From contig JAJZVC010000008.1 of assembly GCA_021845865.1 (NCBI GenBank), positions 1,137 through 65,136 of the forward strand: DNA of 64,000 nucleotides. The letters are read 5' to 3'. The translations under genes and the position numbers were made by a program. Shown here one piece after another: positions 1-64,000 of the stretch. This DNA comes from Pseudomonadota bacterium (GTDB lineage: Bacteria; Pseudomonadota; Gammaproteobacteria; Burkholderiales; UBA9220). Below the pieces are notes generated by a model. It had not been told where the DNA came from. It searched no databases and saw only the letters and a list, made by a program, of their open reading frames with translations. How positions within the stretch are numbered: the first letter of the stretch is position 1; each line of letters begins with the position of its first letter.

Positions 1-2
1 GT

Positions 3-203
3 GTCATCGCCTGGCAAATCGCGCAGGAGATGAAGGCACAGAAGCTCACCAAAACCGCTCTGGCCGAGAAAATGCACACCAGTCGGGCGGCGCTTAATCG
101 CCTGTTGGATGATTCGGACACCAGCCTGACCCTTACCACCCTGGCCAGTGCCGCCGCGGCCCTGGGAAAGCGTGTCCGCATCGAACTGGAACCTTCCGCC
201 TAA
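3..203 (+). CDS. XRE-family helix-turn-helix protein (antitoxin-like), 5' end outside the window
   Basis: Frame is open from the window edge to TAA at 201-203. The translation ...AQKLTKTALAEKMHTSRAALNRLLDDSDTSLTLTTLASAAAALGKRVRIELEPSA has the HTH_XRE pattern. Confidence 0.6.
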   Translation, partial: VIAWQIAQEMKAQKLTKTALAEKMHTSRAALNRLLDDSDTSLTLTTLASAAAALGKRVRIELEPSA

Positions 204-206
204 AAC

Positions 207-1271
207 TTATTTGCACCCGACAGCATCGAGTTCCGCCACTAGGTCCTCACCTCTGAGGTGGGTATACCGCTTCAACATCTGCATCGTCTTGTGACCCGAG
301 ATCGCGGCCACCTTCTGATCGCTCAACCCCGCCTCCACCAAGCGCGAGATTGCCTCATGGCGCAGGTCATGGAAGTGGAGGCCCACGAAACCTTCGCGCT
401 TCACCAATTCGTTCCAGGTTTTCACCCACACATACGGCCGGCGCTTCTTATCCCGGCCAGGCTCTCCAAAAAACACCAGATCGGAATCTAAGGGCCGAAT
501 AGGGTTCTCCATAGCCTGACCCATCACCTCGGCCGCCGCCTTCGTCAAAGGCACGTTACGGGCCTCCCCGTTCTTGGTTTTGGGCAAATGGACGACACGC
601 CTTTTCAAATCAACTTGGCCACGTCGAAGGCCGGAAATCTCCCCCGCCCTCATGCTGGTATAGAGCGCCAGTTTGACGATCCAGGCAAACATCGGGTTGC
701 TGTGCTTCTCCGCCGCCTTAATGAGACGCTCTTCCTCGTCGGGCAACAGCCGCCGGTTACGCGCCGGCGGCGGCGAGGGTTTGCGAATATTCATCACCGG
801 GTTATAGGTCAGCCCCAGCCCCCATTCCCGGATAGCCGTGGTGTAAAGATGGGACAGGAGGGCCAACTCCAGCCGAACCGAACTCGGAGAAATCGGCCTC
901 TTTGTCCGCGCACTGGTGGCGGCAAGGCGTTCATCCCGATAGGTGGCCACCAAATCAGGACTGATAGCGGCCAAGCTGTATTTACCAAGGGAGGCAATCA
1001 GTGGTTTGGCGCTGGAAACCTCGGACCTGTGACTACCAACCGACTTAGCCGACGAAACTTCCTTGAGATACCTCTCCAGGGCTTTTTCGAGGGTCAAACG
1101 CTCCGCCGGCGCACGTTGGACATACACCCCACGCACCATTTCATCTTCGGTGCGTCGCGCCCAATCCTCGGCATCGCGCTTGGTTCTAAATGTTTTGGAA
1201 GTAGTCGGCCAGCCCTGACGACGGATGAGGGCTTTGTAGGTGCCGGAAGGGGTTTTTACGATGGCGGCCAT
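207..1271 (-). CDS. int: tyrosine recombinase / phage-type integrase
   Basis: The C-terminal catalytic region HDLRHEAISRLVEAGLSDQKVAAISGHKTMQMLKRYTHL shows the R..H-x-x-R..Y pattern. ATG at 1271 is preceded by AGGAG; the ORF track extends to GTG at 1289. The gene lies 86 bp from the 3' end of tRNA-Thr. Confidence 0.9.
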   Translation of the reverse strand: MAAIVKTPSGTYKALIRRQGWPTTSKTFRTKRDAEDWARRTEDEMVRGVYVQRAPAERLTLEKALERYLKEVSSAKSVGSHRSEVSSAKPLIASLGKYSLAAISPDLVATYRDERLAATSARTKRPISPSSVRLELALLSHLYTTAIREWGLGLTYNPVMNIRKPSPPPARNRRLLPDEEERLIKAAEKHSNPMFAWIVKLALYTSMRAGEISGLRRGQVDLKRRVVHLPKTKNGEARNVPLTKAAAEVMGQAMENPIRPLDSDLVFFGEPGRDKKRRPYVWVKTWNELVKREGFVGLHFHDLRHEAISRLVEAGLSDQKVAAISGHKTMQMLKRYTHLRGEDLVAELDAVGCK

Positions 1272-1357
1272 GAGCACTCCTGAATGCACAGTGTACCGAA
1301 ACTGTACCTTTAGGAGTTTTTGCCGTCCAGGGTCGGATTACAACTAATTGTTTTATA

Positions 1358-1433
1358 TGGTGCCGGCAGCAAGAATCGAACTCGCGACCTTCTGATTACA
1401 AATCAGCTGCTCTACCAACTGAGCTATGCCGGC
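1358..1433 (-). tRNA. tRNA-Thr (anticodon UGU)
   Basis: The reverse complement reads GCCGGCATAGCTCAGTTGGTAGAGCAGCTGATTTGTAATCAGAAGGTCGCGAGTTCGATTCTTGCTGCCGGCACCA. It has cloverleaf arms, anticodon loop TTTGTAA, a T-loop GTTCGATTC and an encoded CCA. Confidence 0.92.
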
Positions 1434-1671
1434 CAGGTGGGGGCCGATTATATAGGGCTTACCCGCACACCTCAACGCAACCGCTCAATAAGCCGCCCCC
1501 CCCACGGAACCGCCATGAATTCGCGGGTTCGTCTAAGGTATTCATATTGACACCATTTCGCGCACGGCAAAAAAATAGCCCATAGCGGCAAAAAAACCAG
1601 ATACTTAGAATATTCAAAAAAACATTCGCTCTTCCGCCTCCCCCACTGCCGGAAGCGCGCAGGACGCCCTA

Positions 1672-2406
1672 ATGAACAAATTAGCCCTACCCCCTGGAAC
1701 GTCCGCCCCAGAAGGCGAACAGCTTGGCGCGATGCTCATCGGCTTGGTTCAATCGCTAAAAAACGTCCAAGCCATTTCAGGCGAACGGGCGGCCCGATTG
1801 GTAGCGGACATCAAATCGGACGCCTGGTACCCGATGCCCATCTTTTTCGGCATCCTCGATGAAATCCAGGAATTCGAAATCGACCTGGATCCCATACTTT
1901 TTCAGGCCGGCGCCGCGTTCATCCAGGACTGGTTCACCCAATTCGATGGCCACACCGTGTTTCCCACAGCCAAGGACTTTATCCTTGCACAAGCCCAAAG
2001 CGGGGGATATGCGCAGGTGCACCGGGGAAACCCTGACGAAATCGGCTGGCTGGACCTGCTCGACTTAAACGAATCCGAGGGCCGAGCAACCGTGGTCTGC
2101 GTCACCCCCTATCCCAAGGAGTTTGAACGCGGGCTGTTCTTCTCCGGCGTGCGGATGGCGGGCGACGTGGATTACGCGCATGTCGATTCCGTTGAAGAGC
2201 CCTACAACCACTTTCTGAGCAAAAAGACCGTCACGATTCATTATCACCGCAAACCCAACGCGGCGATCAGCGATTCTCTGGATGCGTTCCTGGCCAACAT
2301 GTCTCCGTCAGCCCCCCCTCTCCCTGCCCGAGCATCTGCACGACGCCATCGCGTGGCGGCTAAAGGCGGCCCAAGAGGAGCACGAGAACGACCGGCTATT
2401 TTATGA
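1672..2406 (+). CDS. N-terminal sensor-like part of a split diguanylate cyclase; the tail after about 2318 is out-of-frame read-through
   Basis: The 244-aa ORF has ordinary composition for its first ~215 aa. After the C7 run it turns Arg/Ala/Pro-rich. It overlaps the next ORF by 125 nt. Confidence 0.55.
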   Translation: MNKLALPPGTSAPEGEQLGAMLIGLVQSLKNVQAISGERAARLVADIKSDAWYPMPIFFGILDEIQEFEIDLDPILFQAGAAFIQDWFTQFDGHTVFPTAKDFILAQAQSGGYAQVHRGNPDEIGWLDLLDLNESEGRATVVCVTPYPKEFERGLFFSGVRMAGDVDYAHVDSVEEPYNHFLSKKTVTIHYHRKPNAAISDSLDAFLANMSPSAPPLPARASARRHRVAAKGGPRGARERPAIL

Positions 2407-2977
2407 ACAAAGCAGCCTCCTGCTCTCAAAGGCGGCCAGCCGAATCTACGATCTATCGCAACGGCTGGACAAACTGGCGCACCACGACGAGCTCACGGAG
2501 CTGCTGAATCGCCGCGCCATCTTCGAAAAAGCGGAGCTCCTCCTCGCCGCCGCCGCACGCCACCATTGGCCGATGTCCTTCATCATGCTGGACATCGACC
2601 ACTTCAAATCCATCAACGACATATGGGGGCATTCCGCGGGGGACGACATCCTGCGGAGTGTCGCCACGGTGCTCAAGAAACGCTTGCGCGAGTCGGATTT
2701 GCTGGGCCGCGTAGGCGGCGAGGAATTTCTCGCCGTGCTCCCAGAAACCAACCTGGAAGGCGCTCGCATTCTCGCCGAGAATCTGCGCACAGCGGTGGAA
2801 CAGCACACGGTCAGGGTGGTAGGAACCGAGCGAATCTCCGTCACCATCAGCCTGGGCATCGTCATCGTGGACAAGCCGCAGCCCGGCGAAATCGACGCAT
2901 ACATCAAGCAGGCGGACCGGGCGCTCTATCATTCCAAGCACGCGGGCCGCAACCGGGCCACCATTTCCGCCACGTGA
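2282..2977 (+). CDS. GGDEF-domain diguanylate cyclase part (coiled coil + GGDEF)
   Basis: Contains HDELTELLNRRA, an RESD I-site five residues before GGEEF, and a SLGIV...ADRALYHSKHAGRNR tail. The true N-terminus is probably supplied by ORF 1672 through the frame change at 2312-2318. Confidence 0.8.
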   Translation: MRSWPTCLRQPPLSLPEHLHDAIAWRLKAAQEEHENDRLFYEQSSLLLSKAASRIYDLSQRLDKLAHHDELTELLNRRAIFEKAELLLAAAARHHWPMSFIMLDIDHFKSINDIWGHSAGDDILRSVATVLKKRLRESDLLGRVGGEEFLAVLPETNLEGARILAENLRTAVEQHTVRVVGTERISVTISLGIVIVDKPQPGEIDAYIKQADRALYHSKHAGRNRATISAT

Positions 2978-2989
2978 GCCGAACAGCCC

Positions 2990-3021
2990 AAAAAGCAAAA
3001 AGCCCGACCAGAGGCCGGGCT
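2990..3021 (-). terminator. intrinsic terminator downstream of the tRNA-fMet / tRNA-Arg unit
   Basis: The minus strand reads AGCCCGGCCTCTGGTCGGGCT followed by TTTTTGCTTTTT, which is a GC stem-loop plus a T-run. Confidence 0.6.
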
Positions 3022-3037
3022 AAGTGCGTGCTTGTAG

Positions 3038-3114
<77 letters not shown>

Positions 3115-3164
3115 TCAGGAAGCTGGGCATTATACGCAAATCGGAGGACATGTCAAGAATCCAG

Positions 3165-3239
3165 TGGCGCCCCCGACAGGAATCGAACCTGTAACTGGCC
3201 CTTAGGAGGGGCCCGTTATATCCATTTAACTACAGGGAC
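3165..3239 (-). tRNA. tRNA-Arg (anticodon CCU)
   Basis: The reverse complement is GTCCCTGTAGTTAAATGGATATAACGGGCCCCTCCTAAGGGCCAGTTACAGGTTCGATTCCTGTCGGGGGCGCCA. The anticodon loop is CTCCTAA, the T-loop is GGTTCGATTCC, and CCA is encoded. Confidence 0.88.
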
Positions 3240-3423
3240 ACGGCACCGCCCTACTTTGGAGACGGGCGAGGCCTTATTTTACGCCATCCGGGCCAAGAGC
3301 GAAATCCACCGCCATCCCTTTAGAATGCGAGATGGAGTATCCTAAGACGTGTTCCCCCGGGCGTTTCCCTCGTGGTTAGCACGAAGGGCGCCCCGCCTAA
3401 CCGTAATCTGCAAGGAGTTTTCC

Positions 3424-3819
3424 ATGGCCCCACTTACCGCCCCCCAGGCCGAACAGCTGAAAAAGCAGCTGCAACAGCAAAAAGCCGCGCTCTGGGAGGA
3501 TATCCGCGCCGAACTGGAGCGTTCCGGCAACCAGAAGTTCGCTGACCTGGCCGGGGAGGTGCGAGACCCGGGCGAGGAGTCCGTGGCCGCCATGCTGGTG
3601 GATATCGATGCCGCCATCGTGGACCGCCAGGTGCGCGAAATCCGCGACATCGAGGACGCCCTGGCGCGCATTGCCGACGGCGTTTACGGCGCCTGCATCG
3701 ACTGCGGCGCGGATATCGGGGTCGAGCGCCTCCAGGCCTACCCCACCGCCCTGCGCTGCATCCGCTGCCAGGATCAGCACGAAAAAACCCACGGCGGCGA
3801 GGGCAATCCCACGCTCTAA
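3424..3819 (+). CDS. TraR/DksA-family C4 zinc-finger protein
   Basis: Contains CIDCGADIGVERLQAYPTALRCIRC (CxxC-N17-CxxC) after a coiled-coil region. ATG at 3424 is preceded by AAGGAG; the track ORF starts earlier at 3349. Confidence 0.85.
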   Translation: MAPLTAPQAEQLKKQLQQQKAALWEDIRAELERSGNQKFADLAGEVRDPGEESVAAMLVDIDAAIVDRQVREIRDIEDALARIADGVYGACIDCGADIGVERLQAYPTALRCIRCQDQHEKTHGGEGNPTL

Positions 3820-3827
3820 ACCGTTCC

Positions 3828-5552
3828 ATGCCGGTCCACAACGCCGACATCGCGGCGATTTTCGAGGAAATCGCCGACCTGCTGGAAATCGAGGCCGCCA
3901 ACCCCTTCCGCATCCGCGCCTACCGCAACGCCGCCCGCGTGGTGGCGGAGCAGGGCCGGGAAATGCGCGGCCTGGTGGAAAAAGGCGAGGACCTCACCCG
4001 CCTGCCCGCCATCGGCCACGACCTGGCCCTCAAGATCACCGAGATCGTCGCCACCGGCCGCTGCGGTTTTCTCGACCGGCTGCGCCAGGAACTCCCGCCC
4101 GCCGTCACCGAACTGCTCCACATTCCGGGCCTGGGGCCGAAGCGGGCGCGCGCCCTGTTCCAGGAGCTGCATGTCCAGACCCTGGCGGACCTCCTGGAAG
4201 CCGCGCGGCAGGGTCGCATCCGCCACCTGCACGGTTTCGGCGAAATCACGGAACAGCACATCCTGCACGCCGTGGAGGCGCGCACGACGAAGAAAAAACG
4301 CTTCCGCGCCGCCGTCGCGCGCCAGTATGCCGAAGCCCTGGCGGCTTACCTCGCCGCCTCTCCACTCGTCGCCCGGGTGGAAATCGCCGGCAGTTTCCGC
4401 CGCCGCAAGGAGACCGTGGGGGATATCGACCTCCTCGCCGTCGCCACGCACGGCGCTGCCGTCACCGCCCGCTTCACCGCCTACGACGAGGTGGCCGAGG
4501 CGCTTTCCACCGGGGATACCCGCGCCAGCGCGCGCCTGCGCTGCGGCCTGCAGGTGGACCTGCGGGTGGTGCCGACCGAGAGCTTCGGCGCCGCCCTGCA
4601 CTACCTCACCGGCAGCAAGGCCCACAACATCGCCGTGCGCCGACTGGCCCAGGAGCAAGGCCTGAAAATCAACGAATATGGCGCCTTCCGCGGCAAACAG
4701 CGGGTGGCGGGCGAGACGGAGGAGGCGCTCTATGCCGCCGTCGGTCTGCCCTACATTCCTCCCGAGCTGCGGGAGGACCAGGGCGAAATCGAAGCCGCCC
4801 GAGCGGGCCGCCTGCCTCGGCTGGTGGAGCGCGCCGACCTGCGGGGCGACCTCCATTGCCATACCCGCGCCAGCGACGGCCGCCACGGCCTGCGGGAAAT
4901 GGCCGAGGCGGCACGGCAGCTAGGCTTGAGCTACCTGGCCATTACCGACCACGCCAGCCGTTCCGGCGTCCTCCACAGCCTCGACCCCGGCGCCGTCCTG
5001 CGCCAAATGGACGAAATCGACCGCCTTAACGCCGAACTGACGGGCATCGTCCTTCTCAAGGGGGCAGAGGTGGAAATCCTCGAGGACGGCAGCCTGGACC
5101 TGCCCGACACGGTCCTGGAGCGGCTCGACATCGTCATCGGCGCCGTGCACAGCCACTTCACCCTTCCCCGCGCCAAGCAGACCGCGCGGGTGCTGAAGGC
5201 CCTGGACCACCCCTCCATCAGCCTCCTCGCCCACCCTTCCGCCCGCCTCCTCGGCGAGCGGGAGCCCATCGACGTGGACATGGCGCGCATCATCCGCCAC
5301 GCCGGCGAGCGGGGCTGCTTCCTGGAACTGGATTCCCAGCCCGCCCGCCTGGACCTGGACGACCGTCATTGCCGGATGGCGAAGGCCGAAGGGGTGCTGG
5401 TGAGCGTCGACTCCGACGCCCACAGCCGAGAGGATTTCGCCAACCTCGGCCACGGCATCGGCCAGGCCCGCCGCGGCTGGCTGGAAAAGGACGACGTTCT
5501 CAATACCCGCTCCCTCGTGGAGCTGCGCAAGCTGCTGGCGAAAACCCGCTGA
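3828..5552 (+). CDS. polX: PolX-family DNA polymerase/3'-5' exonuclease with C-terminal PHP domain
   Basis: The N-terminus MPVHNADIAAIFEEIADLLEIEAANPFRIRAYRNAARVV and HhH motifs (IPGLGPKRARAL) are Pol-beta-like. The PHP domain starts at DLHCHTRASDG. Confidence 0.9.
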   Translation: MPVHNADIAAIFEEIADLLEIEAANPFRIRAYRNAARVVAEQGREMRGLVEKGEDLTRLPAIGHDLALKITEIVATGRCGFLDRLRQELPPAVTELLHIPGLGPKRARALFQELHVQTLADLLEAARQGRIRHLHGFGEITEQHILHAVEARTTKKKRFRAAVARQYAEALAAYLAASPLVARVEIAGSFRRRKETVGDIDLLAVATHGAAVTARFTAYDEVAEALSTGDTRASARLRCGLQVDLRVVPTESFGAALHYLTGSKAHNIAVRRLAQEQGLKINEYGAFRGKQRVAGETEEALYAAVGLPYIPPELREDQGEIEAARAGRLPRLVERADLRGDLHCHTRASDGRHGLREMAEAARQLGLSYLAITDHASRSGVLHSLDPGAVLRQMDEIDRLNAELTGIVLLKGAEVEILEDGSLDLPDTVLERLDIVIGAVHSHFTLPRAKQTARVLKALDHPSISLLAHPSARLLGEREPIDVDMARIIRHAGERGCFLELDSQPARLDLDDRHCRMAKAEGVLVSVDSDAHSREDFANLGHGIGQARRGWLEKDDVLNTRSLVELRKLLAKTR

Positions 5553-5596
5553 CGGCGGCGTGGTAGAATCGCGCCTTTCTTCCCTCCGAACCGCCC

Positions 5597-7498
5597 ATGC
5601 CCCTCGCCACCCTGGAAAACGCCTGCCTCGCCTTCGGCCACGTCGCCCTCCTGGACCACGCCGAACTGGTCATCGAGCCCGGCGAGCGGTTGGGCCTCAT
5701 CGGCCGCAACGGCACCGGCAAATCCAGCCTGCTGAAGATTCTCGCCGGCGCGGCCCATCTCGACGACGGCAAGGCCTGGCGCGGTCCCGACGTGCGCGTC
5801 GGCTACGTCCCCCAGGAACCGGCCTTCACCCCCGGCCAGACGGTATTCGACGCCGTGGCGGAGGGCACCGGCGAAGTGCGCCGCCTGCTGGTGGACTACC
5901 ACGGCGTCGCCCATGCCCTGGGGGAGACCGGCGCCGACACCGCCGCCTTGATGGAGCGCCTGCACCGCCTGCAGGAGGAACTGGAGGCCGCCGACGGCTG
6001 GAGCGTGAAAAACCGCGTGGATGTGGTCCTGACCAAGCTCGGCCTGCCCCCCGACACCGCCGTGGACGATCTTTCCGGCGGCTGGAAGAAGCGCGTCGCC
6101 CTGGCCCGCGCCTTGGCGGGAGAGCCGGACCTGCTGCTCCTGGACGAGCCCACCAACCACCTGGACTTTGCCGCCATCGAGTGGCTGGAAGACCTCCTGC
6201 GCGCCCATGCCGGCAGCGTGCTGTTCATCACCCACGACCGCCGTTTCCTCGACAACGTGGCCACCCGCATCGTCGAACTGGACCGGGGACGGCTGCTGTC
6301 CTATCCCGGCAGCTTCGCCGCCTACCGTCAGCGCAAGCAGGAGCAGCTGGCGGTGGAAGAAACCGTCAACGCCAAGTTCGACAAATTCCTCGCCCAGGAA
6401 GAGGTGTGGATCCGCAAGGGCATCGAAGCCCGCCGCACCCGCAACGAAGGCCGCGTCCGCCGCCTGGAGGCCCTGCGCCGGGAGCGGACTGCCCGCCGCG
6501 AGCGCCTGGGCGGCGTGAACCTGTCCCTGGACGAAGGGGAACGCTCCGGCAAGCTGGTGGCGGAACTGGTCAACGTGCGCAAGGCCTTTGGCGGCCGGAC
6601 CGTCATCCGCGACTTCTCCACCCGCATCATGCGCGGCGACCGCATCGGTCTCCTGGGCCCCAACGGCGCGGGGAAAAGCACTCTCCTCAAGCTCATCCTC
6701 GGCGAACTGGCGCCGGACGCTGGCGAGGTGCGCCTGGGCACCAAGCTGGCGGTGGCCTACTTCGACCAATTCCGCGAGCAGCTCGACCCTGAAGCCACCC
6801 TGGCCGACACCATCAATCCCGGCGCCGATTACGTCGAAATCGGCGGCGAGAAGAAGCATGTGGTGAGCTACCTGGGGGATTTCCTGTTCTCCCCCGCCCG
6901 GGCCCGCTCCCCGGTGAAATCCCTGTCCGGCGGCGAGCGCAACCGCCTGCTGCTGGCCCGTCTGCTGGCCCGGCCCGCCAACGTGCTGGTGCTGGACGAA
7001 CCCACCAACGACCTGGACATCGAAACCCTGGAAATGCTGGAGGAACTGCTGGAGAACTTCTCCGGCACCCTGTTCCTCGTCAGCCACGACCGGGAGTTCC
7101 TCGACAACGTCGTCACCCAGGTATTCGCCTTCGAGGGCGACGGGGTCATCCGCGAATACGCCGGGGGCTACGACGACTGGCTGCGGGCCCGCCCCAGACC
7201 GGAAGAGAAGACGGCCGAAAGGAAGGAACCGCCCTCCAAGCCCGCGCCCGCCAAATCCTCCGCCAAGACCAAGCTGAGCTACAAGGAGGGCAAGGAACTG
7301 GAAGCCCTCCCCGCCCGCATCGAAGCCCTGGAAAAAGAACAAAAGGACATCGGCGAGCAGCTTGCCGATGGCGAACTCTACCGCGCCGACCCGGAACGGG
7401 TGAAAACCCTCCAGGCCCGCTACGCCGTCCTCGACGAGGAACTCCTCGCCGCCCTCGCCCGCTGGGAAGAACTGGAAGCCAAGCAAGCAGTCTTATAG
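5597..7498 (+). CDS. uup: ABC-F family ATPase (Uup-like)
   Basis: It has two Walker A motifs (GRNGTGKS, GPNGAGKS) and two ABC signatures (LSGGWKKR, LSGGERNR). A Lys/Glu-rich coiled-coil C-terminus is present and there are no TM segments. Confidence 0.9.
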   Translation: MPLATLENACLAFGHVALLDHAELVIEPGERLGLIGRNGTGKSSLLKILAGAAHLDDGKAWRGPDVRVGYVPQEPAFTPGQTVFDAVAEGTGEVRRLLVDYHGVAHALGETGADTAALMERLHRLQEELEAADGWSVKNRVDVVLTKLGLPPDTAVDDLSGGWKKRVALARALAGEPDLLLLDEPTNHLDFAAIEWLEDLLRAHAGSVLFITHDRRFLDNVATRIVELDRGRLLSYPGSFAAYRQRKQEQLAVEETVNAKFDKFLAQEEVWIRKGIEARRTRNEGRVRRLEALRRERTARRERLGGVNLSLDEGERSGKLVAELVNVRKAFGGRTVIRDFSTRIMRGDRIGLLGPNGAGKSTLLKLILGELAPDAGEVRLGTKLAVAYFDQFREQLDPEATLADTINPGADYVEIGGEKKHVVSYLGDFLFSPARARSPVKSLSGGERNRLLLARLLARPANVLVLDEPTNDLDIETLEMLEELLENFSGTLFLVSHDREFLDNVVTQVFAFEGDGVIREYAGGYDDWLRARPRPEEKTAERKEPPSKPAPAKSSAKTKLSYKEGKELEALPARIEALEKEQKDIGEQLADGELYRADPERVKTLQARYAVLDEELLAALARWEELEAKQAVL

Positions 7499-7694
7499 CA
7501 GAGCCGCCGTCCACGAAACCCGCGTTGCGTTTGGCATTTAACAAAACTTATCATCGGGTTACAAAACACTCATGCCGGATGATATTGTCATAATCACCCA
7601 TCCACATGAATTTGCTGCGATTTCACTATATTTCTGTTAGCATCTTTAGCCTAAACTGAACTGAAACATTTCTCTCGCTGCGGGCGAAGGAGCA

Positions 7695-10118
7695 TTGTTG
7701 CAACCCCTCCAGGCCAAAACCATCGGGCGGTTTACCATCCTCAGCGTGCTGGGCAAAGGCGCCCAGGGCAAGGTCTATCTTGCCGAAGACCCGCACCTCC
7801 AGCGCAACGTGGCGATCAAGACCCTGCTCATCGAAGACTCCAGCGAGCGGGAAAAACAGATCAAGACCCTCCTCGACGAAGCCCGCATCGTCAGCAAGCT
7901 GCAGCATCCCAACATCGTCACCCTTTACGACGCGGGGGAGGAGCGGGGCAGCCCCTATCTGGTGTTCGAGTACGTGGAAGGCACTCCGCTCTCCAAGCTG
8001 ATCAAGGAAGAGGGCATCCTCCCCGTCACCCGCGCGGTGCAAATCGCCATCGACATCCTGGACGGCGTCGGCTACGCCCACCAGAAGGGCGTGGCCCACC
8101 GGGACCTGAAGCCCGGCAATATCATGATCGACGCCAACGGCACCGCCCGCATCATGGACTTCGGCATCGCCCGCGCCCTGAGTTCGGAAAAGGTTGGCGA
8201 CACGGCCTTCTTTGGCACCCCCCTGTACATGGCGCCCGAATACATTACCGACAAGCGCTTCACTCCCCAGTCGGACATTTTCGCCGTCGGCATGATCCTC
8301 TACGAAATGCTCGCCGCCATGCCGGCCGTAAAGGGCAACAACGTCTACGAAACCCTGCACAACATCGTCAACGCGGCCTTCGCCCCCCCCTCGAAGCAGA
8401 ATCCCGCCGTGGACGCCCGGCTGGACGATATCGTGCTCAAGGCCCTGGCCAAGAACCCCGCCGACCGTTACGCCGATGCCGCCGAAATGGCCCTCGCCCT
8501 CACCCGCTATCTGACTCCCGAACCGTCGGAAGCGACCGCCGGCGAGGACGCCAAGCAAAGCACGGTGAAGTTCCTCCTGCGGCGCATGCAGCACATGAGC
8601 GACTTCCCCGCCCTGTCCCAGACCATGAGCACCATCAACAAGATCGTGTCCTCGGACCAGGAAGGCGTCACCGTGCTGTCCAACGTCATCCTGCGGGACT
8701 ACGGCCTCACCAACAAGCTGCTGAAACTGGTCAACACCGCTTTCTACGGCCAGTTCGGCGGCACCATCAGCACCATTTCCCGCGCGGTGGTGATCCTGGG
8801 CTTCGACACCATCCGCAACGTCGCCATCACCCTGCTGCTGTTCGAGCACCTGCAGAACAAGAGCCAGGCGGCCATGCTCAAGGACGAGATCGTCGCCTCC
8901 CTGTTCACCGGCATCCTGGCCCGGGACCTGGTGATCCGCACCGGCTTCCGCGAAACGGAGGAGGCTTTCATCTGCGCCATGTTCCACACCCTGGGCAAGC
9001 TGCTGGTGGCCTTCTACTTCACCGAGGAAATGCTGGCCATCAACAAGCTGATGGAACAGAACAAGCTGGAGGAAAGCAAGGCTTCCAGCCAGGTGCTGGG
9101 CGTCTCCTACGAGGAACTGGGCATCGCCATCGCCCGCACCTGGCACTTCCCGGAAAAAATCACCTTCAGCATGCGCCACATCGAGGACGAGAAAGTGCGC
9201 CGGCCGGTGACCGAAGAAGAACGGCTGCGCCTGGTTTCCAGCCTCTCCAGCGAACTCTGCGCCATCGTCCGCAACACCCCGGCGGCGCAAAAGAACGAAA
9301 AGCTGAAGGCTCTCATCCAGCGCTACGGCAACAGCATGAGCGTTTCGGAGAAGCAGCTCACCGCCACGGTGGAGGAATCGGTCAAGGAACTGATGAAGGA
9401 ATCAGGCATCCTCAACTTCGATGTCAAGCAAAGCCAGTTCTTCGCCAAGGTCAGCGGCTGGGCGGTGCTGTCCAACCTGGGCGCGGGCAGCAAGCCGATC
9501 ATCGGCAACGACCAGCTGGTGGACGGCTCCGCCGACGACACCGTCCTCACCACCGCCGACCCCACGGGGGTCAGCCTCTCCGCCAAGCCCCAGGAAGCGC
9601 CGCCAGACGCCCACGCCGTGCTCACCGCCGGCATCCAGGACATCACCAATACCCTGGTGTCCGAATATCAGCTCAACGACGTGCTGCGCATCATCCTGGA
9701 AACCATGTACCGGGGCATGGGCTTCACCCGCGTGCTGCTGTGCGTGCGGGACCCGAAAATGGGCACCATGAACGCCCGCTTCGGCTTCGGGGAAAACATC
9801 GACCCCATCATGTCCCACTTCAAGTTTCCCACCACCTATACGCCGGACGTGTTCCACGCCGCCCTCTCCCAGGGGGTGGACATCTTCATTTCCGACGTCA
9901 ACGCCGAGAACATCCGCGCCCGCATCCCGGATTGGTACCGCAAGCTGCTGCCGGCCCAGGCCTTCATCCTCTTCCCCATCATCGTGGACAAGAAGCCCGT
10001 CGGCATGTTCTACGGCGACAAGGACGCCCTGGGCGAGCTTTCCATCCAGCCCAAGGAACTGAGCCTGCTGAAGACCCTGCGCAATCAGGCGGTGCTGGCG
10101 ATCAAGCAGAAATACTGA
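7695..10118 (+). CDS. Hanks-type Ser/Thr protein kinase fused to HDOD and GAF domains
   Basis: Kinase motifs are GKGAQGKVY..VAIK, HRDLKPGN, DFG and APE. The HDOD-like block is FPALSQTMSTINKIVSSD...LRDYGLTNKLLKLVNTAFYG...AVVILGFDTIRN. The C-terminal GAF-like block is LNDVLRIILETMYRGMGFTRVLLCV...PVGMFYGD. The start is TTG. Confidence 0.85.
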   Translation: MLQPLQAKTIGRFTILSVLGKGAQGKVYLAEDPHLQRNVAIKTLLIEDSSEREKQIKTLLDEARIVSKLQHPNIVTLYDAGEERGSPYLVFEYVEGTPLSKLIKEEGILPVTRAVQIAIDILDGVGYAHQKGVAHRDLKPGNIMIDANGTARIMDFGIARALSSEKVGDTAFFGTPLYMAPEYITDKRFTPQSDIFAVGMILYEMLAAMPAVKGNNVYETLHNIVNAAFAPPSKQNPAVDARLDDIVLKALAKNPADRYADAAEMALALTRYLTPEPSEATAGEDAKQSTVKFLLRRMQHMSDFPALSQTMSTINKIVSSDQEGVTVLSNVILRDYGLTNKLLKLVNTAFYGQFGGTISTISRAVVILGFDTIRNVAITLLLFEHLQNKSQAAMLKDEIVASLFTGILARDLVIRTGFRETEEAFICAMFHTLGKLLVAFYFTEEMLAINKLMEQNKLEESKASSQVLGVSYEELGIAIARTWHFPEKITFSMRHIEDEKVRRPVTEEERLRLVSSLSSELCAIVRNTPAAQKNEKLKALIQRYGNSMSVSEKQLTATVEESVKELMKESGILNFDVKQSQFFAKVSGWAVLSNLGAGSKPIIGNDQLVDGSADDTVLTTADPTGVSLSAKPQEAPPDAHAVLTAGIQDITNTLVSEYQLNDVLRIILETMYRGMGFTRVLLCVRDPKMGTMNARFGFGENIDPIMSHFKFPTTYTPDVFHAALSQGVDIFISDVNAENIRARIPDWYRKLLPAQAFILFPIIVDKKPVGMFYGDKDALGELSIQPKELSLLKTLRNQAVLAIKQKY

Positions 10119-10148
10119 CGCGCGCCGCCATTAGCGGCGGCAGAAGAA

Positions 10149-10769
10149 TCAGCCGCGCGGGGAGCGTCCGCCGTCCTCGGCGGTCCTGACGGGATAGGAC
10201 CAGTGGTTCTTCCACGCCCCCACCACCAGATTGGGATACTCGGCCTGGCCCAGGCTGCCGTTGTAGCGACCCAGGGCGCGGAACAGGTTGCCCCGTTCCA
10301 CGTCGAGGTAGAAGCGCAGGATGGTGCAGCCGTAGCGCAGGCTGGTGCGCAGGTGGAACAGGTTGTCCCCCGGCGAGCCGATCATCTTTACCCAGAAGGG
10401 CATCACCTGCATGTAGCCCCGTGCCCCGGCGCGGGACACCGCATACTTCTTGAAGCCGCTTTCCACCTGGATCAGCCCCAGCACCAGCTGGGGGTCGAGG
10501 CCGGCGCGCACGGATTCGTACTGAACCGTCCTGAGAAAATCCTCCCGCGTCTCCCGGTCGGGGATGCGTTTCTCCAGACGGCGGGACATTTCGGCCAGCC
10601 AGGCCCGCCCTTCCGCCTCGGTGGGAAAAATCAGCCGCGGCGCCGCCGTATCGCTGATGGCTTTCGCCAACCCGGCCCGGACGCTGGCTGCCAGCTTCTC
10701 CTCCACCTGGGCGCCGGCCCAGGCGGAAGTAGCGGCCAGAAAAAGAAGAAGACCGATCAGTCTGCGCAT
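10149..10769 (-). CDS. lytic transglycosylase (Slt domain), secreted
   Basis: Signal peptide [18 protein letters not shown] is followed by the catalytic block [26 protein letters not shown]. The track ORF (to 11495) is an artefactual upstream extension through proS. Confidence 0.85.
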
Positions 10770-12475
10770 ACCACCGATTGTATGTGGCTCACGGCATTCT
10801 GCAAGGGGACCACCGTCGCCTTGTCGTCGCGGCGCCCCTGATATTCCACGTTGCCTTCCTTCAGGCCGCGGTCGCCGATGACGAGACGGTGGGGGATGCC
10901 GATCAGTTCCATGTCGGCGAACATCACGCCCGGGCGCTCGTCCCGGTCGTCCAGCAGCACGTCGATACCGGCGGCGGCAAGCTCGGCGTAGAGCCTGTCC
11001 GCCGCTTCCCGCACCGCCTCGCTCTTCTTGTAGCCGATGGGGCACAGGGCCACCTCGAAGGGCGCCATGGCGCGGGGCCAGAGGATGCCGCGGGCGTCGT
11101 GATTCTGCTCGATGGCCGCCCCCAGGATGCGGGACACGCCGATGCCGTAGCAGCCCATGATCATCACCTGGGACTGGCCGTTCTCGTCCAGGTAGGCGGC
11201 GTTCATGGCTTCGGAATACTTGGTGCCGAGCTGGAAGATGTGGCCCACCTCGATGCCCCGGCACAGCTCCAGGGAGCCCTTGCCGTCGGGGCTGGGGTCG
11301 CCCGCCACGACGTTGCGGATATCGGCCACCAGGTCGGGCTCGGGCAGGTCGCGGCCCCAGTTGACGCCGGCGGCGTGGAACTTGGGCTTGTTGGCGCCGC
11401 AGACGAAATCGCTCATGGCCGCCACGGTGCGGTCGGCGATGACGCGGATGGCGCCGCGGTCGATGCCGACGGGGCCCAGGAAACCCGGCGGGCAATTGAA
11501 GGCGGCGCGGATTTCCTCGTCGGTGGCGAAGCGGAAATCGGCCAGGCCTTCCACCTTGGCGGCTTTCACCTCGTTGAGGCTGTGGTCGCCGCGAATCAGC
11601 AGCACGTTGAGTTTATCGCCGGCCATCACGGCGATCAGCTTGACGGTCTTGGTCAGCGGAATGCCGAGCAGCGCGGCCACGTCTTCGCAGGTGGTCTGCT
11701 TGGGCGTATCCACATCGCGCATCGCCTCGCTGGCGGGGGCCCGGGGCGTGGCCGGGGCGAGGCCCTCGGCCATCTCCACGTTGGCGGCGTAGTCGGAAGC
11801 GGGGCAAAAGGCGAGGGCGTCCTCGCCGGAATCGGCCAGGACGTGGAATTCATGGGAGCCGGTGCCGCCGATGGCGCCGGTGTCCGCCGCCACGGCGCGG
11901 AACTTGAGGCCGAGGCGGGTAAAGATGCGGCTGTAGGTGTCGTGCATCACAGCGTAGGTCTGCTCCAGGGATTCCCGGCTGGCATGGAAGGAGTAGGCGT
12001 CCTTCATCACGAACTCCCGGGCACGCATGACGCCGAAACGGGGGCGGATTTCGTCGCGGAATTTGGTCTGTATCTGGTAGAAGTTGATGGGCAGCTGACG
12101 GTAGGAGCGGATTTCCTTGCGCGCCACGTCGGTGATCACTTCCTCGTGGGTGGGGCCGAAGAGGAAGTCGCGGGCGTGGCGGTCCTTGATCTTCAGCATC
12201 TGGGGGCCGAACACGTCCCAGCGGCCGGTTTCCTGCCACAGTTCGGCGGGGATCACGGCGGGCATCAAGAGCTCCACCGCGCCGGCGCGGTTCATTTCCT
12301 CCCGCACCACCGCTTCCACCTTGCGCAGGACCCTTAGCCCCAGGGGCATCCAGGTGTAAAGGCCGGAGCCCAGGCGCTTGATGAGGCCAGCCCGCAGCAT
12401 CAGCTTGTGGCTGATCAGTTCTGCTTCGGAGGGGGCTTCCTTGAGGGTGGAAAGGAAAAATTGGGTTACGCGCAT
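10757..12475 (-). CDS. proS: proline--tRNA ligase
   Basis: The 572-aa product starts [32 protein letters not shown], as in bacterial ProRS. Class II motifs and an editing insertion are present. Confidence 0.95.
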
Positions 12476-12580
12476 GTTTTAATTCCGGAAAACCAGGTGA
12501 AGGCAAAGGTGGCATTCTACCGCTAAACCCGCCTGCCGTCAGGCTTACCCCGGTTATAATGCCGGATTGAGACACGAATC

Positions 12581-13387
12581 ATGTTGGTGAACCTGATCAT
12601 GGGCCTATTTTCCCGCCGCCGCATCCATAAAGCCGTGGACCGCAACGGCCAGGTGGATATCAGCGAGGAGAACGGCGTCCGCTCCCTCCATCTCGGCAGC
12701 CATACCGTCCAGAGCGCCATGCGCGTCAACCGCCCCTACGACCTGGAGGTGGAATACACCCGGCGCATGATGGCTTTCCTCCTGTTCCACCCCGAACCCA
12801 AAAATCTGCTCCTGGTGGGGCTGGGAGGCGGCTCCCTGTCCAAGTTCGTCCACCACCACTTTCCCGCCAGCCGTTCGGTGACGGTGGAAATCAACCCCCA
12901 AGTGGTGGCCGCCGCCCGTTCGTTCTTCCATCTCCCCCCCGACGATGAACGCTTCACGGTGGTTCTGGACGATGGCGCCCGTTACGTGGCCGAGCACCCG
13001 GCCTGCTGCGACGTGCTGCTGCTGGACGGCTACGATGAACAGGCCCAGGTGGAATCCCTCGCCAGCCAGGATTTCTACGACCGCTGTTTCCAGGCGCTGG
13101 CTCCGGACGGGGTGCTGTCGGTCAACCTGTGGGGCAGCGACCCCCGCTTCGAAATCTATTTCGAACGCATCGGCAAGAGTTTCGGCGGCCTGGCGCTGAT
13201 GCTGCCCTCCCTCTCCCGCGGCAATATCGTGGTCCTCGCCTTCAAGCGCTCTCCCGGCAGCCCCCGCTGGTCCGACCTGCGTGAACGGGCGAAGGAACTG
13301 GAACAGCGCTACGGCCTGGAATTCATCAAATTCGTCGAAGGCCTGCGGGACAACAACCCCCATACCGAGAAACGCCTTCTCATCTAG
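12581..13387 (+). CDS. spermidine synthase-like SAM-dependent methyltransferase-fold protein
   Basis: Contains LLLVGLGGGSL (glycine-rich SAM loop), VTVEINPQVV and DVLLLDGYD, as in the spermine/spermidine synthase family. Confidence 0.7.
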   Translation: MLVNLIMGLFSRRRIHKAVDRNGQVDISEENGVRSLHLGSHTVQSAMRVNRPYDLEVEYTRRMMAFLLFHPEPKNLLLVGLGGGSLSKFVHHHFPASRSVTVEINPQVVAAARSFFHLPPDDERFTVVLDDGARYVAEHPACCDVLLLDGYDEQAQVESLASQDFYDRCFQALAPDGVLSVNLWGSDPRFEIYFERIGKSFGGLALMLPSLSRGNIVVLAFKRSPGSPRWSDLRERAKELEQRYGLEFIKFVEGLRDNNPHTEKRLLI

Positions 13388-13517
13388 CCATACCCACCTG
13401 TTTTACTGGAACTTTTACCCCCCCTTTAGCCCCGATTCGGAATTTGTCAACGGCTTCAAATATAAGCCGAAATGTGCAAGAATCGTTCTCAGTTAAAAAT
13501 TCGGTAAGTTTTCAGTC

Positions 13518-14018
13518 ATGATCGACAAGGACGGCTATCGCCCCAATGTCGGCATTATTTTGTGTAATGCCAAAAACGAGGTGTTCTGGGGCAAGCGCAT
13601 CCGGGAACACTCCTGGCAGTTTCCTCAAGGGGGCATCAAGCAGGGGGAGTCGCCGGAACAGGCGATGTACCGGGAATTGCACGAGGAAGTCGGCCTCCAT
13701 CCCCACCACGTCAAGATTCTCGGGCGCACCAAGGACTGGCTGCGCTACGACGTGCCCGAACAATGGATCAAGAGGGAGTGGCGCGGCAGCTACAAGGGCC
13801 AGAAACAGATCTGGTACCTGCTGCGTCTGGTGGGCCGCGACTGCGACGTTTCCCTCCGCGCCACCAAGCACCCCGAGTTCGACGCCTGGCGCTGGAACAA
13901 TTACTGGGTTCCCCTGGAAATGGTGATCGAGTTCAAGCGGGACGTCTATCGCCGCGCCCTGTCCGAACTGGAACACCACCTCCATCACGGCGCGCGCCGC
14001 CCTCTGCACTCCGCATGA
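13518..14018 (+). CDS. rppH: RNA pyrophosphohydrolase (Nudix)
   Basis: The start is [15 protein letters not shown], and the Nudix box [23 protein letters not shown] is present. Confidence 0.92.
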
Positions 14019-14020
14019 TA

Positions 14021-14049
14021 AAAAACGCGGCCAAGTTTCCTTGGCCGCG
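14021..14049. terminator. bidirectional intrinsic terminator between rppH and the small minus-strand ORF
   Basis: AAAAAA is followed by CGCGGCCAAG-TTTC-CTTGGCCGCG, a perfect 10-bp stem. On the minus strand the stem is followed by TTTTTT. Confidence 0.7.
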
Positions 14050-14094
14050 CTTCGTGTGTATTCCTAAACCCTAGTGTTTTCCACTGGCAGGAGC

Positions 14095-14226
14095 TTATTC
14101 CGCCCCTTTGTCCTTGCCGAACTTGGTATACCAATAAATGGCCCATACAGCGACCACCAAGATTGCGCCTCCCACCGTCACGAGAGACAGAATTCCCATT
14201 TGAGACCCCAAAAGCACCTTCAGCAT
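14095..14226 (-). CDS. 43-aa single-pass membrane protein (DUF3149-like size and shape)
   Basis: Not in the ORF track because it is under 60 aa. GGAGGTAATC precedes the ATG. The product is MLKVLLGSQMGILSLVTVGGAILVVAVWAIYWYTKFGKDKGAE, and the strong terminator at 14021-14049 follows. Confidence 0.6.
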   Translation of the reverse strand: MLKVLLGSQMGILSLVTVGGAILVVAVWAIYWYTKFGKDKGAE

Positions 14227-14498
14227 GATTACCTCCGCGTGTTTCAAAGAAATTATCGGGAAAACCTTACCAAGACTGCGGTTTTAATTTTAGCAAATCC
14301 TAATGTTTTGTGAAGACCATTGATTGAAAAGGGTTTCCCCTTGACCATAGTAAAATTTTTTAACTCCATCTAAATTACTTGTGCCACTTCCCGCCGTCTG
14401 TCATTGACGCTCCCCAGCAACTTTGGAACTATAGGAACTGTCCGCAAGCCGGCAATTTCGACGTGTTTCACCGATAACGATCGACTAGGAGGAGAATC

Positions 14499-15095
14499 AT
14501 GGACGTCGTCTACCAGCCTATTTCCTCGGCTGCCCTGCAAAAAGGCGCCACCTTTTATCAACCGGATCAAACCCTGCCGGAACAGGTCAACCTGGAGGAC
14601 CACGCCATCAATGTGATGACGGATCTGAAAAAGATTCCCGCCGTCACCATCATCGAAACCGCCACCATCGACCAGGCCAACAACCGCATGATCGCCCGGG
14701 GCGTGCGCCTGCTGTTCGTGATGAACTGCCACTACCACATCGTGGGCATCGTCACCGCCACGGACCTGCTGGGCGAAAAACCCATGCAGCATATCCAGAA
14801 GCATGGCGGCACCCGTTTCGAGATCATGGCCCGGGACATCATGACGCCTCAGGAAAAACTGGAAGTGCTGGAAATGGCCGATGTGGAAACCGCCCGGGTT
14901 GGCAACGTGGTCGCCACCCTGAAAAAAGCAGGCCGCCAACACGCCCTGGTGGTGGACCACGACGCCCAGGACGGACAGCAGATCGTGCGCGGCATCTTCT
15001 CCGCCACGCAGATTTCCCGCCAGCTGGGCCTGGAAATCCAGAGCGCCCAGCTCGCCAATACTTTCGCGGAAATCAAGACCAGCCTCGCCGGCTGA
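14499..15095 (+). CDS. CBS-domain pair protein
   Basis: AGGAGG lies upstream of the ATG. Two CBS-like repeats are visible (VMTDLKKIPAVT...GVRLLFVM and IMTPQEKLEVLE...QHALVVDH...GIFSATQI). Confidence 0.8.
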   Translation: MDVVYQPISSAALQKGATFYQPDQTLPEQVNLEDHAINVMTDLKKIPAVTIIETATIDQANNRMIARGVRLLFVMNCHYHIVGIVTATDLLGEKPMQHIQKHGGTRFEIMARDIMTPQEKLEVLEMADVETARVGNVVATLKKAGRQHALVVDHDAQDGQQIVRGIFSATQISRQLGLEIQSAQLANTFAEIKTSLAG

Positions 15096-15103
15096 GCCCC
15101 AGG

Positions 15104-15132
15104 AAACGGATGCCTCTGGCATCCGTTTTTTT
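15104..15132 (+). terminator. intrinsic terminator after the CBS gene
   Basis: AAACGGATGCC-TCT-GGCATCCGTTT forms a perfect 11-bp stem and is followed by TTTT. Confidence 0.8.
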
Positions 15133-15138
15133 ATTCCC

Positions 15139-15174
15139 TTGACATATCCCTCCCCCATACTATTAATAATTAGT
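15139..15174 (+). promoter_or_regulatory. sigma70-type promoter (TTGACA-16-TATTAA) with an overlapping AT-rich imperfect palindrome
   Basis: TTGACA is at 15139-15144 and TATTAA at 15161-15166. ACTATTAATAATTAGT (15159-15174) has inverted ACTA/TAGT ends. Confidence 0.5.
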
Positions 15175-15264
15175 GCGCCCTAGACAGATTCTAAGCTCCT
15201 TGCCGACAGCGTCAGCATCCATTTCCCCGGGCACTCGTCAAAGGCCCCAATCAGGAGACGCCCC

Positions 15265-15684
15265 ATGGAACTCAAAGGCTCGAAAACCCACGAAAACCTG
15301 AAAGCCGCCTTCGCCGGCGAATCCCAGGCCAACCGCCGTTATCTTTACTTCGCCGCCAAAGCCGATGTGGAGGGACAGAACGACGTGGCGGCGGTGTTCC
15401 GTTCCACCGCCGAGGGTGAGACCGGCCATGCCCACGGCCACCTGGAATACCTGGAAGCCTGCGGCGACCCCGCCACCGACCTGCCCATCGGCGGCACCCG
15501 CGCCAACCTACAGGCGGCCATCGCCGGGGAAACCCACGAATACAGCGACATGTATCCCGGCATGGCGAGGACCGCCCGTGACGAGGGATTCGACGAAATC
15601 GCCGACTGGTTCGAAACCCTGGCCAAGGCCGAACGTTCCCACGCCAACCGCTTCCAGAAGGCCCTCGACAGCCTGGTGGACTGA
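15265..15684 (+). CDS. rubrerythrin-family diiron protein lacking the rubredoxin domain
   Basis: Starts [32 protein letters not shown] ligand motifs are present ([25 protein letters not shown]), and there is no CxxC pair. Confidence 0.88.
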
Positions 15685-15704
15685 CCCGCCGAATCCGAGC
15701 GCAA

Positions 15705-15729
15705 GAGGGGGATAGTCCCCCTCCGTTTT
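15705..15729 (+). terminator. intrinsic terminator after rubrerythrin
   Basis: GAGGGGGA-TAG-TCCCCCTC is followed by CGTTTTC. Confidence 0.65.
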
Positions 15730-15839
15730 CCGCCAAGCCCTGGAAGGGCAACCTTTTCTCCCTGGCAGTAGATCGGTTTTTCCAGAGGGATTTTTCCTAT
15801 ACCGGGGAACCGCCTTCCCCGCACGTCAAGGAGAATTCC

Positions 15840-17048
15840 ATGCTGCATAATCGCGTGATCAAGCAAGTGGAGCGGCGTCTGCGCGGCCAAGGCCTGCCTC
15901 TGGCCGTGGAACTGTGGAACGGCAAGACGGTTCACCCCCCCGAACCGGCCAAGGTCAAGCTGCGGGTGCGCACCCCCCGCGCCCTCTTTTCCCTCGCCAA
16001 GCCCAACATGGGCAAGCTTGCCGCCCAGTACGTGGAGCAGGAAATCGACCTGGAAGGCAATTCCCGGGACATCATCAAACTGGGGGAAGCCCTGTGCAAC
16101 GCCGCCGACGCCATCGAAAGCAGAAGCGGCATCGACCTCAAATGGTGGCGCCACAGCCGCAAGGCCGACCGGCGGGCCATCAGCTATCACTATGACGTTT
16201 CCAACGATTTCTATGCGCTCTGGCTGGACCGGCGCCGGGTCTATTCCTGCGCCTATTTCAGGACGCCCGGCGACAGTCTCGACCAGGCCCAGGAGCAGAA
16301 GCTCGACCACATCTGCCGCAAGCTCCTGCTGCAGCCGGAGGAACGCTTTCTCGACATCGGCTGCGGCTGGGGCGGGCTGATCCTGTGGGCGGCGGAAAAC
16401 TACGGCGTCCGCGCCACCGGCATTACCCTCAGCCGCAACCAGCACGACTACGTGCAGCAGGCGATTCGCGAACGAGGCCTGGAAAAGCGCGTCGAGGTAC
16501 GCCTGATGGACTACCGCGACCTGCCGGAGTCCTTGCCCTTCGACAAAATCGCCAGCGTCGGCATGTTCGAGCACGTGGGACGCAAGAACCTGCCCCTGTA
16601 TTTCGCCAAGATTTTCCGCCTCCTGCGCCCCGGGGGACTGGTCATGAACCATGGCATCACCAGCACCGCCCTGGACACCGAGGGCCTGGGCAGCGGCATC
16701 AGCGACTTCATCGACCGTTATGTCTTTCCCGACGGCGAGCTCACCCATGTTGCCAAGGTCATCGAAGCCATGGCGCAGCACAAACTGGAATGCCTGGACA
16801 GCGAATGCCTGCGTCCTCATTACGCCCGCACCCTGTGGCACTGGGTGGAGCGCCTGGAAACCCAGCAGGCGGAGGCCCGCCGCCTGGTGGGGGAAGACCG
16901 CTTCCGCATCTGGCAAATCTACATGGCCGGCTCCGCCCATGCCTTCGAGCGGGGCTGGCTGTCCCTCTATCAGCTGCTGGCGGCCAAGCCCCATGTCAAC
17001 GGCACGGTGGATTACCCCCTGACCCGGGAGCACATCTATGGCGGCTGA
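15840..17048 (+). CDS. cfa: cyclopropane-fatty-acyl-phospholipid synthase family methyltransferase
   Basis: Contains [17 protein letters not shown], the SAM motif LDIGCGWGG, and MFEHVG. Confidence 0.88.
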
Positions 17049-17085
17049 CGGGGTATACTAAGGCGGAAACCACTGGATTGCCGCC

Positions 17086-17610
17086 ATGAAACGACTGTTC
17101 GCCCTCTTCCTGTTTCTTCCCCTCGCCGCCCATGCGGCCTGGGGGGAATTCGACTACGACTTCGAAAACGAGAAGCCCTGGAAGGAACTGGAATCCCAGC
17201 TTCCCGCCTCCCCCAAGGACGAGAACCTGCTCCCCTTCCAGGTCAGCGCCGCCACCGACAACACGTTCTACGTCGACAGCCAATCCATCAGCGTCGGCGA
17301 GGACGGCGTGGTGCGCTTCACCCTGGTGGTGAAATCCCCGGAAGGCGCGTCGAACGTCATGTTCGAGGGCATCCGCTGCCGCACCAGGGAGGTGCGCCTG
17401 TATGCCTTCGGCCGCTCCGACGGCACCTGGGGGAAAGCCCGGGACAACGAATGGAAGCCGATTCATTACGAGCGCCGCAACCGGCCCGACCACGTGCTCT
17501 ACGACGACTTCTTCTGTCCCCGGGAAATCATCGTCACCGACCCGGCCGAGGCCATCGACGCCCTGAAGCGCGGCAACCACCCCAGGGCGGGCAAATCCAC
17601 CTGGTTCTAA
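17086..17610 (+). CDS. CNP1-like periplasmic protein
   Basis: Signal peptide MKRLFALFLFLPLAAHA. The pattern LPFQVSAATDNTFYVDSQSISVGEDGVVRFTLVVKSPEGASNVMFEGIRC matches my recollection of the CNP1-like family. Confidence 0.7.
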   Translation: MKRLFALFLFLPLAAHAAWGEFDYDFENEKPWKELESQLPASPKDENLLPFQVSAATDNTFYVDSQSISVGEDGVVRFTLVVKSPEGASNVMFEGIRCRTREVRLYAFGRSDGTWGKARDNEWKPIHYERRNRPDHVLYDDFFCPREIIVTDPAEAIDALKRGNHPRAGKSTWF

Positions 17611-17613
17611 GGC

Positions 17614-18042
17614 CTATTTCTTGCAATCCCCGAGGCGCCTGCCGCTGTAGCGGTAGGCCATGTTCATGGGGGCGGCCCCCTTGGCCTTGACGCTCATCTT
17701 CATCGTTCCGTCGTAGCTGTCGCCCTTGTAGGTCATTTCGCCACTGCCCGTCGTGGTGCCGTTCTTATCCTGGCAGCTGACCGCCCAGGTGACCTTGTTG
17801 CCCACCACGCTGTGGCTGCTCAGCTTGCAGCTCTGATCCTTGGGAATGGTCTTGTCGGTGTTTTCCACGTCCTGGGGGGTATAGCAATGGGTCGCCTTGG
17901 TCGGCGGCACCGCCACCGGCATGCCCGGCATCTCCATCTTGGTGGTAATCTCCCACAAGCCCGGCTGCATCATGGGCCCGGCTGCCGCGCCTCCGGACAG
18001 CAGGGCGGCAACGGCGAAGAGGATTTTCTTGCTGTGGTTCAT
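17614..18042 (-). CDS. DUF3617-like secreted protein
   Basis: The start MNHSKKILFAVAALLSGGAAA is a signal peptide. It is followed by PGLWEITTKMEMPGMP...C.TP...C...V.GNKVTWAVSC. The track ORF extends spuriously to 18306. Confidence 0.7.
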   Translation of the reverse strand: MNHSKKILFAVAALLSGGAAAGPMMQPGLWEITTKMEMPGMPVAVPPTKATHCYTPQDVENTDKTIPKDQSCKLSSHSVVGNKVTWAVSCQDKNGTTTGSGEMTYKGDSYDGTMKMSVKAKGAAPMNMAYRYSGRRLGDCKK

Positions 18043-18124
18043 GGCGGAAAACTCCCTGAATAAATTAAAATCGGATAGCCCCGTAGAATTATAGGACAGT
18101 GCCCCGGGCACTCTGGACAAACAC

Positions 18125-19009
18125 GTGACCCCTGCAAGAAAAACCATCCTTTTAACGGGAAAAAACGGCCAGGTCGGCTGGGAGTTGCAGCGCGCCCTCG
18201 CACCCCTTGGCCGCGTCGTGGCCCTGGGCAGCGGCGAATTGGACTTGGCCGACGGCGAGGCGATTCGCCGCGCGGTGAGGGAAACCCGGCCGGCCGTCAT
18301 CGTCAATGCCGCCGCTTACACCGCCGTGGACCAGGCGGAAAGCGAGGCCGCCCTCGCCCATGCCGTCAATGGCGCCGCCCCCCGCATTCTCGCCGAGGAA
18401 GCCGCCAACTGCGGCGCCCTGCTGGTGCATTACTCCACCGACTACGTCTTCGATGGCAAAAAAACCGGTCCCTATGCCGAATCCGACCCCTGCGCCCCGC
18501 TCGGCGTCTACGGAGCAAGCAAACTCGCCGGGGAGCAAGGAATACAGGCCTCGGCCTGCAAGCACCTGATTTTCCGCACCAGTTGGGTTTACGGCAGCCG
18601 GGGAAAGAATTTCCTCCTCACCATGCAGCGGCTGAGCCGGGAACGGGAAACCTTGCGGGTGGTGGCGGACCAATTCGGCGCTCCCACCTGGAGCCGCCTC
18701 ATTGCCGAGGCCAGCGCCCAGGTTTTGAGCCAGGTCCCGCGCCATCCCTCGCCGGACAGCCTGTGGGGGCTGTACCATCTTACCTGCGCCGGCCGCACTT
18801 CCTGGCATGGCTTCACCCAGGCCATCCTGGACCTCGCGCCGCCGCCCCGTCCTCCGCGCCTGGAAGCCATCCCCACTGCGGCCTACCCCCTGCCGGCCAA
18901 ACGCCCCGCCAATTCGGTGCTGTCCAACGACAAACTGCAGCGCGCCTTCGGCCTCGCGCTTCCTGACTGGCACGCGGCCCTGGCCCTGTGCCTGGACGCA
19001 TCCGGTTGA
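18125..19009 (+). CDS. rfbD: dTDP-4-dehydrorhamnose reductase
   Basis: Contains ILLTGKNGQVGWEL (Rossmann), STDYVFDG and YGASKLAGE (the YxxxK of SDRs). The start is GTG. No rfbABC genes are adjacent. Confidence 0.85.
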   Translation: MTPARKTILLTGKNGQVGWELQRALAPLGRVVALGSGELDLADGEAIRRAVRETRPAVIVNAAAYTAVDQAESEAALAHAVNGAAPRILAEEAANCGALLVHYSTDYVFDGKKTGPYAESDPCAPLGVYGASKLAGEQGIQASACKHLIFRTSWVYGSRGKNFLLTMQRLSRERETLRVVADQFGAPTWSRLIAEASAQVLSQVPRHPSPDSLWGLYHLTCAGRTSWHGFTQAILDLAPPPRPPRLEAIPTAAYPLPAKRPANSVLSNDKLQRAFGLALPDWHAALALCLDASG

Positions 19010-19047
19010 TTTCCATCAAGGGATTTTTGCCTTTCCCTCCCTACAAT
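19006..19047 (+). promoter_or_regulatory. class-II FNR/DNR-dependent promoter (TTGATTTCCATCAA plus TACAAT)
   Basis: A perfect TTGAT-N4-ATCAA lies at 19006-19019 and overlaps the rfbD stop codon. TACAAT at 19042-19047 puts the box centre near -41.5. Confidence 0.75.
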
Positions 19048-19085
19048 GGCTCCATACTCTTACCCGGCAGTTCAGGAGCATCAGC

Positions 19086-19532
19086 ATGAGCACCATCAGC
19101 GAATTTCTCACCGGCGAGCACCATCACTGCGATGACCTGTTCGCCGCGGCGGAAGACGATGCCGCCCAGAAAAACTGGGGCAAGGCGGACGATGACTTCC
19201 GCCGCTTCCGCCATTCCACCGAAACCCATTTCGAGGTGGAAGAAAACATCCTCTTCCCCGCCTTCGAAAACGCCACCGGCATGACCATGGGGCCGACCCA
19301 GGTGATGCGCATGGAGCACGGCCAGATGCGCGACGTCTTCGCCCAGATGGCCGACGCCATCGCCAAACAGGACGCGGACGAATACCTGGGGCTGTCGGAA
19401 ACCCTGCTGATGCTGATGCAGCAGCACAACCTGAAGGAGGAGCAGATTCTCTACCGCATGGCGGATCAGGTTCTCGGCAACGCATCGGATGCCCTCATCG
19501 GCGACATGAAGGCCATGGCGGAGGGCGCCTGA
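19086..19532 (+). CDS. hemerythrin-domain protein
   Basis: The product is MSTISEFLTGEHHHCDDLF...HFEVEENILFP...MEHGQMR...HNLKEEQILY, with the His/Glu ligand pattern of hemerythrin-like cation-binding domains. The track ORF starts spuriously at 18807. Confidence 0.85.
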   Translation: MSTISEFLTGEHHHCDDLFAAAEDDAAQKNWGKADDDFRRFRHSTETHFEVEENILFPAFENATGMTMGPTQVMRMEHGQMRDVFAQMADAIAKQDADEYLGLSETLLMLMQQHNLKEEQILYRMADQVLGNASDALIGDMKAMAEGA

Positions 19533-19536
19533 CGCC

Positions 19537-19761
19537 ATGGGAGAGCGCTTGCTGGACGTGCGGGAACTGGAGCCTCCCGAGCCACTGGAACGAGTGCTGG
19601 AACTCCTCGACACCCTCGCCGCCGGCGACTCCCTGCGCATGCTTCACCGGCGGCAACCCAACCTGCTCTACCCCATTCTGGAACGGGAGGGGTTCGCCCA
19701 CCGCACCACCGCCACGGCGGAAGGCGATTTCGAAATCCTGATCTGGCGAAAGCAGGTCTAG
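19537..19761 (+). CDS. DUF2249-domain protein
   Basis: The 74-aa product LDVRELEPPEPLERVLELLDTLAAGDSLRMLHRRQPNLLYPILEREGF has a TusA-like pattern. It starts 4 nt after the hemerythrin gene. Confidence 0.8.
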   Translation: MGERLLDVRELEPPEPLERVLELLDTLAAGDSLRMLHRRQPNLLYPILEREGFAHRTTATAEGDFEILIWRKQV

Positions 19762-19777
19762 CTCCGCGGATTCCACC

Positions 19778-21064
19778 ATGCTGCCCGCAGGACTTTCCTT
19801 CGACCAGGCGCCGCCCATCGCGGTGCCGTTCCGCTTCTTTCTCACGGCGCCCCTCTTTCTCCTCGCCGCCGCGATCCTGCTCGTGGCTTACGGCCCGGAG
19901 ATGCTGCTGTCGCGCCATATGCCGGCCACCCTCGCCGCCACCCACCTCCTCACCCTGGGCTTCACCTCCATGGTCATGTGCGGCGCCATGATGCAAATGC
20001 TGCCGGTGGTAGCGGGAGCGCCGGTGCCGGCGCCGCGGCTGGTGGCCTGGACCGTGCATCTTTCCCTCGCCACCGGCGCGGCCGGCGTGGCGGCCTCATT
20101 CCTTTGGGGACGGCCGGTCCTGATGCACCTGGGCGGCGGCCTGGCGGCGCTGGGGTTCGGCGTCTTCCTCGCCGCGGCCGCCTGGAGCCTGGCCCATGTC
20201 CGCTCCCGCAGCCCCTCGGTGCCCGCCATGGGGTTTTCCATCGCCTCCCTGGCGGTCACCGCCGCTCTCGGCTTGACGCTCGGCATCGCCCGCCAGGGCG
20301 GGCTGGACATTCCCTACGTCCAGTTCTCCCTTCTCCACCCCATGTGGGGGCTCTACGGCTGGACCGCCCTGCTGGTCATGGGGGTGGCCTACCAAGTGGT
20401 GCCCATGTTCCAGCTCACGCCCAACTATCCCAAGGCCATCACGACTTGGCTGGCAGGCGGACTGTTCCTGCTGCTGATCCTGCGTTCCGCCGCCGAATTC
20501 ACGCTCCTGCCGCCGGCGGTTCCCGGCGTGGCCTTGGCCGCCGGCGCGGGAGTCTTCGCCATCGCTACCCTTCGCCTTCAGGGCCGGCGCAAGCGCAAAA
20601 TCAGCGATGCCACCCTGCTCTTCTGGCGCGTCGGCATGGGCCTCCTCCTGGCCGCCTGTCTCCTGTGGCTGGCTGCCGCCCTGCTGCCCGCCGAAGCGGC
20701 TGAGCGCGCCCGGCTTCTGTTGGGCATCGCGGCCCTGCCGGGATTCATCCTCGCCGTCATCAACGGCATGCTCTACAAGATCGTGCCCTTCCTCGCCTGG
20801 TTCCATCTGCAAAGCCGTTACGTGGGCAAAACCGCCATCCCCAACATGAAGCAGCTCCAGCCGGACCGACCGGCGCGGGGCCAGATGGCCCTCTATCTCG
20901 CCGCCCTGGCGCTGCTGGCCGGAGCCGTCTTCTGGCCGCCCCTCGCGCGGCTTTCCGGCCTGCTATGGCTGGCCAGCGCCCTGTGGCTGGAGAGAAACCT
21001 GCTCCGCGCCCTGATCCTCTACCGTCGGACGGTGGCCCTTGCCACAGCAAAAAAGTCGGATTAA
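19778..21064 (+). CDS. polytopic membrane protein, distantly NnrS-like
   Basis: The 428-aa product has about 12 hydrophobic segments. N-terminal PFRFFLTAPLFLL...THLLTLGF...MQMLPVVAG resembles the NnrS pattern (FRPFFL...H.HE..FG...PNWTG). The family call is tentative. Confidence 0.6.
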   Translation: MLPAGLSFDQAPPIAVPFRFFLTAPLFLLAAAILLVAYGPEMLLSRHMPATLAATHLLTLGFTSMVMCGAMMQMLPVVAGAPVPAPRLVAWTVHLSLATGAAGVAASFLWGRPVLMHLGGGLAALGFGVFLAAAAWSLAHVRSRSPSVPAMGFSIASLAVTAALGLTLGIARQGGLDIPYVQFSLLHPMWGLYGWTALLVMGVAYQVVPMFQLTPNYPKAITTWLAGGLFLLLILRSAAEFTLLPPAVPGVALAAGAGVFAIATLRLQGRRKRKISDATLLFWRVGMGLLLAACLLWLAAALLPAEAAERARLLLGIAALPGFILAVINGMLYKIVPFLAWFHLQSRYVGKTAIPNMKQLQPDRPARGQMALYLAALALLAGAVFWPPLARLSGLLWLASALWLERNLLRALILYRRTVALATAKKSD

Positions 21065-21074
21065 CCTCCTTGTC

Positions 21075-21767
21075 ATGAACGCGCCCGCCCCCAAAATCCA
21101 AGCCATCCTCTCCCACCATCCCCTGTTCCGGGAAATCTCTCCCGAGGAAGTGGGGCGCATTGCCCAGGGAGCGCGGGAAATCCATGCCACCAAGGGGGAG
21201 ATACTGTTCCAGAAGGGCGACCCCGCCAACGGCTTTTATCTGGTGATCTACGGCCAGGTGAAACTGGCCTTCCCGTCCCCCAACGGGTCGGAAAAGGTGG
21301 TGGAGATCATCCACCCCGGCCAGAGCTTCGGCGAAGCGGTGATGTTCATGGAGAAGCCCTACCCCGTCTATGCCCAGACCCTGGCGGACAGCCTGCTGCT
21401 GCACGTGACGAAATCGGCGGTGTTCGAGGAGATCGAGCATAACCGCGCCTTCGCCCGCAAGATGCTGGCAGGCCTGTCCATCCGCCTCCACGGCCTGGTC
21501 AACGACGTGGAGGCCTACTCCCTGCGCTCCTGCGCCCAGCGGGTGATCGGTTACCTGCTGCTGCAAAACGAGAACGACAGCGGCGACGGCCAGGACATCC
21601 GCCTCACCCTGCCGGCGGGCAAGGCTGTGATCGCCTCCCGCCTCAACATCACGCCGGAAACCTTCTCCCGCATCCTCCACGACCTGTCCGAGGCCGGTCT
21701 CATCGCGGTCAAGGGCAAGGAAATCACCATCCTGGATCTGGACCAGCTGCGCAATCACGGCGGCTGA
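21075..21767 (+). CDS. dnr: Crp/Fnr-family transcription factor, DNR/NnrR type
   Basis: It has a cNMP-like beta-roll (GEILFQKGDPANGFYLVIYGQVKL) and a C-terminal HTH VIASRLNITPETFSRILHDL. There is no N-terminal Cys cluster. The start is 21075, or 21039 as in the track. Confidence 0.85.
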   Translation: MNAPAPKIQAILSHHPLFREISPEEVGRIAQGAREIHATKGEILFQKGDPANGFYLVIYGQVKLAFPSPNGSEKVVEIIHPGQSFGEAVMFMEKPYPVYAQTLADSLLLHVTKSAVFEEIEHNRAFARKMLAGLSIRLHGLVNDVEAYSLRSCAQRVIGYLLLQNENDSGDGQDIRLTLPAGKAVIASRLNITPETFSRILHDLSEAGLIAVKGKEITILDLDQLRNHGG

Positions 21768-21807
21768 CGAACGCCGCCGCAATACGGTCCAGTCTTTCAC
21801 CCTCCTG

Positions 21808-23367
21808 CTAGTGGCTGGTGCCAGCGGAGCGGGTGGTCTTGTTGTAGACGTTGTACTTGCCGATGGGCTTGCTCATGGGAATGCGCTTCACCACCTCGAA
21901 GGTCCTGGCGTCGAACACGATCAGCGCGCCGTCCTGCTCCATCAGGCTGGCCAGGGCGTAGCGGCCGTCCCGGGTGAACTCCACGTGGGCCAGGGTCTTG
22001 CCCGGCACGGGGGTGAGATTCTTCACCACCTCCAGGGTGTTCTTGTCGATGAGCTGCAGGGTGTCCCGATACTTGGGGCTCATCATGTTGTCCGCCCAGA
22101 CGTAGGGGGTGTTCTCGTGGCTGCGCAGGAAGAAGCCGGGACCCAGGGTTTCGATGTGCTTCACCGTCTTCCAGTTGGTCATGTCCACCACGCTCACCGT
22201 GCCGCTCTTCAGGTTGGGGGTGGCGAACACCGGGTGCCCCTGCCATTCCCAGGTGATGCCGGAGCCCAGGTGGGGCATGCCGCTCAGGTCCAGGGTGGCG
22301 ATCTTGCGCCGCACGTCCAGGTTCACCACCTGCCCCTTGCCGTCCCGGGAAGCGCCAATCAGGTTGGTGTAGCTCTGATCGAAGAAGAAATCGTCCAGGA
22401 TGTCGTCCAGCTCGATCACCTTGGGCGTGAACTGCCCCGGCGAAGCCAAGCCCTCCGCCATCTTGTAATCGTGGACAAAGCCCTTGAACACCGGCGGCGC
22501 CTTGGGGTCGTAGCTGATCTCCCACACCTCGGGGATATCCTTCAGGGCGGCGATGAAGCTCTTCCTCGGCGCCGCGTCGTACACCGCCGACACCCGGGAG
22601 CTCTTGCCGTTGCTGCCCACCACCGGAATCACCTTGATCAGGGACAGGTCGTCGGCCTTCAGCAGCACCAGGGTATGGGGCAGGTAGTTGCCCACCAGCA
22701 CCACCTTGCCGTCGTCGGACACCGCCAGATTGCGGGCGTTGAGGCCGGCGCGGACCTCCGCCACCATCTTCAGGTTCCAGATGTCGTACTTGGACACCCA
22801 GCCGTCCCGGGAGGAGAAATAGACGTAGCGTCCGTCATGGGAGAATTTCGGCCCGCCGTGGACGGCAAAGCGTGTGGGGAAACGGGCAAGGGGCTCCAGC
22901 TTGTCGCCGTCGAGGATGGTGGCGTGATGGTCGCCCCCCTCCACCACCACGAACAGGTTCAGGGGGTCGGCGGAAAACACCGGCTTGTCCGGCAGGCTGC
23001 CGGGTTTGACGTATTCGGCCCGGGAGGCGCGAATCTCCTTCTCGCCCCACGCCGGCTCCCTGGCCGGCGGGGTGTAGATGAAGTCCACCAGGGCCTGGAT
23101 TTCGTCGCCGGACAGCTTGTCGCCGAAAGCGGGCATCTGGGTGGCGACCCGTCCCTGGGCGATGGTCTTGGCGGCATCGTAGCGCTTCAGGCGCTCCAGG
23201 TTTTCCGGCAGCAGGGCCGGGCCGATGCCGCCGAAGCGGTCGGCGCCGTGGCAGCTGGCGCAATGCTGGATGAAAAGCGCCGGAGCGCCGGCCAGGGCGG
23301 CGCCGGCCCAACCCCATCCCGCCAGCAGCAGCAACAGAAAGCGCAAGCCTGCCTTGAGGTTCCTCAT
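21808..23367 (-). CDS. nirN: cytochrome cd1-like NirN (dihydro-heme d1 dehydrogenase)
   Basis: Signal peptide, heme-c motif CASCHG, then a d1-type beta-propeller similar to NirS/NirF. It is last in the nir operon, with a 4-nt overlap with nirJ. Confidence 0.88.
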   Translation of the reverse strand: MRNLKAGLRFLLLLLAGWGWAGAALAGAPALFIQHCASCHGADRFGGIGPALLPENLERLKRYDAAKTIAQGRVATQMPAFGDKLSGDEIQALVDFIYTPPAREPAWGEKEIRASRAEYVKPGSLPDKPVFSADPLNLFVVVEGGDHHATILDGDKLEPLARFPTRFAVHGGPKFSHDGRYVYFSSRDGWVSKYDIWNLKMVAEVRAGLNARNLAVSDDGKVVLVGNYLPHTLVLLKADDLSLIKVIPVVGSNGKSSRVSAVYDAAPRKSFIAALKDIPEVWEISYDPKAPPVFKGFVHDYKMAEGLASPGQFTPKVIELDDILDDFFFDQSYTNLIGASRDGKGQVVNLDVRRKIATLDLSGMPHLGSGITWEWQGHPVFATPNLKSGTVSVVDMTNWKTVKHIETLGPGFFLRSHENTPYVWADNMMSPKYRDTLQLIDKNTLEVVKNLTPVPGKTLAHVEFTRDGRYALASLMEQDGALIVFDARTFEVVKRIPMSKPIGKYNVYNKTTRSAGTSH

Positions 23368-24521
23368 GCCGCGGCCTCCGGAAAAAGACCGATTTCATCG
23401 TCGTCCAGGTAGCAGGCCGGGTCCTCGGCCCAGGGGTCGCCGCTGGTCTGCCAGGCCCGCACCCGGGTGTTGCCGTTGCAGATGGCGAGGTGAGCGCAGG
23501 CGCCGCAGCGCCCCGTCACCGGCCTAGGATGGGTCTTCAGCCCGGCCATCAGGGGGTCGGACAGGTCCTGCCAGATTTCGGAAAAGGGCCGCTCCCTCAC
23601 ATTGCCCAGGCCGTAGTTCCACCACATGGTATCCGGGTGGACGTTGCCCAAATTGTCGATGTTGGCCACGTTCACCCCCGAGGCGTTGCCGCCCCATTGC
23701 GCCAGTTTCTGCCGGATATGCTCCAGATGCCGGGGATGATGCTGGGCCACCCACTGCAGCAGGTACACCCCGTCGGCGTCGTTGTTGCCGGTGACGAACT
23801 CCTTCGGCGTTCCCGCCTCCAGGTGCTGCCAGCAGGCCCGAATCAGCAGGTCCATGGCCTGGCGGGTGGTCTGGTGGAAAACGTCGTCCCGGCGGTTCTT
23901 GTTGCCCCGCCCGGCGTAATTGAGATGGGAGAGGTAAAATTTGTCCAGGCCCTCGTCGTCCATCAGTTGCAGCAACTGGGGCAGCTCGGCGGCATTGTCC
24001 TGGGTGAGGGTGAAGCGCAGCCCCACCTTGATGCCCCGCTCCCGGCACAGGCGAATTCCCCGCAGGGCGGCATCGAAGGCGCCGTCCAGGCGGCGGAATC
24101 GGTCGTGGGTCGCCCCGATGCCGTCCAGGGACACCCCCACGTAGTCGAAGCCCACCCCGGCGATGGCGTCGAGGTTATCCCGGCCGATGAGGGTGCCATT
24201 GCTGGAAAGGGCGACGTAGAAGCCCATCTCCTTCGCCCGGTGGGCGATGGCGAATATGTCCTGGCGCAGCAGCGGCTCGCCCCCCGACAGGATCAGCACC
24301 GGCACGCCGAAAGCCTTGAGATCGTCCATGACGGCGTAGACTTCCCGGGTATTCAACTCCCCGGGGAAATCCTTGTCGGCGGAGATGGAATAGCAGTGCT
24401 TGCAGGTCAGGTTGCAGCGCCGCACCAGGTTCCAGATCACCACCGGCCCGGGCGGATTGCGTTTCGGCCCCAGGGGGGCCGGGTTGCGGACTTCCTGCAG
24501 AAATTGAGTCAGGCGAAACAT
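23364..24521 (-). CDS. nirJ: radical SAM heme d1 biosynthesis protein NirJ
   Basis: Contains the CNLTCKHC radical-SAM cluster motif and a C-terminal Cys-rich SPASM-like region (CGACAHLAICNG). Confidence 0.92.
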   Translation of the reverse strand: MFRLTQFLQEVRNPAPLGPKRNPPGPVVIWNLVRRCNLTCKHCYSISADKDFPGELNTREVYAVMDDLKAFGVPVLILSGGEPLLRQDIFAIAHRAKEMGFYVALSSNGTLIGRDNLDAIAGVGFDYVGVSLDGIGATHDRFRRLDGAFDAALRGIRLCRERGIKVGLRFTLTQDNAAELPQLLQLMDDEGLDKFYLSHLNYAGRGNKNRRDDVFHQTTRQAMDLLIRACWQHLEAGTPKEFVTGNNDADGVYLLQWVAQHHPRHLEHIRQKLAQWGGNASGVNVANIDNLGNVHPDTMWWNYGLGNVRERPFSEIWQDLSDPLMAGLKTHPRPVTGRCGACAHLAICNGNTRVRAWQTSGDPWAEDPACYLDDDEIGLFPEAAA

Positions 24522-24522
24522 G

Positions 24523-25011
24523 TTAGCCTCCGAAACGCAGCCCGGTCTTTTTCAGGATGCGCGAGCTGTACAGAATCTCGTGGCCCCGGCAGGCGTCACC
24601 GAGCAAGACGGCGATGGCGCGCGCCTTTTCCTCCACTTCCGTCCGGTCCTTGCCGTGGACCATGGCGAAGAGGTTGTAGGGCCATTGGGGCAGATGGCGC
24701 GGGCGGCGATAGCTGTGGCTGACGAAATCCAGCGCCCCCACCCGCCTTCCCAGCTCGCTGACCCGGGCATCGTCCACGTCCCACACCGTCATGCCATTGG
24801 CCTTGTAGCCCAGGGCGTAGTGATTGGGAACGGCGCCGATGCGGCGGATGACGCCGGCGGCGAGCAGTTTCTCCATCCGCCCCATCACCTCCTCCGGCGC
24901 CAGGCCGAGGCTCTCCGCCACGGCATGGTAGGGCCGCGGCGCGAGGGGCAGCCCCTCCTGGGTGGCGAGGACGATGGCGCGGTCGGTGGCGTCTAGCGTG
25001 TCGTGCAGCAT
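24523..25011 (-). CDS. nirH: siroheme decarboxylase subunit NirH (Lrp/AsnC-like)
   Basis: Contains DRAIVLATQEGLPLAPRPY...NHY...YNLFAMVHG, in operon position after nirG. Confidence 0.85.
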   Translation of the reverse strand: MLHDTLDATDRAIVLATQEGLPLAPRPYHAVAESLGLAPEEVMGRMEKLLAAGVIRRIGAVPNHYALGYKANGMTVWDVDDARVSELGRRVGALDFVSHSYRRPRHLPQWPYNLFAMVHGKDRTEVEEKARAIAVLLGDACRGHEILYSSRILKKTGLRFGG

Positions 25012-25012
25012 G

Positions 25013-25459
25013 TCAGGCGGCGAACTTCAGTTCGAGGAAGAACTCTTCCTCCTTGGGGAAATTGAACACCTCGAGGCCGGTTCGTTCCGCGATCTCCCGC
25101 AGAACGGCGTCCATGGCTTCCCGGCTGTCGGTGGCGACGACGAACCACATGTTGAGCGCGTGTTCCCGCCGGTAGTTGTGGGCCACCTGGGGCAGGGCGT
25201 TGACCGCCTCCGCCACCCGCTCGAAGTCCTCTTCTGGCACGCTCATGGCGGCCAGGGTAAAGGCGCCCCCCATGCGCTCGGCGTTGTAGAGAGGGCCGAA
25301 GCGGGTCAGCACCTTCTCCGCCAGCAACCTCTCCAGGCGGGCGATCAACTCCTCCTCGGCGATGCCCAGCCGCGCCGCCGCCTCGGCGTAGGGCCGGTCG
25401 CAAATGGGAAAGCCGCCCTGAAGGGCGTTGACGATGGCGCGGTCGGTATCGTCCATCAT
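25013..25459 (-). CDS. nirG: siroheme decarboxylase subunit NirG
   Basis: Contains MMDDTDRAIVNALQGGFPICDRPY...VAHNYRREHALNMWFVV. The start overlaps the nirDL stop. Confidence 0.85.
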   Translation of the reverse strand: MMDDTDRAIVNALQGGFPICDRPYAEAAARLGIAEEELIARLERLLAEKVLTRFGPLYNAERMGGAFTLAAMSVPEEDFERVAEAVNALPQVAHNYRREHALNMWFVVATDSREAMDAVLREIAERTGLEVFNFPKEEEFFLELKFAA

Positions 25460-26460
25460 GCGGCGATCGCCTCCTTGCGCGCCGGCTCGGCATAGCGGGC
25501 GCCGCACTGCTTGAAACGGCGGGTGCTGAACAGGAGGTCGTGGGGAAAGGCGTCCAGGCCGCACTCCCGGCGCAGCAGGGCGATGTTATGCTCCACGCTG
25601 TCCCGGTCCCGGCCATGGACCATGCAGTAGAAGTTGTAGCGCCACGCCGGCAGCTGCCGCTGGCGGCGGTAGCAGAGGGTGATGAAATCGTAGCGGCTGA
25701 CGCAGCGGCCCATTTCCGCCACCGCCTCGTCGGGCACGTCCCATACCGCCATGGCGTTGGCGCGGAAACCCAGCTCGTGGTGACGGACGACGATGCCGAG
25801 GCGCTTGATCACGTCGCCCTGCTGCATCTCCGTCAAGCGCCGAATCACCTGTTCCTCGCTCAGACCGGCGCGGAGGCCGACCTCCGCGTAGGGCCGGGCC
25901 GTGAGGGGCAGCCCGGACTGGATGGCGGCGATGAGGTCCCGATCCTCGGGGCGGGACTGGAAGGCCACCGCCGAGACGCGCCGCGCCGTATCCCGGCTGT
26001 GGCCGCCCTTGCCGGTGAGGTCGAAGCCGAGGTCGATGTGATAATCCTCCAGCATCGGCAGGTAGAGCACCCCGCTGCCGCTGGCCTGCTCGATTTCCCC
26101 CAGCACCTGGCGCACCCGCGCCTCCTCCGGGGCGGTGACCACGAACCACAGGTTGTAGCGGTGCTCCCGTTCGTAGTTGTGGTTCACCTCGGGGTAGCCG
26201 CTCACCACCCGCGCCACCTCCTCCAGCCGCTCGGGCGGAACGGACAGCGCCGCCAGGGTGCTGGCGCCGACCCGGTGGGGCCGGAACACCGCGCCCACCC
26301 GGCTCACGGCGCCGCTATCCTGCATCTGGCGCAGGGCCGCGAGCACGTCCGTCTCCGCCGCGCCAAGGCGGACGGCGATTTCCCGAAAAGGCATGGGCGT
26401 GAGGGGGAAACCCCGCTGGAAATCGTTGAGCAGGTGCAATTCGAGGTCGCTGGGATTCAT
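25456..26460 (-). CDS. nirDL: fused siroheme decarboxylase NirD-NirL
   Basis: Two tandem Lrp/AsnC-like NirD/L-type modules are present (LLNDFQRGFPLTPMPF...NHNYEREHRYNLWFVV and LIAAIQSGLPLTARPY...YNFYCMVHG). ATG at 26460; the track ORF extends to 26604. Confidence 0.85.
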   Translation of the reverse strand: MNPSDLELHLLNDFQRGFPLTPMPFREIAVRLGAAETDVLAALRQMQDSGAVSRVGAVFRPHRVGASTLAALSVPPERLEEVARVVSGYPEVNHNYEREHRYNLWFVVTAPEEARVRQVLGEIEQASGSGVLYLPMLEDYHIDLGFDLTGKGGHSRDTARRVSAVAFQSRPEDRDLIAAIQSGLPLTARPYAEVGLRAGLSEEQVIRRLTEMQQGDVIKRLGIVVRHHELGFRANAMAVWDVPDEAVAEMGRCVSRYDFITLCYRRQRQLPAWRYNFYCMVHGRDRDSVEHNIALLRRECGLDAFPHDLLFSTRRFKQCGARYAEPARKEAIAA

Positions 26461-26471
26461 CCTGGTCTCCC

Positions 26472-27641
26472 CTACCAACCGATGCGATGGGCCCGCGGCG
26501 TGAAGAACACGCCGCTGGGGCTGTCCGACGGCAGCTCCGTCAATGGCTGGTAGGTATCGGTGTCGTACACCACCAGCTTGTCGCTGTCCCGGGCGGAAAT
26601 CCACACGTTCTCGCCCCGGGGGGTGAATTCCAGGTGCAGCACGGCCTTGCCGGGATGCAGGGTATGCACCACCTTGCGCTCGGCGGCGTCGATCACCTGC
26701 ACCACGCCGTTATCGGGGAAGGCGAAGTTGACCCATATCTTGCGGCTGCCCGGCTGTCCCACCACGAACACCGGCTGCCCGGCCGTGGGAATGGCGCCTG
26801 CCAGGGTCCAACTGTTGGTGTCGATCATCAGCACCTCGTGGCGGCCCACGGCCGGAACGAAGGCGTAGTGCTCGAAGAACCCCCAGCCCTCCATGTGGGG
26901 CATCTTGAATACCGGCAGCTTCTGCTCCCCCTTGCCGTAGTTCTTGAGGATGCGCTTCACGCCCTTCTCCGGGTGCCACAGGTCGAGGAGCGCCAGTCCG
27001 TCCTCGCCGAACAGGCCGGCGATATACCAGCGGCTGTCGGGGGTGATATTGCCGTCGTAGGGCTCCTTGCCGATGCCGGTGAACTTGGTCACCCGGGGAC
27101 GGGCCGGGTCCTTCATGTCGGCGAGCCAGATTTCGCCGGCATCGTAGAGGGTGAAGACGAAGCGGTTGCCCGGGGCGTCCACCAGGCCCACCACCTTGGA
27201 AGGCTTGCCGTCGGCGCCGACGGCGGGGATTTCCGCCACCTGGGCCAGGGTGTCGGCATCGAAGAACTTCACCCCGCCCGGGGTATAGTTGGCGGCGGCC
27301 ACCAGCCTGCCATCGGCGGAGATGGCGCCGCCGATGCTGTTGCCGGACTGGACCACGCGCTTGACGATGCGCCGGGCCAGGAGGTCCACCTTGGTCAGCC
27401 CGCCGTCCCGGCCGAAGACGTAGGCGTAGCGCTCGTCCCGGGAGAACACCACGGTGGCGTGGGACAGGTCCCCCAGCCCCGCCACTTCGCCGAGAACCGT
27501 CCTGCCGCTGGTCTCCACCAGCTGCACCTTGCCCGAGGCGCGCTCGATCACCACGCCCAGGTCGCCGGTGCCCCGGGGCTGCACCGCCGCGCAGCCGGCG
27601 AGGGAGAGGGAAAGGACGGCGAGAAGCAGGCTAGCGCGCAT
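26472..27641 (-). CDS. nirF: heme d1 biosynthesis protein NirF, lipoprotein form
   Basis: MRASLLLAVLSLSLAGC is a lipobox, followed by a cd1-type beta-propeller without a heme-c motif. The track ORF extension to 27944 overlaps nirC in another frame. Confidence 0.88.
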   Translation of the reverse strand: MRASLLLAVLSLSLAGCAAVQPRGTGDLGVVIERASGKVQLVETSGRTVLGEVAGLGDLSHATVVFSRDERYAYVFGRDGGLTKVDLLARRIVKRVVQSGNSIGGAISADGRLVAAANYTPGGVKFFDADTLAQVAEIPAVGADGKPSKVVGLVDAPGNRFVFTLYDAGEIWLADMKDPARPRVTKFTGIGKEPYDGNITPDSRWYIAGLFGEDGLALLDLWHPEKGVKRILKNYGKGEQKLPVFKMPHMEGWGFFEHYAFVPAVGRHEVLMIDTNSWTLAGAIPTAGQPVFVVGQPGSRKIWVNFAFPDNGVVQVIDAAERKVVHTLHPGKAVLHLEFTPRGENVWISARDSDKLVVYDTDTYQPLTELPSDSPSGVFFTPRAHRIGW

Positions 27642-27960
27642 CGTTGGGAAACCCTTTCTGCAATTGTTGGACGATCCACCGGGCCTCGTCCGCGGTGAGG
27701 AAGGCCTTCCACGGCGGCATGGGGGTGCCGGGGCGGCCGTTGAGGATGGTGCTTGCCAGGCTGACGGCATCCTTGCCCGCCAGGGCCTCCGGCAGCAGGG
27801 CGGGGCCGAGGCCGCCTTTGAGGGTAAGGCCGTGGCAGGAGCCGCAGTCCTCCCGCACCATGTGGACCAGCGCCTTCTGCCGTTCAGCGGAAGGGGGCTC
27901 GCCGGCCGCGGCCGATAGGGCCAGGGGCGCCAACAGGAGGACAAACAGGGGTTTTCTCAT
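27631..27960 (-). CDS. nirC: cytochrome c55X NirC
   Basis: The 109-aa product has a signal peptide and the CGSCHG heme-c motif. It lies directly downstream of nirS. Confidence 0.85.
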   Translation of the reverse strand: MRKPLFVLLLAPLALSAAAGEPPSAERQKALVHMVREDCGSCHGLTLKGGLGPALLPEALAGKDAVSLASTILNGRPGTPMPPWKAFLTADEARWIVQQLQKGFPNDAR

Positions 27961-27995
27961 GGTTTTCGCCGGGCCACTCCGGGAATGTCACGGCG

Positions 27996-28028
27996 AAAAA
28001 CCCCGCGGAGGAGCCTTCGCTCCCCCGC
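27996..28028 (-). terminator. terminator/attenuator-like hairpin after nirS
   Basis: The minus strand reads GCGGGGGAGC-GAAG-GCTCCTCCGC (10-bp stem with one G.U), then GGGGTTTTT. It begins 11 nt after the nirS stop. Confidence 0.5.
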
Positions 28029-28038
28029 AGGTCCGGCA

Positions 28039-29814
<1,776 letters not shown>

Positions 29815-29870
29815 TCAAACTGAACACCGCTGCTGTGCATCCAGTCTACAAACAGCCCTCGATTTTTCTC

Positions 29871-29884
29871 TTGATGTGCATCAA
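29871..29884. promoter_or_regulatory. FNR/DNR box TTGATGTGCATCAA (nirS side)
   Basis: A perfect TTGAT-N4-ATCAA palindrome. On the minus strand TAGACT (29843-29848) sits at the class-II -10 position. Confidence 0.8.
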
Positions 29885-29950
29885 GTATTTGCCCTCGGCC
29901 TGCCTAAGGGGACTTCCCCATAATAGTCGACTATTACGCTTTGTGAATTG

Positions 29951-29964
29951 TTGATTTGAATCAA
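29951..29964. promoter_or_regulatory. FNR/DNR box TTGATTTGAATCAA (norC side)
   Basis: A perfect palindrome. TAAATT at 29987-29992 is at class-II spacing, and the norC ATG is at 30061. Confidence 0.8.
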
Positions 29965-30060
29965 GGCCCCATCCCCCCCCCTCCTCTAAATTGCGGCCAT
30001 ACCCGTAAAAATATTCGGGCATGGGACATCCGACAACTGCGAATGGGAGGGAAACAAGCG

Positions 30061-30486
30061 ATGAGCGAAACGTTCACCAAATCCATGGCGCGGAACATTT
30101 TCTACGGAGGAGCTATGTTCTTCTTCCTCCTGTTCCTCGCCCTGACCTTCGATACCCAGGGCGTTTTGCCCAAGCGGGATCACCGGGAGAACATCACCGA
30201 CGCGGTGGTGCGCGGCAAACACATCTGGGAGCGCAACGACTGCATCGGCTGCCATACCCTGCTGGGCGAGGGCGCCTACTTCGCTCCCGAGCTGGGCAAC
30301 GTCTACAAGCGCCGCGGCCCCGATTTCATCAAGGCCTGGATCAAGGGCCAGCCCACCGGCGTGCCGGGCCGCCGCCAGATGCCCCAGTTCCACCTGACCG
30401 ACCAGGAGCTGGACGACCTGGTGGCCTTCTTCAAGTGGACTTCGGAGATCAACACCTCCAACTGGCCGCCCAACATCGAAGGGTAA
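30061..30486 (+). CDS. norC: nitric oxide reductase cytochrome c subunit
   Basis: Starts MSETFTKSMARNIFYGG with a membrane anchor, and carries the heme-c motif CIGCH. GGGAGGG lies upstream. The track ORF begins earlier at 29956. Confidence 0.93.
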   Translation: MSETFTKSMARNIFYGGAMFFFLLFLALTFDTQGVLPKRDHRENITDAVVRGKHIWERNDCIGCHTLLGEGAYFAPELGNVYKRRGPDFIKAWIKGQPTGVPGRRQMPQFHLTDQELDDLVAFFKWTSEINTSNWPPNIEG

Positions 30487-30552
30487 GCGTGAGAAGTGAG
30501 GCGTGAGGGGTGAGGAACCCCGACCCCGCCGGTTCACCTTGAAATGCGCTAA

Positions 30553-31947
<1,395 letters not shown>

Positions 31948-31958
31948 ACCCCACTCAC

Positions 31959-31986
31959 GGGGGGCCCGCGGGCCCCCCATTTTTTT
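31959..31986 (+). terminator. strong intrinsic terminator between norB and norE
   Basis: GGGGGGCC-CGCG-GGCCCCCC is a perfect 8-bp GC stem, followed by ATTTTTTT. It ends 8 nt before the norE ATG. Confidence 0.75.
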
Positions 31987-31994
31987 CTCCAACC

Positions 31995-32576
31995 ATGTCC
32001 GACACTCAAACCCTGGCCCTCCCCCGCAACCCGCCGGGAGATTTGGCCATCTGGTTTTTCATCTTCGCCGAGCTATTGGCCTTCGGCATCTTCTTCCTCG
32101 CCTATGCCTTCGCCCGGGCGAAAAACGTGGAGCTGTTCAATCAGTCCCAGCTCCTCCTCAACCGGGAATCGGGCATGGTCAACACCCTGGTGCTCATCAC
32201 CAGCAGCTACTTCGTGGTCCGCGCCGTCGCCGCCATCCGCGAGGGGTTCTCTCAAGTCTGCGCCCGCTGGCTGCTGGGCGCCATCGGCCTGGGCGGCGTG
32301 TTCGTCGCCGTCAAGCTGGCGGAATTCCACGCCAAGTTCGCCGCCGGCATCTCGCTCCACACCAACACCTTCTACATGTTCTATTTGTCCCTCACCATCT
32401 TCCACTTCATGCACGTGCTGATGGGCATGGTGATCCTCGGCTTCGTCGCGGTTAAGGCCCGACGGGGCGGCTACAGCGCGGACAGCCACACCGGCGTGGA
32501 AACCGGCGCCTCCTACTGGCACATGGTGGACCTGGTGTGGCTGATCCTGTTTCCCCTGGTCTACGTCATCCGGTGA
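31995..32576 (+). CDS. norE: cytochrome c oxidase subunit III-like protein NorE
   Basis: A 193-aa, 5-TM protein with LAIWFFIFAELLAFGIFF and WHMVDLVWLILFPLVY, the Cox3 family pattern. Confidence 0.85.
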   Translation: MSDTQTLALPRNPPGDLAIWFFIFAELLAFGIFFLAYAFARAKNVELFNQSQLLLNRESGMVNTLVLITSSYFVVRAVAAIREGFSQVCARWLLGAIGLGGVFVAVKLAEFHAKFAAGISLHTNTFYMFYLSLTIFHFMHVLMGMVILGFVAVKARRGGYSADSHTGVETGASYWHMVDLVWLILFPLVYVIR

Positions 32577-32581
32577 ACGCC

Positions 32582-32839
32582 ATGCGCCCCTGCACCCGAA
32601 TCTGGCTCCTCCTCATCGCCCTCTCCGGCGTCACCTACGGCATCGGCGAAGCCGGCCTGGGCGGCAAGGCGGTGGTAGCCACGCTGCTGGCCATTTCCCT
32701 GGTCAAAAGCCAGCTGGTGGCAGGCTTCTTCATGGGCCTGCGCCGCACCTCGTTCATGTGGCGGGCCATCATGGGGGGCTATCTGGTGGTGGTGTGCGGG
32801 ATGATCGGGGTGGCGTATTGGTTGGGCGCGGTCCGTTAA
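32582..32839 (+). CDS. norF: small membrane protein, NorF-like / prokaryotic Cox4 family
   Basis: An 85-aa product with three hydrophobic segments, directly after norE. The track ORF starts at 32537 and overlaps norE. Confidence 0.6.
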   Translation: MRPCTRIWLLLIALSGVTYGIGEAGLGGKAVVATLLAISLVKSQLVAGFFMGLRRTSFMWRAIMGGYLVVVCGMIGVAYWLGAVR

Positions 32840-32920
32840 ACAGTGCGTAGTTTTACTTACCGCCGGGAGACAGCATTCTTTCCCCCTTGACGGGGGAGGG
32901 AGAAGAACATCAGCGCGGGA

Positions 32921-34744
32921 TTAGCGCGTCAGCTGGGCGTAGAGCGCCGGCAGTTCCCGGGGCAGTTCCGCCGGGTTGCGGATCACCACGTAGCCGCCGA
33001 CGCCGAACAGGTGGGGCAGGTAATCCCCCGCCCGCTCGTCGATGGTGACGCAGAAGGGATGCAGCCCGGCCTTGCGGGCTTCCAGCAGCGCCATGCGGGT
33101 GTCCTCCAGGCCGTAGCGGCCCTCGTAGTGATCCAGGTCGTTGGGCTTGCCGTCGGTCAAAATCAGCAGCAGCCTTCTCCCCGCCGGCTGCTTGGCGAGG
33201 ATAGTGGAGGCGTGGCGCACCGCCGCCCCCATGCGGGTGTAGTAGCCGGGCTTGGCCGCCGCGATGCGGCCCCGCACCTCGGCGCCGTAGCGCTCGCCGA
33301 ACTCCTTGATGGCGTGGAAACGCACCTGGTGGCGCTTGAGGGAGGAAAAGCCGTAGAGGCCGAAGCGGTCGCCGGTGGCGGAGAGGGCTTCGGAGAACAG
33401 GAACAGGCTGTCGCGGATGACGTCGATCACCCGCTGGTGGTCGCTGATGTGGGCGTCGGTGGAGAGGGACAGGTCCGCCAGCAGCAGGCAGGCCAGGTCC
33501 CGGTCCTGGGCCCGGTGGTCCCGGTACAGGCCCCGCTCGGCGGCCAGGACGCCGGAGGCCCGCTCGGCCAGGAGGCGCACGCAGGCATCCAGGTCCGGCT
33601 CGGTGCCGTCGAACTGGCCCCGCATCCACACCCGCGCCGGCGCCAGGGCCTGGAACTGGCTGCGCAGGCGCTTGGCGGTTTTTTTCAGCTCCTGGGGCAG
33701 GTCGCAGGGCGTGGCCTGGCGCGCCACCATGGGCTGCACCCGGCAATGGCCGGGCTGCATCGCCTGCTTCTTGTAGTGCCACTCGGGGAGAAGAATGCCC
33801 TCTCCCAGGGGCAGGTCGTCCACGGCGGCGGAGGGCAGGTCCAGGTCGAAGCGCACGCTGGAGGCGGTGGTCTGGCCGTCCTGGGCCACGGCCATCACGT
33901 CCAGGTCGTCGGCGGCCCGTTCCGCCCCCTCGCCGTCGTCCTCCTCGGTGGCCCGGTTGACCTTCACGTATTCGGCCCAGGACAACACGCTCTCGGCGCG
34001 GAAGAACAGCATGAAGGGGTTCTTGTTTTCCGGCATCTCCGCCCGCTCGGCGCGGCGGCGCTTGCCGTCGCCCTTGCGGCGTGAACCTCCGCCCTCGCCG
34101 CCGCCTTTTGCCTGGCCCGCCGCTTGACCCAGCGCCACCGGTGGCTGGGGATGGAGCCACAGGGGCACCGGCCAGGGGGGCCGGGTGGCGGAAGGCAGCT
34201 CGGCCACCGAGCCCGGCTCCCGCAGGGCGGCGCGAATGGCCTCTTCCCGAGCCATCTCGTCGAACGGCAGGGCGCGCGGCGACGGCCTGAGGCCGATCGC
34301 CGGCTCCACCAGCCGACGGTAGCAGGCCGCCATGCCGGGGAAGCGCTCGAACACCGCCAGGGCAGCCTCCTGGCTGGCGCGGAACCAGTCGGGCTCTTCC
34401 GTTTCCGCCGCCGCCAGGGCGATGAGCCACAGGTAGAGGTCCCGGTTCAGGCTCCGCTCGGGGAACAGGTCGATGGCCTCGGGCAGGGCCAGCGCCTGCT
34501 CGTCCCGCCACGCCAGCTCGGCCCGCTCGCCGCTGCCGGCGATGCGGGCGAGGAGGCCGCGCCGGGCGCCGTGGCCCAGGGCGGCGGCGGGCTTCACGTC
34601 CAGGCCGCCATCGCCGCCGAGGGCGCGGAACAGGATGCCGGCGGTGCGCCCCATTTCCGCCAGCCGCACCGCCGCCCTGGGGTGGCGGCGGTCGGCGGCG
34701 CGGGTGATGAGGCGGTGCCACAGGACGCCGGCGTGCTCTTCCAT
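32921..34744 (-). CDS. norD: NorD (VWA-domain nitric oxide reductase activation protein)
   Basis: The 607-aa product has a C-terminal VWA with MIDAS-like LLADLSLSTDA. The N-terminus MEEHAGVLWHRLITRAA...DLYLWLIALAA is as in NorD. Confidence 0.9.
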   Translation of the reverse strand: MEEHAGVLWHRLITRAADRRHPRAAVRLAEMGRTAGILFRALGGDGGLDVKPAAALGHGARRGLLARIAGSGERAELAWRDEQALALPEAIDLFPERSLNRDLYLWLIALAAAETEEPDWFRASQEAALAVFERFPGMAACYRRLVEPAIGLRPSPRALPFDEMAREEAIRAALREPGSVAELPSATRPPWPVPLWLHPQPPVALGQAAGQAKGGGEGGGSRRKGDGKRRRAERAEMPENKNPFMLFFRAESVLSWAEYVKVNRATEEDDGEGAERAADDLDVMAVAQDGQTTASSVRFDLDLPSAAVDDLPLGEGILLPEWHYKKQAMQPGHCRVQPMVARQATPCDLPQELKKTAKRLRSQFQALAPARVWMRGQFDGTEPDLDACVRLLAERASGVLAAERGLYRDHRAQDRDLACLLLADLSLSTDAHISDHQRVIDVIRDSLFLFSEALSATGDRFGLYGFSSLKRHQVRFHAIKEFGERYGAEVRGRIAAAKPGYYTRMGAAVRHASTILAKQPAGRRLLLILTDGKPNDLDHYEGRYGLEDTRMALLEARKAGLHPFCVTIDERAGDYLPHLFGVGGYVVIRNPAELPRELPALYAQLTR

Positions 34745-34748
34745 GGCC

Positions 34749-35714
34749 TCAGTTCTCCTTGCCGCGATAGCAGTGGCCGGGAATGTCCACCCGGTGGCCG
34801 AAATCCCGCGCCGACTTGTCCAGGGCGCATTCGTTGCTCACCCACTTCAACAGGGTGCCCTCGGAATTGGCGATCTGCACCTGGGAACAGGCCTCGGCGC
34901 AGCGGTTGCACTGGGTGCAGGTGAACATGTGGCGCTTGATGGCGCGGGGCTTGAGGCGCATGGGGCAGACGTTGTCGCAGGCGGCGTCGCAGCTGGCGCA
35001 AGCCTCGGCCCGGCGGCGGTCGAAGCCGATCACCAGGGCCTTGCGGTTGCCCATCCAGGCCAGGCTCTGGAACAGGCCGATGGCGCAGCCGAAGCGGCAG
35101 AACAGGTGGCGGGCGAAGAGGAATTCGACGAAGAAGGCCACGGTGGCGGCGGTGATGAATACCGCCTGGTTGCGGGTCAAAGTGCCGCGCCACAGGTTGC
35201 CGTAGATTTCCGCCGGGGGCAGCAGGTAGGTGAGCAGCACCACCGCCCATACGAAGGCGAAGGCCAGGCTCATGCCCACCACCAGGGGCCAGTAGGCGGG
35301 GTTGGCCTTCGTCTCGCTGCCGTCCGGGTTGCGCTCCGGCAAGCGGTGCCGGTCCCAGACGCTCTGCTTGGCCGTGGCGCGGCGCAGCAGGTTGTTGAGG
35401 GTTTCCACCACCGAGAAGTGGGGGCACAGCCAGCCGCAGTAAAGGCGGCCGTATTTCCACGACACCCACACCCCGCCGCCGACGATCAGGGCGATGGGCA
35501 GCATGCCCCGCAGCAGCAGGTTCAGGGTCACCTGGGCGACGCCGGCCTTGCCGGCGACGAAATCGTCCACCCCCAGGGTCCAATCCATGCCGAAGAAGAT
35601 CAGGTGCTTGAGGTTGAGGTCGATGCGGAACAGGTCGAACACCGGCGCCAGGGCGAAGAGAATGAAGAAAGCGGCCTGGGTCAGCAGGCGGTAGCGCTGG
35701 ATGGAGCTAGCCAT
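34749..35714 (-). CDS. membrane polyferredoxin of the NapH/CcoG(FixG/RdxA) type
   Basis: The N-terminus YRLLTQAAFFILFALAPVFDLFRIDL..IFFG is CcoG-like. It has CGWLCP and CRFGC motifs plus two cluster motifs, CASCDAACDNVCP and CTQCNRCAEAC. It lies 4 nt from the norD start and overlaps the upstream ORF by 8 nt. Confidence 0.8.
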   Translation of the reverse strand: MASSIQRYRLLTQAAFFILFALAPVFDLFRIDLNLKHLIFFGMDWTLGVDDFVAGKAGVAQVTLNLLLRGMLPIALIVGGGVWVSWKYGRLYCGWLCPHFSVVETLNNLLRRATAKQSVWDRHRLPERNPDGSETKANPAYWPLVVGMSLAFAFVWAVVLLTYLLPPAEIYGNLWRGTLTRNQAVFITAATVAFFVEFLFARHLFCRFGCAIGLFQSLAWMGNRKALVIGFDRRRAEACASCDAACDNVCPMRLKPRAIKRHMFTCTQCNRCAEACSQVQIANSEGTLLKWVSNECALDKSARDFGHRVDIPGHCYRGKEN

Positions 35715-36102
35715 GGCCGGCCCTGCCGATGAAGGGGTAGATATAGGGCTTGCCCGCCAGGGCCTTGGACAAGCCGACCATCCCCAGCAGCACCAGGGTG
35801 GAATGGCAGGTGGTGAAATACAGAATCACCACCACCCAGGTGCCGGGAGCGCGCCAGCCGCCGAGCAGGAGAATGCCGACGTTGGCCGCCAGCAGCAGGC
35901 CTCCCGCCCACAGGCTGGCGAAGAAAGTCTGGCGCAGATGGCTGCGGGCCAGGGGCGGAGCGGCATGCCGCTGGCGCAGGTATAGCCAGGCCAGGCCGAG
36001 GAAAGCCAGCCCCGGCAGAAGCAGGAGGTTGACGAGGTAAAGGACTTCCGCGGCCACCGCCAGGGACTGGCCGGGAGGCGTCTCATCGGCCGAAAGTGGC
36101 AT
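35707..36102 (-). CDS. hypothetical 4-TM membrane protein
   Basis: The 131-aa product has four hydrophobic segments. It overlaps the norQ stop by 20 nt and the polyferredoxin start by 8 nt. I do not recognise the family. Confidence 0.6.
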   Translation of the reverse strand: MPLSADETPPGQSLAVAAEVLYLVNLLLLPGLAFLGLAWLYLRQRHAAPPLARSHLRQTFFASLWAGGLLLAANVGILLLGGWRAPGTWVVVILYFTTCHSTLVLLGMVGLSKALAGKPYIYPFIGRAGHG

Positions 36103-36865
36103 GGACGACCTCCATCAGCGCCGCCACCGTTTCCGGGTCGTCGGACAGGGGTTCCACCACGGCGGCGCGGCAGGCCTCCACCGGGTCGAGGCCGCTGCGG
36201 ATGAGGGTGGCGGCGTAAACCAGGAGACGGGTGCTGGCGGCCTCCTCCAGGTCGTGCTCCTTCAGCGCCCGGAAGGACTGGGCCAAGTTCACCAGGCGCC
36301 GCGCCAGCAGGGGGTCGATGCCCGTTTCCCCGGCGAGGATGGATTCCTCCCGGTCCGAGGACGGGAAATCGAAGCTCGCGCTGACGAAGCGCTGGCGGGT
36401 ACTGGGCTTCATGCCCTTGAGGAAATTCTGGTAGCCCGGGTTGTAGCTCACCACCAGCATGAATTCCGGCGGCGCCTGGAGGACCTCCCCCGTCCGCTCG
36501 ATGGGCAGGATGCGCCGGTCGTCGGAGAGGGGGTGCAGCACCACGGTGGTGTCCTTGCGCGCCTCCACCACCTCGTCCAGGTAGCAGATGCCCCCTTCCC
36601 GCACCGCCCGGGTCAAAGGGCCGTCGCTCCAGTAGGTGACGCCGTCGCCGATCAGGTGCCGCCCCACCAGGTCGGCGGCGGTGAGGTCATCGTGGCAGGC
36701 CACGGTGTATAGGGGCCGCCCCAGGCGCGCCGCCATGTGGGCGACGAAGCGGGTCTTGCCGCAGCCGGTGGGCCCCTTGATCAGCAGGGGCAGGCCGTTC
36801 TTCCAGGCGTGCTCGAACAGGGCGACTTCGTTGCCGTGGGGCTGGTAGAAGGGCAGATTGGACAT
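36083..36865 (-). CDS. norQ: NorQ/CbbQ-type MoxR AAA+ ATPase
   Basis: MSNLPFYQPHGNEVALFEHAWKNGLPLLIKGPTGCGKT contains the Walker A motif, and ICYLDEV is the Walker B. ATG at 36865; the track ORF starts at 36895. Confidence 0.92.
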   Translation of the reverse strand: MSNLPFYQPHGNEVALFEHAWKNGLPLLIKGPTGCGKTRFVAHMAARLGRPLYTVACHDDLTAADLVGRHLIGDGVTYWSDGPLTRAVREGGICYLDEVVEARKDTTVVLHPLSDDRRILPIERTGEVLQAPPEFMLVVSYNPGYQNFLKGMKPSTRQRFVSASFDFPSSDREESILAGETGIDPLLARRLVNLAQSFRALKEHDLEEAASTRLLVYAATLIRSGLDPVEACRAAVVEPLSDDPETVAALMEVVHATFGR

Positions 36866-36922
36866 GAACGCGACTCCGTCTTCCGATGAGACCAAGAATA
36901 AGGCGGCCTACAGGGAAGGGCT

Positions 36923-36936
36923 TTGACTTCCGTCAA
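36923..36936. promoter_or_regulatory. DNR/NnrR-like box TTGACTTCCGTCAA upstream of norQ
   Basis: A perfect TTGAC-N4-GTCAA palindrome. On the minus strand TATTCT (36895-36900) is at the class-II -10 position, 64 bp upstream of the norQ ATG. Confidence 0.65.
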
Positions 36937-37053
36937 GGCTTCGGGATTTTGCCCTCTCCGCGCCCCACTCCGGCGGCGGCGATTTGACCTGGATTAAGGC
37001 GCCGTTGCGCGGCGGCGGCTAACATGGCCGTATCGTTTCCCGTGAGGTGCGCC

Positions 37054-37665
37054 ATGCAGTTGCCCGAATTCTTCGACGCCGTCCCGCCCCTGGTGCTGCG
37101 GGACCCCCTCGCCGCCTTTCTCGGCGCGGCGGAGGACGGCCTGATCGAGTACCGCTACGCCGACGCCGTCAAACTGGCCGGCCACTCCTGCCCCACGGTG
37201 GCCGGGGCCTGGCTCATGACCCGCTGCGCCCTCGCCGCCCTCTACAGCGATGCCGTGCCGGAGCGCGGCGAAATAAAAGTAGAATTCCGCGACCCCCAGG
37301 ACAGCGGCGTCACAGGCGTCATCGCCAACGTGGCCGGCCTGCTCACCGGCGCCGCCGGCGACGGCGGCTTCAAGGGTCTGGGCGGCCGCTTCAACCGCCG
37401 CGGATTGATGGCCTTCGGCGTGCCCATGGAAGGGGAAATCCGCTTCACCCGCGTGGACACCGCCGCGGCCGTGGAAACGGCCTACCGTCCGCAGCTCGTT
37501 CCGCCCCAACCTGAAACGGGAATGCTGCTGCAGAAAATCCAGGCCGGCAGTGCCAGCGCCGAAGAGCGGCGGACCTTCGGCCGCCTGTGGCAGGAGCGGG
37601 TCAAGCACCTGCTTCTCGGCCAGGCCGGCACGCCGGAGTGGGTGACGGTGAGCCGCAAATCATGA
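37054..37665 (+). CDS. FmdE-like domain protein (tentative)
   Basis: KLAGHSCPTVAGAWLM resembles the GHxCPG core of the FmdE family. GAGG lies 7 nt before ATG 37054. A degenerate box TTGACCTGGATTAA (36984-36997) with TAACAT at 37020-37025 sits upstream. Confidence 0.5.
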   Translation: MQLPEFFDAVPPLVLRDPLAAFLGAAEDGLIEYRYADAVKLAGHSCPTVAGAWLMTRCALAALYSDAVPERGEIKVEFRDPQDSGVTGVIANVAGLLTGAAGDGGFKGLGGRFNRRGLMAFGVPMEGEIRFTRVDTAAAVETAYRPQLVPPQPETGMLLQKIQAGSASAEERRTFGRLWQERVKHLLLGQAGTPEWVTVSRKS

Positions 37666-38213
37666 GCGGCGAGGGCATCCGCCTCGGCCTGACGGAAGAA
37701 AGCGCCGCCGAGCACTGCCGCGACATCCGGCGGCGCGCCCCCGGCAGCGCCCACGCCCTGGCGGCCCTCACCGCCTTGCACGATTTCGTGGCGGAAGCCG
37801 CCGTGTCCGCGGACCGCTTCTCCCCCGCGCACCGCGCCGTCCTCGCCGTCATCCACCGCCACGCCGAGGAAACCCGCGCCGCCCTGCTGGCGGAAAGCGC
37901 CGAGGCGCTCGCCGCCGCGCTCCGGGGCCAGGACCGCCCGGCCCTGGCAAGGCTGCACCGGACCCTGTCCCGCAACGGTTTCTGGCAAGCCGCAACGGCA
38001 GCGGGAGAGGGCTTGGCAGCCGCCGAACTGGCCGCCGCCACGGACTGGGCGGAAGCATGGCTGAAGGAAGCGAAACGGCGGGGGGAAGCCGCCAGCGGCT
38101 ACCCCGACGCCCTGGACTTCGCCGGGGCGGGAATCCCGCCGGAGGAATACGCCGCCCTGCAGGATGCGGCCCACTGCCTGAGGGGGATTCTGGCAACTTC
38201 GGAAATGCTTTGA
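37662..38213 (+). CDS. hypothetical Ala-rich helical protein
   Basis: The ATG overlaps the upstream stop (ATGA). The 183-aa product has no recognisable motif. Confidence 0.5.
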   Translation: MSGEGIRLGLTEESAAEHCRDIRRRAPGSAHALAALTALHDFVAEAAVSADRFSPAHRAVLAVIHRHAEETRAALLAESAEALAAALRGQDRPALARLHRTLSRNGFWQAATAAGEGLAAAELAAATDWAEAWLKEAKRRGEAASGYPDALDFAGAGIPPEEYAALQDAAHCLRGILATSEML

Positions 38214-38233
38214 GGCTAACCGATGAGCGGCAA

Positions 38234-38253
38234 GGGAAAGCGTGGTCTGTCCC
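38234..38253 (-). repeat. repeat copy 1 (GGGACAGACCACGCTTTCCC on the minus strand)
   Basis: Matches the 21-mer consensus with one substitution and one missing G. It is preceded on the minus strand by the A-rich GAAAAATAA. Confidence 0.9.
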
Positions 38254-38299
38254 TTATTTTTCTCTTCGCTTCCCTGCTACAGGGAAGTAGGCCCTATTG

Positions 38300-38800
38300 T
38301 CAGGGAAGAAACATCATTCTCGTAAATGCGATGCTAAGCAGTAGCGCCGCAATAACCAGCAAGAAGGCGGCCCCCTTGAGAAACGAGTGTGCCCGTAAGA
38401 ATTTATCGGTTCTGATGGATATATTTGTTTCCACCTCGGATTGAGTGGACGCATCGTGAAGCAACAAAAGCTTGATGGCCTGCAAATGGTGGAACAAGGC
38501 ACCCGCCGCATAGAACCGTTGCAGAAGGGCTGCCGCAGCTGCCAGCGCAAAAGCGACCACGGACGCCGAGAATAGAGCCCGGACCGGCATGTCCTTCAAG
38601 CTCTGTTGCAATTGGGTCTCGGGAAAGTTGGCGAGCAGGAAGCCCACTACGGCTATGCCGCCTAAGGCGAGTTTCAGAAGCTCGCTGGAAAAAGCCTGCG
38701 AACGGTCGTGAAGCTCCAAGTCTGCCTTGTAGCGGACTTCTGGCACGTCAAGCGCTCCCAGTTGCTGAACGCGTATTTTGGGATTGATTGGTGTAGTCAT
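38300..38800 (-). CDS. hypothetical membrane protein (166 aa, about 3 TM)
   Basis: An ATG-initiated ORF in low-GC DNA, where long random ORFs are unlikely. Hydrophobic segments include LALGGIAVVGFLLANF, ALFSASVVAFALAAAAALL and AAFLLVIAALLLSIAF. There is no clear SD. Confidence 0.6.
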   Translation of the reverse strand: MTTPINPKIRVQQLGALDVPEVRYKADLELHDRSQAFSSELLKLALGGIAVVGFLLANFPETQLQQSLKDMPVRALFSASVVAFALAAAAALLQRFYAAGALFHHLQAIKLLLLHDASTQSEVETNISIRTDKFLRAHSFLKGAAFLLVIAALLLSIAFTRMMFLP

Positions 38801-38809
38801 AGAGAGTTA

Positions 38810-38830
38810 GGGGACAGACCACGGTTTCCC
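38810..38830 (+). repeat. repeat copy 2 (GGGGACAGACCACGGTTTCCC)
   Basis: Identical to copy 4 over 21 nt, and 9 nt upstream of the ORF 38300-38800 start. Confidence 0.95.
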
Positions 38831-38872
38831 TCTTGGGATAAGAGCACCAGTACAAGCAGAGGCGCTTCAAGC

Positions 38873-38895
38873 GGAAAAAACCGTGGTCTGTCCCC
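38873..38895 (-). repeat. repeat copy 3 (GGGGACAGACCACGGTTTTTTCC on the minus strand)
   Basis: Inverted relative to copy 2, 42 nt away. Its AAAAAAGGGGAC end is duplicated in tandem at 38905-38916. Confidence 0.9.
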
Positions 38896-38921
38896 TTTTT
38901 TCGTGTCCCCTTTTTTCTGGG

Positions 38922-39245
38922 TTAGACAAAAAAGCCCCTCATCATCATTGCGATGCCATAAAAAAGTGGCAAGAAAAGTATGGATGTTGGTATGCCAGCT
39001 AAGCAATATGCAGTTTTGATATGGCTAGCAGAAAGCGCTTTCTTGGCCAACCGAGAACCTAAGATTGCAGCGATTGGAGTTGTCCAGATGAAAATAACAA
39101 ACAACCATCGCGTCAGATGTGACGCCGGGCCGTTTCCTTCAAATGCCATCATTGTGGCAAATAGCATTGGTATCCATACAACCAAACCTACATAACTGAT
39201 GGTGCTGATTGTTCTCAGGCGGTCTGAATGTTTATCAATGTCCAC
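38922..39245 (-). CDS. hypothetical membrane protein (107 aa, about 3 TM)
   Basis: A GTG-initiated ORF in low-GC DNA. Hydrophobic segments are ISYVGLVVWIPMLFATMMAF, WLFVIFIWTTPIAAILG and CLAGIPTSILFLPLFYGIAMMM. Confidence 0.55.
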   Translation of the reverse strand: MDIDKHSDRLRTISTISYVGLVVWIPMLFATMMAFEGNGPASHLTRWLFVIFIWTTPIAAILGSRLAKKALSASHIKTAYCLAGIPTSILFLPLFYGIAMMMRGFFV

Positions 39246-39270
39246 GATATTTTGACGTTAAAGGAAAATA

Positions 39271-39291
39271 GGGGACAGACCACGGTTTCCC
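39271..39291 (+). repeat. repeat copy 4 (GGGGACAGACCACGGTTTCCC)
   Basis: Identical to copy 2, and 25 nt upstream of the ORF 38922-39245 start. Confidence 0.95.
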
Positions 39292-39479
39292 AACCGTCAT
39301 GCCAGTCTTAACATATCAGCAGGCACAATACCACCACATATCATTTACTATCAATAGCTTAGTATTTTTACCAGTCGGTAATAAATGCCAACAGCACGGA
39401 CAGCCCAAAGCCAGCCCCTGGCGCAAAGCGGAAGTTAAAGCAGGGTTCGTCCGACGAACGCTGGCGCCGCGACGGCGCG

Positions 39480-40637
39480 TCAGACCCTTGCCACCACCAG
39501 CGGCACCGTCATTTCCTCGGCGCTGACGCCGCCGTGGACGCCGATATGCTGGAAGGGCTTCTCCCCCGCCACCTGGTCCTTGATGACCCAGTTGTCCTTC
39601 ATCAGCAGGGTGTAGTGGCCGATGCGCCGCGCCAGGCGGGGGTGGGGTTCCCCCAGGCCGAAGAAGCCCCGTTGCAGCAGCTCCTCGCTGCGGTGAAGCT
39701 CGGCGCAGTGGCCCAGCTTGTCGCCGACGTAGCGCTCGAAGGCCGCGCCCCGGTCCGGGTGGACGTAGCAGTAGGCGGCGCGGGGCTCGCCGCAGAGGGG
39801 CAGGACGAGGGTTCGCTCCAGTTCCGGGTGATCGGAGAGTTTCACCATCCGCTCGGGGGCGGTGTCGATCAGGCCGTGGTCGGCGGTGGCGATCACCAGA
39901 GTGTCGCTGCCCCGCAGGGTTTCGAGGAAGTTGCCGAAGAGCCGGTCCAGCTCCTGGAAGCGGGCCGCCACCTTGTCGCTGCCGGTGCCGTGCTCGTGGG
40001 CCAGGGCGTCGATGTCCGGCAGGTAAGCGTAGATGTATTTCCGGCCCGGCGCTTCCGCCACGCTGGCCACCGAGGCGAACAGCTGCGCCAGGCCCTTGTA
40101 GCCGATGCGCCGGGCGCTGCCGCTGTGGGCGGTATTGAAGTCGGTGCCGGCGATCCACGCCGGCGCCACCACCACCGACGGCACGGCCAGGGTGTCGAAC
40201 AGGGGGGTGAGGCCGAACAGGTCCCGGGGCGTGATGCCCGCCGCCGACAGGGAGGCGCCGCCGAACCGTGCCCGGAACGGCAGCACCGCCAGCACGCTGC
40301 CCGCTTCCGCCAGGTAGGTGAACCAGCCGGTGAGGGCGTGCTGCTGGGGGGCCTCGCCGGTCATGAAGGTGGTGATGGCGCTGGCGGTGGTGGAGGGAAA
40401 GACCGAGGTCATGGCGCCCCGCCGGTGCCTCTCCCAGGCGCTGCCGGCGCCGATGCGGCGCAGCAGGTCGAGGCCCAGGCCGTCCGCCACCAGCAGCACC
40501 ACGTTGCGCGCGTCGGCGATTTCCTCCGGCGGCAGGCCGCGCAGGGGCGGATAGTCCGCCGACGGCCTTCCCAGCGCCGCCCGCAGGGAGGCCATCAGGT
40601 TGGCGAGGCTGCCGCCGTGGTAGTCGGGAAGGGTCAT
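39480..40637 (-). CDS. alkaline phosphatase-superfamily phosphodiesterase/nucleotide pyrophosphatase-like protein
   Basis: Contains VVLLVADGLGLD, FPSTTASAITTFMTG, YLPDIDALAHEHG and VIATADHG, the metal-ligand pattern of type I phosphodiesterase / PglZ-like enzymes. Confidence 0.75.
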   Translation of the reverse strand: MTLPDYHGGSLANLMASLRAALGRPSADYPPLRGLPPEEIADARNVVLLVADGLGLDLLRRIGAGSAWERHRRGAMTSVFPSTTASAITTFMTGEAPQQHALTGWFTYLAEAGSVLAVLPFRARFGGASLSAAGITPRDLFGLTPLFDTLAVPSVVVAPAWIAGTDFNTAHSGSARRIGYKGLAQLFASVASVAEAPGRKYIYAYLPDIDALAHEHGTGSDKVAARFQELDRLFGNFLETLRGSDTLVIATADHGLIDTAPERMVKLSDHPELERTLVLPLCGEPRAAYCYVHPDRGAAFERYVGDKLGHCAELHRSEELLQRGFFGLGEPHPRLARRIGHYTLLMKDNWVIKDQVAGEKPFQHIGVHGGVSAEEMTVPLVVARV

Positions 40638-40674
40638 GATTGCCGCTGTTTTCCTGTCATGGCGCCAGTATATT

Positions 40675-42045
40675 TCACTGCAGCATGAAGGTCTCGTATT
40701 CCAGCCGTTCCAGGCGGCGGTCGAGGAGCAGCATGCCGATCACCACCGTGGCGAGGAGGGAGAGGGCGAAACCGTAGCCGTAGAAAGTGGCCCCCAGCTT
40801 CAGGGTGGCAACGGTCAGGATGGCGTTGGCGGCGAGAAAGAACAGCACCAGGGCCAGGACGTTGAGGCGCTTGTCCAGGTAGTAGAAGACGTTGAGCAGC
40901 CCCAGCAGCACCACCTGCAGGGCCGCCGCCACCACGTCCACGTACAGCAGGGGCAGGTACAGCTCGGAAATCCCCAGCCAGCGCAGCAGGGATGGCCCCA
41001 GGACGAAGGTCAGCAGCACGGCGATGGCCTGGATTTTGACGATCTCCCCCAGGCCCTGGCGGATGGTGTGCACCATCTCATCGCGCATCTCCTCGATGTA
41101 TTCCAGGGTTCCCCCCTCCCGCACCGAGTCGTAGAACTTCTGGTAGTACTCGACGAAGTCGGTCTCCATGCGCACCAGGAACACCGCCATGCCAGGAATC
41201 ACCGACAGGTAGGCGAGGAAGATGGGGAAGTCGTAGATCAGGGAGGCCCGCAGGGGGCCGATGACGTTCTGCCCCGTGTCTGGATGAAACCAGAAAATGA
41301 TCTTGTCGCTCCACACCGCCAGGTTATAGGCGAAGCCGGAAACCATCAGGCTGGGATACATCACCCCTTTCTTCAGGAAATCGAAGGCCACGAAGCGGGA
41401 CGAGGGATAGTCCCGGTAAATCAGGGACAGCATGCCGGTGAGAAGGACGATATGCCCGATGATGAATCCCGCCAGCAGCCCTTCCAGGCCGAAGGGCCGC
41501 AGCACCAGGGCCGCCAGGACGCTGATGGCGTAGCCCGCGCCGTACATGACGACGATGGTCTTGTAGTATTTCATTCCCGACAGGGCCAGGGTGGTCACCC
41601 AGATGCAGCACATGGCGACGAAGCCGCCCAGCAGCAGCAGCTTGTAGGCGGCGCCAACGCCGCCGAAGAAGAGAAACAGCGCGGCCACCCCCAACCCTCC
41701 CGAGGCAGCCATGACCAGCAGCAACAGGCCGTTGAAGTTGGGCATGACGATTTCCTCGTTGCCCTCGTACAGCCGGTCGGCGATGAAGCGGGTGAAGGCG
41801 AGCTGGATCACCCCCGTCAGCACCAGGGAACCCACCATGATGTAGGTGACGGAAACCTGGAACTGGGTGACGAGGAAATCCGGCACCACCACCGACAGGC
41901 TCATGAAGCCGATGATCAAGACGCCGACGATGGACAGCACCCAGGAGCCGGAGCTGATCACCCCGGCATAGAGGTAGGCCTGCAGCAGGCCGCTGTAGGT
42001 GTCGGATTTGAGGAGTTTCCTTAGTTCAAAACCAATCCCCGCCAT
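40675..42045 (-). CDS. pelG: Pel polysaccharide membrane protein PelG
   Basis: Starts MAGIGFELRKLLKSDTYSGLLQAYLYAGVISSGSWVLSIVG and is polytopic. The track ORF extends to 42162. Confidence 0.88.
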   Translation of the reverse strand: MAGIGFELRKLLKSDTYSGLLQAYLYAGVISSGSWVLSIVGVLIIGFMSLSVVVPDFLVTQFQVSVTYIMVGSLVLTGVIQLAFTRFIADRLYEGNEEIVMPNFNGLLLLVMAASGGLGVAALFLFFGGVGAAYKLLLLGGFVAMCCIWVTTLALSGMKYYKTIVVMYGAGYAISVLAALVLRPFGLEGLLAGFIIGHIVLLTGMLSLIYRDYPSSRFVAFDFLKKGVMYPSLMVSGFAYNLAVWSDKIIFWFHPDTGQNVIGPLRASLIYDFPIFLAYLSVIPGMAVFLVRMETDFVEYYQKFYDSVREGGTLEYIEEMRDEMVHTIRQGLGEIVKIQAIAVLLTFVLGPSLLRWLGISELYLPLLYVDVVAAALQVVLLGLLNVFYYLDKRLNVLALVLFFLAANAILTVATLKLGATFYGYGFALSLLATVVIGMLLLDRRLERLEYETFMLQ

Positions 42046-42046
42046 C

Positions 42047-43561
42047 TCATTCCTTTTCCAGGCAGGCGCGGTAAATGCCGCGGTAGCTGTCGAACACCAG
42101 CTCCTCCGAATAGTAGCGCTCCACCCGCTCCATCCCGGCCCGCTGGGCGGCATGCCAGGCATTTTCGTCGGTCAGCAGCTCCAGGCAGGCATCGGCCAGG
42201 GCCCCGGGAGAGGCGATGCCGACGACGCGCCCCGACGGCCCCAGGGCCTCGTCCTCCCCCGGCAGGCCATGCACCAGCTGGCGGCAGGAACCCACGTCGG
42301 TGGTCACCACCGGCACCCCGGCGCCGTAGGCCTCCAGCACCACCAGGGGCAAGGCCTCGCTGATGGAGCTCAGCACCAGCAGGCCCGCCTGGGGCAGGAT
42401 ATCCTCCACCTTGCGGAAGCCGAGGAACCTCACCGACTCGGCCAGGCCCAGGCTCTGCACCAGTTCGCGGCACTCCCGGGCGTATTCCGGGTCTTCCTCC
42501 TCCGGCCCCACGATCCATCCCTGGGCCTCCGGCAGGCGGTTCACCACGGTGCGCATGGCGCGGATGAAGGTCTTCACGTCCTTGATCGGCACCACCCGGC
42601 CGATGAGGCACATCACCGGCGGCACCGCCTCGGCCCGCTGCCGGCGCAAGGGCACCAGCTTGCCTAGATTCACGCCGTTGGGGATGCAGCGGGTCCGCTC
42701 CGCCGGCGCCCCGTCCTGGAGCTGGCGCTGGCGGTTGGCCTCGTAGAGGGCGACGATGTGGTCGCAGGCGTCGTAGCACATCTTGCCCAGGACCTCGAAG
42801 AAGCGGATCCACAGCTGCTTCAGGTAGCCGATTTCCGTGGCGCTGCGCTGGAACAGGTTGCGGTTGTCCCGCACCCAGTCGCTCTGGAACAGGTCGATCT
42901 TGCGTTCCTTGGTGTAGATGCCGTGCTCCGACAGGACCAGGGGCTTGCCGGTGTACTGCTTGAGGAGAGCGCCGAGGAAGCCGGCATAGCCGGTGGACAC
43001 CGTGTGGTAGGCGCGGACCGGGAAAGGATGCTGCCCCGCCGCCGCCAGCAGCCACACCGGCGTGTGCATGATGCGCACGGTCCAGAAATAGTCGATGTAG
43101 GACGGGTCGGCGCAGTACTTGCCGTAGCGGTTGCGGATGAAATCCCAGGAGCGCTTGCCGTAAAGAAAGGTGCCGTGGGGCAGCTTGCCGCCCCCGTGGA
43201 GTTCCCGCGCCAGGTCGGCGAAAAGGCTGCTCCAAGGCGTGGACAGGGGAGTGCGGAAGGCCTCGTGGAGCTTATCCACCCGCTCGAACACTTCCGCGTC
43301 GCCGTCGCAGGCCTGGACCGGCGGGGCCTCGTGGGCAGAGAAAATGTAGTGGTGCTCCAGGTGGACCACGTTGTCCGGCAGGGGATATTTTTTCTCGCCG
43401 TAATCCTCCGGCCGGCTGCCGATGAAAATGAGGGCGAAGGTGTACTCGGGGAAGCCCCTGATCAGCTGGTGCACCCAGCTCGACACGCCGCCGGAGACGT
43501 AGGGATAGGTCCCCTCCAGCAGCAGCCCGATGTCGGCGCGGTCGGCCTTGCTGAAATTCAT
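42047..43561 (-). CDS. pelF: Pel glycosyltransferase PelF (GT4)
   Basis: Contains IGLLLEGTYPYVSGGVSSWVHQLI, and a C-terminal GT4 EX7E-type region (SSISEALPLVVLEAYGAGVPVVTTDVG). Confidence 0.9.
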   Translation of the reverse strand: MNFSKADRADIGLLLEGTYPYVSGGVSSWVHQLIRGFPEYTFALIFIGSRPEDYGEKKYPLPDNVVHLEHHYIFSAHEAPPVQACDGDAEVFERVDKLHEAFRTPLSTPWSSLFADLARELHGGGKLPHGTFLYGKRSWDFIRNRYGKYCADPSYIDYFWTVRIMHTPVWLLAAAGQHPFPVRAYHTVSTGYAGFLGALLKQYTGKPLVLSEHGIYTKERKIDLFQSDWVRDNRNLFQRSATEIGYLKQLWIRFFEVLGKMCYDACDHIVALYEANRQRQLQDGAPAERTRCIPNGVNLGKLVPLRRQRAEAVPPVMCLIGRVVPIKDVKTFIRAMRTVVNRLPEAQGWIVGPEEEDPEYARECRELVQSLGLAESVRFLGFRKVEDILPQAGLLVLSSISEALPLVVLEAYGAGVPVVTTDVGSCRQLVHGLPGEDEALGPSGRVVGIASPGALADACLELLTDENAWHAAQRAGMERVERYYSEELVFDSYRGIYRACLEKE

Positions 43562-44565
43562 GCCCTGGGCTCCCGGGAAGTCCAATAGCTCACCACCGGC
43601 TTGAGGCGGGGGGACAACTGCACTGCCGAAATCCCCTTCAGCAGCAGCGCCACCAGCTCGAAATCCCGCCGGCGGAAAGTGACCTCCGCCAGGTAGGGCA
43701 ACACCCGCGCCCGCGGCAGGCCTTTCTCGAAGCCTTGCATGAAGGCGTACTCGGCTTCCTGGAGATTGCCCATTTCCAGTTCCGCCCGCCCTCGCAGGTA
43801 CCAGATGCCCGGGTCGTCCGGCGCCAGCTTCTGGGCCTCCTCCACGTAGCGCCGGGCCTCGGCGATGAGGTGGCGTTTCACGTCCCCCTGGACCAGATGC
43901 TCATACACCAGCTCCCAGTGCAGTTCCGCCAGGTGGCGCAGGCTGTTGAGGCGCTCCTCCGGCTTCCTGGCCTGCTCCAGCTGCGCCGCCTCGGCGCGGA
44001 TTTTCTTGTAGATCGCCTTTTCCCGCCGGTCGATGATGCCGTAGGCAATCAGCCGGATATCGTCGGCGGTATCGTCCATGGACTGGCGCAGGGTGGGGTT
44101 GGCCGCCGACGGCGCCACCCCTTGCAGGGCCAGGAGCGCCTTCATCCGCCGCTCCACGGGAATCTCCCGGTTCGCCAGCAATGGCCGCAGGGCGCCGTGT
44201 CCGAAGGACATTTCCTGCCCGCCCCGGGCGGGAACGAACTCCGGCAGCTCCACCTTGGCGAACTCGCGCCCCTTGGCGAAGCGCGGCAGATAGGTGGCCG
44301 CCACCACGCTCAGCCACAGGGCCGCCAGGCCGGCCACGGGCATGAAGAAGGCGAAGCAGAACAGGAGCGCCAGGGAGAAGCGGCGCGGCTGCCGGTACTG
44401 GGGGGGCAGCAGGCCGTGGACGAAGAGGGTCAGCATGGCGCTGGCGCCGCCGTGGCAGAGGAGAAACAGCGACAAGGCCCCCGCCCCGGCCTGGTTGGGG
44501 TAAACCGCCAGCAGCGCGGAGGATTCCAGGGAGAGAGCGCCCAGGCCCAGCTTCCAGTTAAGCAT
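43558..44565 (-). CDS. pelE: PelE (membrane + TPR-like)
   Basis: N-terminal TM helices are followed by TPR-like repeats (YLRGRAELEMGNLQEAEYAF). It is in operon position between pelD and pelF with ATGA overlaps. Confidence 0.8.
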   Translation of the reverse strand: MLNWKLGLGALSLESSALLAVYPNQAGAGALSLFLLCHGGASAMLTLFVHGLLPPQYRQPRRFSLALLFCFAFFMPVAGLAALWLSVVAATYLPRFAKGREFAKVELPEFVPARGGQEMSFGHGALRPLLANREIPVERRMKALLALQGVAPSAANPTLRQSMDDTADDIRLIAYGIIDRREKAIYKKIRAEAAQLEQARKPEERLNSLRHLAELHWELVYEHLVQGDVKRHLIAEARRYVEEAQKLAPDDPGIWYLRGRAELEMGNLQEAEYAFMQGFEKGLPRARVLPYLAEVTFRRRDFELVALLLKGISAVQLSPRLKPVVSYWTSREPRA

Positions 44566-45901
44566 GGGTGACGATGTCCTCCATGGCCGCCAGCAGGGGC
44601 TTGGCCCCCAGTTCCGCCACGTGGACCCGGCCGCAGGCGTCCTCCAGGGAAACGCCGAAATGCTGCTTGAACAGGTGTTCGAGGCGCTGCAGATAGCCCT
44701 CCACCGCCACTTCGCCGCAAAGGGGCATCAGATTGACGTATTTCACCGTCTCGCCACGGCGCAGTTCCCAGGCCACGTCCAGGCCCCGCTTCATGCGCTT
44801 GAGCAGCATCACCATGTCCTCCCGGTCCTCATGGGGCGGGAAGGACAGGGACACCACGTGGGACTTCACCCCGTGGTCCCGGCCCAGGCGCCATAGGCGC
44901 ACCATTTCCTCGGCGAACTCCAGGGGGCAATCGGCATCATGATCCATGATGCCGCGCACCTCCTCCACGTCGCTGACGCTGTCGGCGTAATAGCCCAGCA
45001 TCACCGCCAGCAACTGCAGGGTGTCCTGGTTGAGGGCGAAAAAGGGCATCTGGTCCACCGCCAGCACCCCCAGCAGCCTTCCCTTGCTGCTGAGCACCGG
45101 CGCCACCGCCAGGAAGCGGCTTTCCGTGGCCGTGCTCAGCTCCATGGTCTGGACATGGGTCAGGGTCCGCTGTTCCAGGGCCTGGGCGACCATGGGATCG
45201 GTCCGGTCGAAGGCAGGCGGATCGCCGAGTTTCGCCACCTGGCTGAAGCTGCGGCCATCGTCGGCGGTGACGTACAGGGCCGCTCCCTCCAGCTGGCAAT
45301 ATTGGGCCAGCAGCACCAGCATATCCTCTCCCGCCGGCATGGCCTGTCCCCGGCGGTCCCCCACCGCCAGCTCCCGCAGGGAGACGAGGGTATCCCGCAG
45401 GGTGGCCGGGCGGGAAAGCAGGTCCTGCTCCAGCCGGTCGTGGGACAGGCGCAGCAGGTGGTGCAGCTTGGTCATGCGCGACATGCGCTCGTCGAGGAAA
45501 TGGTTGGCCTCGTTGAGGCGGCGCAGGCGCGTCTGCCACAGGTCGCTGTATTCGCCGCACACCATCACCGCCAGCATGCCGCCGAAGAAGTAGAGCTTGG
45601 GAAACTCCCCCGCCTGGGGCAGCCACCAGTAGTTCAGGAGCAGCCAGGCGGCAAGGAGCAGGAAGGCGGAAAAGATGCCCGGCATCATGCCGTAGCGCAG
45701 GGCCAGCAGCAGGGGCGCGAACCACAGCCAGGGGAACTCCGACTCGACGAAGAACGGCTGCTCGGGCTGGACGGCGTAGGCCAGGCCCAGGGCCAACGCC
45801 GTCAGGACGGCGGATTCGGTCCACACCCAGCGCGCGCCGGCGGAGAAGGGCAGCACCGCCCGGCGCGCCTGCTCCCTGAAGCTGCGGCGGCGTTCGGCCA
45901 T
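44558..45901 (-). CDS. pelD: PelD c-di-GMP receptor (TM + GAF + degenerate GGDEF)
   Basis: Starts MAERRRSF. It has four TM segments, a GAF-like middle, and a C-terminal domain lacking GGDEF but carrying KRMKRGLDVAW (RxxD). The track ORF extends to 46321. Confidence 0.85.
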   Translation of the reverse strand: MAERRRSFREQARRAVLPFSAGARWVWTESAVLTALALGLAYAVQPEQPFFVESEFPWLWFAPLLLALRYGMMPGIFSAFLLLAAWLLLNYWWLPQAGEFPKLYFFGGMLAVMVCGEYSDLWQTRLRRLNEANHFLDERMSRMTKLHHLLRLSHDRLEQDLLSRPATLRDTLVSLRELAVGDRRGQAMPAGEDMLVLLAQYCQLEGAALYVTADDGRSFSQVAKLGDPPAFDRTDPMVAQALEQRTLTHVQTMELSTATESRFLAVAPVLSSKGRLLGVLAVDQMPFFALNQDTLQLLAVMLGYYADSVSDVEEVRGIMDHDADCPLEFAEEMVRLWRLGRDHGVKSHVVSLSFPPHEDREDMVMLLKRMKRGLDVAWELRRGETVKYVNLMPLCGEVAVEGYLQRLEHLFKQHFGVSLEDACGRVHVAELGAKPLLAAMEDIVTHA

Positions 45902-46428
45902 CAGCGGATGCCCGCGCTCTGCAACAGGTCGTGCATCAGGCTCTGGGCCACGGCGCTCACCGCGTCGCGGCTCCAGCCGCTCTTGGCGCCGGCGGCGCTC
46001 CATACCACGCCGCCGCTCTGGAGATCGACGATGGACAGGCTGATGCCCACCGCCGGCTCGCCGTCCACGCCGGCCTTGTAGCGCCACTCGGTGACGGCGC
46101 CGGCGAGGGCGTAGCGCACGCCCTGCTCCTTGGCCCAGCGCAGGGCCTCGTCCTGGGCCTTGCGCTCGCTGGGCTCGAACACGCTGTCCTGGGCCAGCTC
46201 GGCGGGGTAACGGACCAGGTCGCCGATGCCCTGGGTGCGCAGCAGGGTGTCCGCCATCGCCTCGGCCCGCATGCCCGCCTGGGGGGCGTCGGTATGGTTG
46301 AGGAAGGGGACGATGGCCCACTTCGCGCCGTGCTCCAGGGCGGGACGGGGAGAGTGGTCGATGGTGGCGCAGCCGGCCAGGAGGGCGGCCAGCAGCATCA
46401 GGCAGTAGGGCAGGTATCGTCTCAACAC
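45901..46428 (-). CDS. pelC: PelC outer-membrane lipoprotein
   Basis: A 175-aa product with the lipobox LLAALLAGC, in operon position. Confidence 0.85.
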   Translation of the reverse strand: MLRRYLPYCLMLLAALLAGCATIDHSPRPALEHGAKWAIVPFLNHTDAPQAGMRAEAMADTLLRTQGIGDLVRYPAELAQDSVFEPSERKAQDEALRWAKEQGVRYALAGAVTEWRYKAGVDGEPAVGISLSIVDLQSGGVVWSAAGAKSGWSRDAVSAVAQSLMHDLLQSAGIR

Positions 46429-46452
46429 ATCGTTCTCCTTGTCGCGGTCAAA

Positions 46453-49400
46453 TCACAAAAAGTATTCGTACTGGAGCCACAGCTCCCACAGGGTATCGCC
46501 GGTGCCGGTGCCGCCCTTGGCGTTGTCGTAGCCGAAGGTGAAGCGGTCCTTGCCGATGACGCTGGTGGTGGCGCCGATGCTCAGGTTGTGCGCCGCCCCG
46601 GTGAGGGTATTGTGGCCGAAACCCACGCTGGCGAAGCTGCGCAGCTTGCGGCTGTAATGGTCGCGGTAGTAGTCGCCGTAGCCGAGGGACACGCCGTAGT
46701 ACTGGTAATTCTCCGGCAGGAAGACCTCGGCGCTGGGAGCCGTGCCGCCGGGCACCAGCCGGGCCAGGAGGGCGTCCCCCGCCCCGTCCCGCTTGAAATG
46801 CTGGGCCGCGCCCCCGAGGCGAAGGGACAGGTCCGGATACTCGAGGCGGAAGCGGTGCCCCACCTCCCAGTCCAGGCCGTGGCCCTGGGCCAGGTAATCG
46901 CGCCACTGGGAATAGTAGCGCGCCTTCCACAGCCGGGTGCGCAGGTATTCCCGCCCGCTGAAGGCGTAGTTGACGTTGCCCTCCGCCTGGTCCTTCATCC
47001 CGCCCACCCGCAGGGCCGAGGTTTCGCTGGCCATGGCGTTGTGCCGCAGGGCGGCCGACCACTGGAACCCGGCGCGGTCGGGGGAGGAGAACCCAGCCTG
47101 GGCCTCGGTGAAGGTATCGACGGCGGTGCGGCGCCCCAGCCGGGCGCTCCACTCGCCGCCGGCGCCCCGGTAGGTCAGCCTCACCCCGGACCGGCGGTCC
47201 ACCGCCGGCACGCCGGGCAAGGCCGTTTCGTCGTCGGACCCCTGGTGGACCACCGTCGCCGACGGCTCGACTTTCAGCACCGGGCTCACCCACCAGCCGA
47301 GGGTCAGGGTGCGTTCCACCCCGCTGAGCACGCCGCGGCGGAAGGGACGAACCTCCCCTTGCAGGCTGGAGGCCGTATCCATTACCAGGTTGGCAAACAC
47401 CTCGTGGGCCTGGTCGTCGTCCGGGGCGTAATCCAGGCTGGCGAAGGCCAGGGACTGGGCTTCCCGCACCCGGCCCAGGCTGCGGGCCGCCTCCACCCGG
47501 TCGAAGCGGGGAATGCCCAGGCCGCCGCCCTGCTCGAACAGGCGCTCGAGGGTATCCAGGTCGTTGTCCTTCAGGGCCAGGGACACCGCCGCCCAGCGGG
47601 GCGCCGCCAGATTGCGGGCGTAATTGCGCCACAGCCAGGCCTTGGCCGCCTCGCTCCGCTCCTGGCTGAGGGCCCAGGACAGGGCCAGTTCCTTCGCCTG
47701 GGCGGCGGTCTCGCCCTGTTCCCCCTTGTCCGCGGCGGGGCTGTCCTGGCGCAGCAGCAGGCGCAGGGCGGCCAAAGAGTCGTCGGCGGGCGCGAAGCGG
47801 GCCGCCAGCTGCACGTAGGCCGGCAGGCGCTTGTCCGGCCCCCGCGCCGCCCCTCCCTTGGCGAGGCTGGCGCGCAGCTCCCGCCAGGCGCGGTAGCGCG
47901 CCTTCCACGCCTGGTTGCCGCGTCCCGCCTGTTCCAGGGCATCGGCATAGCCCAATTGCCACAGGTAGTCGTTTTTTTGCTGGCGGGCCTCCCGCTCCAT
48001 CAGGGGCAGCGCCCGGTCGGCGCGGCCAAGGGCAAGATAAGCGGCGGCGGCCACCTTGGACAACTCCTCCTCTTTCCCCAGGCGCCCGTCCACCCGCGAA
48101 AGCCAGACGCGCAGGCGGTCGCCGTCCTGCATCTCCACCAGCAGCCACAGGTAGGCGGCGAGGATGCCGCTGTCCGCCGGCGCCAGGCTGATGGCGCGGC
48201 GGTAGTTGCGCATGGCCAGTTCCTTCTCCCCCCTCGCCTGCCGATACTGGGCACGCAGGGTCCAGTAGTAGGCCGTCCCCTCGATGCGGGAGCGCGCCTC
48301 GCGCGGAATGGCGCCGAAAATCCGCGCCATGGCGGACAAATTCTGCCGTCCCCAGGCCAGCTCCAGGGCGGAGAGCACCAGATCCGGCGTGCCGAAGCGG
48401 GCGGCCCCGCGTTCGGCCAGGACCAGCGCTTCGTCCGGATAGCGTTCCTTCAGCAAGGCCAGGAGCCGCTCGTAGGCCGTGGCATCGGCTTTTTCCCCGC
48501 TGCCCGCCGTCAGCTTGCGGTAAGCGTATTCGGCGGCCTCGTCCTGCTGCAGGCGCCAGCCCATTTCCCCCAGCAGTCCCCAGTACTCCCCCTCGCTCTC
48601 CGCCGCCTTGTCCCGGTGGCGCAGCAGCATGGCCAAGGCCTCCTCCTGACGGTCCCGGGCCAGCAGCGCCACGGCGTAGCGCACCAGGACCGGCGTCGTC
48701 ACGCCGGGGCGCCTTTCCAGGACGGCATAGGCGGCGATGGCATCGTCCAGGCGGTCGGCCCGTTCATCCAGGGCCGCCAGACGCTCCAGGAGGGCGGCAT
48801 CGCCGTTGGCCACCCGCCGCAGCAGGGCAATGGCGCCGCCGGGGTCGCCCCGGCTCTCGAAAGCGGCAATGAGGAAATCCCATTCCGCCGGAGTCAGCGG
48901 CCGGGTCGCGGCCTCGTGCTTCCAGGCGGCGAGCAGCGCCTCGTCGTCCTTGAGCCCTGGCGCCAGGCGCAGCACCCCCTGCCAGGCCTCCGCCAGGTTG
49001 TCCTCGTAGGCCAGGCGCTTCCAGGTGGCCAGGGCCTCTTCCGGCTTGCCGCCCCATTCGGCCACCTGGGCCAGGCGCTGGAGCCAGGCATGGTCGTCCG
49101 GCCTGGCCGCGACGGCCGCCTTGGCGATGCGGTAGGCATCCTTGAGATTGCGGTTGGCGAGGAACACTTCGTAGGCCAGGGTATAAATCTTCTCGTCGTA
49201 GGGCCGCAAGGCGGGGTGCTCGTCGGCCTGGGCGGCGGGCACCAGGAAATCCAGCAGGGCGGCCAGCAAGGCGCGGCGCGGCGCGGCATCGGACAGGCGC
49301 AGCAGGCGCTTGACGTAGTCCTCGGCCCGGGGCAGGTCGTTGGCGGATCGGGCCAGGTTGGCGAGGAAATACAAGGTTTCCGGGTCGTCGGCGAGGTCGC

Positions 49401-50172
49401 CCAGGTGCTTGTCCGCCGCCGCCATCGCCTGGCGCAGGAGGTTGCCGGACTGGAGGGTCTTCAGGCCGGCGAGGAAATACTCCCGCCGCAGGGAGCGGCT
49501 GGGGGCGCGGCGCTGGGCGGCGAAATACAGCTCGGCGGCAAGGGCGTAGTTGCCGTCCCCCAGGGCAAGCCGCGCCGCCTCGGCGAACCAGCGGGGAGAA
49601 ACGGTTTTCCCCTGCTCCGCCAGGCGGCGGTAGAGCTGGCCGGCGATGTCGCTCTCCCGCAACTGGGCGGCCTGCACCGCCAGCTCCTGCAGGGTGCCCT
49701 CGTCCCATCCCTCCGCCGCCATCTTCTCCATGGCCTGACGCAGGGCGGCACGTGCCTCCTCGCGCTTGCGCGGGTCGGCGGCGTAGGCCCTGGCCTGGAG
49801 AACGCGCAGGTTCATGTCCAGCACCTCGGCCCGCCGCCGCAGTTCGGGATTGTCCCCCTGGCGCCGCAGGCGGGCGAGAATCCGCCCCGCTTCGTCGAGT
49901 TCGCCCAGGAGCATTTTCTGCCGCGCCAGCTGGTATTCCAGCTCCCGGTTGTCGGGGTCGGTGCGCAGCAGATTCTTCAGGTAGCTGACGGTCAGGCTGT
50001 TTCCCTGCTGCTGGCTGCTGATCTGGGCCACCAGGGTCTGCTTGGGGAAAATCAGGGCCAGCACCAGCACGGTCCCCAGGGCCATGCCCAGCAGGGCCCA
50101 GGGGGAAAGCAGGCGCGCCCGTTCGGCGACGGGCTGGTCAGCAATCGACCTGGATCGTTGCAGCAGTTCCAT
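46453..50172 (-). CDS. pelB: PelB (TPR scaffold + C-terminal beta-barrel porin)
   Basis: The 1239-aa product has an N-terminal TM and many TPR-like repeats. The C-terminal ~400 aa has alternating beta-strand character and ends ...LWLQYEYFL with a terminal aromatic. Confidence 0.88.
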   Translation of the reverse strand: MELLQRSRSIADQPVAERARLLSPWALLGMALGTVLVLALIFPKQTLVAQISSQQQGNSLTVSYLKNLLRTDPDNRELEYQLARQKMLLGELDEAGRILARLRRQGDNPELRRRAEVLDMNLRVLQARAYAADPRKREEARAALRQAMEKMAAEGWDEGTLQELAVQAAQLRESDIAGQLYRRLAEQGKTVSPRWFAEAARLALGDGNYALAAELYFAAQRRAPSRSLRREYFLAGLKTLQSGNLLRQAMAAADKHLGDLADDPETLYFLANLARSANDLPRAEDYVKRLLRLSDAAPRRALLAALLDFLVPAAQADEHPALRPYDEKIYTLAYEVFLANRNLKDAYRIAKAAVAARPDDHAWLQRLAQVAEWGGKPEEALATWKRLAYEDNLAEAWQGVLRLAPGLKDDEALLAAWKHEAATRPLTPAEWDFLIAAFESRGDPGGAIALLRRVANGDAALLERLAALDERADRLDDAIAAYAVLERRPGVTTPVLVRYAVALLARDRQEEALAMLLRHRDKAAESEGEYWGLLGEMGWRLQQDEAAEYAYRKLTAGSGEKADATAYERLLALLKERYPDEALVLAERGAARFGTPDLVLSALELAWGRQNLSAMARIFGAIPREARSRIEGTAYYWTLRAQYRQARGEKELAMRNYRRAISLAPADSGILAAYLWLLVEMQDGDRLRVWLSRVDGRLGKEEELSKVAAAAYLALGRADRALPLMEREARQQKNDYLWQLGYADALEQAGRGNQAWKARYRAWRELRASLAKGGAARGPDKRLPAYVQLAARFAPADDSLAALRLLLRQDSPAADKGEQGETAAQAKELALSWALSQERSEAAKAWLWRNYARNLAAPRWAAVSLALKDNDLDTLERLFEQGGGLGIPRFDRVEAARSLGRVREAQSLAFASLDYAPDDDQAHEVFANLVMDTASSLQGEVRPFRRGVLSGVERTLTLGWWVSPVLKVEPSATVVHQGSDDETALPGVPAVDRRSGVRLTYRGAGGEWSARLGRRTAVDTFTEAQAGFSSPDRAGFQWSAALRHNAMASETSALRVGGMKDQAEGNVNYAFSGREYLRTRLWKARYYSQWRDYLAQGHGLDWEVGHRFRLEYPDLSLRLGGAAQHFKRDGAGDALLARLVPGGTAPSAEVFLPENYQYYGVSLGYGDYYRDHYSRKLRSFASVGFGHNTLTGAAHNLSIGATTSVIGKDRFTFGYDNAKGGTGTGDTLWELWLQYEYFL

Positions 50173-52885
50173 GGCCTATCCTGTAGCGCTTGCCGGCGGG
50201 CGCCAGCGGTTTGCCGTCGGCGCGCACGCGGCAGCCGGCGGCGTTTTCCAGCGTGAACTCCAGGGGCACGTAGCCCCGGAGGGTGAAGTCGAAGCCTTTC
50301 CCCCGTCCGCGCCAGCCTTCCACCCGGCCGTTGGCGTCGGCCAGGTAAGGATGCCGAGACGGCGCGGAGGCGAAGCGCACCGTCCCCTCCCCCGCCGCCG
50401 CGTGGACGTAGGTTTCGCCGTTATGGCGGTTGTAGCCCGCCACGCCGACGCTGGCCGCCACGTCGGGAAGTCCGAGGGAGGCGGGCGCCCGCCACTCCCG
50501 CAGGGCGCCGCCGCTCGCCACCCGCCAGCCGCCGGGAATCCGCGCCACCTGGGCGCGGTTGAAGTCCTCGGCGATGGCGATGTATTCCGAGGCATGAAGG
50601 GGTAGGGTGGGATGAGACAGGGCGTAGCGGTAGGCTTCGCCGAGGGCCTGGAGGGAAGCCCGCTTGGTGGCGGAATAGACGTGATAGTAGATGTCGATGG
50701 GTTTCAGGCGGTAGGGCCGGTCGGTGAGCTCGAAGGTATCCACCACGCTGCGGTAGCCGTAGAAGGGCCCCGTCCACAGCTCGGTGTAGACGTTCTCGTT
50801 CTGGTTCGGAGCGTAGACCTGGAAGCGCCCGCCCTTGGACAGGCCGATCGGCCCGGCCAGGGTGAGGGAGGGGCGGCTGCGGGTGAGGGTGGTGTCGCCG
50901 CCGTTCATGTTGCCGATGCCGAGCTTCGCCACCAGGGCGAGGGCCTTGCCGTCCGGGTTGCAGTCCCCGGTCCAGAGAAAAAGCTTGACCCGCTTGTCCG
51001 GCGGCGCGAGACGGCTGTTGATATAGTCCACCGAACCCAGGATTTCCTGTTCCAGGCTGAACTGGTAGCCGGGAATATTCAGGTGGTAGCCGTACTTCGC
51101 CTGGTCCGCGGACACCATGCCGGGATTCCAGTAGAAGGGGTGGGAATAGGAATGGCTGGCGATTTCCACGTAGGGCAGGGCGAAAATGCGCCGGGCGATG
51201 GCCTCCAGCTGGGGCGAGTCCTTGGGATAAAGGCCGTCCGGCGCCACCTCGCCCTGGATGATCGACACCGTGGTGGGCAGGCGGTATTTCTCCAGCACCT
51301 CGTCGAGCAGCGCCTCGCCGGCATAGGGATTCCCCGGCAGTTCCGCCCGGCTGGCGAAGCCGTCGCCGTCGATATGCGCCATCAGCAGGCGGCGGCCGTT
51401 TTCCGTGGTGGCGTCCGGCACGGGCATGGGCGGCAAGGCCAGGGCGCGGCGGAAAAATTCCACGGGATTCACCAGCCAGCGGGTGCCGTCGTCGATCGGC
51501 AGGGATTCCACCGCGTAGGGATAGAGCACGTAACCGCCCCAGGGGGCGAAGCCGGCGGCGTCCATGGCGCCGCCCTTGTCGGCGGCCAGGCGCAGCAGCA
51601 CCTCCCCTTTTTCCAGGCGCAACGGGGAAAAGCTGTCCCGGTCCGCCCGCACCTTGGCCTCGAACCCCATCGGGGGTTTGACGGCGGCCACCCTGATTTT
51701 GCCCGGCCTCGGCACGGGCGCCGCCACACGGAAGCCGAGGGCCCGGCCGGCCGGACTGTCGAGGCTGAAGCCGAAGCCATCAAGCACCGCCAGCCGCATC
51801 CCTTCCTTCACCCGCGCCGCCAGCCAATCCCCCAGCTTCGGATTGATGCCCCGCGCCCCCGCGGGCAGCCACACCACGATGCCGGCATAGCGGCCGGTCA
51901 GGACGCCTTCGGGCAAGTCCTCGCGGGCGCTGCGGAATTCGGGAACATAGCCCAGGTAATTGAGGGGCAGGGCCGCGTAGCGCAGGGCTTCAGAGTAAGT
52001 GATTTTCACGTCGTCCTGCTCGCCCTGCACTACCAGCACCTTGCGCGGCATCGCCTCCACCGCCCCGACACCGAGCATGTCCAGGTCCGGATTGGACACC
52101 CAGGGAATGAACCCCAGGGCGCGGATTTTCTCCGCCGTGGCGCGGGCATCGGCCCGTTTTTCCGGCGGCTGGTAATCGATGGCCACCACCGGCAGATGGT
52201 AATCATCCTTCACCCGCTTGAGCTGCCCCAGCAGCCACTGCCGGTCCGCTTCCGGCACCGGGCGGTAGCCCTTGGCCGACGGGTCCCAGCCGTCGAAGAG
52301 GGATTCGGCCGCCACCGCCGCCACGTCGTCGTGGACCTGGGGCAGCACCTCGAAGCCCCGGTTGAAGAACAGGCTGATGCCGGGAAAGCGCTGGCGCAGG
52401 TTATGGATCAAGCGCACCAGGCCGGCTTCCTGGCGCTGGCGCGCCTCGGGGGTGGCGGCATACAGCTGGTAGGAATCCAGGGTATCCAGGAACAGGCCGC
52501 GGTAGCCCTGCTCCCACAGGGGACGGACCACCTTTTCGGCGAGGAAATCGGCCCATTCCGGCCGCGACAGGTCCAGCACCGCGCTGCCCCAGGCGGCGTT
52601 CTGGCCCAGGAACCATTCCTTGGGAATCTGCTTGAAGTAAGGGCGCCCGGGCTCCGCCTCGCCGACGCTGACGTAGGCGAAGGCCTCGGCCTTGCCCACC
52701 GTGTTCCTGGGCGGCGCGGGGTAATGGCCGGGGTCGAGCACCACCCAATCGAAGACCTGCAGCTCGTCCCAGGGCGCGTCCGCGCCGTAGTAAAAGGCCA
52801 CCGACGCCGGGGCCGCGCCCCAGCAGGCGCTGGCGACAAGCAGCAGCGCCGCGGCGAAACCGGCGCGCAGCCAAGCTGTCAGCAA
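50138..52885 (-). CDS. pelA: PelA (glycoside hydrolase + polysaccharide deacetylase)
   Basis: A signal-like segment AGFAAALLLVASACWG is followed by VAFYYGADAPWDELQVFDWVVLDP and a deacetylase-like region (HIDGDGF...SHSYSHP). The proposed TTG start at 52885 has GGAGAG 6 nt upstream. The start is uncertain, and the track ORF runs to 53101 through pelX. Confidence 0.8.
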   Translation of the reverse strand: MLTAWLRAGFAAALLLVASACWGAAPASVAFYYGADAPWDELQVFDWVVLDPGHYPAPPRNTVGKAEAFAYVSVGEAEPGRPYFKQIPKEWFLGQNAAWGSAVLDLSRPEWADFLAEKVVRPLWEQGYRGLFLDTLDSYQLYAATPEARQRQEAGLVRLIHNLRQRFPGISLFFNRGFEVLPQVHDDVAAVAAESLFDGWDPSAKGYRPVPEADRQWLLGQLKRVKDDYHLPVVAIDYQPPEKRADARATAEKIRALGFIPWVSNPDLDMLGVGAVEAMPRKVLVVQGEQDDVKITYSEALRYAALPLNYLGYVPEFRSAREDLPEGVLTGRYAGIVVWLPAGARGINPKLGDWLAARVKEGMRLAVLDGFGFSLDSPAGRALGFRVAAPVPRPGKIRVAAVKPPMGFEAKVRADRDSFSPLRLEKGEVLLRLAADKGGAMDAAGFAPWGGYVLYPYAVESLPIDDGTRWLVNPVEFFRRALALPPMPVPDATTENGRRLLMAHIDGDGFASRAELPGNPYAGEALLDEVLEKYRLPTTVSIIQGEVAPDGLYPKDSPQLEAIARRIFALPYVEIASHSYSHPFYWNPGMVSADQAKYGYHLNIPGYQFSLEQEILGSVDYINSRLAPPDKRVKLFLWTGDCNPDGKALALVAKLGIGNMNGGDTTLTRSRPSLTLAGPIGLSKGGRFQVYAPNQNENVYTELWTGPFYGYRSVVDTFELTDRPYRLKPIDIYYHVYSATKRASLQALGEAYRYALSHPTLPLHASEYIAIAEDFNRAQVARIPGGWRVASGGALREWRAPASLGLPDVAASVGVAGYNRHNGETYVHAAAGEGTVRFASAPSRHPYLADANGRVEGWRGRGKGFDFTLRGYVPLEFTLENAAGCRVRADGKPLAPAGKRYRIGHGTAATIQVDC

Positions 52886-53796
52886 GGAGCGCTCTCCAGC
52901 AGGGACTTCAGCCCCTCCGCCAGGGGGGTGAAGGCCGTTTCGCCGAACAGCGCCCGCTGTCGGGCAATCGAGGTGGCGGAATGGCGGATATCCCCCGCCT
53001 GGGGCGCGTCGTGGACCACCGCGGCGGGTTGGCCGCCGATTTGCTCCAGGACGGCGATCAGCTCCAGCAGGCTGACGGCATGGCCGCTGCCCACGTTGCA
53101 CACGCCTGTCGCGTCATGGGACAAGGCAGCGGCGGTGATGCGGGCCACGTCGCCGACGTAGATGAAATCCCGCGTCTGCCCGCCGTCGCCGAACACATGG
53201 AGGGGTTCGCCGGCCCGGTAGCGGCCGGCGAAGCGGCTGATGACCCCGGCGTAGGGCGAAGCGGGGTCCTGGCGCGGGCCGTAGACGTTGAAATAGCGCA
53301 GACCCAGGCTGGAAAGGCCGTGGAGGCTGGCGAACAGGGCGGCGTACTGGTCGTTGACCAGCTTCTCCAGGCCATAAGGGGAGAGGGGCGACGGCGCGGA
53401 CGCCTCGTCGAGGGGCAGGGATGCCGGAACGCCATAGACGGCGGCGCTGGAAGCATAGACCAGGCGCTTGACGCCGCATTCCACGGCACTCTGGAGAATA
53501 TTGACGAAGCCAAGGATATTGGCGCGGCAGGAAAACGCCGGGTTATCCAAGGAAGCCCGCACCGAGACCTGGGCCGCCAGGTGCAGCACGGCATCCGCCC
53601 CGGCCATGGCCCGGCGCACCGAGTCCAAATCGCCGACGTCCCCCTCCACCACCCGCAACGCGGGATGAAGAGGCAGGTTTACGCGCTTGCCGGAAGAAAA
53701 ATTGTCATACACCGTGACCGTGGCGCCGCCCTCAAGCAGCTTTTCCACGGCATGGGAACCGATAAAGCCTCCACCCCCGCTGGCAAATACACGCAT
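52879..53796 (-). CDS. pelX: SDR-family UDP-sugar 4-epimerase (PelX-like)
   Basis: Contains MRVFASGGGGFIGSH (Rossmann GxxGxxG) and YGLEKLVNDQY (YxxxK). It is directly upstream of pelA with an overlapping stop and start. Confidence 0.8.
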   Translation of the reverse strand: MRVFASGGGGFIGSHAVEKLLEGGATVTVYDNFSSGKRVNLPLHPALRVVEGDVGDLDSVRRAMAGADAVLHLAAQVSVRASLDNPAFSCRANILGFVNILQSAVECGVKRLVYASSAAVYGVPASLPLDEASAPSPLSPYGLEKLVNDQYAALFASLHGLSSLGLRYFNVYGPRQDPASPYAGVISRFAGRYRAGEPLHVFGDGGQTRDFIYVGDVARITAAALSHDATGVCNVGSGHAVSLLELIAVLEQIGGQPAAVVHDAPQAGDIRHSATSIARQRALFGETAFTPLAEGLKSLLESAPC

Positions 53797-53928
53797 CGCT
53801 CTTTACCCATTTGTCATTAACCTCTTGTTTTTTATTATGGATAATACGGCATATTAGAAACCATTAAAATAGGGGCAGGGGATGATTTCCGCCTCCTTGC
53901 GGGCTCCCTTCTCCTCAAGCGACAGGAA

Positions 53929-55338
<1,410 letters not shown>

Positions 55339-55600
55339 GAGCGGTGTCCGGAAACGAAAGGGAGGGATTCTAGCGGAAAAAAAGACCCGGGAGACTCGCC
55401 GCGGACTGAAGAGGAGGAACAATCCGCGATGAATTCCCGGGGTAGGGGGTTAAACCGGTACCGGCCTTGCTCACCGATCCGATCGCTGCCCATCATAGCC
55501 AGCCATCCTTACATACGCCTGACGCGCGGGGGCACGGCTTCCGATTCGCGGCGGTCCATGGTACCTTTAGGCCAAAGCCATAAGACACGGGGAACGCGGC

Positions 55601-56296
55601 ATGTTTGCTGACAACAGTGCAAAGGGGCGGGGAAACTCCGATCAGGAGGAGTTCCCCTATCACCATCCGGGGCAGGGATCCCTGTTTCCGGAAGATACCT
55701 ATCTGCAACGCCAGGAAGAAGGCCTGCGCCCCATCCACTACCTCATGGGCGCCGTGCTGGTCGTCGCCATGCTGGGCGTGCTGGGCGTGGGCTACTACTA
55801 CCAGAGCAGCATGAAAAAGCTCACCTCCCCGCCGGAAGCGCCGGCGCCCGCGGCATCGAGCGCCCCGCCGCCAGAACAGCCCGCCGCGTCGCCCCCATCT
55901 TCCGCGCCCGAAAAAACCGCGCCGGCGGCAGCCGTTCCTCCCGCCGCGCCGGACAAGAAGCCCGGCAAGCCCGCCCCGGCGGCGCCTGAAAAAACGGCGG
56001 CCAAACCCGCCCCGGCCCCCGGCGAAACGGTGTATTTTCTCCAGCTCGCGGCCTTCAAGGACCCCAGGGAAACCGCCCAGCTGTGCCGCAAGGTGGAGGC
56101 TTTCGGTTTCCGCTGCTATTTCGGCAACGTCAAGACCGCCGACGGCCTCTACTGGCGCCTGCGCCTGGGCCCCTACGCCGCCCAGAGCGAGGCCGAGGCC
56201 GATCTCGCCAAGCTGAAGGGCAAGGGATTCGACGGCCGCCTCATTCCCTTGAAGAAGTCGGGGGTCAAGCCCCCCCTCCAGCTGCCGGCAAGGTAA
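55601..56296 (+). CDS. SPOR-domain protein with membrane anchor and Pro/Ala-rich linker
   Basis: One TM segment (LMGAVLVVAMLGVLGVGYY), a PAAP-rich spacer, and a C-terminal SPOR (YFLQLAAFKDPRETAQLCRKVEAFGF...WRLRLGPY). Confidence 0.8.
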   Translation: MFADNSAKGRGNSDQEEFPYHHPGQGSLFPEDTYLQRQEEGLRPIHYLMGAVLVVAMLGVLGVGYYYQSSMKKLTSPPEAPAPAASSAPPPEQPAASPPSSAPEKTAPAAAVPPAAPDKKPGKPAPAAPEKTAAKPAPAPGETVYFLQLAAFKDPRETAQLCRKVEAFGFRCYFGNVKTADGLYWRLRLGPYAAQSEAEADLAKLKGKGFDGRLIPLKKSGVKPPLQLPAR

Positions 56297-56466
56297 TTCC
56301 CGGCCATGCCCGGCTGCCGCGTTGGCAGCCGGGTTTCCATCCCTTGCCCGGCAAGGCTCGTGGACGGCCCGTCCCAAAATCGCGAGGCGGAAGGCAAACT
56401 CGTGTACCATCAGTGCCTGCGTCTTCGCCGCCACCGGCGGCATCAGGTCCCCCAAGCAACCGTTCC

Positions 56467-58278
56467 ATGGCAGATATTCACTCAGCGGCTCGCCAATCTC
56501 CAGCAGCGCCTCATGGCAGAGGCTGGACGTTCTTTTCCCGCCGGTGGCTCGCCGCCGCGCTGGGGCTCGCCGCCTGCCTGCTGCTCCCGCCGCCGCCCGC
56601 ATTCGCCGCGCCGCTCCCGTTGACGGACATTCCGGCCGATTATCTCGGCACCCGGACGCAATACCTGATCGAGCAGGACCAGCCCTTGAGCCTGGCCCAG
56701 GCCATGGCCCTGCACCGCGACGGAAAATTCCGCGCCGGGCAGCAACCCATTCTGAATTTCGGCATCGGCTCCCGCCCGGTCTGGCTCCATCTCGAGGTCA
56801 GCAACCCGACGCCGACCCCCCTGTCCTTTTACCTGGTCGCCGGCGTCACCTGGCTCGACCGGCTGGATGTCTACGTGGCGCAGAACGGACAGACGCAAGC
56901 AGAGATTCACACCGGCGACGAAACCCCCGGCGCCCAGGGCGCCACCCCGGCCCTGGGCTACGCCCTGCCGCTCCAATTCCAGCCAGGCCGCAGCGACATC
57001 TACCTGCGCGTCGACTCGGTGGACCCGATGCCCCTGCCCATCCAGTTGATGACCGACTGGCAGCTGTCCGCGAGCAAGCTCTTTTTCGCCCACGTCTACG
57101 GCTTCCTCTACGGCTTCCTCGCCGCCCTGTGCGCCTACAACCTGCTGCTTTTCGCCGGCATCGGCGAGCGCAGCTATCTCTACTACTCCCTGGCCCTCAT
57201 CACCATCATCCTCGGCAACGTCGCCTATACCGGCCACGGGCTGGCCGGCATCTGGCCCAATCACCTGCTCTTCCAGCGCTACGTGATCCTGACCGTGATG
57301 GTGGCGTACAGCGCCTTCGGACTGCTGTTCGCCAGCCGTTTTCTCGCCCTCGAGGAACACGCCCCCAAGGCCCTGAAAGCCGTGCGGTGGTTTTCCGGCC
57401 TCGGGCTGGGCGCGATGGCCCTCGCCCTGCTGACGAACAGCCACCTGGCCGCCACCCTGGTGGCTTTCGTCTTCATGAGCCTGTTCACCGCCGGCATGCT
57501 GCTGCTGGGCATCCTGGCCGTGCGCCAGGGCCGCACCTCCGGCCGCTATTTCCTGGCCGCCACGGTTTTCGGCCTGATCGGGGCCGCCAGCACCGTGCTG
57601 GCGGTGTGGGGAAAAATCCCTTTCACGCCCGAAACCTTCCACGCCCTGGAAGTGGGCCTCTTGATCGAAACCACCCTGCTGGCCCTGGCCCTGGCCTATA
57701 AAATCCGCCAATACCAGCAGGCGAACCTGGACGCGAAACGGCAAGCCCGCCAGGACCCGCTCACCGGCCTCTACAACCGGCGCGGCTTCTTGGAACTGGC
57801 GGAGCCCCTCTGGAACGCGGCCGAGGGCGGTGGGCGCCCCTTGAGCATCGTCGTGATGGATATCGACCATTTCAAGCAGATCAACGACCAGCATGGGCAT
57901 GCGACGGGCGACGAGGCCCTGCGCCAAGTCGCCAACGTGCTGAAACGCCGCGGCCGCAAGAGCGATGTCGTGGCCCGCTGGGGCGGCGAGGAGTTCATCC
58001 TGCTGCTGATGGAAACCACGCTTCAACAAGCCCACCGCCGCGCCGAAGAACTGCGGCAGGCCGTCGCGGAAATCAAGTTTCCCGCGGGACACGGGGTCTT
58101 TTCCATCACCGCCAGTTTCGGCGTGGCGGAAAGGGGGCCGGGAACGAGCTTCGACGCCGTCGTCCGCAACGCGGACAGCCGTCTTTACGAGGCGAAGCGG
58201 GCCGGGCGCGACCGCGTCTGCTCCGCCCCCACGGCCAACGGCGCCCCGGCGGCCGAATCCCTCGCCGCCGATTCTTGA
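56467..58278 (+). CDS. 7TMR-DISM-type diguanylate cyclase
   Basis: A periplasmic 7TMR-DISMED2-like N-terminus (ILNFGIGSRPVWLHLEVSN) is followed by seven TM helices. The GGDEF domain has an RKSD I-site and GGEEF. The track ORF begins spuriously at 56083. Confidence 0.88.
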   Translation: MADIHSAARQSPAAPHGRGWTFFSRRWLAAALGLAACLLLPPPPAFAAPLPLTDIPADYLGTRTQYLIEQDQPLSLAQAMALHRDGKFRAGQQPILNFGIGSRPVWLHLEVSNPTPTPLSFYLVAGVTWLDRLDVYVAQNGQTQAEIHTGDETPGAQGATPALGYALPLQFQPGRSDIYLRVDSVDPMPLPIQLMTDWQLSASKLFFAHVYGFLYGFLAALCAYNLLLFAGIGERSYLYYSLALITIILGNVAYTGHGLAGIWPNHLLFQRYVILTVMVAYSAFGLLFASRFLALEEHAPKALKAVRWFSGLGLGAMALALLTNSHLAATLVAFVFMSLFTAGMLLLGILAVRQGRTSGRYFLAATVFGLIGAASTVLAVWGKIPFTPETFHALEVGLLIETTLLALALAYKIRQYQQANLDAKRQARQDPLTGLYNRRGFLELAEPLWNAAEGGGRPLSIVVMDIDHFKQINDQHGHATGDEALRQVANVLKRRGRKSDVVARWGGEEFILLLMETTLQQAHRRAEELRQAVAEIKFPAGHGVFSITASFGVAERGPGTSFDAVVRNADSRLYEAKRAGRDRVCSAPTANGAPAAESLAADS

Positions 58279-58322
58279 CAATCGAACGTCCATCCAATAT
58301 AAAACCACAAGTCGAATATTCG
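58275..58322 (+). promoter_or_regulatory. sigma70 promoter TTGACA-17-TATAAA plus the palindrome CGAATATTCG
   Basis: TTGACA is at 58275-58280, TATAAA at 58298-58303, and a perfect 10-bp palindrome at 58313-58322 just downstream of the predicted start site. Confidence 0.6.
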
Positions 58323-58342
58323 CTCGATTGAAGGAAAGCCCG

Positions 58343-58924
58343 GTGTCACCAGATCAGCAATACCTGAACAAGCTGCGGGACTATTTCGCCCAGCATCGCT
58401 CCCTGCCCAGCTTCTCGGCCATCGCCGGCCTGCTGGGGCTCAAGTCCACCTCCTCGGTTTCGGCCCTCGCCAAGCGCCTCAAGCTTCAGGGTTTCCTGGA
58501 TTCGGGGCCGGACAGGCGCCTCACCCCCGGCAAGCGCTTCTTCGAGCGAGAAATCCTCGATTCCGTCCGCGCCGGCCTGCCCGCCGCCGCCAACGAGAGC
58601 GGCGCGGAAGTCCTGACCATCGACGACTACCTCATCGCCAGCCCCTCCCGCACCGTGCTGCTGCGGGTGAAGGGCGATTCCATGATCGACGCCGGCCTGG
58701 TGGAGGGCGACATTCTCATCGTGGAAAAAGGCGCTCCCGCCCGGGCGGGGGAAATCGTCGTCGCCATCGTGGACAACGAATTCACGGTGAAATACCTGGA
58801 GGTGGACAAGAAAACCCGCGAGTTCTACCTCCGCCCCGGCAACAAGGCCTACCCCAACATCCGCCCGCAAACCAGCCTGGAACTCTTCGGCAAGGTGGTG
58901 GGGCAATTCAGGAAGTACGACTAA
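58343..58924 (+). CDS. lexA: LexA-like S24 peptidase family repressor
   Basis: A winged-HTH N-terminus (SFSAIAGLLGLKSTSSVSALAKRLKLQGFL) and a C-terminal S24 domain with GDSM and a downstream Lys (FTVKYL). GTG 58343 has AAGGA upstream; the alternative TTG 58328 is the track start. Confidence 0.8.
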   Translation: MSPDQQYLNKLRDYFAQHRSLPSFSAIAGLLGLKSTSSVSALAKRLKLQGFLDSGPDRRLTPGKRFFEREILDSVRAGLPAAANESGAEVLTIDDYLIASPSRTVLLRVKGDSMIDAGLVEGDILIVEKGAPARAGEIVVAIVDNEFTVKYLEVDKKTREFYLRPGNKAYPNIRPQTSLELFGKVVGQFRKYD

Positions 58925-59128
58925 GTGCCGCCACGCAAATCCGTCAGCAGCGACAACCCCAGCAATCCCTGCATCGGCTTCTGCTCCACCAGCCTGGGGG
59001 ACGAGGTGTGCAAGGGCTGCGGCCGCACCGCCGAGGAGGTGGACCAGTGGCTGTCCCTGTCCCACGAGCAGCAGCAGCGGATATGGCAGCGGGTGAACGG
59101 CATGGACACCATCCGCAACCGGCGCTGA
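58925..59128 (+). CDS. DUF1289-family small Cys-rich protein
   Basis: Contains NPCIGFCSTSLGDEVCKGCGRTAEEVDQW, the DUF1289 pattern. The GTG start directly follows the lexA-like stop. Confidence 0.7.
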   Translation: MPPRKSVSSDNPSNPCIGFCSTSLGDEVCKGCGRTAEEVDQWLSLSHEQQQRIWQRVNGMDTIRNRR

Positions 59129-59235
59129 ACCAAGCCGCCGCCCAACCGCGCAAAAAGTGCCTCGCCCCCCTTGGCGGCGGAAATTTATCCCCCTACAATG
59201 GATTCACCCTTAATCCCTTCTCAGGAGTCAAAAAT

Positions 59236-59535
59236 ATGAACAAAGGTGAACTGATCGATGCCGTTGCCAAGATGACCCAGCACTCCAAGGCCCAGACCGA
59301 ACAGATGTTCGACGCCTTCATGGCTGTGGTGCAAAACGCCCTCACCAGCGGCAACAACGTTCAGATGATCGGCTTCGGCACCTTTGCGGTTGAAGAACGC
59401 GCCGCCCGCACCGGTCGCAACCCGGCCACCGGCAAGGAAATGAAGATTCCGGCCAAGAAAGTGGTCAAGTTCCGCGTCGGCAGCAAGCTGAAAGACGCCG
59501 TCGCCGGCGCGAAGAGCAAGCCGAAGAAGAAGTAA
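59236..59535 (+). CDS. hup: HU-family DNA-binding protein with Lys-rich tail
   Basis: The product is MNKGELIDAVA...GFGTFAVEERAARTGRNPATGKEMKIPAKKVVKFRVGSKLKDAV, with AGGAG upstream. Confidence 0.93.
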   Translation: MNKGELIDAVAKMTQHSKAQTEQMFDAFMAVVQNALTSGNNVQMIGFGTFAVEERAARTGRNPATGKEMKIPAKKVVKFRVGSKLKDAVAGAKSKPKKK

Positions 59536-59543
59536 TTCCCCAG

Positions 59544-59573
59544 GGGCGGACCGGCAGCGGTCCGCCCTCTTTG
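59544..59573 (+). terminator. intrinsic terminator after the HU gene
   Basis: GGGCGGACCG-GCAG-CGGTCCGCCC is a perfect 10-bp stem, followed by TCTTTG (a weak T-run). Confidence 0.55.
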
Positions 59574-59724
59574 CCCCTCCCGCCCTCCCTCGGCTGCCTG
59601 CCGGGCCCCGTTCCATCCCTTCCGCAACAATCCGGCGCAACGCCCGCCGCCGCGCCGAGGCTTTCTCCCGAGCCGCCGCCGGGGCTAGAATGCAACTTCG
59701 ATCGTTTTCCCTGGAAGACCGGCC

Positions 59725-60831
59725 ATGATCCTCATCCTCGCCCCCAACACCCAGCCCGACAGCCCCGAATTCCGCCAGCTCGCCGCCCAGCTCGACGGGT
59801 TGCAGGGCATCACCTACCGCATCCACACCGAGCGCGGCGAGGAGCAGACCCTGACCGAAATCTACCTCATCGGCCACACCGCCGCCCTGTCCATGGAAGA
59901 AATGGAAAGCCTGCCCGGCGTCGAACGGGTGGTCAGGGTGTCGGAGGAATACCGCATCCTGGGCCGCCACAAGGACGACAACCGCCCCAGCCATTTCGAG
60001 TACAACGGCGTGCGTTTCGGCCAGGACAGCCTCAACGTCTTCGCCGGCCTGTGCGCCGTGGACGTTCCCGAGCACGTGGAGGCGATGATGAAGGCCCTGC
60101 GGGACAACGGCCAGGTCTGCACCCGCATGGGCGCCTACAAACCCCGCACCAGCCCCTACGCCTTCCAGGGCCACGGCAAGGCCTGCCTGCCCTGGGTCTT
60201 CGAGCTGGCGGGCAAATACGGCATCAAGGTCATCGCCATGGAAGTGACCCACGAGTCCCACGTCGACGAAATCCGCGAGGCCCTGCGCCAAACCGGCAAC
60301 CCCACCGGCGTCATGCTGCAGATCGGCACCCGCAACACCCAGAACTTCGAGCTGCTGAAAATCGTCGGCCGGCAGCAGGAATTCCCGGTACTACTGAAGC
60401 GGGGCTTCGGCATCACCCTCAACGAATCCCTCAACGCCGCCGAGTACCTGGCCTCGGAGGGCAACCGCAAGGTGGTCTTCGGCCTGCGGGGGATGAAAAC
60501 CAACATGGGGGACCCCCACCGCAACCTGGTGGATTTCGCCCACGTGCCCACCGTCAAGCGCCTCACCCGCATGCCGGTGTGCATCGACCCCTCCCACTCG
60601 GTGGGGGGCCGCTTCCGCGCCCCCGACGGGCTGCTGGAGGTGCAGCACGTCACCGCCCAGGGGGTCATCGCCGGCGCCAACATGATCCTGGTGGACTTCC
60701 ATCCCCACCCGTCCAAGGCCCTGGTGGACGGCCCCCAGGCCCTGCTGCTGGAAGAGCTGCCGGGCTTCCTGGAAGACGTGCGCATCGCCCGGGAGGCCTA
60801 CGAGAAGCGCGTCAAGCTGGCCCGACCCTAG
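59725..60831 (+). CDS. aroF: 3-deoxy-7-phosphoheptulonate (DAHP) synthase, class I-beta with N-terminal extension
   Basis: The core FAGLCAV...GAYKPRTSPYAFQGHG...LQIGTRNTQNFELLK...LLKRGFG...IDPSH closely parallels Thermotoga-type DAHPS. About 95 extra N-terminal residues are present. Confidence 0.88.
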   Translation: MILILAPNTQPDSPEFRQLAAQLDGLQGITYRIHTERGEEQTLTEIYLIGHTAALSMEEMESLPGVERVVRVSEEYRILGRHKDDNRPSHFEYNGVRFGQDSLNVFAGLCAVDVPEHVEAMMKALRDNGQVCTRMGAYKPRTSPYAFQGHGKACLPWVFELAGKYGIKVIAMEVTHESHVDEIREALRQTGNPTGVMLQIGTRNTQNFELLKIVGRQQEFPVLLKRGFGITLNESLNAAEYLASEGNRKVVFGLRGMKTNMGDPHRNLVDFAHVPTVKRLTRMPVCIDPSHSVGGRFRAPDGLLEVQHVTAQGVIAGANMILVDFHPHPSKALVDGPQALLLEELPGFLEDVRIAREAYEKRVKLARP

Positions 60832-60845
60832 GCCGTCGGCACGCC

Positions 60846-61082
60846 ATGCCTGGCAGTATCTTTCGCCGCGGGGCCATCCTCCTGCTCGGGCTTTTCCTCG
60901 CGGGCTGCTCCAATGAATTCGCCTGGTCGGTCTCCAACGGCTTCAAGGCCATCCAGCTGTGCCTGGACGATGGCGGGCTGAAGCGCATGATCGACAACCG
61001 GGAATCGGGCTTCGTCGCCGAGTGCAAGGATGGCCGCATCGTGGAGGGGAGGACGGAATCCTCCCCACGGAACGCCCCCTAA
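60846..61082 (+). CDS. small hypothetical lipoprotein
   Basis: MPGSIFRRGAILLLGLFLAGC contains a lipobox. It is hidden in the tail of the off-frame track ORF 59571..61082. Confidence 0.5.
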   Translation: MPGSIFRRGAILLLGLFLAGCSNEFAWSVSNGFKAIQLCLDDGGLKRMIDNRESGFVAECKDGRIVEGRTESSPRNAP

Positions 61083-61118
61083 TCTTTTCCGCAAAGCGCC
61101 TGGGTAGCCTAGACTTAG

Positions 61119-61895
61119 GTGACAAAATTATTACAGAGCTTCCCGATGCACGCCCTATCCCCGGACTCCCTTGCCGCGTATTGGTCCCTCGACGAGGTTT
61201 CGACCAACATCATTGTGTTCTTCAACCTCCTGGGCGCCCTGCTATTGGGCCTGCTGGTCGGCTACGAACGGACCTTCCACGGCCGCGCCGCCGGCATGCG
61301 GACCTACGGCCTGGTCTGCATGGCCTCCGCCGCCCTGACGGTCATCGCCGGCTATCCCGGCTACTGGTTCGGCGGCCACGCCGGCATTCCTCCCAGCGCC
61401 GACGCCACCCGCGTCATCCAGGGCATCGTGACCGGCGTCGGCTTCCTCGGCGCCGGCGTCATCATGAAGGAGGGATTCACCATCAGCGGCTTGACCACCG
61501 CCGCTTCCATCTGGGCGTCGTCGGCCATCGGCGTGCTGGTCGGGGTCGGCTTCTACGCCGCCTCCATGCTCCTGACCCTGCTGTCGGTCCTGTGCATGAT
61601 GTGGGTCTCCAAGCTGGAGGGGTGGCTGCCCTCCCACCAGGCGATCGCGGTCATGCTGCGCTTCCAGCCTGACTTCATGCCGCAGCGGGACACGCTAGTC
61701 TCGGTCATGGGCGAACTGGGCTACGACATGGCATGGGGATCCATTTCCATCCTCTATCAAAACGAGAAGCCCGAGTGGCACTTCGTGGCGGTCGCCCAAG
61801 GCAAGGACAAGGGCGCCCACCTGACGGACATCTCGCAGGTGCTTGCCAGCTACGAAGGCCTGGACAGCTACACCTTGTCCTACGCCCGCAACTGA
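61119..61895 (+). CDS. mgtC: MgtC/SapB-family membrane protein
   Basis: Contains LLLGLLVGYERTFHGRAAGMRTYGLVCMASAA and GIVTGVGFLGAG.. motifs, plus a soluble C-terminal domain. The start is GTG 61119 or ATG 61146. Confidence 0.85.
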   Translation: MTKLLQSFPMHALSPDSLAAYWSLDEVSTNIIVFFNLLGALLLGLLVGYERTFHGRAAGMRTYGLVCMASAALTVIAGYPGYWFGGHAGIPPSADATRVIQGIVTGVGFLGAGVIMKEGFTISGLTTAASIWASSAIGVLVGVGFYAASMLLTLLSVLCMMWVSKLEGWLPSHQAIAVMLRFQPDFMPQRDTLVSVMGELGYDMAWGSISILYQNEKPEWHFVAVAQGKDKGAHLTDISQVLASYEGLDSYTLSYARN

Positions 61896-61993
61896 CCCCC
61901 CTCGCCGTTCCGGCGAGCCCGATTATCTCCGATTGAAATAGTCGGATATTGTGCTACAAAGCGGATATATCCCCTGATCCCAAGGAGGCCATC

Positions 61994-62353
61994 ATGTCCG
62001 CCCACAACTCCCTTGTCGCCACCTATGCCACGCCGCGCCTGGCCGACGCCGACATCCACAAACTGCAACGGGCCGGCTTCGATCTCAACCATCTTTCGGC
62101 CATTGGCCGCCAGCACCTTGAAAGCCTCCCGGTGGCCGCCGGTTTCGATGCTCTCGACAGCGCCCTGTGCGAGTGCATCCCCGCCGATGTCCTAAGAGAC
62201 TACGCCGCCGAAACAGACGCCGGGCGCACCATCCTGATCGCCCATGGCGACGCCGACGAAATCGACCGGCTCAGGCACATCGTCGCCGGCGGACAGCCGG
62301 AAAACTGGGACCGCAGCGCCGATTACGCCGTCTTTTACGGCTGCGGCGATTAG
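61994..62353 (+). CDS. hypothetical soluble protein
   Basis: AAGGAGG lies 6 nt before ATG 61994. The product is 119 aa, and I do not recognise the family. Confidence 0.55.
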   Translation: MSAHNSLVATYATPRLADADIHKLQRAGFDLNHLSAIGRQHLESLPVAAGFDALDSALCECIPADVLRDYAAETDAGRTILIAHGDADEIDRLRHIVAGGQPENWDRSADYAVFYGCGD

Positions 62354-62358
62354 CCCAA

Positions 62359-62383
62359 CAAAAAACCCGGCCGAGGCCGGGCT
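62359..62383 (-). terminator. intrinsic terminator after the yeeE-like gene (may act in both directions)
   Basis: The minus strand reads AGCCCGGCC-TCG-GCCGGGT followed by TTTTTTG. Confidence 0.7.
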
Positions 62384-62407
62384 TTACGCTGCTGCGGAAC
62401 GCGCTTG

Positions 62408-63526
62408 TCAGGCGTCGCGCATCATCATGTAGTACTGGATTTTCATGGTCGCCGCCGCGCCGGCCACGATGGACAGGAAAGCGATGAAGGACCCCAGGGA
62501 CAGGGTGGAGACGCCGGTGATGCCCTGGCCGATGGTACAGCCCATGGCGGTGACGCCGCCGAAGCCCATCAGGGTCGCGCCGATGATATGGCGGAACATG
62601 TCCTGGGGGGAGGTGAAGCCTTCCCAGCGGAAGGACTTGGTGATCAGGGCGTAGACGAAGGAACCGATGCCGGTGCCGAAGACGGTGGCGATGCCGAAGG
62701 TGACCACGGTGTTGACGTCGGTCCAGTAGGCCCACAGGTCCATGGTGTAGGAGATGGGGGCGACGAAGGACATGGACTCGGCCAGATGGGAGTTGGTGCC
62801 GAAGAAGGTCATTTCCAGGGTATCCGGGTCCTCGCCGAAGCCGAGCTTGCCGGTGACGTACCAGCCGGCGGTGACGATGGCGCCGATCACCAGGCCCGCC
62901 AGGACGTTATCCCAGTGGCCACGGAATTCCTTGTCCTTGAAGCAGAAGATCAGGATGCCGCCGGCGATCACCGCGGTGATGGCCAGGTGCAGGGTCTTGT
63001 GGTCGAAACCGAAGAGGCCCTCGGCCAGATAGGGGATGGTCTGGCTGCCGCCGAAGTTGTGGGTCACGGCTTCGGCCTGCAGGTAGCCGACGCGGAAGGC
63101 GCCGAAAATGCCCTTCAGGGTCACCAGGGCGGAGTAGCCGAGGAACAGGAACACCACCACGGATTTCAGGTTGCCGCCGCCCACCCGCACCAGGGTCTTG
63201 TTGGCGCAGCCGGAGGCCAGGGTCATGCCGACGCCGAAGCACAGGCCGCCGACGATGTAGGCCAGCCAGGTGAAGTTGGGGGTGGTGTAGATGGTCTTGG
63301 TCAGGTCCAGGTAGCCCATCGCCACCATGGCGTTGGTGCCGATCATGGCCACGGCGATGGCCAGCAGCCAGGCCCGCATGCGGCCCCAGTCGCCCATGTT
63401 CACCACGTCGGACACCGCGCCCATGGTGCAGAAATTGGTCTTGTTGGCCACGAAACCCAGCACGAAGGCCAGGGCGAAGCCCAGCCAGACGACCAGGCTG
63501 GCGGGATTGCTCGCTGCTGCTTCCAT
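62408..63526 (-). CDS. yeeE: YeeE/YedE-family sulfur-compound (thiosulfate) transporter
   Basis: A 372-aa polytopic protein with two repeated halves, each carrying a conserved Cys loop (NKTNFCTMGAV, ASGCANK, GMGCTIGQG). Confidence 0.85.
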   Translation of the reverse strand: MEAAASNPASLVVWLGFALAFVLGFVANKTNFCTMGAVSDVVNMGDWGRMRAWLLAIAVAMIGTNAMVAMGYLDLTKTIYTTPNFTWLAYIVGGLCFGVGMTLASGCANKTLVRVGGGNLKSVVVFLFLGYSALVTLKGIFGAFRVGYLQAEAVTHNFGGSQTIPYLAEGLFGFDHKTLHLAITAVIAGGILIFCFKDKEFRGHWDNVLAGLVIGAIVTAGWYVTGKLGFGEDPDTLEMTFFGTNSHLAESMSFVAPISYTMDLWAYWTDVNTVVTFGIATVFGTGIGSFVYALITKSFRWEGFTSPQDMFRHIIGATLMGFGGVTAMGCTIGQGITGVSTLSLGSFIAFLSIVAGAAATMKIQYYMMMRDA

Positions 63527-63753
63527 TACTCTCCTCCTTTATATCCTCGTGATTTTTGAAACCGAGATGGGACCCATTCTACTGGACAACCCTTCTTCGC
63601 CTCAACCGAATTTATGCAAATAATCCAATAAAATTAGTGCGTTAGTACATAAGTACCAGTACCTACCCCCCATCCAGACCAGCCGGCGAAAAAGAACCGG
63701 TCCAAAACCTGTTATCCTAACGGCGGTCAACCACCCTGCGTCCAGCACCGGCT

Positions 63754-64000
63754 ATGTATTGCGATTTTTTCGGCCTCAGCGCGCCGCCCTTCAAGATCAC
63801 CCCCAACCTGGACCTTTTCTACGCCGGCGGCAAACGGGGCGCCATCCTCGACGCCCTGCTCTATGCCGTCACCAGCAACGAGGGCATCGTCAAGGTGGTG
63901 GGCGAGGTCGGCAGCGGCAAGACCATGCTGTGCCGGATGCTGGAAAGCAGGCTGCCGGAAACGGTGGAAACCATCTACATCGCCACCCCCAGCCTGTCCC
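63754..64000 (+). CDS. ExeA/MshM-like AAA ATPase, 3' end outside the window
   Basis: Starts MYCDFFGLSAPPFKITPNLDLFYAGGKRGAILDALLYAV and carries the Walker A motif GEVGSGKT. Confidence 0.8.
   Translation, partial: MYCDFFGLSAPPFKITPNLDLFYAGGKRGAILDALLYAVTSNEGIVKVVGEVGSGKTMLCRMLESRLPETVETIYIATPSLS

Follow-up and report, generated by a model that had tools for sequence, protein, structure and literature searches.

Nitric oxide reductase makes the greenhouse gas N2O in denitrifiers, and how the catalytic non-haem iron enters this enzyme is an active question. Current NorQD models, including that of a 2026 cryo-EM study, rest on a six-gene cluster and leave open the origin of the iron, its redox state, and what keeps NorQ reduced. 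The window analysed here, a 64,000-nt stretch of contig JAJZVC010000008.1, holds a nor cluster with two more genes between norQ and norD, encoding a polyferredoxin and a small membrane protein. The locus raises the question of whether these two proteins belong to the machinery that inserts FeB into cytochrome c-dependent NO reductase (cNOR), and what they might do there.

Gene organization of the locus

The genes occupy the following positions in the window:

norC, about 30061–30486 (ORF listed from 29956), plus strand; ORF with 58–87% identity to NorC of related loci
norB, 30574–31947, plus strand; ORF with 72–99% identity to NorB of related loci
norE, 31995–32576, plus strand; COX3-like (Pfam COX3)
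norF, listed from 32537, to 32839, likely start ATG at 32582, plus strand; COX4_pro-like (Pfam COX4_pro)
norD, 32921–34744, minus strand; VWA protein (Pfam VWA; full-length match to solved NorD 9qhd_G, E 4e-99)
polyferredoxin, 321 aa, 34749–35714, minus strand; Pfam Fer4_5, four predicted TM helices
small membrane protein ('TM4'), 131 aa, 35707–36102, minus strand; ORF, 3–4 predicted membrane helices, putative Tic20/DUF4870-like fold
norQ, 36083–36895, minus strand; MoxR-type AAA+ ATPase (Pfam AAA_5 and CbbQ_C)

norC and norB, the structural genes of cNOR, are convergent with the norQ–norD string. In a related locus (L001) the called norC and norB genes carried Cytochrom_C and COX1 domains. 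NnrS was absent from the window when Thiothrix NnrS was used as the query.

The identification of the flanking genes as true norQ and norD was supported by full-length matches to solved NorQ and NorD chains (9qh4, 9qhd). NorQ matched the solved NorQ of P. denitrificans and J. thermophila with E-values of 9e-110 and 5e-108, respectively, and the corresponding values for NorD were 5e-90 and 4e-99. The stretch GPTGCGKT...TVACHDD was identical in NorQ and 9qh4 NorQ (E 9e-110), and in the alignment the P-loop Cys45 and Cys67 corresponded to the redox-sensitive pair Cys46 and Cys68 of P. denitrificans NorQ. With the Cys46–Cys68 disulphide, which is seen in the cryo-EM structure, P. denitrificans NorQ showed no ATPase activity unless DTT was present (PMC13036017). 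The norQ ORF as listed begins with TTG; alignment to solved NorQ favours the ATG ten codons downstream (36865), which is probably the true start.

On the minus strand the gene order is norQ, small membrane gene, polyferredoxin gene, norD, as given by the ORF list and by direct reading of the junctions. norQ, whose stop codon is the TGA at 36085–36083, overlaps the 131-aa ORF, which starts with ATG at 36102, by 20 nt. The stop of the latter (TAG, 35709–35707) lies beyond the ATG of the 321-aa ORF (35714), so that these two ORFs share 8 nt (ATGGCTAG). A TGA at 34751–34749 terminates the 321-aa ORF, and a 4-nt spacer (GGCC) separates it from the norD ATG at 34744. Both the ORF list and the sequence reading thus matched the two overlaps and the gap given in the preliminary description. 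A promoter scan of 32700–37200 returned zero promoter-like sites, and terminator-like matches in the same interval were at background level and within coding sequence.

Among related loci, norQ overlapped the small gene in 55 of 76, exactly by 20 nt in 22 of them. The small gene overlapped the polyferredoxin gene in 39/83 loci (by 8 nt in 14), and the gap between the polyferredoxin gene and norD was at most 20 nt in 73/100 loci (median 4 nt). These close junctions are conserved and not a product of chance.

Sequence features of the polyferredoxin

Fer4_5 is a membrane-proximal Cys-motif domain common to NapH, NosR, and CcoG. The 321-aa protein passed the Pfam threshold for this domain (PF12801; 38 bits vs. 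22) over residues 74–113. Hydropathy and the positive-inside rule predicted TM helices at residues 10–28, 66–84, 144–162, and 183–201, with both termini in the cytoplasm. The motifs, all on the minus strand, are:

C93-G-W-L-C97-P, 35421–35438, minus strand; at the end of TM2 on the cytoplasmic side, with invariant His99 directly after it
C206-R-F-G-C210, 35085–35099, minus strand; just past TM4, preceded by invariant R202-H203, without the proline of the NapH CX3CP motif
first cluster motif C239-x2-C242-x3-C246-x3-C250-P251, 34962–35000, minus strand; from alignments and sequence
second cluster motif C266-x2-C269-x2-C272-x3-C276, 34887–34919, minus strand; from alignments and sequence

All 12 motif cysteines were invariant in the two sets of homologues compared (28 and 9), and the C-terminus lies about 45 residues past the last cluster cysteine. 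The two cluster motifs putatively bind two [4Fe-4S] clusters. Sequence, Pfam, and model matches agreed with the initial assignment as a CcoG/NapH-type polyferredoxin with CGWLCP, CRFGC, and two 4Fe-4S motifs. The loops that bear the motifs (CGWLCP, CRFGC, and both cluster motifs) contained 9 and 19 Lys and Arg residues, compared with 3 and 2 in the other loops, and this bias places the redox centres in the cytoplasm. All cysteine motifs are therefore predicted to face the cytoplasm, the side where NorQ and NorD act (PMC13036017).

The AlphaFold model of the polyferredoxin, built from a 28-sequence alignment, averaged pLDDT 62 and stayed below 50 in the Fe-S domain, and a Foldseek search of the model against the PDB returned nothing below E 3. 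These results allow no structural conclusion on the polyferredoxin. A family-profile search of PDB sequences returned no solved relative; the best match was a generic ferredoxin subunit (E 0.07). No fusion with a VWA or AAA+ domain was found among the best 150 matches in a library of 1.84 billion representatives, the longest of which was 460 aa.

Placement within the NapH/CcoG/NosR superfamily

The searches found 3309 polyferredoxin homologues. By sequence comparison against a 50% representative library, the polyferredoxin is a member of a separate, tight family within the NapH/CcoG/NosR superfamily. It missed the NapH/MauN models (51.2 bits vs. 213 for TIGR02163 and 49.2 vs. 234 for NF007013), and other members of the family reached 34–56 bits with the NapH model. 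The CcoG model TIGR02745 was also missed (44.7 bits vs. 316.7), with a match covering model positions 66–287 of 435, and the NosR model NF046105 gave 15.4 bits vs. 1000 over 30 residues. Most full-length representatives scanned beyond the polyferredoxin family scored higher with the CcoG model than with the NapH model.

NapH is the membrane quinol-dehydrogenase subunit of periplasmic nitrate reductase. Its model alignment was full-length (polyferredoxin residues 8–278 vs. positions 4–248 of 255), and the polyferredoxin was about 28% identical to an annotated NapH of Sphaerotilus, which additionally has its own annotated napGH pair. The two proteins share the length class and two C-terminal cluster motifs, and the four helices and cytoplasmic termini predicted for the polyferredoxin are those of NapH. 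However, the second motif of the polyferredoxin is CRFGC-A and not CX3CP, its operon contains no napG partner and no nap genes, and a long branch lies between the family and NapH in the tree.

CcoG is a cupric reductase that assists the assembly of cbb3-type cytochrome oxidase. CcoG (FixG/RdxA) resembles the polyferredoxin in its membrane anchor, in a CxWxCP-type motif after a TM helix, and in two four-cysteine motifs. The gene for CcoG, itself an accessory factor, lies next to those of a C-family haem-copper enzyme, whose closest relative is cNOR. The redox domain of CcoG faces the cytoplasm (PMC8267372), as is predicted for the polyferredoxin. The polyferredoxin differs from CcoG in having no fifth helix and no C-terminal periplasmic domain (model positions 288–435 unmatched), in adjoining norQ and norD rather than ccoHIS, and in the metal of the target site, which is iron here and copper for CcoG. 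The absence of the CcoG C-terminal domain had been noticed at the outset, and the end of the model match at position 287 of 435 bears it out.

NosR and NirI are membrane flavo-Fe-S proteins that assist N2O reductase and cd1 nitrite reductase, respectively. They are denitrification-specific helpers of the same superfamily that are likewise encoded in the operon of the enzyme they serve, and their cytoplasmic C-terminal polyferredoxin has CX3CP motifs. Unlike them, the protein described here has no periplasmic FMN-binding domain (no FMN_bind match in the Pfam scan) and four helices instead of six.

The small membrane protein

For the small protein, 645 homologues were found. Y22, N25, P30, H55, H100, and P123 are invariant in the family, which holds a fixed position after norQ. 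Two histidines are invariant in both family clades:

His55 codon, 35938–35940, minus strand; predicted cytoplasmic end of helix 3
His100 codon, 35803–35805, minus strand; middle of the last helix

AlphaFold predicted four helices (pLDDT 83). The first two are short (residues 12–27 and 32–44) and split by an invariant Pro-Gly, so the protein crosses the membrane three or four times. Its early label as a 4-TM protein thus holds for the four helices, whereas four membrane crossings are not certain. The protein itself matched no Pfam or NCBIfam family, and DUF4870 (PF09685) gave no match even at E 10; 9 of 29 homologues matched DUF4870 at 14–21.5 bits, where the gathering threshold is 25. In the PDB, the fold that matched best was that of chain 8z9y_B, from the TIC complex of Arabidopsis (probability 0.93, TM 0.62, E 0.46). 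In size and predicted helix arrangement the small protein is similar to Tic20/DUF4870 (PF09685) small membrane proteins. PF09685 was labelled MamF_MmsF in the precomputed annotations of the loci, and the JGI label for relatives of the small protein was 'uncharacterized Tic20 family protein'.

Distribution and gene order

Polyferredoxin relatives are encoded on at least 593 species-level genome stretches. Linkage was counted in 166 sampled loci, with loci having enough flank as denominators. NorD was directly downstream of the polyferredoxin in 98/127 loci, NorQ was upstream in 94/136, and the small gene was directly upstream in 75/136. Where the flanks extended 3 kb or more on each side, some nor gene was near the polyferredoxin in 81 of 92 loci (88%). 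Carriers include Thiobacillus, Sulfuricella, Sideroxydans, Noviherbaspirillum, Competibacter, Denitromonas, and marine Gammaproteobacteria. This survey of norQ–norD neighbourhoods, which the preliminary description had called for, found that the insert recurs in nor clusters of more than 12 genera of Beta- and Gammaproteobacteria.

Two pairs outlasted rearrangement, norQ with the small gene and the polyferredoxin gene with norD. In the marine clade the order is norC-norB-polyferredoxin-norD-norE, and on the opposite strand norQ overlaps a small-gene homologue of 124 aa. Denitromonas has norE-norF-norQ-small gene-polyferredoxin-norD with no norCB nearby, and in Amphritea the polyferredoxin gene comes after norB. 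The annotated polyferredoxin CDS of Thiothrix overlaps nnrS by 4 nt, with norCB near and no norQD near. In a Thiotrichaceae MAG (L050) the polyferredoxin is at the end of a nosZ-cytochrome c cluster, and in Sedimenticola it is beside a cytochrome d1-domain gene. About eleven copies stand alone. Sulfuricella-type loci carry genes inserted between the polyferredoxin and norD which, by eye, appear to encode an Rrf2-like regulator, a hemerythrin-like protein, a DUF2249 protein, and a sigma-54 activator.

The marine, Amphritea, and Thiothrix arrangements ruled out an insert specific to the norQ–norD gap. Insertion between norQ and norD is a common arrangement, but the association is with the nor cluster, most tightly with norD, and not with the interval itself. 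In the tree, stand-alone and nos-linked polyferredoxins formed one derived clade nested within nor-linked sequences, which argues that the ancestral context was norQ–norD. For the same reason we rejected the possibility that the stand-alone copies represent an ancestral general function.

Both genes were missing from the nor clusters of Alphaproteobacteria and Sulfuricurvum, for example Agrobacterium norEFCBQD and Sulfuricurvum norCBDQEF. Among plasmids, 255 carried a norD relative and only 3 a polyferredoxin, and the plasmid polyferredoxins occurred only on norD-bearing plasmids of Beta- and Gammaproteobacteria. This restricted distribution is consistent with an add-on. In comparison with the canonical norCBQDEF of Paracoccus denitrificans, NorC, NorB, NorE, NorF, NorQ, and NorD are all present and orthologous here, whereas two genes are added between norQ and norD and the accessory string is convergent with norCBEF. 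The canonical cluster has six genes only in the published descriptions, and the six-gene Paracoccus cluster gives active enzyme in E. coli. As such canonical systems assemble the enzyme without it, the polyferredoxin is auxiliary and not universal, and it cannot be essential to the FeB-insertion mechanism.

Co-divergence with NorD

Over 67 loci, the polyferredoxin and NorD distance matrices correlated with r 0.92, the highest value among cluster pairs, given without a p-value and in a setting where co-inheritance alone predicts co-divergence of neighbours. The partial r given NorB was 0.64, the same as for NorQ and NorD, a pair known to interact physically. The check for co-evolution with norQD suggested initially thus showed that the polyferredoxin's divergence tracks NorD best.

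Proposed role in NorQD-dependent maturation

We tentatively propose, with a likelihood that we place a little below even, that the products of both inserted genes are membrane-bound auxiliaries of the NorQ/NorD machinery, which inserts FeB into cNOR, in a form typical of many Beta- and Gammaproteobacteria. Participation in NorQD-dependent maturation is the best reading; physical contact with NorQ, NorD, or NorB we only infer.

In the proposed mechanism, the polyferredoxin, through its four-helix anchor, would hold the [4Fe-4S] and CX3C(P) motifs at the cytoplasmic membrane face. It would relay electrons, whose source is presumably either the quinol pool or a donor in the cytoplasm, to the site at which NorD/NorQ dock on NorB, and would provide the reducing power for the iron insertion step. 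The polyferredoxin might maintain the iron to be inserted in the ferrous state, much as CcoG maintains cuprous copper for the related cbb3 oxidase, or hold the chaperone reduced and active, or do both. The small protein, translationally coupled to norQ and with two invariant histidines, would be its membrane partner. We infer the direction of electron flow and the substrate, and by its likeness to CcoG the polyferredoxin may be a candidate metal reductase.

The iron's source and redox state are not described in the NorQD papers. The NorQD field has open slots for a reductant, and both redox-sensitive NorQ cysteines are conserved in the present sequence. In an anaerobic cell, iron in the cytoplasm should already be in the ferrous state, and it is not evident why a ferric reductase would be required. 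Also against a maturation role, some polyferredoxin orthologues adjoin neither norQ nor norD.

A more specific version, which is improbable, would make the polyferredoxin the physiological reductant of a redox switch in NorQ. Electrons from the quinol pool would travel via the Fe-S clusters and the CX3C(P) thiols and break the inhibitory Cys45–Cys67 disulphide of NorQ, so that ATP-driven iron insertion would be licensed only while the respiratory chain is reduced. The small histidine-bearing protein would hold a ferrous ion for NorD. If true, the polyferredoxin would represent a membrane ferredoxin:disulphide reductase that serves only an AAA+ machine for metal insertion.

Alternative explanations

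The polyferredoxin might instead be a NapH/NosR-like, quinol-linked module that keeps NO and N2O enzymes or NnrS-type partners reduced and active, with no part in FeB loading and with norD adjacency reflecting shared regulation only. The full-length NapH model alignment and the 28% identity to Sphaerotilus NapH point in this direction, as do the orthologues outside the norQ–norD interval (after norB in Amphritea and in the marine clade, at nnrS in Thiothrix, and at nosZ in L050) and the apparent NO-response genes seen by eye between the polyferredoxin and norD in Sulfuricella-type loci. To our knowledge, the other N-oxide reductases all have a helper of this kind: NapH serves Nap, NirI serves NirS, and NosR and NosH serve NosZ. 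Since copies occur beside nnrS or nosZ, or alone, a broader redox-support role is conceivable. We nevertheless consider this explanation less likely than a part in FeB loading: the electron donor of cNOR is periplasmic cytochrome c, whereas the polyferredoxin's Fe-S domain is predicted to be cytoplasmic; neither a NapG-like periplasmic partner nor an FMN domain is encoded; the stand-alone and nos-linked copies are derived and nested in the nor-linked clade; and norD is the tightest and most frequent neighbour (median 4 nt) with the closest co-divergence.

It is quite improbable that the pair is a sensor or regulator whose Fe-S clusters report NO or redox state and modulate nor expression or stability. 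The polyferredoxin has no DNA-binding or signalling output domain, the NosR model gives it a negligible 15 bits vs. 1000, and translational coupling to the chaperone pair suggests stoichiometric co-production rather than regulation. On the other side, NosR and NirI of the same superfamily affect the expression of their target reductases, as genetic work has described, and NCBIfam calls NosR a 'transcriptional regulator'. Crp/Fnr regulators, identified by annotation and Pfam, occur beside or inside the clusters, along with apparent Rrf2-type and GGDEF/EAL genes recognized partly by eye. That the two genes are passengers with an unrelated function, such as a general membrane redox protein, would fit the minority of stand-alone copies beside PPK2, a LysR regulator, or cytochrome b561. 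This is highly improbable, given the nor genes in 88% of adequately flanked loci, the conserved junctions and pairs that outlast rearrangements, and the confinement of plasmid copies to norD-bearing plasmids of Beta- and Gammaproteobacteria.

Annotation, literature, and significance

In current annotations the polyferredoxin is a '4Fe-4S binding protein' and the small protein a 'hypothetical protein', and no curated family names either of them. Neither was mentioned in the literature searched. The remark in the preliminary description that no such component has been assigned to Nor maturation agreed with this literature, which included the NorQD papers.

Many denitrifiers and oxidisers of sulfur or iron that are important in the environment have these two further conserved membrane proteins tied to norQ–norD. 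Together, the polyferredoxin and the small protein are a concrete candidate, amenable to testing, for the step of redox or iron supply that is still missing, and they would complete a pattern in which every N-oxide reductase has a helper of NapH/NosR/CcoG type.

A methanotroph CRISPRi study includes genes annotated as NorD and as CbbQ/NirQ/NorQ-family, whose membership of a nor cluster is not shown there. In the Nitricoxidivorans paper, norQ is OHM77_13040 and norD is OHM77_13030, two locus-tag steps apart (adjacent tags differ by 5), a spacing on which that paper does not comment.

Gene string in the window

The nor genes of the window were found as the following ORFs.
36083-36895, minus strand: norQ, with AAA_5 and CbbQ_C domains
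35707-36102, minus strand: small membrane gene, 131 aa
34749-35714, minus strand: polyferredoxin gene, 321 aa, Fer4_5 domain
32921-34744, minus strand: norD, VWA domain
30061-32839, plus strand: norC-norB-norE-norF, convergent with the norQ-norD string

Full-length matches to the solved Paracoccus denitrificans / J. thermophila complexes (NorQ, E 9e-110; NorD, E 4e-99) show that the norQ and norD flanking the inserts are genuine. The preliminary description had claimed tight coupling of the two inserts, and both the ORF list and the junctions read from the sequence agree: the small gene overlaps norQ by 20 nt and the polyferredoxin gene by 8 nt (ATGGCTAG), and a 4-nt spacer separates the latter from norD. 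Besides nirS and a Crp/Fnr regulator, the same denitrification island has probable nirN and nirF (two genes with a cytochrome-d1 domain) and a probable nirJ (radical-SAM). Most genes of the cluster share 92-99% amino acid identity with those of a Sulfuricellaceae MAG, the closest genome.

The two inserted proteins

The generic Fer4_5 was the sole Pfam domain above threshold in the polyferredoxin. The NapH, CcoG, and NosR models gave 51, 45, and 15 bits against cut-offs of 213, 317, and 1000, respectively. The NapH match was full length and the CcoG match stopped at model position 287 of 435; the earlier account of a CcoG-like protein without the C-terminal domain is therefore accurate. Twelve cysteines were invariant in two alignments spanning the family; they lie in the motifs C93GWLC97P and C206RFGC210 and in the cluster motifs C239-x2-C-x3-C-x3-CP and C266-x2-C-x2-C-x3-C. 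Hydropathy predicted four helices, and the positive-inside rule predicted that the two CX3C(P) and two cluster motifs lie on the cytoplasmic side, together with the N and C termini. The family profile was searched exhaustively against 1.84 billion representatives, and no VWA or AAA+ fusion was seen among the best 150 matches. Full-length family representatives scored 328-566 bits and the next full-length relatives at most 155 bits, so by profile score the family is tight. Most of these next relatives that were scanned scored higher with CcoG than with NapH, all under the CcoG cut-off.

The small protein has 645 homologues, labelled 'hypothetical' or 'uncharacterized Tic20 family protein'. The window copy had no Pfam match; some relatives matched DUF4870 below threshold. 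Its AlphaFold model is confident (pLDDT 83) and has helices at 12-27, 32-44, 50-79, and 86-115, and the best PDB match, with a weak E-value, was an Arabidopsis TIC complex chain. A marine clade shares 30-36% identity with the first clade, its gene again overlapping the end of norQ. Y22, N25, P30, H55, H100, and P123 are common to both clades, and two invariant histidines in a protein of this size hint at a pair of ligands for a metal or haem.

Neither protein is named by a curated family of NCBIfam or Pfam; the labels in use are '4Fe-4S binding protein' and 'hypothetical protein', respectively. No description of either was found in the literature searched, NorQD papers included. Proteins of this kind are known, but not one dedicated to nor, nor the small partner, nor a link of such a pair with a metal-insertion machine of MoxR/VWA type; the finding is of real interest for the field because it is directly testable.

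Occurrence and gene order across genomes

With each species represented by a single genome, a scan gave at least 593 stretches encoding a relative, and a metagenome scan at least 427 further stretches. Carriers include Thiobacillus denitrificans, Sideroxydans lithotrophicus ES-1, Sulfuricella, Noviherbaspirillum, Undibacterium, Thermithiobacillus, Competibacteraceae, Denitromonas, Sphaerotilus, and many marine Gammaproteobacteria. In 166 retrieved loci the nor genes were located by tblastn; the loci were picked by similarity to two query clades, and the fractions hold for those samples rather than for all genomes. At least one nor gene was present in 81 of the 92 loci having at least 3 kb on each side. 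NorD lay directly downstream of the polyferredoxin in 98/127 loci with enough flank, and NorQ lay upstream in 94/136. Directly upstream was the small gene (75/136) or NorB (20/136).

Gene order around the polyferredoxin in 108 loci with adequate flanks
norQ-small-polyferredoxin-norD: 50
norQ-polyferredoxin-norD: 14
norB-polyferredoxin-norD: 17
any of these strings with an additional insert ahead of norD: 10
other arrangements: 17

The junctions are conserved. With gene starts set by a rule, norQ and the small gene overlapped in 55/76 loci (22 of them by 20 nt), the small gene and the polyferredoxin gene in 39/83, and the gap to norD was at most 20 nt in 73/100.

The order in the marine clade is norC-norB-polyferredoxin-norD-norE, with norQ and the overlapping small gene on the opposite strand; two pairs, polyferredoxin/norD and norQ/small protein, therefore persist. 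Denitromonas has a norE-norF-norQ-small-polyferredoxin-norD string apart from norCB. The preliminary description had set a neighbourhood survey and a co-evolution check, and both came out in its favour: beside the frequent NorD adjacency, the polyferredoxin and NorD distance matrices correlated best of all pairs (r 0.92) across the 67 loci having NorC, NorB, NorQ, polyferredoxin, and NorD all present. Given NorB, the partial correlation was 0.64, the same value as for NorQ-NorD. Co-inherited, co-functioning genes would show this pattern, which is no proof of contact.

Clusters without the genes, and copies elsewhere

A norD relative was present on 255 plasmids, mostly alphaproteobacterial, and just 3 of these carried the polyferredoxin. 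In Agrobacterium (norEFCBQD) nothing separates norQ from norD, and Sulfuricurvum has norCBDQEF. In the specialist literature, the nor cluster comprises six genes, from which active enzyme was obtained in E. coli. Six-gene clusters suffice, and the polyferredoxin and small protein are therefore an add-on of one cluster lineage.

Amphritea shows the order norCB-polyferredoxin-norEF-norQ-norD. In Thiothrix the polyferredoxin gene overlaps nnrS, with norCB close and norQD absent nearby; in a Thiotrichaceae MAG (L050) it comes last in a cluster that begins with a NosZ-tri-cytochrome c fusion. For eleven copies, the surrounding 3-8 kb held no nor gene. Most copies outside the norQ-norD setting formed, in a neighbour-joining tree, one clade nested in nor-linked gammaproteobacterial sequences and are so derived; a few other stand-alone copies formed a second small group next to the marine clade.

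Possible role

A membrane-anchored ferredoxin of the NapH/CcoG/NosR kind, with two predicted clusters and a predicted cytoplasmic face, is co-inherited and co-translated with NorQ/NorD. In published work, NorQD inserts FeB from the cytoplasmic side (PMC13036017), and CcoG is a cytoplasm-facing cupric reductase serving cbb3 oxidase, a sister enzyme (PMC8267372). In P. denitrificans NorQ, whose cryo-EM structure dates from 2026, a Cys46-Cys68 disulphide blocks the ATPase, an off switch unless reductant is present (PMC13036017). The window NorQ (36693-36763, minus strand) conserves this pair as P-loop Cys45 (GPTGCGKT) and Cys67 (TVACHDD). The polyferredoxin might hand over electrons at the membrane surface for the FeB insertion step, either holding iron in the ferrous state or keeping NorQ (or the haem pocket) reduced. 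As its partner, the small protein with the two histidines would act alongside it.

We tentatively favour such a maturation-support role, at somewhat short of even chances. The main rival, rather less likely, is NapH/NosR-like support of working enzymes or of NnrS. The nnrS-linked and nosZ-linked copies speak for this rival; the predicted cytoplasmic orientation, the absence of any periplasmic partner, and the leading place of norD speak against it. A regulatory role appears improbable, and a mere passenger role very improbable.

Other genes around the clusters

In L050 (1319-8945), the NosZ fusion has 1287 aa and includes three cytochrome c domains; after it come two dihaem cytochromes c and a 322-aa membrane protein without Pfam match, whose gene is overlapped by the polyferredoxin orthologue (57% identity). 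L064 (7024-8960), also from a Thiotrichaceae MAG, has two tandem polyferredoxin genes that overlap by 4 nt, with no nor gene nearby; their products share 54% and 57% identity with the window polyferredoxin.

In five Sulfuricella-type loci (L006, L008, L013, L018, L162), other genes (1-6.7 kb) separate the polyferredoxin from norD. Judged by eye, they look like NO-response genes: PAS-GGDEF-EAL, Rrf2-like regulator, DUF2249, hemerythrin-like, sigma-54 activator, and a membrane protein without Pfam match. The last corresponds to a 428-aa multi-helix membrane ORF of the window (19778-21064, plus strand), also without Pfam match, immediately upstream of the Crp/Fnr regulator. Homologues of this ORF (35-50% identity) occur in 20 related nor loci and adjoin hemerythrin and DUF2249 genes in L001 and L083, the loci with neighbours called; the ORF seems to be a further conserved component of these denitrification islands, as yet uncharacterised.

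Divergent from norQ are ORFs of 213 aa (37024-37665, plus strand; GHSCPTVAGA motif) and 208 aa (37587-38213, plus strand), without Pfam or NCBIfam match. They are kept beside norQ in the closest MAG, L002 (91% and 82% identity), and were not seen there in the remaining loci. G+C falls to 0.57 at 38001-40000, versus 0.65-0.70 on each side; this stretch, with two small membrane ORFs (166 and 107 aa) without Pfam match, separates the nor accessory genes from a pel-type exopolysaccharide cluster (PelG, 40675-42162).

In L002 (10803-13075), a second norF and an incomplete second norE lie between norD and the full norE-norF pair, versus a single pair in the window. The window norF as listed (32537-32839, plus strand) has a GTG start and a 40-nt overlap with norE; the in-frame ATG at 32582, 5 nt past the norE stop, is more likely the start.

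Follow-up and report, generated by a model that had tools for sequence, protein, structure and literature searches.

As the reference system for the repeats described here we used the REPIN-RAYT system, exemplified by the GI-GIII REPINs of P. fluorescens SBW25 and by the REP/BIME sequences of E. coli with the transposase TnpA-REP YafM. REPINs are inverted doublets of short repeats, singlets being their decaying remnants (PMC3116915), and the REP tetranucleotide head is conserved as GTAG or CGTC (PMC3733652). Group 1 RAYTs (Bertels et al. 2017, PMC5581495) are widespread and plasmid-borne with low flanking-repeat counts, the 16-mer at their flanks being modestly repeated at about 12 copies per replicon. 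IS200/IS605 elements and PATEs combine a Y1/HUH transposase with hairpin-forming ends and non-autonomous hairpin derivatives, MITEs are defined by TIRs, target-site duplications and a DDE transposon origin, and in pdif (Xer) modules and integron cassettes small single genes are separated by sites that form inverted repeats or hairpins, a recombinase being absent from the vicinity.

A pattern search with GGGGACAGACCACGGTTTCCC, allowing up to 3 mismatches, gave exactly four matches in the 64-kb stretch of DNA that was analyzed as a whole (referred to here as the window), and all four fell within a single 1.1-kb stretch (coordinates are given in the table below). The chance expectation for such matches was 0.01, and none of 100 shuffled sequences reached four. 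An earlier sequence-only reading, which had described four non-random copies in alternating orientation within a low-GC islet, was thus borne out, with a GC content of 0.42-0.60 in the islet versus 0.65-0.77 in its flanks. Its coordinates were exact for the plus copies, which are identical to each other over 23 nt (38808-38830 and 39269-39291), and off by 1-2 nt at the starts or ends of the inverted copies. The A-rich tract that it placed before every copy is clearly present in three of the four, the copy at 38810 having AGAGAGTTA instead. The 166- and 107-amino-acid (aa) ORFs that it reported do exist, both on the minus strand; read along that strand, the ∼1.13-kb stretch consists of a promoter-like leader, a singlet, ORF2, a doublet, ORF1, and a second singlet. 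Two minus-strand sites of the leader, 39391-39364 and 39354-39325, are sigma-70-like by consensus match only. The label "FmdE-like" for the upstream gene pair found no support in Pfam or NCBIfam.

Table. Features of the repeat-containing islet, in positions of the window
Feature	Position	Strand	Remarks
Islet block	38220..39347	.	Low GC; contains all repeats and both ORFs; near-invariant among strains with diverged flanks
Repeat copy 1	38234-38254	-	2 mismatches to GGGGACAGACCACGGTTTCCC
Left REP singlet	38234..38263	-	AAAGCG variant of the core at 38237-38253 (1 core mismatch); T-rich outer tag 38254-38263
ORF1	38300..38800	-	166 aa; helical membrane protein, conserved, unannotated (homologues, AlphaFold)
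Intact REPIN-like doublet	38801..38902	.	Plus arm 38809-38827, 50-nt unique spacer, minus arm 38878-38896, outer tags
Repeat copy 2	38810-38830	+	0 mismatches to GGGGACAGACCACGGTTTCCC
Repeat copy 3	38875-38895	-	3 mismatches to GGGGACAGACCACGGTTTCCC, all in the inner CCC end
T-tract	38893..38920	+	Partial duplicate of the repeat's outer end (GTCCCCTTTTTT twice); length-polymorphic
ORF2	38922..39245	-	107 aa; GTG start; small membrane protein of a small family (relatives)
Right REP singlet	39262..39291	+	Perfect core; outer tag GGAAAATAG; inner face directed out of the islet
Repeat copy 4	39271-39291	+	0 mismatches to GGGGACAGACCACGGTTTCCC
AT-rich non-coding leader	39292..39400	-	Putative promoter-like sites for the ORF2-ORF1 unit

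The two central copies form a perfect 19-bp inverted repeat (19/19 positions complementary) with 50 nt between its arms. This stretch was predicted to fold with -29.2 kcal/mol (z = -6.2), and none of 200 shuffled versions was as stable. Neither the left (z = -0.7 to -1.0) nor the right outer copy folds on its own. Positions 38809-38896 represent one intact REPIN-like doublet between two genes, and the outer copies are singlets (half-elements), the left one being a decayed remnant with its inner face, too, directed out of the islet. The doublet spacer and the non-coding parts of the islet did not recur elsewhere in the fetched data, and Rfam gave no near-threshold match in the region. The islet was absent from both the plasmid and the phage collections, and the 59-nt doublet query is too short to be informative against plasmids.

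The repeat is far more widely distributed than its confinement to one spot of the window might suggest. Other genomes contain its 17-nt core, GGGACAGACCACGGTTT, at 120 or more loci, the majority in Gammaproteobacteria including Burkholderiales and the rest in some Acidobacteriota and Desulfobacterota metagenome-assembled genomes (MAGs); only 3 viral contigs carried it. Since these loci were gathered by exact match to the core, its constancy is partly a selection effect, and with ∼140 chance matches to the core expected across the whole collection, some of the untagged singletons are noise. The core loci listed show conserved outer tags and, frequently, close inverted pairs, their host genomes having been examined as 8-kb pieces. 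The full unit spans ∼25-27 nt and consists of the outer tag AAAA-Y-M-G, the core, and a following pyrimidine. Each single unit is an imperfect palindrome, in which the outer tag and the inner end form a mean of 5.2 of 7 possible pairs, compared to ∼3.2 in shifted controls, and with 41% of the copies (versus 3-7% of the controls) pairing at 6 or more of the 7 positions. The window's own copies pair weakly (3-5 of 7). In the searchable literature, 14- to 15-mers of the repeat retrieved no paper, and 12-mers only unrelated eukaryotic primer lists.

The working unit of the family is apparent from the spacing of the copies. Convergent pairs, in which the GGTTT ends face each other, showed a bimodal distribution of gaps, with 56 of 70 below 120 nt and ∼12 between 0.7 and 1.5 kb, the latter number equalling that of the pairs (∼12) that enclose a transposase; the doublet of the window fits the short mode. 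Divergent pairs, in contrast, had no preferred spacing and were never close, and the intervals between divergent elements elsewhere contain assorted unrelated genes of the housekeeping as well as the accessory type. The proposal that repeat-ORF-repeat forms the unit thus had the boundaries reversed: at the 120 or more loci elsewhere, a convergent pair makes up the element, either as a tight hairpin doublet or with the transposase gene inside. Because the two ORFs of the window occupy divergent intervals, flanked by the A-rich outer faces of adjacent elements and without a preferred spacing, they are not passengers.

The protein encoded most recurrently next to the core, at 15 of the 120 listed loci, is a Y1/HUH transposase of ∼235 aa. 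It matched Pfam Y1_Tnp (PF01797) with E = 3.5e-14, and its HUH motif and tyrosine region are invariant (NHVHLL, YRYIELNP). The best NCBIfam model was NF047646 (REP_Tyr_transpos, "REP-associated tyrosine transposase") with 65.9 bits, below its cut-off of 80, compared to 20.9 bits (cut-off, 55) for the IS200 model NF033573. The transposase profile reached E = 3e-4 against ISDra2 TnpA and only E = 5e-3 against E. coli TnpA-REP (4ER8). At ∼10 loci the gene has a plus copy of the repeat 28-175 nt upstream and a minus copy just past its stop codon. This bracketing was seen in other genomes and not in the window; consistent with the earlier statement that no recombinase, transposase or integron integrase was present, the 64 kb contain neither a transposase of this family nor a remnant of one. 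The plasmid homologues found were at most 53% identical.

We consider it probable, at roughly three chances in four, that the repeats are REP/REPIN-type arms served by a RAYT-like Y1/HUH (IS200-like) transposase and that the ORFs between them are ordinary accessory genes. As in REPIN-RAYT systems, the repeat is short, extragenic and imperfectly palindromic, most copies are inverted doublets with long hairpins, the same repeats bracket a Y1/HUH transposase gene, singlets are more decayed than doublets, and clusters occur. Several observations count against this reading, among them the lack of a transposase of this family in the window. Four copies in 64 kb at one spot are apparently a far lower density than that of classical REP populations; no GTAG or CGTC head is evident, neither being fixed in the outer tag consensus; and the protein, which has a conserved C-terminal extension, falls below the NCBIfam RAYT cut-off. 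Furthermore, passive intergenic placement alone predicts neither the outward orientation of the two singlets nor the exact coincidence of one homology break with a REP edge (see below).

The same core also recurs without change in many genera and in some other phyla, in contrast to the view of REPIN populations as lineage bound and vertically inherited. Such spread fits the poorly characterized, horizontally moving RAYT groups, and Group 1 RAYTs (PMC5581495), as described, share with the present family a very wide taxonomic range, signs of horizontal transfer and a modest number of repeats. Unlike the two different hairpins of IS200/IS605 elements, which lie subterminally on the same strand, the two ends here consist of a single repeat in inverted orientation. 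As regards MITEs, the doublets are non-autonomous and of miniature size, their linked enzyme is of the HUH and not the DDE type, and informal inspection of their contexts showed no consistent direct duplication beside them. The earlier suggestion of "MITE-like units" carrying passenger genes came near in spirit, REPINs being miniature elements that are not autonomous, and was wrong about the passengers, since the ORFs lie outside the elements.

On the REP/REPIN reading, the seemingly exotic cassette layout becomes recognizable as one doublet plus two half-copies, both dead, within a young islet of two genes. The placement of repeats in gaps between small acquired genes is ordinary for REP sequences and does not amount to a new gene-cassette system. 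By analogy with TnpA-REP and the IS200/IS605 enzymes, the transposase would bind the hairpin in single-stranded DNA and would cut and join it via the HUH/tyrosine site. The doublet could then still be movable in trans, and the singlets would be inert. In other genomes, most copies apart from those that bracket the transposase gene form hairpin doublets without it and are non-autonomous REPIN-like miniature elements. REP edges might also promote local rearrangements of the kind seen at this locus. The ∼235-aa RAYT-like protein and its 25- to 27-nt hairpin constitute a defined protein-DNA pair for biochemistry.

The plus copies lie 9 and 25 nt upstream of the start codons of ORF1 and ORF2, respectively, and a T-run follows the doublet on the plus strand, as might be expected if the repeat were a locally evolved regulatory element without mobile origin, a shared operator or terminator of both genes. 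However, the same core and tag occur beside unrelated genes in >100 genomes, the hosts of which span many genera and several phyla, and this distribution excludes a locus-specific operator; relatives of the ORFs elsewhere are free of the repeat; and on the transcribed minus strand no U-tract follows the hairpin, which the terminator scan did not call. We rejected a purely local origin on the distribution and regard it as very improbable. A secondary effect of the doublet on the ORF2-ORF1 transcript is possible, in that the 19-bp hairpin may stabilize or punctuate the mRNA.

Single small genes enclosed by repeats of alternating orientation, with hairpin-forming pairs between the genes, might also point to sites of a tyrosine site-specific recombinase, either Xer/dif-like module sites or attC sites of a cassette cluster that lacks its integrase, and a XerC-like recombinase is indeed encoded at 4 of the 120 listed loci. 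The architecture of the sites nevertheless differs from that of pdif modules and integron cassettes: inspection revealed no 11-6-11 dif-like dyad or other resemblance to dif, RYYYAAC/GTTRRRY boxes are missing from the required outer positions, and the stems are perfect (19/19 here), without the extrahelical bases that attC needs. The recombinase of the four loci reached 405 bits as XerC but at best 125 bits, versus a cut-off of 265, as an integron integrase; no integron integrase was found among the 120 listed loci, and the enzyme consistently linked to the repeat is the Y1/HUH transposase; moreover, genes and sites do not move together. Both the Xer/dif-type and the integron attC readings were rejected on site architecture and the absence of IntI, and recombinase sites of either type are hardly credible here.

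Comparison of strains revealed that the islet is young. Across its 1,128 nt we counted a single substitution, compared to 1.9-2.0% divergence outside (p = 8e-8 for L162; p = 7e-9 for L121), and in L162 and L123 the patches directly beside it are hyperdiverged (7/33 positions at 38187-38219 and 18/70 at 39348-39417). A block of ∼1.13 kb that is near-invariant among strains with diverged flanks was hence acquired or exchanged recently. The right edge of this invariant block lies 56 nt past the right singlet, and it thus includes the part of the leader at 39292-39347. A more distant relative, L136, shares the same variant of the left singlet at the same offset but has different genes beside it, its homology to the window ending at 38259, exactly at the outer edge of that singlet; beyond the shared repeat edge, a relative has a toxin-antitoxin pair. 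A clean empty site was not obtained, since L136 has other genes at the junction and relatives of the phosphodiesterase gene (80-84%) lose synteny there. The islet is a horizontally acquired, low-GC block at a strain-variable spot between a 208-aa gene and the pel/phosphodiesterase genes, and offers, on a small scale, a natural experiment on how genes turn over between strains beside a REP edge.

These data bear on the proposal that the repeats delimit mobilizable modules, with each ORF or the whole 1.06- to 1.13-kb block being cargo between inverted half-sites that the RAYT-like or another enzyme excises and inserts at the repeat edges, which would make REP arms the basis of a gene-cassette system. 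Outward-facing half-elements do bound a block that is near-invariant where the directly adjoining DNA is 21-26% diverged, the L136 break with different cargo beyond it coincides with the singlet edge, and some inter-element intervals elsewhere are lower in GC than their surroundings. We nonetheless judge this unlikely: divergent intervals have neither a preferred size nor a consistent class of content, the invariant block overshoots the right singlet, the unit that contains the transposase itself is of opposite topology, and homologous recombination with differing end points can also generate mosaic divergence. Relatives of ORF1 and ORF2 at 78-84% nucleotide identity are likewise repeat-free, with homology ending at the ORF borders.

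The 1.13-kb block with its outward-facing half-elements is unchanged in two diverged alleles, and in a relative the same repeat edge is precisely where a toxin-antitoxin pair is joined. These two observations prompted us to consider further that REP arms, besides being selfish hairpins, may serve as joints where small accessory genes are exchanged at hot spots by the RAYT-like enzyme or through the breaks that it introduces. We think this quite improbable; if true, it would constitute an HUH-transposase-based analogue of integron/pdif cassette exchange across many bacterial lineages.

Under the preferred REP/REPIN reading, ORF1 and ORF2 are ordinary small accessory genes outside the elements. 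Neither is an orphan, as had been claimed: ORF1 has 61 homologues (35-99% identity) with 13 invariant columns, and ORF2 has 21 full-length distant relatives. Each protein contains ∼3 hydrophobic segments. ORF1, the AlphaFold model of which has a pLDDT of 88, matched nothing in Pfam, NCBIfam or PADLOC and gave one non-significant match in PHROGs, and comparison with the PDB by sequence profile and Foldseek yielded only non-significant generic matches and no fold match; ORF2 had no match in PADLOC. ORF1 thus defines a conserved, unannotated family of ∼165-aa membrane proteins. No copy of the repeat within 4 mismatches was present at six loci with ORF1 relatives and one with an ORF2 relative, and the surroundings of an ORF2 relative with 84% nucleotide identity (L130) are unrelated and lack the repeat; travel of the repeat with either gene was ruled out on these grounds.

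Extra outer GGGAC copies are enriched across the family (20/184, or 11%, versus 1.9% by chance). Within the islet, the T-tract beside the doublet contains an 8-nt indel, CCTTTTTT, which is present in L121, L123, L162 and L163.

A pattern search with GGGGACAGACCACGGTTTCCC, allowing at most three mismatches, found four copies in the window, where chance matches average 0.01 and four were reached in 0 of 100 shuffles. The two plus-strand copies are identical over 23 nt, and the central plus and minus copies pair perfectly over 19 bp as an inverted repeat whose arms are 50 nt apart. GC content is 0.42 to 0.60 in the islet, compared with 0.65 to 0.77 outside. Pattern search, GC content and ORF calls thus confirm the proposal of the sequence-only reading that four repeat copies lie in a low-GC islet with two ORFs. 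Each ORF start has a plus-strand copy 9 or 25 nt upstream. An Rfam search of the repeat region gave no match. We rejected Xer, integron and operator readings of the repeats, as the defining features of each fail.

Features of the islet and its upstream gene pair (window positions)
Feature	Position	Strand	Remark
Upstream gene pair	37024-37665 and 37587-38213	+	no Pfam/NCBIfam match at E <= 0.01
Repeat copy	38234-38254	-	match to GGGGACAGACCACGGTTTCCC, <=3 mismatches
ORF1	38300-38800	-	166 aa
Repeat copy	38810-38830	+	match to GGGGACAGACCACGGTTTCCC, <=3 mismatches
Repeat copy	38875-38895	-	match to GGGGACAGACCACGGTTTCCC, <=3 mismatches
ORF2	38922-39245	-	107 aa, GTG start
Repeat copy	39271-39291	+	match to GGGGACAGACCACGGTTTCCC, <=3 mismatches

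The repeat is not local. Scanning one genome per species with GGGACAGACCACGSTTT, the core common to all four window copies, we detected it in at least 120 loci of other genomes. Most hosts among the matches listed belong to the Gammaproteobacteria as GTDB defines them (Gallionella, Sideroxydans, Accumulibacter, Rhodocyclaceae, Azonexus hydrophilus DSM 23864, Thiocapsa, Chromatiaceae, tubeworm symbionts and methanotrophs; among isolates, several Pseudomonas and one Halieaceae), and MAGs of Acidobacteriota, Desulfobacterota and others also carry tagged copies or doublets. By our calculation about 140 chance core matches are expected in 596 Gb, so an untagged copy standing alone may be noise; the family signal is independent of such copies. 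Conservation extends into the flanks, on which the search placed no constraint: A occupies -4 and -5 in 80 to 83% of copies and 84% have G at -1, giving a unit of ∼25 to 27 nt. The outer tag can pair with the inner GGTTT(T) end, at a mean of 5.2 of 7 positions versus ∼3.2 in shifted controls, which makes a single unit an imperfect palindrome. The outer end also recurs as partial extra copies, enriched ∼6-fold (20/184, or 11%, versus 1.9%), and the duplicated GTCCCCTTTTTT in the window is one example of this family-wide trait. The duplicate, with GTCCCCTTTTTT present twice, lies in the T-tract at 38893-38920, whose length differs among strains by the 8-nt unit CCTTTTTT. The specific sequence of the repeat had no match in the searchable literature.

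When all ORFs of the 120 listed loci were clustered, the most recurrent neighbor family was a ∼235-aa protein, found in 15 of them. Pfam places it in Y1_Tnp (E = 3.5e-14). Of the NCBIfam models, "REP-associated tyrosine transposase" scores highest, with 65.9 bits, which is below the cut-off of 80; the IS200 model reaches only 20.9 bits. An HUH motif (NHVHLL) and a YRYIELNP tyrosine region are invariant, and the family profile matches ISDra2 TnpA and Escherichia coli TnpA-REP. In ∼10 listed loci the gene is bracketed by a plus copy 28 to 175 nt upstream and a minus copy just past the stop; one repeat on each side is how RAYT genes and their REPs are characteristically arranged (PMC5581495, PMC3116915). 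The closest known systems are the REPIN-RAYT systems, and the wide, apparently horizontal distribution and low copy density resemble those of Group 1 RAYTs (Bertels et al., PMC5581495). Unlike classical REPs, the repeats have no GTAG or CGTC head and a very low local density, the linked protein falls below the curated RAYT threshold, and the core is unchanged across many genera, which is partly an artefact of the core-based locus search. The Halieaceae isolate WMMBA4 carries two 99%-identical RAYT-like genes 4 kb apart (L077:1416-2105 and 5398-6087) with the same flanking repeats, reflecting either segmental duplication or IS-like multiplication.

The transposase units, with GGTTT ends inward and A-rich tags outward, indicate which interval is the element. 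Among 264 copies in the 120 listed loci, the gaps of convergent neighbor pairs (GGTTT ends facing) were bimodal: 56 of 70 were below 120 nt, corresponding to hairpin doublets, and ∼12 were 0.7 to 1.5 kb, most with the transposase gene inside. Divergent pairs were never close and had no preferred spacing. Since ORF1 and ORF2 lie between tag faces, in divergent intervals, the single intact REPIN-like doublet is 38809-38896, which folds at -29.2 kcal/mol (z = -6.2). The two outer copies, which by themselves do not fold, are singlets. Singlets are described as decaying remnants (PMC3116915), in agreement with the left singlet having the most sequence changes among the copies. The 23 divergent intervals (150 to 3300 nt) examined in other genomes held an unrelated gene assortment (PhyH, lyxose isomerase, MutL C-terminus, MBOAT, LysE, MarR, ABC ATPase and many unannotated ORFs), so the gene content is ordinary intergenic placement, of no cassette type. 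The earlier suggestion of mobile-repeat modules therefore stands in part: the repeats belong to a mobile element whose enzyme is absent from the window (no RAYT-like gene or remnant was found in the 64 kb), but the modules proposed, of the form repeat-ORF-repeat, were drawn over the wrong intervals.

ORF1 has 61 homologues of ∼165 aa, with identity down to 35% and 13 invariant columns, including E40, G48, G53, R95, H105 and R130. Its AlphaFold model is confident (pLDDT 88), with long helices, and the protein has about three hydrophobic segments; we found no PDB fold, defense-system or phage-family match, and nothing in Pfam or NCBIfam for either ORF. We conclude that ORF1 represents a real, conserved, unannotated family of helical membrane proteins. 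ORF2 has 21 distant full-length relatives. Elsewhere, relatives of both ORFs occur in unrelated contexts without any repeat copy, and nucleotide homology ends at the ORF borders; the repeat and the genes thus have separate histories. ORF1 homologues sometimes lie within lower-GC patches.

The same four-copy arrangement was present on seven contigs from other samples, 98 to 100% identical overall. Across 38220-39347, a single substitution and one 8-nt T-tract indel set these apart from the window, versus ∼2% divergence outside (L162, p = 8e-8; L121, p = 7e-9) and 21 to 26% in the DNA abutting the block in L162 and L123. Relative to the DNA around it the block is thus young, and diverged backgrounds share it. 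The simplest cause is recombination among related strains with differing end points; precise insertion is a possible alternative for an invariant block between diverged abutting patches. These patches, at 38187-38219 and 39348-39417, separate the window, L121, L164 and L165 from L162 and L123; beyond them, the strain types differ by only 1 to 4%. A more distant relative of the locus (L136, 87% nucleotide identity) keeps the same left-singlet variant at the same offset after a 208-aa gene. Homology stops at the singlet's outer tag (window 38259), followed in L136 by an MntA-like nucleotidyltransferase (49.8 bits, below cut-off) with a probable HEPN partner (L136:990-1515), and then pelG; ORF1, ORF2 and the phosphodiesterase are absent from that locus. 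Downstream of an 80% relative of the phosphodiesterase there is neither islet nor repeat. The site is therefore a hot spot of variation among strains, at which the left singlet is older than the present cargo. The minus strand of the AT-rich stretch 39292-39400 shows two promoter-like matches, and by sequence the block thus looks like a self-contained transcription unit.

Beyond the observed family membership, unit geometry and transposase linkage, a mechanism can be proposed from the established biochemistry of TnpA-REP and IS200/IS605. The enzyme would recognize the hairpin in single-stranded DNA and would cut and rejoin it through its HUH/tyrosine center; the doublet would be mobilizable in trans and the singlets inert. 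The 19-bp hairpin on the ORF2-ORF1 transcript has no U-tract, which argues against a terminator; on this mRNA its role, if any, would be that of a stabilizer or processing barrier. Rearrangements are known to target REPs and to use them as joints, and such an event may account for the homology junction at the edge of the singlet. We consider it very improbable that small genes are exchanged at this hot spot through REP edges.

Several features recur near the repeat in the listed loci: small toxin-antitoxin-type genes (BrnT-, YoeB-, HicB- and XRE-like, by eye) in several, and an ABC-F ATPase in 11. Some between-element intervals have a GC content 0.05 to 0.14 below that of their own locus. In IMG/VR the core occurred in only 3 of 2.9 million viral contigs, one with four copies within 840 nt (L161:6160-6997). 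The upstream genes had been called FmdE-like, a label that neither Pfam nor NCBIfam supports for either gene; their overlap is 79 nt as listed here, but 4 nt in the gene calls of relative L121, where the two are 203 and 183 aa long. Read through the same calls (window 32200-37000 and 40675-44800), the islet is flanked on one side by a pel exopolysaccharide operon (PelD-PelG plus a type I phosphodiesterase) and on the other by a cluster with CbbQ/NorQ-type AAA, Fer4_5, VWA and cytochrome-oxidase subunit genes and a weak MamF/MmsF-like match.
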